DNA of 64,000 nt, from NCBI GenBank assembly GCA_951406725.2, contig OX597824.1, positions 94,550,001-94,614,000 of the forward strand, written 5' to 3'. The notes under the pieces were generated by a model. The model made no database searches and was not told where the DNA came from. It was given only the letters and a program-made list of their open reading frames with translations. Numbering within the stretch: position 1 is the first letter of the stretch; the number at the start of each line of letters is the position of its first letter. Source of the stretch: Octopus vulgaris. Lineage: Eukaryota. Shown here piece by piece: positions 1 to 64,000 of the stretch. The position numbers were made by a program, and so were the translations under genes.

Positions 1-1350
1 ACACACACACACACACATAAAACAAAAATGCATACACACACACACACACCCATGCATAAGCACATGTGCCCAAACACACACATGCAAAAATACAAACACA
101 TGCATACACACACAGACATATCGATAAGCACACACACACACACACACACATGCATAATCACATACACGCAAACACACGCACATGCATAAGCACACACAAA
201 CACACACATGTATACACACGCATGCATAAGCACATACACACAAAAACATAATGACAAGCACACACACATTCATAAGCACATACACGCAAACACACACACA
301 CACACATTCATAAGCACATACACGCAAACACACACACACACACATTCATAAGCACATACACGCAAACACACACACACACACATTCACATACACGCAAACA
401 CACACACACACACATTCATAAGCACATACACTCAAACACACACACACACACATTCATAAGCACATACACGCAAACACACACACACACACATTCATAAGCA
501 CATACACGCAAACACACACACACACACACATTCATAAGCACATACACGCAAACACACACACACACACACATTCATAAGCACATACACGCAAACACACACA
601 CACACACATTCATAAGCACATACACGCAAACACACACACACACACACATTCATAAGCACATACACGCAAACACACACACACACACATTCATAAGCACATA
701 CACGCAAACACACACACACACACATTCATAAGCACATACACGCAAACACACACACACACACATTCATAAGCACATACACGCAAACACACACACACACACA
801 TTCATAAGCACATACATGCAAACACACACACACACACATTCATAAGCACATACACGCAAACACACACACACACACATTCATAAGCACATATACGCAAACA
901 CACACACACACACATTCATAAGCACATACACGCAAACACACACACACACACATTCATAAGCACATACATGCAAACACACACACACACACATTCATAAGCA
1001 CATACATGCAAACACACACACACACACATTCATAAGCACATACACGCAAACACACACACACACACATTCATAAGCACATACATGCAAACACACACACACA
1101 CACATTCATAAGCACATACATGCAAACACACACACACACACATTCATAAGCACATACACGCAAACACACACACACACACATTCATAAGCACATACACGCA
1201 AACACATTATACACACACAAAAACATATAGACAAGCACACACACACATGTATGAGCACATACACGCAAACACACACAAGCATAAATACAAGCACACACAT
1301 ACACACACAAAAACATAAACACATGTGCACACACACACACACACACCCAC
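1..1350. repeat. CA-rich minisatellite, ~39-bp unit (CA)n-TTCATAAGCACATACACGCAAA
   Basis: More than 20 near-identical units between ~260 and ~1200, with degenerate flanks. Confidence 0.95.
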
Positions 1351-1684
1351 ACCTGTGTTTCATACTGATGCAATAGTTTTGTTTGAATATCAGCTTTGTA
1401 AACTGAGACCAACAGCCTCTGTTTCTAGATTTCTATCTCATCCATGGACCAAGATGAAACGGCAACAACAATTACAATAATAATTGCAACAGTTTCTTAG
1501 ACAAGCACAAGGTCACAAAACTCTGGTGCCATGACTTGTCTACTTACCTCCCCCACCATCCGCCCCCTGCCGCCTGGCATCTTCCCCCACCCCAGCACAT
1601 CTCCCAGAAAGTCAAAAGGCAAAGTTGACCTTGGTGAGATGTCAAGATTTCTCAACATAGATACTACAATATTTCCTCATAAAA

Positions 1685-2092
1685 AGGCTGCAAGCTGGCA
1701 GAATCGTTAGCACGCTGGGCGAAATGCTTAGCAGTATTTCGTCTACCGCTGCGTTCTGAGTTCAAATTCCGCCGAGGTCGACTTTGCCGTTCATCCTTTG
1801 GGGGGGGGGGGGGGTCGATAAATTAAGTACTAGTTATGCTCTGGGGTCGATGTAATCGACTTAATACCTATGTCTGTCCTTGTTTGTCCCTTCTGTGTTT
1901 AGCCCCTTGTGGGTAGTAAAGAAATAGGTATTTCGTCTGTCTTTACGTCCTGAGTTCAGATACCACAAAGGTCGACTTTGCCTTTCATCCTTTCATGGTC
2001 AATAAATTAAGTACCAGTTGCATACTGGGGTCAATCTAGTCGACTGGCCTCCTACACAAAAATTTCAGGCGTTGTGCCAAGAGTAGAAAAGA
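1685..2092 (+). mobile_element. tRNA-derived SINE family A, head plus two body units
   Basis: A-box-like TGGCAGAATCGTTAG, B-box GAGTTCAAATTCC, core GTCGACTTTGCCTTTCATCCTTTCGGGGTCGATAAATTAAGTACCAG; many copies in the window. Confidence 0.85.
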
Positions 2093-2651
2093 ATATATAT
2101 ATAAAAAGCTAAGTCATGTATCACTTTTTTTTCTTTTTTTTCTTTTTTTAGTTTTCTTGTGCTGAAGCAGCAGTGTGAAAGTAGGAGGCTGTGGAAAGGC
2201 AGTGAGTGAGTGAGTGACAGTAGGAGAATTAAAATGAAAATGAGTGGCAGGATGAGGTGTAAATTACCCTGACTTGAGTCTCAAATGACAAAGAGAGAAA
2301 GAGTGGGAGTGGGACGGTTAAAAGAAAAATGAGTGAGAGTAGGAGGCTAATAAATGAGAAAGAAGAGAAACTTAACAGAGATTCATATTTCAAAACAACC
2401 CAACAAGGGATAGACTATAAAAGACAGCGAAGTCATTTGATGTCATTTAGAGTTCAGCTAACGAACCAGCCTGTGACCTGCTTTGGACATTACAGGTTGA
2501 GGATTACAAAGGTTACAAAGGAAAACACATGGCATAGAATATTTTAACAAAGAACTTTGTAACTAAGGAAAAAATTCAATAAACTCTAACAGCCAATATT
2601 TATTCAAGATGAATATTTCAAGACCTAAATGGAAGACATGTTCAGAAGGTC

Positions 2652-3012
2652 ATCATCATCATCATCGTTTAATGTCCGCTTTCCATGCTGGCATGGGTTG
2701 GATGGTTTGACTGGGGACTGGCAAGCCAGAAGGCCGCACCAGGCTCCAATCTGATCTGGCAGTGTTTCTACAGCTGGATGCCCTTCCTAATGCCAACCAC
2801 TCTGAGAGTGTAAGTGGGTGCTTTTTATGTGCCACCAGCACAGGAACCAGTCAGGTGGGCCTGGCATCGGTCAAGTTCGGATGGTGTTTTCTATGAGCCA
2901 CTGGTGCAAGAGCCAGTCAGGGGTTATTGGCATCGGCCATGATTAGTTGGTGCTTTTTAAGTGCCACCAGCACAGGAACCAGTCAGGCGGCACTGGCATT
3001 GGCCACGTTCAA
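2652..3012 (-). mobile_element. SINE-like family C with (GAT)n tail and internal ~60-bp tandem repeats
   Basis: Shared motif GGTTGGCGTTAGGAAGGGCATCCAGC. Other copies near 9095-9492(+), 10655-10970, 13388-13605, 13891-14047, 15036-15420, 26505-26910, 27170-27545(+), 28610-28812. Confidence 0.8.
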
Positions 3013-3452
3013 ATCTAGATGTTTAATAACCCTGAAACAAACTCCCTCAATTTTTTGACAGACACTGTGCTAGTAAAAGTAAAAGAGTGGAAGTAATAAT
3101 GTAGTCCTAGAAACATTATGCCAGAAACAAGATGGGATGGTCATGACTGGAATGGTTTCGATCACTGGAAAGCTTGATCAGCCACCAGTCCTTCTTGTGG
3201 TATGGTGGCTTTTGTGCCTCAATGACCCTGAGAGCTATGCTAGCATAGCACCACTGGTAGTGGAGGGCGGGACTCCCATGCCAGATAGATCAAAGGATAG
3301 GGGTCATAGCTCCACTACATTCTAGACCAGTGGTTCTCATCCAGGGTCCATATAAGATTTTGTTGTTAAATTTGTGCAATAAACTGCTTATATATTATCT
3401 ACAATGCACAGAATATTTTAACAATCTTTTTATACAATCCTTAATAATAAAC

Positions 3453-3616
3453 GCGCAGGAGTGGCTGTGTGGTAAGTAGCTTGCTTACCAACCACATGGT
3501 TCCGGGTTCAGTCCTACTGCATGGCATCTTGGGCAAGTGTCTTCTACTATAGCCTCGAGCCGACCAAAGCCTTGTGAATGGATTTGGTAGATGGAAACTG
3601 AAAGAAGCCCATCGTA

Positions 3617-3667
<51 letters not shown>

Positions 3668-3805
3668 TTCTGTGTTTGTCCCCCTAGCATTTCTTGACAA
3701 CCAATGCTGGTGTGTTCATGTCCCTGTCACTTAGCAGTTCAGCAAAAAGAGACCGATAGAATAAGTACTAGGCTTACAAAGAATAAGTCCTGGGGTCGAT
3801 TTGCT
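3453..3805 (+). mobile_element. tRNA-derived SINE family B (CORE-like segment, internal (TA)n/(TG)n)
   Basis: TGGCTGTGTGGTAAG A-box, GGTTCAGTCC B-box, CTTGGGCAAGTGTCTT core-like motif; many copies in the window. Confidence 0.85.
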
Positions 3806-5044
3806 CAACAACAACAGCAACAACAACAAAAGAAACAAACAAATAAACTCATCATTTATCAAAAGTATTGCACATATACGGAATGTTATTTAAAGGTCTT
3901 CTCTCAAGTCTGTTGCCAGGTGAAGAGAGGAGGATTCCGGCAACAGCTGGATCTATTGGTAAGGAATTGGCAGATGGTCTTATTCAGTGTAACATTTAGC
4001 ATTACGCAGCAGTGAGATAATTAATCAATTATTATTAATTGCCAGTTATTAAAGCTAGCAATTTTTATCTTCCTGACAAGTCGTCATCGTCATTAGCACC
4101 ATCATCATCATCATCGTCATTATCACCATCATCATCATCATCGGCGGCGTCATCATCATTACCATCGTCACCATCTGTTTCTTTATTACCCACAAGGGGC
4201 TAAACACAGAGGGGACAAACAAGGACAGACAAACGGATTAAGTCGATTACATCGACCCCAGTGCGTAACTGGTACTTAATTTATCGACCCCGAAAGGATG
4301 AAAGGCAAAGTCGACCTCGGCGGAATTTGAACTCAAAACGTAACAGCAGACGAAATTCACCATCGTCACCATCATCATCATCATCAGACATGGCTGTGTG
4401 GTTAAGCTGCTTGCTTTGCAACCATGTGGTTTCGAGTTCAGTCCCATTGTACAGTACCCTGAATATATCTTCTACTTCAGCCCTGAGCCAACCAATGCCT
4501 TGTGAATTAATTTGGTAGATGGGAACAGTGAAAGCCAGTTGTATATATGTATGTGTGTTTGTGTTTGTCTCCACTACAACCATTTCACAACCAATATTGG
4601 TTTGTTTGCATCCCTCCCCCCCATAACCTAGCAGTTTAGAATAAAAACTGGGGTCTATTTGTTCAACTAAACACTTCAAAACAGTGCTCCAGCATGGCTG
4701 CAGTCCAGTGACTGGAACCATGTACCTGCAGCAAGACACCTGTTTCTGTTTCTCTGTCTCGTTATAACCTTTCATCATCTGACACGCAATCACCTCCTCC
4801 AATGTCCCTTCCCCTCTCAAAGAATCTTTGCCTTGCAAGTTACCTGGTGACCCTTCCAGTGCAGATGCCACATAAAAAGCACCCAGTCCACACTGCTAAG
4901 TGGTTGGCATTTGGAAGGGCATCCATCTGTAAAAACCATGCCAAAACTGACCTCACCTGTGCTAGTACCTCATAAAAAGCACCCGGTCTATTCTGCAGGG
5001 TGGTTGGTGCTAGGAAGGGCATCCAGCCATTAAAAAAAAACATT

Positions 5045-5290
5045 CAAAAATTACCCACTGCTATCTTGAAAAGGGAAGGGCACAGATTATATAACCCTCA
5101 ATGAGGTCACAAGACCTGCTAGAAATAATAATCAAATTTGCTCCAAAATTACCCACAGCTATCTTGAAAAGGGAACGGCACAGACGATATAGTCCTCAAT
5201 GCGGTCACAAGACCTGTTAGAAATAGTAGCGAACCTTGTTCAAAAATTATACTCTACTTTCTAGTGAATGGGAAGGACACTTCGGATAAT
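5045..5290. repeat. ~98-bp degenerate tandem repeat (about 2.5 copies)
   Basis: Repeated AAAATTACCCAC..CTATCTTGAAAAGGGAA..GGTCACAAGACCTG.TAGAAATA. Confidence 0.7.
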
Positions 5291-5769
5291 ATAGTCTTAA
5301 TGCGCAATGCTTAAAAAATTGACAGGGTGGTCACAGCTGGAATATCTTTGATTCAGAAAGGGGTGACCTTTATCTAAACAACAACAATACCGCTACTTGT
5401 ACTTTACGATTATGATGTAAAATTGATTGAATTAAATACTTTTTACGTTCACAACCACTAAGTCCAAGCTGTTCCATTGCTGGTTGCGCAAACTCATTAA
5501 TGACTCTCTGTCTCCTAACGATAATTAGTGTTTCCATCATGTGATTATCAATGGAGCAGCTTATCACTGGATTAGGGCCTTTTGTTTTGTTTTGTTTTGT
5601 ATCGTTTTGTTTTGTTTTTTGCTTGTTTTGGGATGATGATATGCTGTGATTTGAGAAGTAGTTTGGCTGTTGTTTTCAGTGTTTGTGTAAAAGCCGTCCC
5701 TCCCCCCCAGTCCTTTGCAGTGGCAGCAGGAGTGGTGGTCGTCATGGAGGCAGTAGCAGTTGTGGAGCC

Positions 5770-5882
5770 GGTGGTGGTGGTGGTGGTGGTAGTAGTGGTA
5801 GTAGTAGCAGCAGCAGCAGTAGTAGCGGTGGTGGTGGTGGTTGTAGTAGTAGTAGTAGTAGTAGTAGCAGTGGTGGTGGTGT

Positions 5883-5914
<32 letters not shown>

Positions 5915-6662
5915 GCGGTGGTGGTGGTAGTAGTAGTAGTGGTGGTGGTGGTGGTGGTGGTGGTGGTGGTAGTAGTAGTAGTAGTAGCGGTGGTAGTAGT
6001 GGTAGTGGCGGTGGTGGTGGTGGTGGTGGTGGTAGTAGTAGTAGTAATGGCAGTGGTGGCTGAGTACTCCACACACATTCCCTTAATGTGATGCAATCTG
6101 TGATTAAAGCTAGACCTTTAAATTGAAAAGTTCAGGCAATGGTGGTGGTGGTGGTTAGTAACGGTGGCAGCAGTGGGGTGGTGGTCATCGTCGTGATGAC
6201 GGTGGTGGCCCTAATGGCCCGCAGTGTCGTTGTCTTCATTGTTGCCCTATTAACACAACACAGTACAAGATAGACGTAGGCAGATACGGAGAGGAAGGAG
6301 AAGAAGAGGAAGAAGTATCTATTCAGTGGCTCTGTTTGTTTAAGCTTTTTAAGTTGCTTCTGTTTTTTTTAAAACAAACTTGGCTGAAATACACCTGTGA
6401 CATCATGATGGATGGTATGAAGAGCATAGGTGAGGTATTAGTGGTGGGCGGTGGTGAATTGGTGGTGGTGAGGTGGTGGTGGTGGTGGTGGTGGTGGTGG
6501 TGGTGGAAGTGGTGGTGGTGGTGAATGTGGTGATGGTGATGGTTGTAGCGGTAGCAGTGGTGGTGGTAGTGGTGGCAGCAGCAGTGGTAGAGGTGGTGGT
6601 GGTGGTGGTGGTGGTGGTGGTGGTGGTGGTGGTGGTGGTGGTGGTGGTGGTGGTGGTGGTAG
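5770..6662. repeat. (GTG)n/(GTA)n trinucleotide arrays
   Basis: Read directly; source of the poly-V/T/H/P/G ORFs. Confidence 0.95.
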
Positions 6663-7211
6663 CATGACAGATTGAGAAGACTTGCTGTTGACATTTCTTC
6701 CAAGAGTAAGTTCGTTTCTTTTGAAACAAATTTTTTAAAAAACAGCAAATAGTTTTTTGGTTTTTTTTAAATAAAAAAGTAAAAATCAAGACAAAATCAA
6801 CAATTTTTCCATCACCCCCACCACCACCTCCACGCTGCTGCCACCACCACCCTATTTGCATTTATACTTTTCCTCAACAGCAAGATTTTTGGGTTTTTTT
6901 GTTTGATTTTGCTATTAAAAATTAATCTCTTCTTTCACCAAACTTCGGCAAACTTGTGACATTCTGAATGCATCGCTGTGTTACATCAGCATTCTATGTA
7001 ATATATATATGAGCTTATATTCTTTTCTACTCTAGGCACAAGGCCCGAAATTTTGGGGGAGGGGGACAGTCGATTAGATCAACCCTAATATGCAACTGGT
7101 ACTTAATTTATCAACTCCAAAAGGACGAAAGCCAAAGTCGACCTTGGCGGAATTTGAACTCAGAATGTAAAGACAGGCGAAATACCGCTAAGCATTTTGC
7201 GTGTGTGTGTG

Positions 7212-7250
<39 letters not shown>

Positions 7251-10200
7251 AATATATGCATATATACATACTTATATGTACATACCTACATATATATGTA
7301 TATATACAGGCATATATGGGTACAGGACATCAAAAAAAAAACGTTGAACACAATGAGAAACAAAAACATGGAAACAAACTTTTTTTCATACAATGAAAAA
7401 ACAGAGTACAAGACATACAACACAAGGAATATTCCCCTTCTTCAGTTGTCCCTGTTTTGTCTACTCCACGTTTCCGAAGGTAAGGACAAGACGCGACTTC
7501 ATTGAAACAGTCCTTCCCGCAGAGCAAATTAAATAAAATTAGGGATTTTTTGCGAAGGGGTAAAAATGGTAATAAGAACAAAACAAGACAGTAGAAACAG
7601 TAAAAGACAGAACAAAGAGAATAACAGTAAAAACAAATGATGAGGGTGGTTAAGCCAAGATGATGGAAGAATTATTCTGAACGTTTAAGGAGACAGCTTA
7701 TGAGAGAGACAGGATAAGCTGGTCTGGTCTTGGTGAAGATAGCAGTTGGAAAGATGGCTTCCCTCTGATCACATGTCAGTGATGAGAGAGTCGAGGAGGA
7801 GGAGGAGGAGTAAGAGAGAGGGAACGGTGAAGGGGAGAGGAGAAGAATAGGGAAGGGTGGGAGAGAAGGGTAGATTTGATGGACAGAAACTTAAAATGGG
7901 TATTGTAATCTAGTGTTTATTAGAACTGAACAACTGCTCAGTTCGTCACCTTTGATACTGAGGGACACCCTCTGGATAGTTTAGTTGGCCATAACAGTTA
8001 GGTCTTGTCCAGATGTGGTCCTCTGATGTTTATTATGCAGCTCTCAGTTTGATTATTATTTTGAGCACTTGATTCCGGGTTGTGTGTTTGCTTGTGTGTG
8101 TGTGAATGATTGTGAGAAAATGCCTGAATAACAGTTGTAGCTATCATCAGTTCCCATGATGTATTTAGAACAACCTTGAATCGTGTGTGTGTGTGTGTGT
8201 GTGAGGTATGATAGTCATGTTTGTATGTATACGTGTTGAAGATTTAGAGCTTGTATTCTGCTATATAAGCAAAAAATAGCATGGAAAGCTGCTCTGCGTG
8301 TATATGTATGTATGTGTGCAGTATGAATGCGGGGAACATCATGTTGATTTGTTATTGATAAAGCCATGACTTTAAGTGCTGTTTTTATCTATTACTATTA
8401 TTATTATTATTTTTTTTTTTTTTTTTTTGTATATCCAAGCCTGTTACCTTTATTTAAGTGAAAATAGATCAGGCTGTTCCCACCAACTTATCAATCATGA
8501 ATTACAAGCTGTTTTGCTATTTTTTTTTATTTCATTTTTCTATTTCGTTTTTCACTTATTTCTATCAGCAGTCGCACTGTGCATGGCACCCCTCGGGCAA
8601 GTGTCTTCCACTACAGCCCTGGATTGACCAATGCCTTGTGGTTCAATTTCGTAGAAGGAAACTGAGCAAGCCCAATGAATATGTGTATGTGTGTGTGTGT
8701 GTATGCATGTATGAGTGTGTGTGTGCGTGCACAACAGGCTTCTTTCAGTTTCCAGCTACCAGATCTGCTCACAAGGCCTTGGTAAGGTCTGGGGTGTTAG
8801 TGGGGTAAGGTCTGGGATGCCAAAGTGCCACTTAGTGGGATTGATCCTGAGACTATGTGGTCAGGAAGCCTCTGTGTGTGTGTGTGTGTGTGTGTATGCA
8901 TGTATGAATGAGTGTGTGTGTGTGCACAACAGGCTTCTTTCAGTTTCCAGCTACCAGATCTGCTCACAAGACCTTGGTAAAGTCTGGGGTGTTAGTGGAA
9001 GACACTTGCCAAAGTGCCACTTAGTGGGATTGATCCTGAGACTATGTGGTCGGGAAGCCTCTGTGTGTGTGTGTGTGTGTACACATTTTTGTATGTGTCC
9101 GTTGCCAGCCTCGCCTGGCCCCCGTGCCGGTGGCACATAAAAGCACCATCCGTTTGTGTCCGTTGCCAGCCTCGCCTGGCCCCCGTGCCGGTGGCACATA
9201 AAAGCACCATCCGTTCGTGTCCGTTGCCAGCCTCGCTTGGCCCCCATGCCGGTGGCACGTAAAAGCACCATCCGTTCATGGCTGTTTGCCAGCTCTGTCT
9301 GGCACCTGTGCAAGTGGCACGTAAAAAGCACCCACTACACTCACGGAGTGGTTGGCGTTAGGAAGGGCATCCAGCCATAGAAACACTGCCAGATCAGACT
9401 GGGCCTGGTGCAGCCTTCTGGCTTCACAGACCCCAGTTGAACCGTCCAACCCATGCTAGCATGGAAAGCGGACGCTAAATGGTGGTGGTGGTGAATCTCA
9501 ATTTCTATGCTTGCTTCTGCTTAAGGTGAGACGACAAAGATGTTGACATTATGACCAATAAAAAAATAAAATCCCTCAGTTGGAAAACAATTACAGGTTG
9601 ATGACAGGAAGAGCATCCAACTGTAAAATCCCCCTCAAATAACACCCCCACCACCACCACCACCATTAACAGTCAGAACTGTGGCAAGCAATAGAATTAT
9701 TCCCCTCATGCAGTGATATAGCCCAGTCAACACTGAAACCCTTTTGATTATACATAAGCAGGTCTGATGACACCTGTTGCCAAACACGTCTCAATTACAA
9801 ATACACTCACCTGTTTCTTTAAAACTGAAGTATGTCCTAAAGATTAAGAACTTGTGTATTCTGTGTGACCTTCTAATCCCTGTCCAAACAGGTATTTTAA
9901 TGATTGAAATGCATGAACTTCTACCTCACTGGTTGGTAAATATATAGATTTTTTCCTTTCTGGATGTTATTATTATCATCATCATCATCGTTATTATTAT
10001 TTTATAATGAAGACATGCTTAGCAAATAACTTCTCATGTAAGTCTAATTTAAATTGCCAGGTAAGACAAATGTCTTTTTGGTGGGTTTTTATTTTTTTTT
10101 TTTTTTTTTACTTTTTCTTGTAATGGAAAGAAAAGACAGATGGTTCCTCTACATCTGGGTATTTTATGTCTTTTACTCGTGTCAGTTATATTGAACTGCG

Positions 10201-10970
10201 GCCAAGCTGGGGCACTGCCTCGAAGGGTTTAGTCAGACAAATCGATTCTAGTATTTTTTTTTTTTAATGTTTGGTAAATTATTCTGTTGGTGTCTCTTCC
10301 AGAATTGCTATGTTATAGGGATACAGGGACATAAATAAACCAACACCAGATGCCAAGCAATGGAGAGTCAAACACAGATACAAAAACACAAATGCACATA
10401 GATAGATAGATAGATACATTCATACAAACATACATACATACATAGACAGAGAGGTAGGCAGTTAGATAGACAGATAGATAGATAGATGGATGGATGGATG
10501 GACGGACGGACGGACGGACGGAGAGTGAGAGATAGACAGATGGTTAGATAGGTAGGTAGGTAGATAGATAGATAGATGGACAGACAAATAGATAGAGAGA
10601 GGCAGACAGAGGTACAGCAGACTACCACAGTTTCTTTCTACACACTTGCCCTTGTTGGACAGTTCGACTGGGGTCTGGGAAGCTAGGAGGCTGCACCAGG
10701 CACCAGTTTGATCTGGCAGTGTTCCTACAGCTGGATGCCCTTCCTAATGCCAACCACGCCATGAGTGTAGTGGGTGCTTTTTACGTGCCCCAAACACAGG
10801 GGCCAGAGGAGGCTTGCAACGGCCACAGTCAGTTGGTGCTTTTTATGTGCCACTGGCACAGGGGTCACAACTACAATTTCCATTTGATTTTCATTTTGAT
10901 GTTGATGTACTTGACTCAATAAGTCTCCTCAAAAACAGCGTGTTGCCCCACGATCCAAGGTACTTTTGAA

Positions 10971-11001
<31 letters not shown>

Positions 11002-11080
11002 GGGGTGTTGTTGCTGTTGTTGTTGTTGTAATATTGAAAAATACCTCGGGAATGCGAACCCAGGTTCGAAATGTTCCCAA

Positions 11081-11126
11081 AACACCTAATGAAGGCTGGA
11101 GAGTATATCAGCCGACACATTGTATT
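11081..11126 (+). ncRNA. Decayed minimal type I hammerhead ribozyme motif (Penelope-like)
   Basis: AACAC-CTAATGA-A-GGCTG(10 nt)CAGCC-GACA-CA-TT-GTATT: hammerhead topology with G5>A and A14>C core changes. Confidence 0.5.
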
Positions 11127-11333
11127 AACAACAAACAAGATGAGGACAAATATCCGTCAAATGTAAATAATGTAAATAATGTACCTAATTCCTCATCTCT
11201 TAAACATAGAACTGTATTCATTCATTCATAATTTGATTCCTTGAGTCGTTTGTCTTTTCTGCCTCAGATTAATGTTTCTAATGTCAATCCATTTTCTTTT
11301 TGTTTTTAATTCCATTTCATTTCCATTTTCCAG

Positions 11334-11445
11334 ACAAAAGTGAAAATAGTTCCTGTTCTTGGGACGGGACTCTTAATAGGAACAGCCTTGGCAGTAATTA
11401 TTCCTGAAGGCGTACATGTTATGTATTCGCATCATCACAACCATG
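11334..11445 (+). CDS. SLC39A9: ZIP9 coding exon 2 ([37 protein letters not shown])
   Basis: ttttccag acceptor at 11333, G|gtacg donor; 112 bp, phase 0 to 1. Confidence 0.93.
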
Positions 11446-13388
11446 GTACGTTGATTCTCTCTGTCTTTCTGTTTTGTTTTTCTTTTTTCTTTTTTACAAG
11501 AAGCCTTATTTTGCACATATTCTTTAACCCTTTAGCTTTGAAACCAGCCATTCCAGGCCCAAACATTCTACATGTTTTTTTTTGTTGGTTCTTTTTTTTG
11601 TTCAAACTGGCCAGATCCAGCCTTTCACACCTATCCTACAATAATGTCATTCTAAAAATAAATAATCACATCATTGAAATCTTGAAGCCAAGAGATAACG
11701 CATGATTAATTCAAGACAATTTTCATAAACAAGCTTTACATTTGACAGAGTAATCTAAATGCTAAAGGGTTAAGGTGGTATTAATTAATTGTCTCAGAGT
11801 GAAGGCACATGGCTTAGTGGTTAGGGGTGTTCAGCTCACGACCGTATGGTCATGAGTTCAATTCTCAGAGATGCATTGTGTCCTTGATCAAGACACTGTT
11901 TCACATTACTCCAGTCCACTCAGCTGGCAAAAATGTATTGTACCAGTAATTCAAACAGGCTAGCCTTGTCCTATTCTGTGTCACGCTGAATCTCCCTGAG
12001 AACTATATTAACCCTTTTGATACCAACAAAATGGTTAAAATATATAATAGAGAAACAATTCTTAACCCTTTTGATACCAATCCAGCTGAAACAGCTTCTG
12101 GCCCTATAGTACAAATGTCCTGTTTTCAAAAGTTTTGAATTAAAATTTTCCACCAAACTTTAGTCAGAATTTATGTTCCCGACACTAGCTGAATGATAAC
12201 TAAGTTATTTTACTAAATTCTTTGTTATATTTAGAATTAATTGAAAGAATCACAGAGCATCTCAACAGAAATATGGTGACAAAGGGGTTAAAAGCACTCA
12301 TGCTGGTGTCATGTAGAAAGCACTAGTAATGGTGCCACATTAACCCTTTTGATATCAACCCGGCTGAAACCGGCTCTGGCTTTGTAGTACAAATGTCTTG
12401 TTTTCATAAGTTTTGAATTAAAATCTTCCACCAAACCTTAGTCACAATTTATGTTCCTGACACTAGCTGAATGATAACTAAGTTATTTTACTAAATTCTT
12501 GGTTATATTTAAAATCAATTGAAAGAAACACAGAGCATCTCAACAGAAATACCATAACGAATGGGTACACATGTCTGCGGAGCGCTCAGCCACTTGCACA
12601 TTAATTCCACAAGGAGGCAGTTCTGCTCATTGAATCAACTGGAGCTATCGTCCTCATAACCAACGGAGTACCTGTTTACAATCATGGCTTTTTAAAAATA
12701 TTTCAACTGTCTCGGTACCACCAAACACCTAATCTGCATCATCAGAAGGTTTATATCAACTACAAACGGGCAGAGAACAAGTAAAAAGTAGATCCATTGG
12801 TATTGCATTTCTTGGACCATTCACAGCTGTTTCTGCAACATGTGGATGACAGATCACATGACAAGTGGGAAAACCTGGAGGAGAGCAATGATATTGTTGT
12901 ATTGATTATATAATGAGAGACCCCACGGTTATTTTGTCATAACCTTTGTGAACAAACACAGATACACACTAGATCGATTCCCCTATGTATAAATATACAG
13001 GTGATATGGCAGGAGGTGTTTAATTAATTCAAGAAGAAAAAATTAGCTAAAAGTACAAATGGAAAGGTAAAATGACAGTTTAATTGTAGCTTTTGACCAG
13101 ATCACTTTGTCAGTATCCTTCATTAGTCAGCGTATCTCTATCTCAATCAGACAAATGTCTGAACTGATAGACTTAAATTATTATTTAAGCTCGTTTATTA
13201 TAATATAAGCTGGAATAAATTAGGTGAGATAAAGACAGCAAGCTGGCAGAGTTGGTAGCGTCCCTGGACAAATGCTTCATAGCAGCATTTTGTCCGTCTT
13301 TACTCTCTGAGTTCCAGTTCCCCCGAAGTGGGATTCATGACAGACGATTGTAGACAGGACGAACTGACGACTTAAGCCCTCATGTATG

Positions 13389-13420
<32 letters not shown>

Positions 13421-16400
13421 TTAACATTCATTTTCCATGCTAGCATGGGTTGGACGGTTCGACTGGGGTCTGGGAAGCCAGGAGGCTGCACCAGGCTCCA
13501 GTCTGATCTGGCAGTGTTTCTACAGATGGATGCCCTTCGTAACGCCAACCACTCCGTGAGTGTAGTGGGTGCTTTTTACGTGCCACCGGCACAGGTGCCA
13601 GGGGAGGCTACCTTTGATAAATGTATTCTCAACTCCACTAGTTTGTTTGTGTATAGCTTAACAAAGCTATAACTGGTGACCCTGACGATAAAACAACAGC
13701 TCTCGCTATCGAAACAAACATGGTGGAAGACAAGACACAATCTCCACCGATACGTTGAAACCGGCCCATCTTGATATTGACAGCCCTGTTCAGGTAACCC
13801 AACCACCAAACATTGGCCACTCTGGGCAGATCACACCAACCCTTGACAAGGAACAGTACCAAAGAACTGAGTAACCACATACATGGGCATTATCATCATC
13901 ATCGTTTAACGTCCGCTTTCCATGCTAGAATGGGTTGGACAGTTCAACTGGGGTCTGGGAAGCCCAAAGGCTGCACCAGGCCAGTCAGATCTGGCAGTGT
14001 TTCTACAGCTGGATGCCCTTCCTAATGCCAACCACTCCGTGAGTGTAATAATAATTAAAATGCCTCCTTTGTTCCCATGACAGTCAGCAGTTCTGAGATG
14101 GGGGAGCTATGTAGGGCAGGATTCATGACAGATGAACTGTAGACAGGAACTTTGATGCGGGCTAGCTAGGGAGTTGGTCGGCAGCAAAATGGACTTCTGG
14201 AGAGAGAAAGGAAATAAAATAATGTTAGCAGTGAGCGTTAAAGGAATCTGAATTAACCAAACAGAAATAACTGATGACCTAAACCCTGGTACGTAAAGTA
14301 ATAAACCAGCATGGGTTGGATGTTAAACAATAATGATGATGATGATGATGCATGTGTGTGTGTGTCTGTGTGTCCATGTTTATTTATGACTGTTAGAGTG
14401 AGTGCCAGGGTTGATTTGTTCAATAAACTCCCCTTCGAGGTGGTGCTCCAGAATGGCTGCTGTCCAATGATTGAAACAAGTAAAAGATTAACATTACACG
14501 TTGTGCAGTGGAAACAATTGAAACAGCAGATCAAACTGGATTGAAAAAGATGAACAGGCAACCATTCAAACTGACAAGTCAAGACAAGTAGACACTGCAG
14601 TTGCAGCTTGTACAATGGACACCGTTCCTCAAAGACAGGCTGCAACAAAAAAGTGCTTCTGGCCGAAGCAACAACACACTGGCCAAACACTTGTTTGTTG
14701 ATTAAGTGTTTGCTTAAACTAACAAAAGGTGTTTCTTGGAAGATCTGGATAATAAAACGTTTCAATTAATGAAAACCTGTGGGTGCAAGTGACACGACTG
14801 GGAAGTTTGTTCTTGGTTGTCTCTTGACTCTCCTCGAAAATCTGACAGTTTAACACCTGTTTAGATTCTTGTTGGAGTGGGAAAGCTTGATATGTCACCT
14901 GGACTACAAACTGTATTATATCTGCAAAGGAAAAAGAAATAGTTTTGTCATTATCATCATCATCATCATCATCCTCATCTCAGAAATTATTCATAGATGA
15001 ATGTAGCACACAGTTCGTTAGTGATTGCATATATATCATCATCATCATCATCATCATCCGCTTTCCATGCTGGCATGGGTTGGATGGTTTGACTGAAGAC
15101 TGGCAAGCCAGGAGGCTGTATCAGGCTCCAATCTGATCTGGCAATGTTTCTACAGCTGGATTCCCTTCCAAACGCCAACCACTCCATGAGTGTCGCGGTT
15201 GCTTTTTACATGCCACCGGTACAGGTGCCAGTCAGGCGATACTGGCATCAACCATGCTTGAATGGTGCTTTTTACATGCCACTGGCACAGGAGCCAGTCA
15301 AGCGGCACTGTCATCAACCATGCTTGGATGGTGCTTTTTACATGCCACTGGCACAGGAGCCAGTCAAGCGGCACTGTCATCAACCATGCTTGGATGGTGC
15401 TTTTTACATGCCACTACCATCATCATTGTATTTTATGTCCTCTTCTCCATGCTGGCATGGGTTGGACAGGATTTTTTGCAAGTCTTTTTATGGTCCAATG
15501 AAGTTCCTGATATTGTTCCTTTCAGTGTAACCTCTTTAAACTTGCAAGAATAAGGCATGGATTCTAAAACCTGAGATACACACAATATCGACGACAATGA
15601 TGAAAATATATATATATATCGGAAAAATTAATTTTCTTCTTGGAACATGAAGATTAATATTCCAAATAATTGTTAATATGTGGGGGCACAATGGCCCAAT
15701 AGTTAGGGCAGCGGACTCTCGGTTGGAGGATCACAGTTTCGATTCCCAGATCGGGCGTTGTGTGTGTTTATTGAGCGAAAACACTTAAAGCTCCACGAGG
15801 CTCCGTCAGGGGTTCGTGGTGACCTCTGTTGTACTCTTTCGCCCCAACTTTCTCTCACTCTTTCTTCCTGTTTCTTGAGTAATGCTGCGATGGACTGGCG
15901 TCCCGTCCAGCTGGGGGGAAGGAACACATACACCACAGAAACCAGGAAACCGGGCCCATGAGCCTGGCTAGGCTTGAAAAGGGCGCATAAATAAAATAAA
16001 ATAATAAATTGTTAATATTGTCGTTATTGTGAACATTTTGTTTGACTTTTATTTAATGAAATTTTTGTCTTTGGCTTCCATTTCTTCTTCTTCTTCCTTT
16101 GCAGTACATAGTCACAGCATAGAGAAAATGGACGTGAAAGAGGTCGTTGCAAAAGCTGCCATTGCACATTCTTCAATACATGATGAACACTCACACAACA
16201 CACACACCGACTCTGGCGGCACAGAAAACCATGAGAATGTCCACAGTTTGATAGGAGTGGCACTGGTTGCCGGCTTCATCACAATGTTGCTTATTGACCA
16301 ACTGTTTGGCGGCTCTCATGCTCACTCTGCCGCAGGTAAGCGATTAGCATTTGGGGAAGCAACAGGTATGGCTGTTGTTTAGTGATGGTGAGGTGAGTGT

Positions 16401-19400
16401 GACGATGCTTGAGTGGAGTGTGACCATGTTTGAGTAAAATTGTAATGATATTTGAGTGGAGTGTGATTGTATTTGATTGAAATAGGATGATGTTTGAGTC
16501 GAGTGTGACCATATTTGAGTGGAGTTTGATGTTTGAGTGGAGTGTGACCATACTTGAGTGAAATGTGGTGATGTTTGAGTGGAGTGTGACCATATTTGAG
16601 TGAAATGTGATGTTTGAGTGGAGTGTGACCATATTTGAGTGAAATGTGATGATGTTTGAATGGAGTGTGACCATATTTGAGTGAAATGTGATGATGTTTG
16701 AGTGGAGTGCAATTATATTTCATTGAAATGTGATATTTGAGTGGCGTGCAACCATATTTGAGTGAAATGTGATGCTGTTTGAGTGGAGTGTAACCATATT
16801 TGAGTGAAATGTGATGCTGTTTGAGTGGAGTGTAACCATATTTGAGTGAAATGTGATGATTTTTGAGTGAAATGTGATGATGTTTGAGTGGAGTGTAACC
16901 ATATTTGAGTGAAATGTGATGATGTTTGAGTGGAGTGCAATTATATTTCATTGAAATGTGATGATATTTGAGTGGCGTGTAACCATATTTGAGTGAAATG
17001 TGATGCTGTTTGAGTGGAGTGTAACCATATTTGAGTGAAATGTGATGCTGTTTGAGTGGAGTGTAACCATATTTGAGTGAAATGTGATGATGTTTGAGTG
17101 GAGTGTGACCATATTTGAGTGAAATGTGATGATGTTTGAGTGGAGTGTGGTTATATTTGAGTAAAATGTGATGATGTTTGAGTGGAGCACATTTATATTT
17201 GAGTGAAATGTGATGTTTGAGTGGAGTGTGATTATATATGATTGAAATGTGATGTTTGAGTGGAGTGTGACCATATTTGAGTGAAATGTGATGATGTTTG
17301 AGTGGAGTGTACTTTGGTCATACTTGAGTAGTGTTGTTGGTGGTGGTAAGGAACAACTATCAATACAAAAGGGGAGGTTGGTGATGAGAGTATTGAGTCT
17401 AATGATAGCTGAGAGGGATTAGTGTATTGTTTCATTTTTTTCTCTACCATTTCTTTTTAACTAACGTCTTCTTTATGCTTCCACAGATCCTGAACACAAC
17501 CAAACAACTGTGCAGAACAGAAATAAATTCACAGCTACTCTAGGTTTAGTGATACACGCTGCTGGTAAGTCGGTTGTTGTTTATAAAGTTTCTGGCAAAG
17601 AACTGTAATTGCAGGTAGACGGAAAGCTGTAGAAGGGTAGAATGTGTGTTTGAAGTACAGATCACCTCTCTACCCATCCATGTCTCTCAAGATGAGCGCC
17701 TTGAGGAAAGCTGTAGAAGAGTAGAATGTGTGATTAAACACCTGTAATAGTTGTTACATAACTAATCAACTGTGAAGGTTAGGGTTAGGGTCTGTGTTTG
17801 TCCCCACCACCCTCACTCGACAACTGATGCTGGTGTGTTTACGTCGCCCCTGTAACTTAACATTTCGCCAAAAGAGACTGATAGAATAAGTACTAGGCTT
17901 ACAAAGAATAAATCCCGGGTCCGGGGTTGATTTGTTCGACTAAAGGTGGTGCTCCAGCATGGCCACAGTCAAATGACTGAATCAAATGAAAGAATAAAGC
18001 AACAGCCCAATATCTAAGCCTCCTCTCTACTCCAACTAATGAATATTCATCTCTGTGTAATTATGCTGGTATTGGTTTTAAGCCCCATTATAACTACAGC
18101 TGTGATGTAGTAAACAACTATATATTTATTATTGACTGTTCTCTCTTTGAATTTATGCCATTATTTGCAGGGTAACTGTGTTATCCCAAGATGTTCCATG
18201 TTTTAAGCTGGTGGCATTGTTTCCAGTGTAACTATTTTAACCCTTTCGTTACCATAAGTTTTGAAATAAAATCTTCCACCAAATCTTAATCACAATTTAT
18301 GTTCCTAACACTGGCTTAATGATAATTAAGTTATTTGACTCAATTCTTTGTTATATTTAAAATTAATTGAAAGAAACACAGAGCATCTCAACTGAAATAT
18401 GGTGACAAAAGGGTTAACAAATTATTAATTTAACCCTTTTAATACCAACCTGGCTGAAACAGGCTCTGGCTCTGAGTATAAATGTCTTATTTTCAAAAGT
18501 TTTGAATCAAGATCTTCCACCAAACCTTAGTCACAATTTATGTCCCTAACACTAGCTTAATGATAACTAAGTCATTTTACTAACTTCTTTGTTATATTTA
18601 AAATTAATTAAAAAAAACACAGAACATCTCAACAGAAATATGGTAACAAAAGGGTTAACAAATGATTAATTTAACCCTTTCGATACCAACCTGGCTGAAA
18701 CAGGCTCTGGCTCTGAGTACAAATGTCTTGTTTTCAGAAGTTCAGAATTAAAATCTTTTACCAAACCTTTGTCACAATTTATGTCCCTAACACTAGCTTA
18801 ATGATAACTAAGTTATTTTACTAAATTCTTTGTTATATTTAAAGTAATTGAAAGAAACACAGAGCATCTCAACAGAAATATAGTAACGAAAGGGTTAATT
18901 AATCTGGTGTTTGGGACATGAATTAATATGGAATTTTGAAGAACGGTTTTAATTCAGACCATTTCAAAACAGGAAGTTTGTATCTTAGGACCAAGGGCAG
19001 TCTCTAAGGCAGATTGGTCACAAATGGTTAACATTTGACTGAAAGCTTTTACTTCCTCAGCCAAACCCTGACCTGTATCTCTTGCTGTTCTATATTTTCA
19101 GCTGACGGCATTGCCCTGGGCGCTGCTGTCACAATGTCTGAGGACCATGTCACTTTGATCGTCTTTCTGGCTATCATGTTACACAAGGTAAGACACCTGT
19201 TGTTTCTTAATTACCACTAATAAAAAATTTTTTTTAACGAGATGTAACTCGTCAAACAACTGATTAGATCCATGTTGAGAAAGTAAAACAATTACAGCAT
19301 AAGTAGAGATTCCCATATCCACTTGTACCTTTTTTCATTTACTACAACTGCTGCTGCTACTACTTCTACTACTACTACTTCTACTACTACTACCACCACC

Positions 19401-19474
19401 ACCACTACTACTACTGCCACCACCACACTACTACTACTGCTACTACTACTGCCACCACTACTACTACTACTGCC

Positions 19475-19516
<42 letters not shown>

Positions 19517-22212
19517 GCTACTACTACTACTACTACTACTGCCACCACTACTACTACTACTACTGCCACCACCACACTACTACTACTGCTACTACTACTA
19601 CCACCACCACCACTACTACTACTACTTCTTCCTTCTCCTCCTCCTCCTCCTCCTCTACTGCTGTTACAACTTCTACTCTCACTCCCTTCCCCTATTGTCT
19701 CTGTTCTCTGTCCCTGCATTGGCAGCTTGTCTTCTTCAATGTCATTTAGACAATGCAGACAAAGGAAAATTAAAAAGTAAAAAGTAAAAAAAGCAGGTAT
19801 GTGAAATACAAACAAAAAAACAGAAAATAAAATATAAAAAAAGCAAAAAGTTAACCTGCCAGCTATGAGCTCCTGACATCAGCATTCATACTTGACCTAT
19901 ATGGGATGAAAACAAATTATATTTATAACCCTGGACCATAAATATATACATGTAGACATACATACAGTCATTCACACACACACACATACATACATACATA
20001 TATTTCTTTACTACCCACAAGGGGCTAAACATAGAGGGGACAAACAAGGACAGACAAAGGGATTGAGTCGATTACATCGACCCCAGTGCGTAACTGGTAC
20101 TTAATTTATCGACCCCGAAAGGATGAAAGGCAAAGTCGACCTCGACGGAATTTGAACTCAGAACGTAGCGGCAGACGAAATACCTATTTCTTTACTACCC
20201 ACAAGGGGCTAAACATAAAGGGGACAAACAAGGACAGACAAAGGGATTGAGTCGATTACATCGACCCCAGTGCGTAACTGGTACTTAATTTATCGACCCC
20301 GAAAGGATGAAAGGCAAAGTCGACCTCGACGGAATTTGAACTCAGAACGTAGCGGCAGACGAAATACCTATTTCTTTACTACCCACAAGGGGCTAAACAT
20401 AAAGGGGACAAACAAGGACAGACAAAGGGATTGAGTCGATTACATCGACCCCAGTGCGTAACTGGTACTTAATTTATCGACCCCGAAAGGATGAAAGGCA
20501 AAGTCGACCTCGACGGAATTTGAACTCAGAACGTAACGACAGACGAAATACGGCTACGCATTTCGCCCGGCGCGCTAACGTTTCTGCCAGCTCGCCGCCT
20601 TTACATACATACATACATACATGACTGTGTCTAGATATGCAGCTATTTGCATGAGAATACATACATAAAACAAAGCATGCAAATCTGCACATATAAATAC
20701 ATGATGATGGCTGTCCCCTCGTTATCGAGTATGGCCATTGCATGAAGCTTAACTGTTACTGGTGCTGTGATCGAATGTGACTTTTTAGCCCAGCCAAAGA
20801 TCTACAATGTCTTGTGCAGAATTGGCAACTAAAACCTTTACCGGTAATAGCCGGCTGTAGTTGTAACTGGGCTTCATGTACCTTTACATGTCGTTTAAGT
20901 CCTCCTGCCGAATTACACTCTCTTCCACATGCCCGACAGATATGATTAGTACGGTGTGTTACACCACCACCAGTGGCCAGGTGTCACTCATCTGTCTCGC
21001 TTTATGACTACGAAGATGACTCTTGAGTCCAGCTTTACTGAGGCAGGGTCTTGCACTAACACTGCATGTCAGCATCATAGGAAGACCCTTCCCATCTGGA
21101 AGTGTAACAGCGATGCCCTTCCTCACATCCCTCCTTACTTTCTCAATATACATACATACATACACACCCACCCACCCTGTTGATGTTGGAATTCCAATGA
21201 AGGAACCTTGAATCTTGGTTGGAAACCGGTTCTTTCTCTATTGGCAAGAAATCTTGAAATAAAACTGAATAAGGACATGCAATAACGTATGTACGTACGT
21301 ACAATGCATATGTGTGTACGTACTTGCATATATACCATTAATCAAACAAACAAACAAGAGAAAATGGGAGCATGGATATTGAGTTGGAATTCCTTTATTT
21401 CATTTGTTGGGCCTGGTGCAGCCTTCTGGTTTCCCAGACCCAGTTGAACCGTCCAACCCATGCTAGCATGGAAAACAGACGTTAAACGATGTTGATGATG
21501 ATGATGACATACGTTTCAGTATTCTGCAACATGTAACAGTTGGAATAAAGGGGTACCAACTCAGTGACTATGGTCCTCTTCTCTTATTATTGTTGTGCGT
21601 ATTGGATTATGTCATAGCCCCACTTTGGCTGTGGAGGACTCAGTGTACATGTGACAGTGGGGTTTTAATGTGATTAACATTAGACAGGGCATGGGGGCTC
21701 CGAAAGGGGTCTCAGGGAGTAGCATCCAAGTTGACTTTGCCTTTCATCTGTCCGACCCGTGCAAGTACAGGAAAAAATGGACTTTAAATGACGACGACGA
21801 TGATGATGATGATATATTCTTTTCTTTATTTCTACCAGGCACCAGCCTCATTTGGTTTAGTATCATTCCTCATGCTTGAAGGTTTGGAGAGAGCTCGAAT
21901 CAAAAGACATTTGCTTGCCTTTTCTGTCTCGGCGCCGCTGTTATCGATTCTCACATATTTGGGATTGAGCCAAGTAAGTTCTTCCTCATACTCTTTTACT
22001 CTTTTACTTGTTTCAGTCATTTGACTGTGGCCATGCTGGAGCACTGCCTTTAATCGAGCAACTCGACCCCGTGATTTATTCTTTGTAAGCCCAGTACATA
22101 TTCTATCAGTCTCTTTTTGCCGAACCGCTAAGTAACGGGGACGTAAACACCCCAGCATCAGTTGTCAAACGATGTTAGGGGAACAAACACAGACACACAA
22201 ACACACACACAC

Positions 22213-22270
<58 letters not shown>

Positions 22271-22993
22271 GACGGGCTTCTTTCAGTTTCCGTCTACCAA
22301 ATTCACTCACAAGGCTTTGGTCGGCCTGAGGCTATAGCAGAAGACACTTGCCCAAGATGCCATGCAGTGGGACTGAACCCGGAACTGTGTGGTTGGTAAG
22401 TAAGCTACTTACCACACAGCCACTGGGTTTTTGGTGTTTTATTGTGTGTATGCATGTAGGGGGGCGGGCTTCATCAATTGAGGGCAGGGTCAATGCCCAT
22501 AACTCTTTTCAAGGGGATCTACAACACTGATAGAAAGAAATTCCCTGAAAACCAGAGATCTGACCTGAGTGCTTATGCCAGCATAGATTCTGCCAATGAC
22601 ATCCAATGTCCAAATTCTGGTGTTAAACCAGAAACAGGTCACATCCAAAATTCCAACCAAAATTTACTCCGTTTTATAAACTGATTCATTTTTCCTAATA
22701 TTTTCTGCCTCAGGCCACCATTAATTTCCTTGGATTTTACAGTTTCATTCAGGCAGGGAGGCCAGTTTTGGATTAATGTCTATTTATTTATTTAGTTATT
22801 TATTATTAGTTGAGGTGCAGGCATGGCTGTGTGATTAAGAAGACTGCTTCTCTAATGCAAGGTTTGCAGATCAGTCCCACATCTCAGCATCTTGGGCGTC
22901 TGTCTTCTTCTGTCACCCTGGGAGGACTAAAGTCCTGTGACTGTATTTGGTAGACAGAAACTGAAATAAGCCCTATATATATATATATGTGTA

Positions 22994-23056
<63 letters not shown>

Positions 23057-23208
23057 TTAGATATATATCAGTTACAATCAAGGGTAAAATTTATATAAGA
23101 TTTTATCAAGTAGCTAGCATGTAAAAACCAATTTCAGTAAAAAATTAATACAAAGTAATTAATTTTAGAACTATAATTATAAAATTATAAAATTGCTCTT
23201 ATTATAAT

Positions 23209-23260
<52 letters not shown>

Positions 23261-24244
23261 GTATGTATATATATATATTATATATATATACAAAATTGAG
23301 AGGATTGATCACTAAAAGTGGACAGCCTGTATACTAGAAATAGATGTCAAAATCGTCATTTTCCATGGAGAATGTGTTCTCAAGAAAAAATTCAGCAAAA
23401 AACCAAAGTTTAAAAATAAGCAAAACAAATGAAAATATACGAAATAAAAAACGATTACCTATGTACTAATTAGTTTCACTTGTTAATAATTTACGTATAT
23501 AAATACATAAACATCTGCAAGATCATCAGCATAGTCTGTCGTTTATGAAATACAATTTCTAGAACTAGATACAGGACGCTCGACCGAAATCCAGCATTGC
23601 ATAGAGTTCCACAAATTATATTTATGTGTATCTTTCAAATGCCTTCACTTTGGCGCGCTGAGATCGGAAATTACTCTGCAGTTAATAAACTACAGTAGTC
23701 AATTTACCGGTTAGAGAACATTTTTTTTATTTAAAATTAAATAAGGGTAGAAATCGATATTAATCAATTAAAACCAGTGGTCTAGTATATTTTAAAAAAT
23801 CTGAAGATTAGAAATGTTGCCCATTTCTCCTCACATAGTAGATCAATAGTAATTTCAAATCAGATGCTAGGCATGAAATCAATTCAATGAATGTTACCTG
23901 CTCTCATAACGAATCTGTTGTGACTTTGAACAGCTAATATAAAGAAACCTTGTTGTTTTCTTTCTTTATTTCATTTCTTTTCATTTCTTTTCTTTTTCTA
24001 GCAAAATAAAGAAACCCTGTCCGATCTTCATGCAACTGGACTTGCCCTTCTATTCAGTGCCGGAACTTTCCTGTATGTGGCCACGGTACACGTCTTGCCT
24101 GAAGTGGCCAACACTCCAGCGCAAACCACACACGATGGCGTGACCATCATTCGAGAACAGAAAGGTTTTAACAAGAAGGAACTTTTTACATTTGTGCTAG
24201 GGTCAGCCATTCCTGTAATGTTGGCTCTTGGCCACAAGCATTGA
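11334..24244 (+). CDS. SLC39A9: Zinc transporter ZIP9-like, spliced, 5'-partial: join(11334-11445,16105-16335,17487-17564,19102-19187,21839-21973,24002-24244)
   Basis: Six AG/GT-bounded exons join in frame (phases 0-1-1-1-0-0). They give [94 protein letters not shown] and C-terminal GHKH*, all recognisable ZIP9 motifs. The first exon (TM1) was not located. Confidence 0.96.
11528..11769. mobile_element. piggyBac-type MITE
   Basis: TTAA|CCCTTTAGC ... GCTAAAGGG|TTAA. Confidence 0.85.
11803..12672 (+). mobile_element. tRNA-derived SINE family D, interrupted at a TTAA site by piggyBac-type MITEs (12066-12287, 12344-12565)
   Basis: Its 3' part matches the uninterrupted related copy at 55938-56310(-) on both sides of GAACTA..TTAA|GGGTACAC; the MITEs have TTAA-CCCTTT ends. 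Confidence 0.8.
15682..16006 (+). mobile_element. tRNA-derived SINE with V-domain-like segment
   Basis: tRNA-like head, CTGCGATGGACTGGCGTCCCGTCCAG (resembles the V-SINE domain), A-rich tail, 12-bp TSD AATTGTTAATAT (15668-15679 / 16007-16018). Confidence 0.75.
16105..16335 (+). CDS. SLC39A9: ZIP9 coding exon 3 (His-rich loop plus TM3)
   Basis: ctttgcag acceptor, G|gtaag donor; 231 bp; [28 protein letters not shown]. Confidence 0.93.
16390..17312. repeat. Minisatellite, 42-bp unit built of two ~21-bp TTTGAGTG subunits
   Basis: CCATATTTGAGTGAAATGTGATGATGTTTGAGTGGAGTGTGA repeated about 20 times, filling ZIP9 intron 3. Confidence 0.95.
17487..17564 (+). CDS. SLC39A9: ZIP9 coding exon 4 ([26 protein letters not shown])
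   Basis: ttccacag acceptor, G|gtaag donor; 78 bp; too short for the ORF track, read directly. Confidence 0.94.
18241..18894. mobile_element. Three tandem piggyBac-type MITEs (18241-18413, 18434-18654, 18675-18894)
   Basis: Each is TTAA|CCCTTT...AAAGGG|TTAA; same family as 12066-12287. Confidence 0.88.
19102..19187 (+). CDS. SLC39A9: ZIP9 coding exon 5 ([29 protein letters not shown])
   Basis: ttttcag acceptor, AAG|gtaag donor; 86 bp, phase 1 to 0. Confidence 0.95.
19340..19660. repeat. (CTA)n/(CCA)n/(CTC)n trinucleotide array
   Basis: Read directly. Confidence 0.95.
20001..20600 (-). mobile_element. SINE family A concatemer: one head plus three 184-bp units
   Basis: Unit boundaries at 20001, 20185 and 20369; units nearly identical. 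Confidence 0.92.
20701..21145 (-). mobile_element. RTE-like LINE 3' fragment with three C2H2-type fingers, frameshifted
   Basis: [21 protein letters not shown] / [21 protein letters not shown] / [23 protein letters not shown], then a short 3' UTR ending in CATCATCAT. Confidence 0.7.
21839..21973 (+). CDS. SLC39A9: ZIP9 coding exon 6 ([45 protein letters not shown])
   Basis: tctaccag acceptor, CAA|gtaag donor; 135 bp. Confidence 0.95.
21990..22423 (-). mobile_element. SINE family B copy starting ~16 nt after the exon 6 donor
   Basis: Matches 3453-3805. Further copies at ~28010-28362(+), 29989-30330(+), 44876-45274(-), 53461-53852(-), 62230-62592(-). Confidence 0.88.
23459..23534 (-). ncRNA. 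Type I hammerhead ribozyme motif, antisense in the last ZIP9 intron
   Basis: Minus strand reads CUAUG-CUGAUGA-U-CUUG..CAAG-U-GAAA-CUAAUUAG-UA-CAUAG. Perfect 5-bp stem I, palindromic stem III, GUA triplet, U-U at the base of stem II. Confidence 0.75.
24002..24244 (+). CDS. SLC39A9: ZIP9 terminal coding exon ([35 protein letters not shown]...ALGHKH*)
   Basis: Long polypyrimidine tract plus tag acceptor at 24001; TGA at 24242-24244; followed by an AT-rich, transposon-free 3' UTR-like stretch. Confidence 0.95.
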   Translation, partial: QNKETLSDLHATGLALLFSAGTFLYVATVHVLPEVANTPAQTTHDGVTIIREQKGFNKKELFTFVLGSAIPVMLALGHKH

Positions 24245-24778
24245 GAGATATATTTGTGTATGTCTTTAGAGAAAAATTTGAAAATTAAAAAAAAAAATTG
24301 GAAAAAAGAACTTGAAAAAAAAACATTGCTTTTTTATTGTTTTGTTTATATTTTGTTTTTGTTTTTTTTTTTACATTTCTAGATTTTGGGCATGGTACCA
24401 AAAATTCTAGGTATTTCAATTATCATCTTTAGATAACATTTTAAAGCTAAAAAACCAAAAAACTTATTCAATTTTCACATTTTTTTTTTATTTTTATCTG
24501 TGCTTGAACTTTTTATCATCTCTGATTTCTTTTCCTTCAGAGGATAGAAAATGTCAGAATTAATTAGAAAAGATCAAATGCAGTCATTTTTATTTATTTT
24601 TTTTATTCATCTGTTTGTTTATTTTTAATTTTAAGCATTTACATTAATTAAACTTTTTTTTTTAAAAACTCATTTAAAAACTTTAGGAGAAAGTTATCTC
24701 CCTTAGAATACGTTAAAACATTTTTGCTTCATTTCTCAAATTTTCAATTTGGGAAGAAAAAAACTCTAATTAAAGCAA

Positions 24779-24784
24779 AATAAA
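24779..24784 (+). terminator. Candidate polyadenylation signal for ZIP9
   Basis: AATAAA about 535 nt after the stop, in the UTR-like segment; usage unverified. Confidence 0.35.
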
Positions 24785-25218
24785 CTAACAAAAACTCTTG
24801 ATAAATCCAGATTTATACCATAATATAACATATACATACATATATAGATACAGACGAGTGTGCTGTACTATGAAATGTTCTTTTGAAATTTCTCTTCACT
24901 AAAATCAATGGTTTATTGCATTATAAAAGACAACTTTTTGTTTAATTCTCTGCTGTTGTGGTTTTTAAATGGACGAGTTTATTTGACAGATCAGATTGTC
25001 GAATCTATTGATTGATTCAACGATTGTCTTGTGAATGATATGCTGAGCTTATTGGTTGGTGCAAGCGTGGCTGTGTGGGGAGAAGTTTGCTTCCCAACCA
25101 CAGAGTCCCAGGTTCAATCCCATCTCATAGAAGCTTGGGTGTCTTCTGTAACCTCAGGCCAACGAAAACTTTGTGAGCAGATCTGGTAGATGGAAACTGA
25201 ATGAAGCCTCTGATATAT

Positions 25219-25453
25219 ATTTCTTTACTACCCAGAAGGGGTTAAACACAGAGGGGACAAACAAGGACAGACAAACGGATTTAGTCGATTACATCGACCC
25301 CAGTGCGTAACTGGTACTTAATATATCGACCCCCAAAAGGATGAAAGGCAAAGTCGACCTCGGCGGAATTTGAACTCAGAACGTAACAGCAGACGAAATA
25401 CGGCTACGCATTTCGCCCAGCATGCTAACGTTTCTGCCAGCTCGCCGCCTTAT
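25219..25453 (-). mobile_element. Full-length SINE family A monomer with 15-bp TSD
   Basis: TSD AAGCCTCTGATATAT at 25204-25218 and 25454-25468. Confidence 0.92.
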
Positions 25454-25617
25454 AAGCCTCTGATATATGTGTGTGTGTGTTTGCGTGTGTGTGAGAGAGA
25501 GAGAGATAGTTGTTGTCTCCCTGTCTTGACATCATTTGATTGCTGTAAACAAGTGTCACTCTCATGCAAGCAGTGTCCTTTGTTCCCAATCCTTCCATGA
25601 AAACAGCAGATTTAGTA

Positions 25618-26183
25618 TTGGGTTGTCCGGAAAGTCCGTGCTGATTTTTAAAGGAAAGAAAAAGGTCAATAAATACTTGCCATTACATTTTTAATCAACC
25701 AAATATGAACCATTTTGTTGCACAATGCGTCTCCATCTTTCCTTTATCTTGAAAATACCCTCTTCCCAGAATTAAGGTGGTTTCATGGCAAAGAATTCCC
25801 CAAGGTATCTTTTTACGTCATCCAAGGAATTGAAATTTTTACCATTAAGACTATTCTGCAGAGACCTGAATAAGTGGAAATCTGAAGGAGCAATATCTGG
25901 TGAATATGGAGGGTGGGGTAACACATCACAGCCAAGCTGCAGCAATTTTTGTCTGGTTCCCAAAGCATCAAGTGCCGAAAATGAATTTTCTTATCTTCAA
26001 TTTTAAAGGGTTACAAAATTAACACAGGTTATAGGAACATAAATCTTCTTCCACAAAAAGATAGCTTAAACTGCGCTCTAAATGGAGGTGTAGTCAAATC
26101 CTATTTTATGGACTCAACCATGTTCTAAAATAAGTCGAAAGGTAAGCTACTATAAATCGGTATGAACTTTCCGGACAACCCAA
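25618..26183 (-). mobile_element. Internally deleted mariner transposon
   Basis: TA TSD; TIR TTGGGTTGTCCGGAAAGT; N-terminal remnant EDKKIHFRHLMLWE joined to C-terminal LPHPPYSPDIAPSDFHLFRSLQN (YSPDLAP motif). Confidence 0.93.
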
Positions 26184-29100
26184 TAGATGGAAACTGAACG
26201 AAGCCTCTGATATGCGTGTGTATGAGAGAGAGAGAGAGAGAGTTGTTGTCTCCTTGTCTTGATATCATTTGATTGCTGTAATCAAGTGTCACTGTTTTAC
26301 AAGCAGTGTCTTTTGTTTCCAGTCTTTCCATGAAAACATGTCTCATCACAAGGAAATATTACCTTGGAAACAATGTTGTTTGGACACAAGTGAGGTTTGG
26401 CATCAAGAAGGGCATCCAGCTTTGGAAAATCTGTCTGAATAAATTCCATCTGACCCATGCAGGCATAGAAAAGTGGATGTTAAAAGTTTGTGGCAAATCT
26501 TGTATCATCATCATCATCATCGTTTAATGCCCGTTTTCCATGCTGGCATGGGTTAGATGGTTCGACTGGGGTCTGGGAAGCCAGGAGGCTGCACCAGGCC
26601 CCAATCTGATCTGGCAGAGTTTCTACAGCTTGATGCCCTTCCTAATGCCAACCACTCTGAGAGTGTAGTGGGTGCTTTTTATGTGCCACCAGCACAGGGG
26701 CCAGAGGAGCTGGCAACGGCCACGATCAGATGATGCTTTTAACATGCCACTGGCATCAGCCACGTTTGGATGGTGCTTTTTACATACTACCAGCACGGGG
26801 CTCATAACTACAATTTCCATTTGATTTTTATTTTGATGTTGATGTTGATGTACTTGACTCAATAGGTCTCCTCAAGCACAGTATGTCACCCTATGATCCA
26901 AGGTAATTTTGGTATATCTCTCCAAAAAGAAACCAATTTAATGAATCAGGGATAAATGAATAATAGAACACAAAAGGAAAAAAGAGGTTTTGCTCCAGAG
27001 CCCCAAGTTGTCCTGAACATTGTGGATGGTTGCTGGGGGGATGCTTTTGCAGTCCAAGCAGAATGTTAGATAATTAGTTGGTGATGAGCATAACATAGTT
27101 CATAATTAAATGCTACTCAGATCATTAATGAATGAATCATTAATAAACAAGGATAGGTTTATAATGATATCAACCCATGCTGCCAGTGTGGCCTGATTTG
27201 CTCCCCATGCTGGTGGCACATAGAAAGCACCATCTGAACAGGATTGATGCCAGTCCTCTCCACCCCACCCTCACTGGCTCCCGTGTCAGTGGCATGTAAA
27301 AATCACCATCCAAATGTGGTCGATGCCAGTGCTCTCTGACTGGCTCCCATGCCAGCGGCACATAAAAAGCACCCACTACACTCTCGGAGTGGTTGGCGTT
27401 AGGAAGGGCATCCAGCTATAGAAACTGCCAGATCAGATTGGAGCCTGGTGCAGCCTCCTGGCTTGCCAGTCCTCAGTCAACCCGTCCAACCCATGCCAGC
27501 ATGGACAATGGACGTTAAATGATAATAATGATGGTGATGATGATGGCTACTACTGCCAGCTGCCTATCTTTGCTTCAATAACTCCTGTGTGAATATGAGT
27601 TCAATATGATCATCATTATTTAAAATCCACATTCCATGCTGGCCTGGGTAGGATGGTTTTGATAAGGGTCCAGTGGGTCCAGGCCTGCATCATACTTTGA
27701 CATGGCTTCTATGGTTGGAGGCCCTTCCTAATGCCAACCACTGTCCAGTGTGTAACGGGTGATTTTTTTACATGGCAGTGGCTCTAGCAAGATTGTGACG
27801 CAACTGGCAAGACTATGAGCCTTCAGGGAGTTGGGGGTCAGCTTTATGCTAGGGAATGAGGGATTAAAGTATGGTGAAGATAAGGGGTTGGTCAGAGAAG
27901 ATATTTGTAGAAGAGATATGAGTGGTCAGTAAGTGTTGCAAAGCTAAAGAAAAAAAAAGATACCAGTAATGCACATAGGTATCATGGTTTACTGAATATT
28001 TCTGTGATATACACAGGAGTGGATGTGTGGTAAAGAGCTTGTTTGCCAACCACAAGGTTTTGGGTTCAGTCCCACTGCGTGGCACCTTGGGCAAGTGTCT
28101 TCTATAGCCTCAGGCCAACCAGAGCCTTGTGAGTGGATTTGGTAGACGGAAACTGAAAGAAGCCTGTCATATATATATGTGAGTGTGTGCATGTGTTTGT
28201 CCTCCCCACCATTGCTTGACAACTGATATTGGTGTGTTCAGCAAAAGGGACCGATAGAATAAGTGCAAGGCTTACAAAGAATGAGTCCCGGGGTCGATTT
28301 GCTCGACTAAAGGCGGTGCTCCAGCATGGCCACAGTCAAATGACTGAAACAAGTAAAAGAATAGAAATTTATTGCAAACTGGATTATCTCACAAAAGAAG
28401 TAATCTTTTTAGATGATGTGGTGAGTAACACAAATGATTGGATAAGGTTGGGATTTGATAGGAAAGATAAAATATAGGTGATTTGAGGAGGAGGAGGAGA
28501 GGGAGAGGAAGGTGTGTCCCTAGTGCCTGAGTGAGGTGGCACAAGACCAGCCACCTTTGAGGGGCAGAAACTACTGTAGTATGTGCAAAGAAGACAGTGA
28601 GATGGGGTATCATCATTTAACGTCCACTTTCCATGCTGGCATGGGTTGGACTGTTTGACTGAGGTCTGGCAAGCCAGTGGGCTGCACCAGACTCCAGTCT
28701 GATCTGGTAAGATTTCTACTGCCAGATACCCTTCCTAACGCCAACCACTCCAAGGGTGTAGTGGGTGTTTTTTATGTGCCAGCAGCACAGGAGCCAGTCA
28801 GTGGGCACTGGTATGTAAACTTTTATTTGTTGCAGTCATTGGACTATGGTGTTGCTGGAGCATGGCCTTTCAATGTTGGTCAAACAGTTTGATCCCACCA
28901 CCACCCAGTTCTTATTTCAAGTCTTGCCCTTATTTTGTTGTACATACATAACACACAGAGTTTCATTCACAAATCATTGATCATCCTGGGGCTGTTATAG
29001 AAGACACTTACTCAAGGTTCCATGCAGTGGGACTGAACCCAAAACCATGGGGTTGGCAAGTAAACTCCTTAGCCACACAGCCATACCTGCACCCCAGCCA

Positions 29101-30547
29101 GTGCTTTTGGGCCTACTGTATAACCTAGTATAACCTTGGGGGTCTAATGGAGGGAGTGGCAAACTCCAGGGGTGTGGTACACACTCTGGCTGCACTGCTG
29201 TGGAACCGGAACGTAAAGGATGTTTGAAAAATATGGACATATTATATTAATATGACATATTATATAATAATGACATATTCTATTAACGCTCTTTTTATTT
29301 TCCATCTGTTGCTAAATGCAGGCATCTTGCTGTCCTGTGGTTTTATGACTCAAAGTAATTAAACAGTATGTTTTTAATTTTTTTTTTTTTTTCCAAAGAT
29401 TGTGAAGTACAGGTCTGAACTGAAAAGAAAGAGAAAAACAGAAAATAGGAAGTTTTAAATGGTGACATTAATAAAAGAGACATTTGCATAAACGTATTAT
29501 AGAAAACACACACACACACACACATGCAAATATGTAAATCAGTGTTGTAGAAATAGTGTTGTTCATATATTCTTAAATGAATATTCTTTTAGTGTGTCCT
29601 ACATAGAAGCAACAGCAACAGATGTTTGTACTGAGGTAATCACTAAAGAGGAAAATGAGATACAGCAAATTGATTTCTCATTCAGCTTAAACATGTCTTG
29701 TTATTTAAAACTAGGTGAAATGTGACTTCCACATGAAGAAAAAGAGATTCTATTGATTCCTGTTTAGACATCCGTTGAAGAAAAAATTGATGTTATCCTA
29801 CCAAAGGAAAGTCAATAAGCCAAAGAGGAAGATTCTTCATGGAAGAGTTTCATACAAAGAAAATGGTGAAGAGAATGCTGCTCTTTGATTGGTTCAAATA
29901 AGTGAAAAATACTACGTAGCATGGCTGGGTGGTAACAAACTTGCTTCCCAACCACATGGTTCCATATATATATGCATGTATATACATAGGCACAGGAGTG
30001 GCTGTGTGGTAAGTAGCTTGCTTACCAACCACAAGGTTCCAGGGTCAGTCCCACTGCATGGCATCTTGGGCAAATGTCATCTACTATAACCTCAGGCCAA
30101 CCAAAGCCTTGTAAGCGGATTTGGTTGATGGAAACTGAAAGAAGCTCATCATATATATATATATGTATTTATAACAACTGATGCTGGTGTGTTTACGTCC
30201 CCATAACTTAGCGGTTCGACAAAAGTACTAGGCTTACAAAAAATAAGTCCTGCAGTCGATTTGCTTGACTAAAGGCAGTGCTCCAGCATGGCTGCAATCA
30301 AAATGACTGAAACAAGTAAAAGAATAAAAGAAAACATATATATATATACTTATATATACACACATATATATATATATACATATATCTATGTATGTATGTA
30401 TGTATATATACATATATATAAATGAAAGAACGACGTCAAACGAAGATGTTAACAAAATTCCTTTACTCTCGACATATGTCTTATATATATTCTTATATAT
30501 ATATATATATATATATATGAGTGTGTGTGCGTATGTATGTATATATA

Positions 30548-30583
<36 letters not shown>

Positions 30584-31292
30584 CATCATCGTTTAACGTC
30601 CGTTTTCTATGCTGGCATGGGTTGGATGGTTTGACCGGAGAGAGACAGACACACAGAGAGGCATGTATATACATACAACATGCTTACGTACAGGAATAAC
30701 TACACACACACACACATCACAGCACAGACACCCACGTTAATTACTCACAAGGTACACTCACACATATAAACGTCGAAATGGCTAGAGAGATAAAGAGAGA
30801 TTAACGGATATATTAACAGCTAATTCCACTTCCAATGTGGAAAGATAATCTCCCGTCGTTTAAATCTCAGTTGCCTCCCTTGATTAATTAAACGTGGCAG
30901 TTGCCGAGCAATGACCTCGTTAGTAAGTTCCCAATGGCCCAATCATTGATTTACTGCATTTCTGAGTCTACTGCGCCGGAGTATCAGTTATTCAGTATAC
31001 CTCGTGTAATTTGATTCCTGAAGGACCGGCTTTGTGCTTTTCTGATCGATTTTAAAGTTCATCGCTGGAAAATAAATCCCACGCATATCTACCTACCTAT
31101 CTATACATCTACCTGTCTATCTATATATCTATCTACCTACCTATCTGTTAGTCTGTCTGTCTATGTGTTTGTTGGTTTATCTGTCTGGCTTTCTCTCAAT
31201 CTATCCGTCCATCCATTCATATGTCTATATAATTCTCATATAGTGATACTTCTGTAAGAAGTTTGACGTAGAATACGATACGAACCTTGTGG

Positions 31293-31340
<48 letters not shown>

Positions 31341-32252
31341 TCTGCCATGTGGAATTTTGCTCCGATGGTTAAATTAACTATTGATTGGGAATCGCTGGTT
31401 CTGCCTAAAAACAAAAATGTTGAGGTGTTAACACAATCCTTTCTACTGGAGGCACAAGGCCTCATATTATGGGGAAGAGGACTTGTCGATTACATCGTCT
31501 CCAGTATTTCACTGGTACTTAATTTGTCGCCCCCGAAAGAATGAAAGGCAAAGTCGACCTCGGCGGAATTTGAACTCAGAACGTAGCGGCAGACGAAATA
31601 CCGCTAAGCATTTCGCCCGGCGTGCTAACGATTCTTATTTCTTTATTGCCCACAAGGGGCTAAACATAGAGGGGTAAAACAAGGAAAGACAAAGGTATTA
31701 AGTCGATTACAACGCCCCCAGTGCGTATCTGGTACTTAATTTATCGACCCCGGAAGGATGAAAGGCAAAATCGACCTCGGCGGAATTTGAACTCAGAGCG
31801 TAATGACAACGATTCTGCCAGCTCGCCACCTTAATTAGTGTTACCATAATAAAGAGACTATTAGAAAAACTAACTTGAAATAATACTATTGCGAGGGAAA
31901 ACAGTATTAGACAATGAGTACTGGATCGAAGGCATCGCTGGAGCAGAGGTAAAATGTCCAACAGTCTCTTAGAACGGTCTGAGTTCGAATCATAACGGTG
32001 TTGGTTTTGCTTTTCATCTTTCCGTGGTCAATAAATTAGTATCCCAGCCAAAAACCGGCATAGATCTAATTAACTATTCTCTTCTTCAGAATTATAACTT
32101 TATTACATAAATGTTAAAAACTATATTATTTTTAATATTTCGGCAAGTACGGGAGGCAACTCAGGACAGATTTTGTATTTTTCCGACTTCGTCAGTGAAA
32201 TTTAGACTTCACCGCAATTGCCAATGTAATGATAAGAGAATCGCTAATTCAC

Positions 32253-33500
32253 TTAATAAAATTGTGACAATGTTAAGACAGAAAATAAGCAATATTTTGA
32301 GTCATAATTTCGTGTCTTTATATCCAGGATCAATGCCCCGTTACTTAGATGCACCCGTGAATATTGTCCGGAAATTTCGATCTTCCTGATCTTACTGGAA
32401 ACGATGTCTTTCTCTACCAGTTGGTTGAGTGATACCAACTGGACCTGTAATGTTAATAGACACAACATGAACGAAAGGGAATCTTCGTAGTTGCTCAAAA
32501 GGCTATGAACAACGGCCAAAGTCCTTCAAATCACATCCTACCAATGGCATAGCCAGGTGGAGAGAGATCTAGCCCGGGCCAAAATCTCTCTGGAGTTTGA
32601 AGTCGAAGACATTGAATAAATGAATCCCTTCAACAAAATAATGAATTCCTCCTTCCAGAGGAGAAAATAAATTGAGTCCTCGTGAGAACAAATATATAAA
32701 AACAGATGTGTCGCCCGAAAGATAAGAATAGGTAAGTCAATCTCCGGAGGTGCTGGGAAATTACTAAAAGTTGTGTAGGGCCAGTGACATGGTTAGAGAG
32801 TGTGCCGCCATGGAGAACCCTTCAGTTTGTCACCCCCGTCCTCGTTCGCTCCCCATATAAGATTTATACACCAGACCCAAAAGTGTCGCTCCCATGAAAA
32901 CGTCGCCCGCTGCGGACTTCACTCCTCAGTCACTCTATTTATCCTAGTGTGTAGAATATCATTGGGTTTGTTATTCATAAAAGCGGGCGATAATGGATCG
33001 ATGAAGGCCTTGTTCCACAGTGAACTCAAGATTCGTAAACATTCTGCTATTCTTTCAATCGATGAAGATTTTATCCTGACGATCGTAGGACGAGCCCCAT
33101 TTCTAGTTAAAGGCTTTGAACCAGTGACTGTTGTTCTCGAGTTGTTTTTGCTGTCGCTGTTGAGCGAAGCGGTCTTCGTCCCAGAGCTCACAAGATGGGA
33201 GAAGTCCGAAACGTGGTCCTTTGCTATTCGTAAGACCCGCAGAAGAGAAATCAGGTCAACCCTCGACACCGAGAGCATCGACGGATGGATGAATGCGCAT
33301 CCAGGCTCAGTGGTTGCGTAGGAAGTCGGGGACTGTTTTTTGCTGCTGGAGCTATTTCTCAAGGATGTTAACCTGGACAAGGGTATTGGGAACCTGGGTT
33401 ACTACGCTGGTAATATTTAAACAAACGGTAATACGAATACGTTTGATACTGAATGACCGAAGTAGGTGCCAGAATAGTGTTGAGTAAAGCAAATGTCTAC
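32253..33500 (-). pseudogene. Unidentified degraded coding-like island
   Basis: ORFs 32919-33380 and 32253-32519 are in the same minus frame, with only four stops over ~375 codons; no microsatellites; no motif recognised. Confidence 0.35.
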
Positions 33501-33604
33501 GCGTGGGACTATGCTCCAGATTTCCTTTCAGAGTTTAATCCCTTAGCTTTAAACAAACTTAAGTAACTCCGAGGCAGCAGTGATGTTTTTACTATGTTAA
33601 AGAA

Positions 33605-33888
33605 GGCGGCGAGCTGGCAGAAACGTTAGCACGCCGGGCGAAATGCTTAGCGGTATTTCGTCTGCCGTTACGTTCTGAGTTCAAATTCCACCGAGGTCGA
33701 CTTTGCCTTTCATCCTTTCGGGGTCGATAAATTAAGTACCAGTTACGCACTGGGGTAAATATAATCGACTTAATCCATTTGTCTGTCCTTGTTTGTCCTC
33801 TCTGTGTTTAGCCCCTTGTGGGTAGTAAAAGAAATAGGTATTTCGTCTGCCGCTACGTTCTGAGTTCAAATTCCGCCACGGTCGAATT
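33605..33888 (+). mobile_element. SINE family A: head, one unit and the start of a second unit
   Basis: GGCGGCGAGCTGGCAGAAACG head; junction GAAATAGGTATTTCGTC. Confidence 0.9.
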
Positions 33889-33975
33889 TGAGGCAATCCA
33901 GTGCCACTACACAAAGAAGATTGGCTCGGCGAACCAGATGAGCTAGAGAGAAGACGTGAAAGCTATGCAGTGATA

Positions 33976-34186
33976 TACGAGGTTCTGGCTGAAAAGGTTC
34001 TGGCTTTGGGTAAAAGAAAACACAGGAGGATCAGTTATTTATGATTTTATTCAACGTATTCCCCTCTCAGACTCACACACTTATTGCAGCGGTCCTTCAG
34101 TTTTTCTAAGCCCCGTAAAAGGACTCGGAAATTTGGACTGTAACCTGGCCTTTTGCAATACTCTTAAAGTCAGGAACTTTTCAGCA

Positions 34187-34190
<4 letters not shown>
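33976..34190 (-). mobile_element. Mariner-derived MITE
   Basis: TACGAGG..GCTGAAAAGGTTCTGGCTTT / AAAGTCAGGAACTTTTCAGC inverted ends; minus-strand remnant LKDRCNKCVSLRGEYVE*. Confidence 0.75.
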
Positions 34191-34261
<71 letters not shown>

Positions 34262-35023
34262 TTATGGTTATAAGAGATAATGGTGTCATTGAGACCCGAA
34301 GGTGTCAGGTAATGCTGAATAAGTGCTATAGTTCCTGATTCGGTAATATTGCAAATAGAGGATTCAACGTTGGTTCTATGTCAGCATGTGTATATAAGAA
34401 TTTTTTGCGTAGTGCGTTGAACAGTTATGATTAGCGGTATTTCGTCCGTCTTTACATTCTTCATTCAAATTCCGCTGAGGTTGACTTTGCTTTCAAACGG
34501 TGGTGCATCAGCATGGCTGCAGCTCTGAGCTGAAACTACAGTTAAAAAAATATATATAAATCCCTGTAATGGGAGGGTCATTATGCCAATAATAAAGATA
34601 CGCACTGGTTCTTTCACTTCTTTGATTTATTCTATTTTCATTATTATTTGGTGGGAGGGGGAGTCAGTTGGTGAAACATTGAACCATTTAACTGATCAAT
34701 TGTTTGATTAATCGTCCGGTCAACCAATAATTCAGCCTGGCATCTCAAACTCCTTTCGTCACACCATCCATGACCTCCTCAATGACGTGCTTTCTTTACT
34801 CCTGGTTTGCTTCAGGTCTCTCGCGAATGGTGATAAAAGTACTTTGATGAACCTTGCTGATTAACTGACGAAGCGATTAATCAAATTAATTGGCCAAATT
34901 GTTAACCAATGGACATTAAAAAAACAAAACAAAAAAATGAAGTGAACCTGAATCAGAGCATGTGTTTATTATTGGTTCACGTCAAGAAACTTGCAAACCA
35001 AATACAAAACTGAAACTTGTGTG

Positions 35024-35095
<72 letters not shown>

Positions 35096-35568
35096 TGTGT
35101 GTATGTGTGTGCACACGTGTGTGTACGAACCAACATGTAATTTAGTAAGTAAGAATTACTGGAATGAAGTTATGTTAATGATGATGTCGTTATCACTAGA
35201 TTTAGAATTTATTACCTGTACGTCAGCACTTCTTTCACTGGTACTATCTATTATGTTAATCTTTGCTTTGGGCATATTATACATCCATCCATACATACAC
35301 ACATACATACATACATCCATACACACATACATACATACATACATACATACATACATACATACACACATATATACATACATACATACATACATACATACAT
35401 ACATACGTACGTACGTACGTACATACATACATACATATATATATATACATATATATATGTATGTGTGTATGTATGTATGTGTGTATCTCTCTCTCTATAT
35501 ATATATATGTATGTATGAATATATATGTATATATATGTATATATGTATACGTATGTATGTATATACCT

Positions 35569-35604
<36 letters not shown>

Positions 35605-36381
35605 CTTTTATGATTAATACACTGTTGTTTCTCTCTCTCTTTCTCTTTCTCTCTTTCTCTCTCTCTTTCTCTTTCTCTCTCTCTCCTCTTTCTGGTATTG
35701 TAGCGTGTAATGAAATGCGTTCCATTGGCACCTTGTTGTAAACGCATGTTCAGTCGCCGAGAAAGTGCTGTAGTTGTAGTTGAATGACCAACATTATAGC
35801 CTGAACCATTACGTTTATGATTTCCATCTCTGTATATATCTTTATAGTTTACATTTTTATTACATACAGATTACATGCTTTGCAGATAAGTTTGTGGAAT
35901 ATATGTAGACCACATTTTTTTGTTTGCACAAAGGCTTATAGATTACACCTAGATTAAATGCTAGCAAATATATTTCCGTATGATACTTTTGAATACGTCT
36001 GTATTTAACTATATAGATTACCTCCAGATTACATGTATGTATGTATGTATGTATGTACGTACGTACGTATGTATGTATGTATGTATGTATGTATGTATGT
36101 ATGTATGTATGTATGTATGTATGTATGTATGTGTGTATGTGTGTATGTATGTATGTATGGATGGATGGATGGATGGATGGATGGATGGATGGATGGATGG
36201 ATGGATGGATGTGTGTATGTATGCATGTATGTATGTATAAATGTATATATGCATGTATATATGTACGGATGTATATAAGTATGTATGCATTTATGGAAGT
36301 ATGTATGTATGCATGTATGTATATATGTATGTATCTATGTATGCATGTATGTATTAATGTGGGAATGCTTTGTGAGTGTCT

Positions 36382-36636
36382 GCAGTTATAAGAACACATG
36401 TGGGAGTTATAAGGACACATGTGGCAGTTATAAGGACACATGTGGGAGTTATAAGGACACATGTGGCAGTTATAAGGACACATGTGGGAGTTATAAAGGG
36501 CACATGTGGCAGTTACAGGGACACATGTGGGAGTTATAAGGACACATGTGGCAGTTATAAGGGCACATGTGGCAGTTATAAGGACACATGTGGCAGTTAT
36601 AAGGACACATGTGGCAGTTATAAGGGCACATGTGGC
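36382..36636. repeat. 21-bp minisatellite (G[C/G]AGTTATAAGGACACATGTG), about 12 copies
   Basis: Read directly; GC and GG variants alternate in the first units. Confidence 0.95.
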
Positions 36637-36872
36637 ACCTATTTTTCTCTCACTAAACAAAGATTTACATCATCTTGCTGTTCATAGGTGTGGCTATGGT
36701 TTTGTGGTTAGGAAACTCGCTTTGCAACCACATGTTTTCAGGTTCAATTTCCCTGTGCAGCACACCTCGGGCAAGTGCCCTCAACAGTAGACCCGAACCA
36801 AACAATGTTTTATGAGTGAATTTAGAAGACAAAAACCGTATTTTGAAATTCCGTCATGTATGTGTGTGTGTG

Positions 36873-36922
<50 letters not shown>

Positions 36923-37784
36923 TGTGAATGAATGTATGTATGTATGTATGTATGTATGTATAATGAAATTATTGTATACAGTGCTCAGGTGCACCACAAC
37001 TTGTCAAAAGTGCGTATAAAGCATATGCAGTAATGTACAAATGTCTGGGAAGTGAACAGTGTATGAGTCAGATACACGCTTGCGTGTGTATGGAGGGGAG
37101 AAAATCAGGTGTAGTGTTGGCGAATCTCAGGAAGCATGGAAGTTTTGAAGGATGCAGGTAAGTTTTGAAGGATGCAGATATGTTTGTATACGTGTGTCCA
37201 TGTATTAATGTTTGTCCTCAACCACTGCTTGACCAACAGGGTGCGATAATTTACCTTCCCATAACTTAGCAGTTCAACAAAAGACACCGACAGAATAAGA
37301 ACCAGGCCTAAAAGAGAAAAATAAACACAGGAGTCGATTTATTCGACTAAAACCCTTCAAGCCGGTTACCCCGGCATGGCTGCAGTCCAATGATCGAAGC
37401 CAATAAAAAAAAGATATAAGAAGGTGAAAAACGATTTGTTGTTTCGAAACGGAAGTCTGTGTCACGCAGAAAAAAAACCTTTCAAAAACAGGGTGAAAAG
37501 GTTATGCAAATGAATGAAATGACGGGTTTTCATTATCATTAGTACATCGCTGGAACCAGCTTTGATGATTCCAATAGATGTCTTGTGGTTTCTGAAGATA
37601 TTGGCATTCTTTTATTTATGTTCTCAGTATAAAGTCTTTGAAGATTCTGATATTACTGGCATCATTTCCTGCAGAACGCTAACAGATAAGATTCTCTTTC
37701 ATCGTTTGCGCTACCTATAATCTTATATACCAATAGAGATAGATTGATAGGTTGATAGATAGATGGCTAGAGAGAGAGAGAGAG

Positions 37785-37846
<62 letters not shown>

Positions 37847-37898
37847 TACATTTATCAATTCGTTTCGCAAGATCCTTATACATATATATATAAACATA

Positions 37899-37959
<61 letters not shown>

Positions 37960-39212
37960 ATATGTATATGTATATGATCTAATATATGATATATGATATG
38001 AATATGTCGTGATAAGATATTTCCTATAATCTACCCGACGCTTAATGGATGGTAAGTTTCGGCAACTGGAATACTTTTAAGTTTGGCAGACAAAGGTGTC
38101 TTCGTTAATAGCTTTAGTTATATGTAAACACACGTGCGTGCTCATGCATGCATGTAGTACGTACGCGTGTGTATGTTTAAAATATACAAAGTCACATTTC
38201 GAGGAGAATAAAATTCTTTTTCTAAATTTCTTCCAACCGATAGGCTATGATTCAATAACTTTAAAGGCTTTTACCTTGTATTGTTATTAATTTCTAGAGA
38301 AAATAAATATGCTTTTCGTCATCAGTATGCAAAACTGTGACAATGTAGAAAATTTGAGACAATACTTTATTTCGTTAGGAGAGTGTTATGCATTGTTTCG
38401 TTTGTGATGGGATGATAGACAACTCAATGAAGGCATTGTTATTGTTTTACGTGTTTGTTTTGCTTATCCTGTTTAGGAACTGTCAATATACAGTGGAGTG
38501 ATACACATTGTGTGTATCCGCTTTAGACACAGTTCGTACTGTTTACTAACAAATAGTGCTAATAGTGGGGATGTATTCTACACACGTATACCTACGTATA
38601 CACATAGATATGAATGCGTAACAGAGAGGACTAAATATTAAACTTTTGCGATATATATATGTAGTGAATTGCTTCTTGGATTCTTAGCCAGGAATCAAAA
38701 CCTTAGTCGAGATTTTTCTACGGGTTCCTTCTTGTTGCTCTTAACACATTAGCACTTAGAAATTTATTAGGGTCAACTTTCATACATAAAGTTCTATTGT
38801 TTAAGTTAACATTTTTGAGTAAATTACAGTTTAACAGAGACAAACTAATTTACTTCCCGTTGTTCTCCGACCTACATCTAGTTTTGCAACTTGTATAAAT
38901 AAAGTACCCAAACTCAATTCCATCTCTTTTGCCGTTTTCAGGAAGGATCTCTTTTGTAATGACTTGTCACTGTAGGACTCCACAACTTTCACTCTCTCTA
39001 TTTGTCCAGCCCCGAGAGGTGACTTCTCTTATTCTTTCGCTCTCCTTCCATCTGTTCTAGCAGTCAACAAAAGATGAACTTAACCACCTACAGAACAGAT
39101 AACAGAACTACAAGAAATATTTGTACATCAACAACTCAAAGAAGCTGCTTCTTATATTGTAACGATGAAATAAATGCCATATTAACTATTATTTCCCTTC
39201 TACCATTTCTTT

Positions 39213-39462
39213 CTGGGAACGGTGCGTAAAAATCTCGAGAAGTACATGGAACAAATAGGGGCTGCAATAAAGGTGGAGCACTTTCAGAAAACAGCACTGC
39301 TTGGAACCTCTTGAATATTTCATAAGATGCTCGAAAAATAAGAGGTGTTACCTTAGTTCACTGGTAGTGAACAGCTGACATTGTAATACATCTCCAGCGT
39401 TAGAGGCTGCGCAAAGGCAATGATGATGATGATGATGATGATGATAATAATAATAATAATAA
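39213..39462 (+). mobile_element. R4/Dong-like LINE 3' end fragment
   Basis: LGTVRKNLEKYMEQIGAAIKVEHFQKTALLGTS*IFHKMLEK*, 3' UTR, (TGA)n(TAA)n tail. Confidence 0.7.
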
Positions 39463-40041
39463 TCTTTTCTACTAAAGGCACAAGGCTTGAAATTTCGGAG
39501 GAGAGGACTGGTTAATTACAATCGACCTCGGCAGAATTTGAACTCAGAACTTAAGAACGGATGAAACGCTGCTATGCATTTTGTTCGGCGCGCTAACAAC
39601 TCTGCCAACTCGCTACCATAATATTAATGGTTTTCAAATTTTGGCACAAGGCCAGTAATTTTGAGGAGAGGGATGCAAGCCGATTAGGTCAATCCCACTA
39701 CTTGACATGGGGTTTATTTTATCGACCTCAAAAGGACGAAACGCAATGTTGATTTCGACAGGATTTGAACCCAGACCGTAAGGATCTGCGAGTAATACCG
39801 CACGGTATTTTTGTCGGACGCTCTACCAATTCAACCAGTTCCCTGTCTTATTCGTGTTTATAAATATTATACGCTTTTAAAGAAACCCTGTCGCCCTTCT
39901 ATACAAATCTTCTGATAGTTTAATCGTAACTCTTACATAACCGAACCATGTGGTTTGCTGGTAATTTATAGCATACTAGCAAACCCCCGACACGACCACC
40001 ACCACCACCACCACCACCATCACTAATATCATCACCATCAC

Positions 40042-40086
<45 letters not shown>

Positions 40087-40141
40087 CATCATCATCACCA
40101 CCACCACCATCACCAGCTAACCAACATTACTAGTTCCACCA

Positions 40142-40242
<101 letters not shown>

Positions 40243-40649
40243 GTATATATACACACTCACACACATCCACCATCTCCACCGCTGCCCTCAGATAACCAGC
40301 ATCCCCCACATCACCGACGCCACCGTCTCCAAGAGGAAAGGTAATAAAGGTATATGTTTTCTAAACAAAACAAAAGATAAGATCTTAAAAGATGGGGCGG
40401 GGGAGTCGGTAAAAGGAGGCGTAGAAGGAAGAGGGTGCCTAAGGGGTGGGCGTGGGACGTTATGCTGATGAATAGCCTGGATCCAATTTACCAACATCTC
40501 TATGAGAATCTTACACATAAGAAGCTACTTGACAGCATTATTATTATTATTATCATTATTATTGTTGTTGTTTTTGTTATGTAAGGCACCACCCCAACAC
40601 CATCTCATCACCATCATCATCATCATTGTTGCTATTATTGTTGTTATTA

Positions 40650-41260
40650 GGGTGCCGTGCTGGTAGAATCGTTAGCACACCGGGCGAAATGCTTAGCGAT
40701 ATTTCGTCTGTCTTTACGTTCTGAGTTCAAATTCTGTCGAGGTCGACTTTGCCTTTCATCCTTTCGGGGTTGATTAAATAAGTACCAGTTACGCACTGGG
40801 GTCGATGTAATCGACTTAATCCGTTTGTCTGTCCTTGTTTGCCCCCTTTGTGTTTAGCCCCTTGTGGGTAGTAAAGAAATAGGTATTTCGTCTGCCGTTA
40901 CGTTCTGAGTTCAAATTCCGCTGAGGTCGACTTTGCCTTTCATCCTTTCGGGGTCGATTAAATAAGTACCAGTTACGCACTGGTGTCAATATAATCGACT
41001 TAACTAGTTTGTTTGTCCCCTCTGTGTGTAGCCCCTTGTGGGCAGTAAAGAAATAAGAATCGTTTGGACGCTGGACGAAATGCTTAGCAGTATTTCATCC
41101 ATCGCTACCTTCTCAGTTCAAATTCCACCAAAGTCGACTTTGCCTTTCATCCTTTCGGGGTCAATAAAATAAGTACCAGTTGAACACTGGGTTCAATTTA
41201 ATCGACTCATTCCCCCCCCCCCAAAAAAAAATTGCTACACTTGTGGAAAAATTTGAAACC
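40650..41260 (+). mobile_element. SINE family A multimer
   Basis: Head plus two units, followed by a further partial copy. Confidence 0.85.
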
Positions 41261-41289
41261 CTTGTTTTTATTTTTTTCTCTTTATCACG

Positions 41290-41435
41290 GGTTTTGTTGG
41301 AACTCCTGGAGCGGGCTTGCTACTTGCAGCCTACGGTACCATGCTATCCATTCTTTTCAGCTATCTAATACTTTCCTGATTATTCTGGCTGTGCCAAGGA
41401 GACAAACCTTTTCTAACAGTTCTACTGGGTGCTCT
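41290..41435 (-). mobile_element. R4/Dong-like LINE extreme 3' fragment
   Basis: EHPVELLEKVCLLGTARIIRKVLDS*, matching the C-terminal pattern QKIVLTGTSHVLRRAL of the 59847-60650 ORF. Confidence 0.6.
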
Positions 41436-41534
41436 ATTATTGTTGTTGTTGTTGTTGTTGTTATTACTACTGCTACTACTAAAGCTGGCAGAAAACTCTT
41501 GTAGACAGTTCACTTCATAGAAGTCAGAGATTCC

Positions 41535-41572
<38 letters not shown>

Positions 41573-41835
41573 GTTCACACAATCACAAACAGACATCGGT
41601 AATTTTATTTCGTGCGGGCCTTGCGCCAGTTATCTTCCACCTTCCACATACTTAATGGCAAAGAATCTTTTCTGTTTGGTTCCCTCTTTTCAATTTCTTC
41701 AGTTTCTGCTCCAATAGATTTGCTACTTGGTGTAATGGTGTAGATTTGTATGCTAATCATTGACATGAAATTCATTTCTCGCCATAAATAAAGAGTTAAT
41801 CACTTTTGAAGTTTACACATTTTGGGTAATTTTAG

Positions 41836-41880
41836 CCAATCGAAAACCACAGACATATAGGTGCAGGTTTCCATAGTAAC
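41836..41880. promoter_or_regulatory. Candidate CCAAT box plus RFX X-box
   Basis: AGCCAATCG (CCAAT at 41836-41840) and GTTTCCATAGTAAC (41867-41880) in unique sequence. Confidence 0.3.
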
Positions 41881-42827
41881 AAGCCAAGTTGTTACCAGAC
41901 TGTTTACCACATGTTTAAAACACATGTGGCATGGGGGTAGTTTGTTTGTGCTAAAATAACAGCTGAATAGGCCTTAAATCATGCACCAATCTTTTTTTTT
42001 TTTGCATAATCCTATGAAAATTCCAAACAACTAAAAAAAAGTCATGAGGGGTTCATATGTCGTGCATAAAGCAGAATTCCACCAAATCATTTTCTCAAAG
42101 TAGCAGCTTAACTTCTAACAAACATCAAAAGAAAATATACACCATTGTGATGACTGTGGTAAATCAGTAAGACTTAACTAGACGTAAACGTATTTATACG
42201 AAGATGAAGCCATATCACTTTTAGTTATATTTGTGGAGTGTCGTTCTCTTAAAATGGAGACTTAGATGTTCACAAATATATTCATACAAAACTGAAGTCA
42301 TATCGTTATGATGACTTTACTATACATAAACGTATTCACACGAGGATGAAACCATATCGGTGAGACATGTAGTGCAACATTCGCTTAAAAATAGAGACTT
42401 AAATTTTCATAAATGTATTATTCAGACAGGAAAGAAGCCATATTGTTGTGATAACTGTCGCTCGAAATTGTGACAATTTCTCACAGATACATCATAAGAG
42501 AGAAGCCATGTAATTTGTATCTATGTAAAATTACTCTCTTAAAATAGTCTTTAAAGCCGCACGTGTGCAGTAATGCCGAAGAATATGCGTACCAATGTCG
42601 AAGATAAATCCATGAAATAAATATTTTATGCGACCATCAATGTTTCCGGAGATGAAAGAAGATATATTTAGTGTGATAAGGGCCTCGGTATTATATTTTG
42701 TATAAACACAACTTTATTTGCATTGGTGAGTTAACTTAACTAATGATATTTTTAATAAAAACATACTTTCGGTATATATTCCTTGTAATATATTTCCAGA
42801 TCTAGAACGGGGAAACGATACAATTGA

Positions 42828-42874
<47 letters not shown>

Positions 42875-42875
<1 letters not shown>

Positions 42876-43028
42876 TAGCAGTATTGCCCGGCGTTGCTCG
42901 GGTTTGTTTCAACCCTTTAGAATTGGAATTTTTGAAAAGTAAACATTTTGCATTATGTAGCTTGTTATTCTCTTGAAGTGAACATTTTTCTGGTTGAAAT
43001 ACACCGAGAAATGGCGACACAGCAGTCA
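42875..43028 (-). mobile_element. Helitron 3' end fragment
   Basis: Minus strand CCCGAGCAACGCCGGG hairpin followed by CTAG|T. Confidence 0.75.
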
Positions 43029-43599
43029 TGAGATGCAACCAATTGGTTGATGGTGTAGCAGATTCGACTTCGAATCGCTGACCAGCCATGCGAACGCCAT
43101 GTCAAGTTCACTACTGTTTTACATGATCGGTCACTTAACTGATCAATAAGCATCAAGCCATTACGTGATTCGACTTTCTAGAATCTTCTAATGCACTTTA
43201 TAAAAGGTGGATTTTTAGCGGTAAGCTCAGAATACCAAGACGGCTGTTTTAACAACTCCATTTCCATGTTCTCATTCAGCAGCCATGCAGATTGAAAGTA
43301 CAGATTCACCATCATGATTTTAGTGCGATGTTTCCCTGGTTGTGATGGCCTACCTCACAGATCAATACATACCAGCTATTTTGTCGTTGACCCCAGAGTT
43401 TGTTTCTCCTAGTGTGTAAAAAGTGTCTTTATTCTTCATCCAAAGACCAACACAAAAGACACTACAATACAGCAAATAAAGCTTCTATCAATCGTGTGTG
43501 TTGTTTATAATTTTGCACGCAGCCAGCAAACCAGTAAACAAGTAAACACAGCCACGCAACAATGGGAACCAAATCAAAAGAAACCGGAGAACAATGTAT

Positions 43600-44006
43600 G
43601 GATCTTTTCGGTTTGAACGGCAGTTTTTCCTAGCGGTGTCATATGAAATTGTCACCCATAATTATGACCCTAGTATCGATCTACTGCATTTCAATCTGTT
43701 TTAGGGTTAGGGGGGGGGGGGTATTTTTTTTCTTCCCAGAAATGTAAATAAACCCAATCTGTTTCTTAAACGAGGGACATATTCATACGGTACAGAATGT
43801 TTTCACCTCAATAGACGCCATTGATTGGTTGAAATTGCAGAAATTGAAGAAAAAAAACAACAAATATCCTACAACATATAGAATTTTCTCAATAAAACCA
43901 AGAGAAAAGATGTTTTATAAACACATTCTACCAGTATACGAAGTTTAAATTTTTTTAGTTACCTAGAAATTATTTTAAAAAACTGCCGTTCAAACCGAAA
44001 AGATCC
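43600..44006. mobile_element. MITE with 29-bp TIR GGATCTTTTCGGTTTGAACGGCAGTTTTT
   Basis: Perfect TIRs; a second copy in the opposite orientation at 55457-55883. Confidence 0.9.
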
Positions 44007-44800
44007 CCAAAAACACTATAATCAGCAAATAAAGCTTCTATCAATCGTGTGTGTTGTTTATCATTTTACACGCGGTTAGCAAATCGGTAAACAAGTAAAC
44101 ACAGCCACGCAACAATGGTAACCAAATCAAAAGAAACCGGAGAACAATGTGTTTCACAAACAGCAGCACTCTTCAGAATATGATAGCAATTGTTTATATT
44201 TTATGTATGTTGGATGGTAGTATAACATTCTATACTAGTGACACTGTCATTTACGATATCTCTGATATCTAGAACAGACAACAAAGCAATTACATAGACG
44301 CTGTATATAAAACGTAATGCATTCTTCATGAAACGGAATGATTGGATTGTAGCAATTCCTCTTTGCCGTTTGCGAAAATGCGGTTAAGATTATATGAAAG
44401 ATAATTCCAGAAATGTTATCTGGTCCTTTTGGCCTCTCGCCCAGAGGATCTCTGCCAATTTGGTAGAATCATCTTATACAGCTCCCTGAATCTGTAAACA
44501 GTATTTCTGTGGGGGAAGTTTCCATATTTTCTTTCTAATTCACAACAATACGTAAGCATTGTGAAGTTGGAAATATTTTCCAGTTCTAATCCAACAGTTT
44601 CACCACCTGGTATACAAACATGCCAAGTAAGGAAACCTGGTTTTTACTCGCTTTTTTCTATATCAGAGACGACAAATTTTCGTCCGACCATTTGATTGGC
44701 TGTGAGTATGCATCATTGAAAAAGCTCAAAATGGCCAAAATACATCAAGTTTTCTCTCTCTACAGTGAAAGCCTATCTTAATCTTTTGAAAGACACATTA

Positions 44801-45410
44801 CAGTAATCCCTCAACTATCGCAGGTGTTACATTCCAAAAACCCCAGCTGATAGATGATAATCCACAAAATAGACTCTTTTACTTGTTTCAGTCATTTGAC
44901 TGTGGCCATGCTGGAGCACCGCCTTTAGTCGAGCAAATCGACCCTAGGATTTATTCTTTGTAAGCCTAATACTTATTCTATCAGTCTCTTTTGCCGAACC
45001 GCTAAGTTACGGAGACATAAACACACCAGCATCGGTTGTCAAGCGATGTTGGGAGGACAAACACAGACACACAAACATATACACACACATACATATATAT
45101 ATACATATATACGACGGGCTTCTTTCAGTTTCCGTCTACCAAATCCACTCACAAGGCTTTGGTTGGCCTGAGGCTATAGTAGAAGACACTTGCCCAAGGT
45201 GCTACGCAGTGAGACTGAACCCAGAACCATGTGGTCGGTAAGCATGGTACTTACCACACAGCCACTCCTGCGCCTGTACTGTATTTTTTTATTTTTATAA
45301 TTTGTTTATATTTATTTTATCACAAATGCAAAACAACACCACGGAGGAATTGACGTAAGCTTAAATAATAAACCGCGATAAGTGAACCGCGATATGGCGA
45401 GACGTTACTG
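44801..45410. mobile_element. Tigger/pogo-like MITE interrupted by a SINE B copy
   Basis: TA|CAGTAA...TTACTG|TA termini; SINE at 44876-45274. Confidence 0.7.
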
Positions 45411-46756
45411 TATTACATTCTTCCCAAGAATCTCTCTGATTCGGTCAACCATTGATTTAGTGCTCTAAGCACCCTCAGTGGTTGTGTACAAAGCATCTTC
45501 CCAATGCGAGAACTGTTAGGCTTTGGAAACAAGGAAACCGACTTTATGAATCCAAGACTCAAAACATAGTTTTAAAAGAAAGCTATGATTAAAGACGCTC
45601 CAGCCGTGACTATCATGTACAGTGTATTTAAGCCTAAATTATCTAAGGTATATTTTTTTAAAGAGAAGGTGGCTTGGTTTTAGAAAAAATAGGTTTTTAT
45701 TTACAGCAGATCGCGCTTCTGCGTAGAGACCCCGACATCACCTCATCTGTTTCTTTTAAATTAAACACAGACGAGAAAAACAGAAAAGAAAAAAAGACAG
45801 TTCTTGGTGAACAAAGTTCTTTGTGATATTTGTTCTGCATTGTGCTTACAGACGCTCCCTTGTCACACCTTCTGTTAGATAATCAATGAATCAATGATTG
45901 TTTCGTTTGGGAGCCAATAACCTCTAAAGGTGCTATAAGTCACCACCTGAGGGTCGGGTGATTAAGAAGCTCACTTTGTAACCACGTAGTCTCGTGTTTG
46001 GTCCCATTTATCCTTTCAGAGTTGATAAAATAAGGGTCAGTTAAATACTGGGGCCGATGTAATTGATTCACCTCTCCACCACTGCCGAATTGCACCTTGT
46101 GCTAAAATTTGAAACCGATATTTTTCGTGTTAATTCGAATAATATTCGAAACAAAAGTTATCTGACAATCCAATAAAAACTGAAAGAAACAAAACAAAAC
46201 AAAACAGAAAAGAAACACAAAGTATTAAATAGTAGACTATTTTATTATTCTTGGTGTGCCTTGGGAGGGTCATAACGCCAATAAAAATAAACACACACAC
46301 TGGTTCAATATCACTTCTTTATAGTAAGTCAATCGGTTAAATATCAAACAACCTAATCGATTGATTGTTTAATATGCTGGTTAAGCAATCAATCGGTTGT
46401 CTAACCAGCACAGAATTTGTTTCACATCGAGAATCTGACAAAAGAAATACAAAAACAAAATTATTTATTAGGGTGGTTCCAGTAAATATTGTCGAAATCC
46501 TTGGCCTACAATCAGAATTCAGTAGCAGACATTTCTTAATGGGCGGCAACGGTAGATCAGAAGAAAGGTGCCAGCTGCAATCTCTGCACAAGCTCACTCT
46601 AATTTACCTTCAACCAGTCGTATATTAGAAGCAGACAGGTGCAACAAAGGTATTTTATGTGCAAATATCTGAGTGCTTATTACAAGAGGTGGTGGTGGTG
46701 GTCGTCGTCGTTGTGTGCTGTCTGTAAAGGTACCTTCATTATTTACCTTCGTCTCA

Positions 46757-47690
46757 AACTGGCGAGCATGGCAGAAACATTAACATGCCAGGTAAAATGC
46801 TTAGTGGTATTTCGTCTACCGCTACGTTCTGAGTTCAAATTCCGCCGAGGTTGACTTTGCCTTTCATCCTTTCGGGGTCGATTAAACAAGTACCAGTTAC
46901 GCACTGGGGTCGATATAATCGACTTAATCCATTTATCTGTCCTTGTTTGTCCCCTCTGTGTTTAGCTCCTTGTGGGTAGTAAAGAAATAGATATTTCGTC
47001 TGCCGCTACGTTCTGAGTTCAAATACCGTTGAGGTCGACTTTGCCTTTTATCCTTTCGGGATCGATAAATTAAGTACCAGTTACACACTGGGGTCGATAT
47101 AATCGACTTAATCCGTTTGTCTGTCCTTGTTTGTCCCCTCTGTGTTTAGCCCCTTGTGGGTAGTAAAGAAATAGATATTTCGTCTGTTTTTACGTTCTGA
47201 GTTCAAATTTCACCATGGTCGACTTTGCCTTTTAGCCTTTCGGGGTCGATTAAATAAGTACCAGTTACGCACTGGGGTCGATATAATCGACTTAATCCGT
47301 TTGTCTGTCCTTGTTTGTCCCCTCTGTGTTTAGCCCCTTGTGGGCAATAAAGAAATAGGTATTTCGTCTGTTTTTACGTTTTGAGTTCAAATTCCGCCGA
47401 GGTCAACTTTACCTTTTATCCTTTCGGGGTCGATTAAATAAATACCAGTTACACACTGGGGTCGATATAATCGACTTAATCCATTTATCTGTCCTTGTTT
47501 GTCCCCTCTGTGTTTAGCTCCTTGTGGGTAGTAAAGAAATAGATATTTCGTCTGCCATTACGTTCTGAGTTCAAATACCGCTGAGGTCGACTTTGCCTTT
47601 TATCCTTTTGAGGTCGATAAATTAAGTACCAGTTGCGTACTGGGATCGATGTAAGCGACTGGCTCTCTCCTCAAAAATTTCTGGCCTAGA
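46757..47690 (+). mobile_element. SINE family A concatemer: one head plus five units
   Basis: Unit starts at 46808, 46992, 47176, 47360 and 47544 (period exactly 184). Confidence 0.92.
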
Positions 47691-47858
47691 GATGAAAGGA
47701 CTAATTACCTTTGTCTCGTTATTGTTTGTTACACCTCATTACAATATAATGGCATTTTGCGCAGACGTCTGTCTGTACGTGTGCGTCTGTGGTTTTATAT
47801 ACACACATATATATATACATGCATACGTATACAAACATACATACATATATATATACAC

Positions 47859-47905
<47 letters not shown>

Positions 47906-47912
47906 TATTCTC

Positions 47913-47966
<54 letters not shown>

Positions 47967-48023
47967 ATGTATGTATGCACACACACACATACGTATGCAT
48001 TCATACATATATAATATATATTC

Positions 48024-48060
<37 letters not shown>

Positions 48061-48643
48061 TACATATACATATATATATATATATACATATACACACACA
48101 CTACATGTGTACGTGTGTGTCAAAGTTTCATCAGTCAGCCTAGTGAGTCTATGAATGCGAATTTCTCAGCATGTCACCCTGACTGACATGCGCACGCGTA
48201 TACCTAGACGGGGAAGTGATATTTCAACTTTTGTTGTTGTTGTTGTAAATGTTATTTTAACCTATTTTAGATCAAGTTCTTGCTGTTGATGCCATTAGAG
48301 CAGCGAACATTAAAGGAAAGAAAAGAAAAGGAATAAAAAAATAAACAACAGACAAAAATAAAAGACAAATCGAGTAAAGAGTTTGTTTTCCTGGACTTAA
48401 AGAACGCGAAACTTCGCAAAAGACAACACTGCAACTCTTATGAAAAGCAGAATAAATTCAGGGACACCTTCTGCATAAAAATAGAATAACTATTCGCGAC
48501 AAAATCAGTATCATCAAAAGCAATCTTTATAATCAACATAATGTGGATATCTTTGTTTGAACACTGAATACTACGTTATTTAGCTTGAGAGAACCTTTCA
48601 TGTGGACGCACGGTGCATAAAAGCATACGCACATATACACACA

Positions 48644-48645
<2 letters not shown>

Positions 48646-48706
<61 letters not shown>

Positions 48707-48904
48707 CGCTTGCAGATGGGAATAGTTTGCTTTGTGCGCTGGAACTGCCAAATGAAGAGATTTTGGTATATTGTGTCTCTTCTGGCAGCGAGATTTGGCT
48801 GGTATGCAGCGAGCGGGGTTCTGTCACTGAAGAGATGCAATGCGTCGAAATCAGGTGATCTAACAGTTCCAGTGCCCATAGCAAACGATTCTCGTCTGCC
48901 AACA

Positions 48905-48963
<59 letters not shown>
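48646..48963 (+). repeat. ~320-nt fold-back: (CA)n arm, 36-bp stem, 24+6-bp stem, (TG)n arm
   Basis: 48712-48747 pairs with 48864-48899; 48759-48782 with 48829-48852; 48783-48788 with 48821-48826. Confidence 0.9.
48821..48866 (+). ncRNA. Type I hammerhead ribozyme motif inside a long fold-back element
   Basis: CUGUCA-CUGAAGA-GAUGC(AAU)GCGUC-GAAA-UCA(GG)UGA-UC|UAACAG. Intact core, G10.1-C11.1 pair, AUC triplet, stem I 5 of 6 paired. Confidence 0.75.
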
Positions 48964-48965
<2 letters not shown>

Positions 48966-50719
48966 GTATATAAAATAGAATAATTAATTTAGTGTTCTAT
49001 TTAATGGGGAAGAACATTTCCAGAATAACAGCCGGAAAGTTGAAAAGCATTATGAGGCTGTGAAGATCAATTAATCATCAATCAAGCTGTAAGTGAAAAC
49101 TCCAGGAGGAGAACGGAAGCAAAAGGCCATCCATAATTGTTTCTAGTTTTGACACAAGATGAGCAATTTTGAGGGGTGGGGCAAATCAATTACATTGAAA
49201 CACCACTCTCAGTAACTGAATGGTGCTTTATTTTGTCGATCCCAGAACGAAAGACAAAATTGACCTCAGTGGTATTTGAACTCAGGACTTAAAAAGCCGG
49301 AGGGAATGGTGCTAAGCATTTTGTCCAATGCGCTAACAATAATAATCCTTTCTACAATACGCACAAGGCCTGAAATTGTGGGGAGGGGCAAATTGATTGA
49401 CATTGATCTCACTGCACAATTAATACTTATTCTATCAACCCCGAAGGGATGAAAGACAACGTTGACCACAGTGGAATTTGAACTCAGAAGCACTTAGTCC
49501 GGGGTGTAAACAATTATGCCAGGTCGCCGCCTTAATCACAATAATAATAACGATATTTGATTTAGACGCAATCTTAAAGGAAGGAGATTAGTTAGGACTG
49601 TGGGCCCTCGTCCTTGACTGGCACTATATTTTATAAATCCAGAAAAATGAAAGGTGAGGGTGACCTCAGCGTGATTTGAACCCAGAATGTAAAGAGCTGG
49701 GACAAATACCATTCTTTTATTCTCTTATTCTTTTACTTGCATCAGTGATTTGACTGCGGCCATGCTGGAGCACTACCTTTTAGTCGAACAAATCAATCCC
49801 AGGACTTATTCTTTGTAAGCCTAGTACTTATTCAAACCATCTCTTTTTGCCAAACTGCTAAATGACGAGGACGTAAACACACATCGATCATCAAGCAATG
49901 GTAGGGGGACAAACACAGACACAAATAATAAATACATATATACATACATACATATATATAGAGAGAGAGCAAAAACGCAATAGAGGGCCTTAAAACATTC
50001 GGACAGATAGACGACACAAAGGCGGACAAGAGAGACAACAATTAGAAGGGCAGGCATAAAAAGACGGGTCGTTCTTGGCTTTCTTTCATCAGTCAAGTAC
50101 CAGAAGTCACGACCATTTCAGACAGTTACACTTGAGACGGTTCGATCTGGTTGTCCCCAAAAATGTCTAAGCTAAGAGCATTAGGCTCCTTTGGAAGAAA
50201 GCTAGCAAATGTGTACAGCAACAAAGACGAAAAAATAACAAACAAACAAAAAACGGAGAACATGGTACACAATTACCAATACAACAACAAGAAATAACAA
50301 CAGGCGTCTTTCGACTAAGAACGATTCAAACTGAGCTTGCGTGTATGAAGTAAAAGCTAATATATATACGATGGGCTTCTTTCAGTTTCCGTGTCTACCA
50401 AATCCACTCACAAGGCTTTGGTTGGCTCGAGGCTATAGTAGAAGACACTTGCCCGAAGTGTCACGTAGTGGGACTGAAAACGGAACCATGTGGTTGGAAA
50501 TATACAATATACTGAAAATAGCATTACTAAACACTACACATTTCAGATCTAAGAATCGTGGTGATAAATGGGTAAATGCTGCCCACCCGTAAATTTTCCG
50601 CACGTTGATAAAAGAAAACTTTGTAAACCTTTCGTAGTTCTTTGAACTTGTTCTTTTTTTATGTTAAAAGTACAGCATAATGTTATGGCTGTGTCAAGCT
50701 AGTTTACCTTCACACACAC

Positions 50720-50793
<74 letters not shown>

Positions 50794-51269
50794 GGGAAAT
50801 AAATGCTCACGCAGAGACAGAAAGTTAGACACAATTACACAACCCATAAACAGAAATTTTATGTTCAACCTGGCAATAAACATTATGTTTTTTATCGAAG
50901 CCCCCTGCTGCCTTTTAAGACTTCTGTGGAAGAAATTCTTCAAAGAGAGCCAAGCTGTTCAGCAATAACGTAGAGAAGTAAGCTTATATCAAACAGAAAA
51001 CGAATGCTGCAGCGAGGATAGATAGATAGATAATAAATTATAGATTGGCATACTTTAATACATGTACCCAGGTACATGCCTCCACACGCGCTACACATGC
51101 ACGCATAGGTAAGACTACGTTTTATATGCATGTAAATATGGATGTAAAATACACACACACACACACACACATGCTCACACGCACACACACATGCACAAAT
51201 CACGGGCTGACCAAAGCCTTGTGAATGGATTTGGTAGATGGAAACTAAAAGAAGCCTGTCGTATATATG

Positions 51270-51337
<68 letters not shown>

Positions 51338-51499
51338 TACATATGTTTGTGTGTCGGTGTTTGTCCCTCCCACCAACATCGCTTGACAACCGATACTGGT
51401 GTGTTTACGTCCCTGTAACTTAGCTGTTCGTGTCTATCATAGAAGCACCAACTGATGGGTGACACAACAGAAGTAATGTAACTCATAGCAGACAGTAAT

Positions 51500-52858
51500 C
51501 TTTTCTACTCTAGGCACAAGGCCCGAAAATTTGAGGGAAGGGGCCAGCCGATTAGATCGACTCCAGTATGCAACTGGTACTTAATTTATCGATCTCGAAA
51601 GGATGAAAGGCAAAGTCGACCTCGCTCGAATTTTAACTCAGAACACAGAGGCGGACAAAATACCACAAAACATTTTGACCGGCGAGTTAACAATTCTGTC
51701 CGTTAATAACTATTTCAAATTTTTGCTGAGGGGGAGGTGAGGATGAGTTGATTACATCGACCCCAGTATTCAACTGGTACTTATTTAATCAACCCCGAAA
51801 GGATGAAAGACAAAGTCGACTTCAGCGGAATTTGAACTCAGAACATAGCGATGGGCGAAATACTGCTAAGCCTTTCGCCCAGCGTGCTAACGATTCTGCC
51901 AGCTTGCCACCCAATTCTGTCCATTAATAGTGGTTTTAAATTTTGCTACAAGGGTAGCAACTTTGGGGGAGGTGACAAGTCGATTACATCGACCCCGGTG
52001 CTTAATTTATCGACCCAGAAAGGATGAAAGGCGAAGTCTATCTCGGTGGGATTTAAACACAGAACATAGCAAAATACCTATTTCTTTACTACCCACAAGG
52101 GGCTAAACACAGAGGAGACAAACAAGGACAGACAAACGGATTAAGTCGATTACATCGATACCAGTGCGTAACTGGTCCTTAATTTATCGACCTCGAAAGG
52201 ATAAAAGTCAAAGTCGATCTCGGTGGAATTTGAACTCAGAACGTAGTGGCAGATGAAATACATATTTCTTTATTACCCACAAGGGGCTAAACACAGAGGG
52301 GACAAACAAGACAGACAAACGGATTAAGTCGATTATATCGATCACAGTGCGTAACTGGTACTTAATTTATCGACCCCGAAAGGATGAAAGGCAAAGTCGA
52401 CCTCGGCGGAATTTGATCTCAGAAAGTAATGACAGACGAAATACCTATTTCTTTACTACCCACAAGGGGCTAAACACAGAGAGGACAAACAAGGACAGAC
52501 AAACGGATTAAGTCGATTACATCGACCCAGTGCGTAACTGGTCCTTAATTTATCGACCCCGAAAGGATGAAAGGCAAAGTCGACCTCGGTGGAATTTGAA
52601 CTCAGAACGTAGCGACAGACGAAATACCTATTTCTTTACTACCCACAAGGGGCTAAACACAGAGGGGACAAACAAGGACAGACAAAGGGATTAAGTCGAT
52701 TATATCGACCCCAGTGCGTAACAGGTACTTAATTTATCGACCCCGAAAGGATGAAAGTCAAAGTCTACCTCGGCGGAATTTGAACTCAGAACACAGCGGC
52801 GGACGAAATACCACAAAACATTTCGCCCGGTGTGCTAACGATTCTGCCAGCTCGCCAC
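51500..52858 (-). mobile_element. SINE family A cluster including a four-unit concatemer (52079-52858)
   Basis: Repeated ~183-bp units with GACGAAATACCTATTTCTTT junctions. Confidence 0.88.
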
Positions 52859-52977
52859 ACTATTCTGTTCATTAATGATAAAAGAATATATATACACGTT
52901 TTGAAATCTATTTTCATTATCCCTGACTACAATAAGCAGTGGCTTCTACCGTATCATAGATACACACGTAAGTGCAA

Positions 52978-53014
<37 letters not shown>

Positions 53015-53634
53015 CATGCGTTAAGAGAGATATCTACAAACAGCTGATGTTTTAGGAAACACATCCATCAGGTCTCACAGAGGCTTGTAAACGTGGAGAC
53101 GTGTCAAGGGTGGAGTGATGGTGGTAGTGGGAGGAGAGCATCAAAGGTGTAGATTATGAGAGGGTTGGGGGAGGTAGACAGGAAATGTACGGATGTGTGG
53201 GGGGAGGGACGAGGAGGGGCTGTGAGAGGATAAGAATGATGAATCTGTAGATAATGTAAAAGTGCATATACTCGTCCAAGAGGATGATGAGGATGGAAGA
53301 TGGTGGATGCTGCGAGTGAGTGAGTCATAGTTTGAAAGTATGAAGGGTGTATGCATGCAGTGTGTAGACGTATTTGAGTTTGGAGGGTGGGTGTGTATTT
53401 GTGGGGTGCGAGAAGATTACGCTGGTGCAGAGAAGGAAAAAGTTGTGTGAAGTGTAATATGCCTTTAGTCGAGTAAATTGACCCCAGGACTTATTCTTTG
53501 TAAGCCTAGTACTTATTCTATCAGTCTCTTTTACCGAACCGCTAAGTTATGGGGACGTAAACACACCAGTATCGGTTGTCAAGCGATGTTGGTGGGGACA
53601 AACACCGACACACAAACATATGTACAAACACATA

Positions 53635-53699
<65 letters not shown>

Positions 53700-54470
53700 G
53701 ACGGGACTTCTTTCAGTTTCCGTCTACCAAATCTACTCACAAGGCATTGGTCGGCCCGAGGCTATAGTAGAAGACACTTGCCCAAGGTGCCACGCAGTGG
53801 GACTGAACCCGGAACCATGTGGTTGGTAAGCAAGCTACGTACCACACAGCCACACACACACTATATATATATATGTGTGGGGGGGGGTGTTTGTGTGTGT
53901 GTGTGTGTGTGTGCGTGTGTGTGTTTGTGTCTCTGTCTGTGTGTGTGTTTGTGTGTTGGTGTTTGTGCCCCCCACCATCGCTCGACAACCGACGTTGGTG
54001 TGTTTACATCCCTGTAACTTAGAAGTTCAGCAAAAGAGGCCGATAGAATAAGTACTAGGAGGCTTACAAAGAATAAATCCTGGGGGTGGTTTTGTACAAC
54101 TAAAAAAGACGGTGCTCCAGCCTGGCCGCAGTCAAATGACTGAAACAAATGAAAGAAAAGAATAAGGGAATAGACAATCTAAGCCTCGCCTAATTGGTCT
54201 GTCATTGGAATTTAGGCAGATGGAAGCAATGTATTCTATTCGGACCACGAAAATAATCTTCTCCGATGCATTTCATACATCATGAAACGGTGTTAGTATT
54301 TTTTTTTTAGCCGACTTTGATCGATAAGGGTTGGAATCTTCTCTGCCATTTCTTTCGTCAGAAATAGTTTGGCTTCAATGTGTTTTCATGGCTTCAACCT
54401 GAAATGCAGTTGATGGGTGCGTCATTTAATATGGCAGACGTGGGCGTCTTGGGCCACTCTCATCTCTCTT

Positions 54471-54513
<43 letters not shown>

Positions 54514-54538
54514 GTGTGTGTATGTGTATATGCGTGTG

Positions 54539-54579
<41 letters not shown>

Positions 54580-54644
54580 CATACAAACATTATTTAATAA
54601 TATTAATTTCTACTCTTATTCTATAAATATATATACATACATAC

Positions 54645-54749
<105 letters not shown>

Positions 54750-55104
54750 ATATATTCATATGTGTATATATATGTATGTATGTATGTGTGTATGTATGTA
54801 TATGTATCATTATATACATATATGTACATGTTGAGGCGCCAGAATTTAGTACGGTATTATCCATACAATTTCAAAATACGGTGATTAAAATCAAAATAAG
54901 CAACAAGGATATCCAGGGGTATCCTCTCTCTTCCCTTCTCCCTATCGCTGCATGTGTGTGTGTGTGTGAGTATATTTCTGTATGTGTATGGTGAGTGTTT
55001 ATGTCATTTGTGTTCAATTGATAAATTGCTATGTTGTCACCGTCCTTCATATTCCGTCTATCTGTATGTGTATACTTCTGCAGTCGCGTCCGAGTCGTTG
55101 TGCG

Positions 55105-55191
<87 letters not shown>

Positions 55192-55194
<3 letters not shown>

Positions 55195-55312
55195 ATGAGC
55201 GGGTGTGTTTGCGTCCAGTGCCAAAAAGTAACGTCGCCGAAACAGGCGGAATGTCTAGTCAGCCGCGCCAAATCGTCAGCGTCGAAACAGCCGCGCCCAA
55301 TGGGCTCATTCC
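55192..55312. mobile_element. Short GC-rich MITE-like element
   Basis: Inverted ends GAATGAGC/GCTCATTC around ~20-bp GCGCCGAAACAG-type subrepeats. Confidence 0.5.
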
Positions 55313-55456
55313 GAAAAACAACAAAGCACAATAATAGCAATGACGACAACAAATATTAATAACAAGAAGGAGAACAACAACAACAACAGTGCGTCAACGA
55401 GGGATATCTTTCTCGCTTAAATTACACTCTGCTCTCTCTTTAAAAAAAGGTCGGTG

Positions 55457-55883
55457 GGATCTTTTCGGTTTGAACGGCAGTTTTTTAAAATAATTTCCAC
55501 GTAACTAAACACTTTTAAACTTCGTATGCTGGTAGAATGTGTTTATAAAACATCGTTTTCTCTTGGCTTTATTGAGAAAATTCCATAGTTTGTAAGATAT
55601 TTGTTGTTTTTTTCTTCAATTTCTTTAATTTCAACCAATCAATGACATCTATTGAGGTAAAAAAACCATTCTGCGCCGTATGAATATGTCCCTCGTTTAA
55701 GAAACAGATTGGGTTTATTTACATTTGTGAAGAAAAAAGATACCCTTCCCCCCACCCCAACCCTAACCCTAACTAACCTTAACCCTAAAACAGATTGAAA
55801 TGCAATAGATCGATACTAGGGTCATAATTATGGGTGACAATTTCATATGATACCGCTAAATAAAACTGCCGTTCAAACCGAAA
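55457..55883. mobile_element. Second GGATCTTTTCGG-TIR MITE copy (right TIR clipped)
   Basis: Reverse-complement match to 43600-44006; contains CCCTAA repeats. Confidence 0.88.
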
Positions 55884-55937
55884 CATTAATTAATGCGGTG
55901 GAAACATTAATTAATGCAGTCCTTTTTTTTCTTTTTT

Positions 55938-56310
55938 CGGCACTCCGTCAGTTACGACGACGAGGGTCCCAGCTGATCCGATCAACGGAACAGCCTGCTC
56001 GTGAAATTAACGTGCAAGTGGCTGAGCACTCCACAGACACGTGTACCCTTAACGTAGTTCTCGGGGAGATTCAGCGTGACACAGAGTGTGGCAAGGCTGG
56101 CCCTTTGAAATACAGGTACAACATAAACAGGAAGAAAGAGTGAGAGAAAGCTATGGTGAAAGAGTACGGCAGAGTTCACCACCACCCCTTGCCACAACAT
56201 CGTGGGGCTTTCAGTGTTTTCGCTCAATAAATACTCACTACGATCGGTCTGGGATTTGAAATCCTATGGCCACGCGTCTCCTACCCTAACCACTGGGCCA
56301 TTGCACTTCC
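55938..56310 (-). mobile_element. tRNA-derived SINE, family D-related
   Basis: tRNA-like head at the right end; 3' part shared with 11803-12672, 5' part similar to 15682-15870. Confidence 0.8.
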
Positions 56311-56339
56311 ACAAAGCAATCCTAGACACACTATGAATA

Positions 56340-56570
56340 TATTTCTTTACTACTCACAAGGGGCTAAACACAGAGGGGACAAACAAGGACAGACATAGGT
56401 AGTAAGTCGATCACATCGACCCCAGTGCGTAACTGGTACTTAACTCATCGACCCCGAAAGGATGAAGGCAAAGTCGACCTCGGCGGAATTTGAACTCAGA
56501 ACGTAACGGCAGACGAAATACGGCTACGCATTTCGACCGGCGTGCTAACGTTTCTGCCAGCTCTCCGCCT
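56340..56570 (-). mobile_element. SINE family A monomer with ~16-bp TSD
   Basis: AGA[C/T]ACACTATGAATA on both sides. Confidence 0.9.
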
Positions 56571-56663
56571 AGATACACTATGAATAAAAGATCGGACAGT
56601 TGCAGCTAAAACCCCTTCGATCAAAGGTCTTGCTAGATCAAGACGGTACTATTTAAGAAGCGT

Positions 56664-56897
56664 GGTCCCAGTGCGTGCACTCACGTAGTCGCGCATCCAC
56701 GCTAGCTAGTCATGACTAGTCGATCCTACAACGACTACCTAGCAAAGTAAATAAAACACAAAATAAATAATTTTTGTTAAACAAAGTAAATAATTTTTTA
56801 AACAAAGTAAATAAAACACAAAAACACAAAGTAAGGATCGACTAGTCACGACTAGCTAGCGTGGATGCGCGACTACACGAGTGCGCGCACCAGGACC
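56664..56897. repeat. 64-bp GC-rich inverted repeat around an A-rich spacer
   Basis: 56664-56727 versus 56834-56897, 58 of 64 complementary. Confidence 0.9.
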
Positions 56898-57581
56898 CTG
56901 ACACTCGCTGACGATACATCGAAGAGGCCAGGGAACAGAAGAAAGAAGACATGCACCCAACACCAGAGCTGAAGACACCTCCGAAAGGGGGGGGGGCACG
57001 TCAAAACGGTAGAGGAGTAGGGGCCGAAACAGGACATGGTTCCTCCTGATGATGTCTTGAGCTAACTGGATCCTATAAAGGAGCTGTTGTGGTAGCAGAC
57101 CATGAAACACGGTTGAAATTCCCCAGGTCTTCGTAGATCAAGACAAGTCTGAAGCTAAAAAGCAGCTACAATAAACATCATTTTCATCATCAACAATGGC
57201 AGTAGCAAAAGCACCAACAACAGCAGCAATAACAAGAAGAATAACGAAAGCAACAATGACAGCTGCGTTAAGGATTTCGAAGATTTATGCACGTCGTTTA
57301 TCCATCAAAACTAATTATCGTAACTCCATAACAGATTTTTAAACATTAATTATGTAATAAGGTACGTATGTCAGTAAAGTAGATTTCGCATTCCAAAGCG
57401 ATATCTTGAGCGTCACTCGATGGCGGCAGATTCTAGGAAGTTAAGATTTCGTTTTAATCTTCCCGAACAATAACCAACAACAGAAGGCCCTGGATATCAC
57501 GGATTCAAATAAATTGCTACAGACATAATGAATACCGAACGAACGATACCATATGTAAATATATACACACACACACGTTTG

Positions 57582-57613
<32 letters not shown>

Positions 57614-58296
57614 TGTATGTATGTATGTATGTATGTATGTATGTATGTATGTATGTTATGTATGTGTGTGTATGTAAGTAAGTATGTATGTATGTATGTA
57701 TGTATGTGTGTATGATGTATGTATGTATATATGTATGTGTGTATGTATGTATGCATGCATGTATGTGTGTATATATGTGCATGTATGTATGTATGTATGT
57801 GTGTGTATGTATGTGTGTGTATGTATGTATGTATGTATGTATGTATGTATGTGTGTGTGTATGTATGTATGTATGTATGTATGTATGTATGTATGTATGT
57901 ATGTATGTATGTATTATATATGTATGATGTGTGTAGGCACGATAACAATTGAAGCCAGTTTCGGTTGAAGTCCGAATCTGGCAAATAGGCGAATCAAAGT
58001 TGGTATGATGTGATTATCGTGATGAAGTAAGGCATGTTTAATTCTGTTAAATTGATAACTATTCTTATCTTAGCATACATGCACAAATAAATACTTATAT
58101 ATATACATATAAATGTATTCATATATATATATACACACATATATACAATATATAACGTTTATATATAATATATAGGTGAAATAAACATTGGAGATGCTTT
58201 GCCCTACGCACAAAGTATAAGAACTATTTAAGGATATGTGTGAGTTTAGACTCTCACAACACACACATATATATTGGAGGGGTCAATGTATTTGTA

Positions 58297-58361
<65 letters not shown>

Positions 58362-58554
58362 GGCCGGTTCAAGTTACCGTCAACTCGTGCAGTCGCCCGG
58401 GGAGCCATGTGCTAGGGGGCACCAAGGAGATCGTGACAAAGACAAAACAAGGAAATATCCACGAGCAAGTTTGTGTAACATTTATTTTCATTTAAGCCCG
58501 CTACGCATGCAAGACTCCAGGAGCTCCAACAAAACCAGTGATAAAGAGATAATG

Positions 58555-58607
<53 letters not shown>

Positions 58608-58629
58608 CTAATAATAATAATAATAATAA

Positions 58630-58934
58630 CTAGCAGTATCGCCCGGCGTTGCTCGGGTTTGTAAGGGAAATAACTATATAAGCATTTTTAGAGAGTTACT
58701 TCCCTTATATAACCCGAGCAAAAATCATTAAAAATGCGGAAAAATGATGGTAAATTTTTTTTTAATCGTAGACTCATCGTAGACGTGCGCTAATACTCAG
58801 AAGAGCTCGATATGAATCACGACTATAAGATACCCGCTTTTGGTTAAACTGCACCGCAAAATGTGGGAGTAGTTAGGAATCTAAATCGTAGGAGACAGAC
58901 ACACACACACACCACTTTAGTTTTATATATAAAG

Positions 58935-58935
<1 letters not shown>
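58630..58935 (-). mobile_element. Complete non-autonomous Helitron
   Basis: Minus strand A|TCTTTATATATAAAA...CCCGAGCAACGCCGGG hairpin..CTAG|T, inserted in a (TAA)n tract without a TSD. Confidence 0.88.
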
Positions 58936-59016
<81 letters not shown>

Positions 59017-59039
59017 CGATTTCTTTTATATGAAATAAT

Positions 59040-59240
59040 AGAATCTAGCCAGAGAGCTGGTGATATTGTGGAAGATGAAGACAACAATTATTCTTGCCGT
59101 AATGGTGCACATGGCACAATATCCAAAATGCTACCTAAAGGACTGAAAGAGATCGGAACTGAAACTCGAATTCTCGACCCGCATAAAATACCAACCTATA
59201 TTCTTTGAGAATCATCAGCAAGATTCTTGAGATTTGAGGA
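59040..59240 (+). mobile_element. Degraded R4/Dong-like LINE 3' fragment
   Basis: NLARELVILWKMKTTII..GAHGTISKMLPKGLKEIG after a (TAA)n tract. Confidence 0.55.
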
Positions 59241-59669
59241 CACTTGTCAACAGACATCAAGGCAAAATACCCAGCACTGAGGACGATGTCATTGACTTAA
59301 CCTCTTTCCCGAAACTTGCTGGCCTTGCGCTAAAATTTGAAGCTTTTATTGTTGTTGTTGCTGTTGTTTCAAATTTTGGTACGAGGCCAGCAAGTTTGCA
59401 GGAGTGGATAAGTCGATTACATCGACCCCAGTGCAAACAATATCGATTCATGAATTTATGTATTTATTTATTTTTTAAATACATATTTTACCTGTGAATT
59501 TGCATGTGTAATCTGGGAATGCATGCAATGAGCTTCTCTGCCCTAGGTGTACGGAAAACACCCAGCGAGAAACGGAAGAAAATTTGAAGAAAGAAGGAAA
59601 AAAAAAAATAATAATAATAATAATAATAATTGCTCATGTCCATCATTATCATTATTATTATTATTATTA

Positions 59670-60937
59670 CTTTTTTTTTCTTTCTTCTTTCAAATTTGCT
59701 TCCATTTCTTGCCGAGTGTCTTCCCGACTCCTAGGGCAAAGAAACTCATAGTGTATATTGGTAGGCCATTAAACCAAACTCAGTAGTTCGTTCATTTTTT
59801 TTATTTTTTTTAAAGTTAAATTAAAATACATGAGCAGCAACAGTTCTCACATCGACAATGCTCTTCTCAATACGTGTGATGTACCAGTTAAGACAATCTT
59901 TTGCACTTCTTGCAGGGATGGTAAGCCAGGGATCATTCTCATATAATTTTCGGTTCCCTTCTTGATCATTCCTAGTGCTCCTACGATCACTGGTATTGTA
60001 ACCGCCTTGAGATGCCACATTTTCTCAATTTCAATGAGTAGGTCTTTATATTTTCTGAGCTTGTCAAACTCTTTCGCTGAGATATTATGATCACAGGGGA
60101 TGCTCATGTCGATCAATAAGCAAACTTTATTGTTTTGGTCTTTCACAACAATATCTGGTTTATTGGCCTTGATGGTTCGGTCTGTATGTACTGGAAAGTC
60201 CCACAGAATGGTTACATTTTCTCCTTCAGTTACAGCCTCAGGGTGGTGATTATACCACTTGTCGGCAGTTTTGATATTGTAATGCCGACTTATTAGCCAG
60301 TGTAGATATTGGCCAACTCTGTCATGTCTTAATTTATACTCCACTGGTGCTAAGACTTTACATCCAGAGATTAGGTGGTCCACTGTTTCAATCATGTCGT
60401 TGCAGAATCGGCATTTTGGGTCTGCTCCATTTTTCATCACATTGGCCTGGTAGTTCCGGGTTAATAGGCTTTGATCTTGAGCAGCCAGGATGAAACCTTC
60501 GCTCTCTGCTTTTAGCCCTGAGCTCCGTAGCCACTGATGGGTTTGCTTCTGGTCAACATCAGCTTGTTTGCTGCGGGCCACATATTTGCCGTGCAGAGGT
60601 TTCTCCTCCCACCTATCAGCCAATTGCTCGTGCGCTTTTTTCGTTGCCATTATTTTTACCTTCTTTGCAACAATAGTTGCCGTACTTCCCTCGGGTTGTT
60701 CAGTTTGGGTATCCTACACGAGATCAATAGCAAATTTGTTGCTTTCCTTTATGATAGAATGAAGCTTCTTTCGTCTCTCGTGATTTTCCACGAGCTTTAG
60801 CATCCAGTCATTCGTTATTTCGAGATATTTGGTCAGTCCAATTGTGGTTGTTTTGTAAGCTAGTTCAAATTGGATCAGGCCTCGACCTCCTTGGGCTCTG
60901 GGAAGGTAAAGGCGATCTACGTCTGCCTTTGGGTGGT

Positions 60938-60938
<1 letters not shown>
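59670..60938 (-). mobile_element. 5'-truncated R4/Dong-clade non-LTR retrotransposon (RT thumb end, CCHC knuckle, restriction-like endonuclease)
   Basis: HPKADVDRLYLPRAQGGRGL, one stop at 60714-60716, then KPLHGKY, CRFC..ETVDHLISGC, RHD, KPDIVV..IDMSIP, K..KY, VGALG; both ends abut (TAA)n. Confidence 0.92.
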
Positions 60939-61023
<85 letters not shown>

Positions 61024-61105
61024 TATGGGTTTTTCTTCTTCTTTCAAATTTGCAAGACACTCGGCAAGAAATGGAAGCAAATTTGAAAGAAGGAAAAAAC
61101 CCATA

Positions 61106-61225
<120 letters not shown>

Positions 61226-61589
61226 CATGAGCAATAAAAACAGACAAAAGAAGCAAGAACCCCAAAGAAACCACACCAAACATTCTTCAGATATTAATCG
61301 AGTGCAGACCAATACCATCTCTTTTGAAGCGATTCTGGGTTGGAAGCTGTGTGTCTTTTTTTTTTATATTTTGTTTGTTTGTTTTCTCCTTATTTTTTTG
61401 CTTGTGTTTTACTTTTTCTTTTTATCTTTATCCAGAGAATTTATTCGTTGAAGGGATTTTACTTTCTTGGGAATGGTCGGTTTACAGTAGAGTGCATTTG
61501 TCTTCGCATTCCACCCGCTTGCATATATATACATACAAATTCATATATATGTGTGTATATATATATACACACACACACACATACAGATT

Positions 61590-61627
<38 letters not shown>

Positions 61628-61628
<1 letters not shown>

Positions 61629-62011
61629 TAGCAGTATCGCCCGGCATTGCTCGGGTTTGTAAGGGAAATAACTATATAACCATTTTTAGAGAGTTATAGC
61701 CAAAAAATAGCAAAAAATACATTAAAAATGGAAAACAAAGGTTGGTAAATTTTTTTTTAAATCGTTGACTCATCGTAGACATTTTTAGAGAGTTACTTCC
61801 CTTATATAATAGCGAAAAAATGCATTAAAATGGAAAAAAATTATGGTAATTTTTTTTTAAATCGTAGACTCATCGTAGACGCGCGCTAATACCCAGAAGG
61901 GCTCGATATGAATCACGACTATAAGATACCCGGTTTTGGTTAAACTGCACCGCAAAATGTGGGAGTAGTTAGGAATCTAAATCGTAGGAGACAGACACAC
62001 AACCTCTCTTT

Positions 62012-62023
<12 letters not shown>
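61628..62023 (-). mobile_element. Non-autonomous Helitron, same family as 58630-58935, with internal duplication
   Basis: Same CTAG end and hairpin; inserted in (TA)n. Confidence 0.85.
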
Positions 62024-62087
<64 letters not shown>

Positions 62088-62754
62088 CATATTCATATAT
62101 CTATTATATAAAATTCGGTGTCTTCTAGGATCTCGGGCATCCTCCATCCTATTGCGCTCAAATTTGATATGTAGATACCGATAGTATCAGGGCGTGTATA
62201 AGTCTTGAAAAAATTTCAAAAATCGATTCTTTTACTTGTTTCTGTCATTTGACTGCGGCCATGCTGGAGCAAATCGACACCAGGAATATTCTTTGTAAGC
62301 CTAGTACTTATTCTATCGGTCTCTTTTGCCGAACCGCTAAGTTACGGGGACGTAAACACACCAGCATCGGTTGTCAAGCGATGTTGAGGGGACAAACATA
62401 GATGCACAAACATATACACACACATACATATATACATATATACAACGGGCTTCTTTCAGTTTCCGTCTACCAAATCCACTCACAAGGCTTTGGTCGGCCC
62501 AAGGCTATAGCAGAAGACACTTGCCCGAGGTGCCACTCAGTGGAACTGAACCCGGAAAAGCAAGCTACTTACCACACAGCCACTCCTACGCCTATAATTT
62601 GTTTCCTATGTACATTTCACCATTGTGGTTATCAGTGCCCTCTGCAGAGGGCGTTCTAAGTGCGTTTGGATTCTGAAACCCAACACTTCATCCGGGGAAC
62701 ATTTTATGGCATTCTGTTACACTAATTAAACAAATTAACATATATACATATTTA

Positions 62755-62794
<40 letters not shown>

Positions 62795-62912
62795 CATGTG
62801 AGTGTGTATGTATGCATGCATGTATGTCTATGACTATCCCCAAATATAGCAATATATATATATATATATATGTATATACAATATCTGCAATATATACACA
62901 CACACACGCACA

Positions 62913-62965
<53 letters not shown>

Positions 62966-63106
62966 ACACATATATATAATTATAAGTATATATGTATGTA
63001 TATATATGATTGCATATATGTGTTTGCGAGTGTTTGTATGTGTTTACATGCGTTTACATGCGTACGTGCCTATGTGTGTGTGTTTGTGTTTGTGTGTGTG
63101 TGTGTT

Positions 63107-63176
<70 letters not shown>

Positions 63177-63379
63177 TGTGTGCATGTGTAAGATGAAACG
63201 TAAATCATATTTTCGGCTTTATGGATTTTTATTTACATAGACATGAAACACATATTTGTTCCATTAGATAATATATAACAGTCGTCAGAGCTTCCCCACA
63301 GGTGTATATCGACCAAATGTACCTGCACTCACAACAAAAACAACGATCAAAGATATTATATAAGAGGGAGCGTGTCCAG

Positions 63380-63380
<1 letters not shown>

Positions 63381-63410
<30 letters not shown>

Positions 63411-64000
63411 TGTATGTATGTATGTATGTATGTATGTATGTATGTATGTATGTGTGTATGTATGTATTTATGTATGTGTGTAAGTATGTATGTATATATG
63501 TATGTATGTATGTATATATGTATGTATGTGTGTGTATGTGTTTATGTATGTATGTGTGTTTGTGTGTAATTATGTATGTATGTATGTATGTATGTATGTA
63601 TGTATGTATGTATGTATGCATGTATGTATGTATGTATGTATGAATGTATGTAAGTATGTATGTATATATGTATGTATGTATGTATATATGTATGTATATA
63701 TGTATGTATGTATGTATATATGTATGTATGCGTGTATGTGTGTAATTATGTATGTATGCATGTATTCATGTATGTATGTACGTATGTATGTATGTATGTA
63801 TGTATGTATGTATGTATGTATGTATGTATGTATGTATGTATGTATGTATGTATGTATGTATGTATGTATGTATGTATGTATGTATGTATGTATGTATGTA
63901 TGTATGTATGTATGTATGTATGTATGTATTTAAGGATGTATGTATGTAAGTATGTATGTAAGTATGTATGTATGTATGTATGTATGTATGTGTGTATGTA
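63381..64000. repeat. (ATGT)n microsatellite
   Basis: Read directly; similar arrays at 35280-35600, 36030-36355 and 57580-57925. Confidence 0.95.

Follow-up and report, generated by a model that had tools for sequence, protein, structure and literature searches.

The window, i.e. the whole 64-kb stretch of octopus DNA that was analysed, carries a hammerhead motif at 48821-48866 on the + strand, embedded in a probable insertion at 48488-48971. The exons of a ZIP zinc-transporter-like gene occupy 11310-24200 (+) and end about 24 kb upstream of this locus; the first of them gives a PF02535 match below the cut-off, further exons are presumptively placed, by their motifs, near 16.0-16.4, 17.5, 21.9 and 24.1 kb, and the gene is putatively ZIP9-like. 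Overlapping open frames of 174 amino acids (+) and 159 amino acids (-) lie in non-repetitive sequence at 32797-33398, with no Pfam or usable Atlas match to either, and an open frame of 288 amino acids at 59847-60713 (-), with a weak zf-RVT match, represents the C-terminal region of a retrotransposon of the non-LTR type. A 184-nt unit that resembles an octopus SINE forms tandem arrays at 20001-20551, 46808-47660 and 51997-52812, with degenerate copies at 47563-47679 and 49246-49700.

The hammerhead motif

The motif is complete and of type I. Stem I (48821-26/48861-66, with one C-A pair) encloses the core CUGAAGA (48827-33), stem II (48834-38/48842-46), GAAA (48847-50) and stem III (48850-53/48856-59), and cleavage is predicted after 48860. 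The assignment draws on an Rfam alignment, folding and a family alignment, and the core, stems, cut site and single C-A pair of stem I are as an earlier, sequence-only reading had described them. The definition of a type I hammerhead, i.e. a CUGANGA, GAAA and UH core with stems I-III in type I order, applies throughout, at an Rfam score below the gathering score. The check with Infernal or RNAmotif models that the same reading had proposed was favourable as to position, since the Hammerhead_1 alignment within the 202 nt searched falls exactly on 48821-48866 and a hammerhead descriptor, composed after the motif had been seen, matches this single site in the window (on the + strand only) and no site in 200 dinucleotide shuffles; it was unfavourable as to score, the alignment reaching a weak 17.4 bits (E 0.11) against a gathering score of 34. 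An Rfam scan of 2.5 kb around the locus returned no Hammerhead_1 at E ≤ 5, only miRNA models on microsatellites, every one of them below the gathering score.

Judged from its sequence, the motif is a genuine hammerhead. Even outside the rod it is expected to be a weak ribozyme. The hammerhead fold of the isolated motif lies 10.3 kcal/mol above its own best fold, in a model that gives no score to core contacts; hammerhead cores are in general underrated by nearest-neighbour models. Compared with the repeat family to which the motif belongs, the window copy has G>A changes at 48862 and 48863 that weaken stem I and a C>G change at 48854 that disrupts the palindrome of stem III, and its fold energy ranks ninth among 28 intact copies.

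A dispersed repeat of about 340 nt

A genome search with 48706-48907, the fold-back that surrounds the motif, gave at least 41 matches including itself, with the best 40 of 141 candidates scored. The search for copies suggested by the sequence-only reading thus succeeded for the right arm, as the 40 other matches are essentially confined to the right-hand 125 nt (72-83% identity), and failed for the full rod, none of these best 40 of 141 candidates covering the whole 202 nt. The actual unit is a monomer of about 340 nt, 18 of 26 measurements of the period having given 320-350 nt; the rod of about 190 nt that had been taken for the unit is two copies head to head. The proposal of a small non-coding mobile element with a real hammerhead holds for the family, which is dispersed and without an ORF, its longest stop-free frame across 20 copies being 94 amino acids. 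Family membership and monomer size are direct observations.

First-look candidates for the family number 519-751, and its copies are likely to number in the hundreds. An exact 17-mer outside the ribozyme occurs 20 times, compared with 0 for a control; four of these sites (L058, L066, L068 and L070) are without a family match and could be chance, tiny remnants or another repeat. Median divergence from the commonest letters of the family is 19.5% (15.3% for the window copy). Young copies were sought and none was found, as the 34-nt majority motif of the family has no exact match in the genome and near-full-length paralogues are at best 76-78% alike among the best 40 candidates scored per search. 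The alignments suggest that the family is old and that its mobility has probably been lost.

The ribozyme is conserved within this family. Core columns are 82-97% conserved, with the exception of N7 at 63%, and the core is intact in 28 of 61 other copies. In 55 sequences, 81.6% of stem cells are paired, compared with 21-42% for slid partners, and compensatory changes on both sides are observed in all four stem II pairs, in one of six stem I pairs and in none of the four in stem III. Five covariation measures were compared with 500 shuffles: the percentage paired and the covariation score exceed all 500, whereas two of the five, the number of pairs and the number of pair types, do not (497/500 and 266/500). 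The family has a palindromic stem III, as do the hammerheads described in passages of PMC4209133 and PMC7229834 that cut as dimers. Alignment columns 32-45 reveal at least two subfamilies with different, fully compensated versions of stem II, and a third variant in some copies. Two intact cores lie one period apart at L051; an array of two full units was not among the loci sampled. A genome-wide Hammerhead_1 search, in which 73 candidates were scored, yielded six sites over the Rfam cut-off (L119-L124), all from other families and none overlapping the core of the ~340-nt family; the type I hammerheads of L120, L121 and L124 resemble one another, with an insertion of about 70 nt in helix II.

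With a monomer within 150-450 nt, one type I hammerhead and no ORF, the family agrees in size with the non-LTR retrozymes, of which mussel repeats of 350-390 bp and axolotl repeats of 330/350 bp are metazoan examples in passages of Cervera and de la Pena (2020; PMC7229834). The features shared with metazoan non-LTR retrozymes, as far as these are set out in passages of that paper and of Li et al. (bioRxiv 10.64898/2026.07.22.740005), are the type I hammerhead, a short palindromic helix III, the lack of an ORF, a self-paired monomer of a few hundred nucleotides and co-occurrence with Penelope-like elements (PLEs). However, the octopus family takes the form of old, scattered monomers and partial tandems, often accompanied by an inverted copy, rather than of long arrays, and its helix III is longer, with 4 bp and a 2-nt loop.

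Insertion geometry and its likely origin

Twenty natural copies of near-full length were combined into a family profile, which matches the window in three segments, at 48488-48636 (-), 48692-48787 (-) and 48767-48918 (+). The left copy of a 15-nt direct repeat (48478-48492, +) overlaps by a few bases the 3' end of the element, where the 3' part of an inverted copy begins (48488-48636, -; profile positions 265-416; nhmmer 88.8 bits) with a long, 'tailed' 3' end. This copy is interrupted by a (TG)n expansion, read as (CA)n on the + strand, at 48637-48705, and continues as the 5'-truncated left arm of the rod (48706-48782, -), so that the arm extends as a minus-strand copy to about 48488. The left arm starts inside the hammerhead core and is therefore without a complete core, and there is no minus-strand descriptor match. 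It is followed by the sense copy (48783-48907, +), which is 5'-truncated, 15% diverged from the commonest letters and ends at a second (TG)n expansion (48908-48964, +), beyond which lies the right copy of the 15-nt repeat (48972-48986, +). The inverted (CA)n and (TG)n flanks that had been claimed are present, at 48637-48705 and 48908-48964, and alignment to the profile shows the 'cage' around the hammerhead to be the same repeat once more, in inverted orientation. Both copies have decayed since insertion, largely at CpG.

The 15-nt repeats are identical at 14 of 15 positions and give the best score of 56 loci (13, compared with at most 8 for controls), with a right boundary that was chosen by hand after the repeat was known; they are likely to be the target-site duplication of the whole insertion. 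At other loci such repeats are sparse, only 5 of 56 scoring 10 or more, some of them within simple sequence. Both microsatellites occupy the same site of the element, where six or more TG units are present in only 3 of 69 copies, namely both arms here and L023. Because a shared tract is this rare, either a common template or later conversion has to be assumed: the template of the insertion likely already carried (TG)n, which would account for the tract in both arms, and the sense copy would have been primed or broken there, while conversion between the arms is an alternative source.

The layout of this locus recurs in the family. Head-to-head pairs are observed at 22 of 60 loci by one count and, among the 66 loci with family matches (out of 75 given, nine being without), at 28 loci compared with one tail-to-tail pair; they are also observed at 7 of 20 loci, the window included, in a set chosen by the 17-mer outside the ribozyme. 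The inverted copy cages at least 11 of 13 core columns at seven other loci (L008, L012, L015, L030, L039, L056 and L060), and a caged hammerhead is, on these alignments, common in the family. Partial tandems are observed at 28 of 60 loci. The 3' ends fall into two classes, with peaks at profile positions 90-99 (18 matches) and 130-139 (23 matches), about 35-40 positions apart, and in 17 of the 21 inverted loci for which both ends were mapped a short end is combined with a long one, as split at position 115 and classified by reading rather than by program; the exceptions are L026, L035, L046 and L065.

This geometry, with an adjacent 5'-truncated head-to-head copy and an optional tail, often at one end, is that of PLE insertions. 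Passages in PMC8557442 describe for these a partial tandem, an adjacent inverted 5'-truncated copy and a tail of 30-40 nt that is often one-ended; passages in PMC3846280 give head-to-head as the commonest arrangement of PLE copies, with duplications of 8-10 nt, and a passage in PMC4209133 notes opposite-strand hammerhead pairs 100-700 bp apart. In the portions of these three papers that concern insertions of endonuclease-bearing (EN+) PLEs and the hammerheads of their pseudo-LTRs (pLTRs), the points in common with the octopus family are 5' truncation, a partial tandem, a head-to-head copy, the optional 30-40 nt tail at one end, a target-site duplication and a hammerhead with a palindromic helix III. 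The differences are that the octopus family has no RT/GIY-YIG frame and no sequence match to PLEs sampled from the genome, and that the flanking repeat at this locus is 15 nt long, compared with the 8-10 nt of the rotifer examples in PMC3846280.

We consider it very probable that 48488-48971 goes back to a single old insertion of the repeat, in which a sense copy and an antisense copy, the latter 5'-truncated, were joined head to head; the enzymes responsible were likely the reverse transcriptase and endonuclease (RT/EN) of a PLE, acting in trans. In the mobile phase, tandem transcripts would have cleaved themselves at the type I hammerhead, probably as dimers through the self-complementary stem III, and would have given linear or circular RNA of unit length; PLE RT/EN would then have copied this RNA, either priming twice or folding back, which would account for the inverted copy, the optional tail of about 35 nt at one end and the target-site duplication. 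In passages of PMC11167929 a PLE hammerhead is reported to cut only in the presence of the element's protein and to be dispensable for insertion in vitro, for which reason a role of cleavage in this scheme can only be inferred. The points that stand against this explanation are that no partner PLE was matched among 36 stretches, that no array of full units was seen at the loci sampled, that the + strand folds better than the - strand, that one cluster of transversions is unique to this locus, that the (TG)n tract is rare, that two of the five covariation measures fall short of the shuffles, that duplications are sparse and that young copies may have escaped searches in which the best 40 candidates were scored. 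The fallback offered by the sequence-only reading, namely that a Penelope-like repeat was duplicated in inverted orientation and then decayed, comes close to the data.

PLEs are plentiful in this genome. There are at least 148 GIY-YIG matches, with one confirmed combination of RT and GIY-YIG. Comparison of the family profile with 36 PLE stretches, taken from 6136 first-look candidates, gave only a biased low-complexity match and a match at E 6.6, and an autonomous partner was not found among the 36; these sampled stretches carry their own, different pLTR hammerheads. A reading frame with RT plus GIY-YIG is absent from the family copies, and the PLE partner acting in trans is one that we infer. 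A young PLE family was observed at L101, L102 and L104 (G000:C16 and C17), with a frame of 781 amino acids for RT/GIY-YIG, an upstream frame of 333-378 amino acids, flanking repeats 99% identical, and in each a hammerhead-like core of the U3-A8 variant with a palindromic helix III. At L103, an inverted copy of 766 nt, 100% identical between 2321-3086 and 4718-5483, lies beside a PLE-like frame and represents a very recent inverted insertion.

The strongest competing explanation, although clearly the less likely, treats the family as a solo pseudo-LTR that derives from an autonomous PLE, either extinct or outside the sample; its copies would then be 5'-truncated ends of PLEs. Every mark of the layout is PLE-like, and passages in PMC4209133 describe pLTRs of PLEs as bearing type I hammerheads, mostly as dispersed single motifs. 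However, what lies upstream of full monomers (28 of 60 loci) is the family's own 3' part, at a period of about 340 nt, the monomer is without a long frame, and the 36 PLE stretches neither match the family nor share its hammerhead. 

It is improbable that the rod arose after insertion, through a local inverted duplication or a deletion between two neighbouring copies, and that it may serve, if transcribed, as a hairpin RNA that is a source of siRNA or a substrate for editing. Such an origin would suit the arms, which differ at 24 of 77 positions and have only four non-majority letters in common, the rare (TG)n tract found in both, and the lack of the 3' part in the sense copy; against it, a single 15-nt direct repeat flanks the entire structure, and head-to-head pairs turn up at 28 of 66 loci, outnumbering tail-to-tail pairs by 28:1.

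One old PLE-type insertion therefore remains the preferred explanation for this locus, which is likely a fossil. The family is likely a dead, PLE-mobilized, non-LTR retrozyme-like repeat: its sequences mostly fit the definition of a metazoan non-LTR retrozyme, and it appears to insert like a PLE without being one. As an ORF-less hammerhead repeat bearing the full insertion signature of PLEs, the family is a better find than the single locus. In the text of the 2026 preprint (10.64898/2026.07.22.740005) a PLE origin of animal retrozymes is argued from co-occurrence and pLTR phylogeny, and the insertion geometry would be independent evidence that PLE enzymes mobilize animal retrozymes in trans. 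In the papers searched, no description of such a family in cephalopods was found. The main text of the octopus repeat annotation (PMC13282606), in the part available, contains no 'hammerhead', 'ribozyme' or 'retrozyme', and the corresponding part of the preprint text contains no 'octopus' or 'mollus', its four invertebrates being named only in supplements.

Folding of the rod and the question of a switch

The fold-back that had been claimed was borne out, at -95 kcal/mol (z -7.8; none of 200 shuffles equally stable). A recount of the two stems selected in the sequence-only reading gave the same figures, i.e. 30 Watson-Crick pairs, three G-U pairs and three mismatches in the outer stem (48712-47) and 17, six and one in the stem at 48759-82. 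Because the arms are homologous, they pair along one ungapped diagonal (i+j=97611), the 77 positions of which comprise 53 Watson-Crick pairs, ten G-U pairs, six A-C pairs and eight transversions. That reading had taken a 10:1 bias towards G-U as a sign that pairing of the + strand RNA was under selection. The excess does not survive in the whole arm, where the ratio is 10:6 (p 0.45 two-sided, 0.23 one-sided), and it had appeared because five A-C pairs, at 48707, 48709, 48748, 48749 and 48751, lie outside the two stems and were omitted. Six of the ten G-U pairs are C>T changes at CpG sites of the family, and among 33 other arm pairs none has a G-U excess at p<0.05 and one has an A-C excess (p 0.02). 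Folding favours the + strand over the - strand by 23 kcal/mol, the biggest gap among ten inverted regions chosen by hand; 9 kcal/mol of this stems from the unpaired central 46 nt, and random flipping of the 16 transitions equals the gap in 14% of 400 trials (p 0.14). On the full diagonal, the 33 other arm pairs and this flip control, selection for G-U on the + strand was rejected. The rod is likely a by-product of the insertion, and an RNA of the + strand, if transcribed, is predicted to form the rod with the ribozyme off. At the level of assembled contigs, no RNA run contained more than 0.04 of the sequence words looked for; two runs presumed to be RNA yielded 0 contigs, and two others yielded short pieces of other copies, none of their contigs spanning this locus, a result that speaks neither for nor against transcription.

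Near-isoenergetic ON and OFF states had also been expected, of the kind that RNAfold would reveal. Forced-structure folding puts the hammerhead-formed ensemble 18.7-19.3 kcal/mol above the rod, compared with 10.3 kcal/mol for the free motif, and the cage hence adds about 8-9 kcal/mol to the cost of the hammerhead fold. The alternative self-fold proposed for the blocking strand does exist, as a local left-arm hairpin at 48745-48788 (+; -17.1 kcal/mol alone), but does not itself form the core: the hairpin state lies 9.4 kcal/mol above the rod, and a further 7.7-8.7 kcal/mol separates it from the hammerhead fold. With no alternative fold within a few kcal/mol of the rod, bistability at equilibrium was rejected. 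For prefixes up to 48833, no fold is lower in energy than the hairpin, and the findpath saddles that separate it from the rod are 11-28 kcal/mol high (upper bounds); in this model it could act as a co-transcriptional kinetic trap.

The outer 6 bp of this hairpin derive from a 6-mer that is present twice in the family, and the inner 8 bp from a cluster at 48754-48760 (+) that contains three transversions, at 48754-58, and is the exact reverse complement of 48776-48782. Only one of 67 stem III octamers has three or more transversions, namely that of this locus, and the three-transversion hairpin is the best point in favour of a switch. However, passages in PMC5453318 describe how template switching creates such hairpins in a single event with no selection required, and the cluster is likely one short template switch beside the junction, made without selection.

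That the host has come to use a PLE-type insertion as a kinetic ribozyme switch, in which the left hairpin folds first, the hammerhead may cut before the rod closes and ADAR could shift the balance, is very improbable. The order of folding, the barriers to the rod, the cluster behind the inner stem (seen in 1 of 67 copies), the intact core and the better folding of the + strand speak for it. Against it, the hammerhead fold is still 7.7-8.7 kcal/mol from the hairpin state, an intact core is not special, being kept in 28 of 61 other copies, decay in the window copy has affected both stem I and the palindrome of stem III, there is no G-U bias, and template switching makes such hairpins unselected. 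We would give equally little credence to its wider form, a de novo self-cleaving switch, dependent on transcription rate or ADAR, that the host kept after two mutational accidents, first the caging insertion and then a template-switch hairpin that is anti-antisense. 

Avsunviroidae and other rod-like RNAs mask a hammerhead inside a long fold-back, and the octopus rod resembles them in that its core is paired off in this way; the masking strand, however, is a second genomic copy in antisense, the core is present in one polarity only, the junction is unique to the locus and nothing points to replication as RNA. An endogenized viroid-like RNA with the ~190-nt fold-back as its replicon would explain the masking and is nevertheless hardly conceivable, given a junction found in none of the 40 other matches (best 40 of 141 candidates), a core in a single polarity and two arms that are pieces of the same ~340-nt repeat. 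About four in ten sampled insertions are fold-backs, and the family would thus be a ready source of long dsRNA if its copies were transcribed; A-to-I editing may be heavy in this genome.
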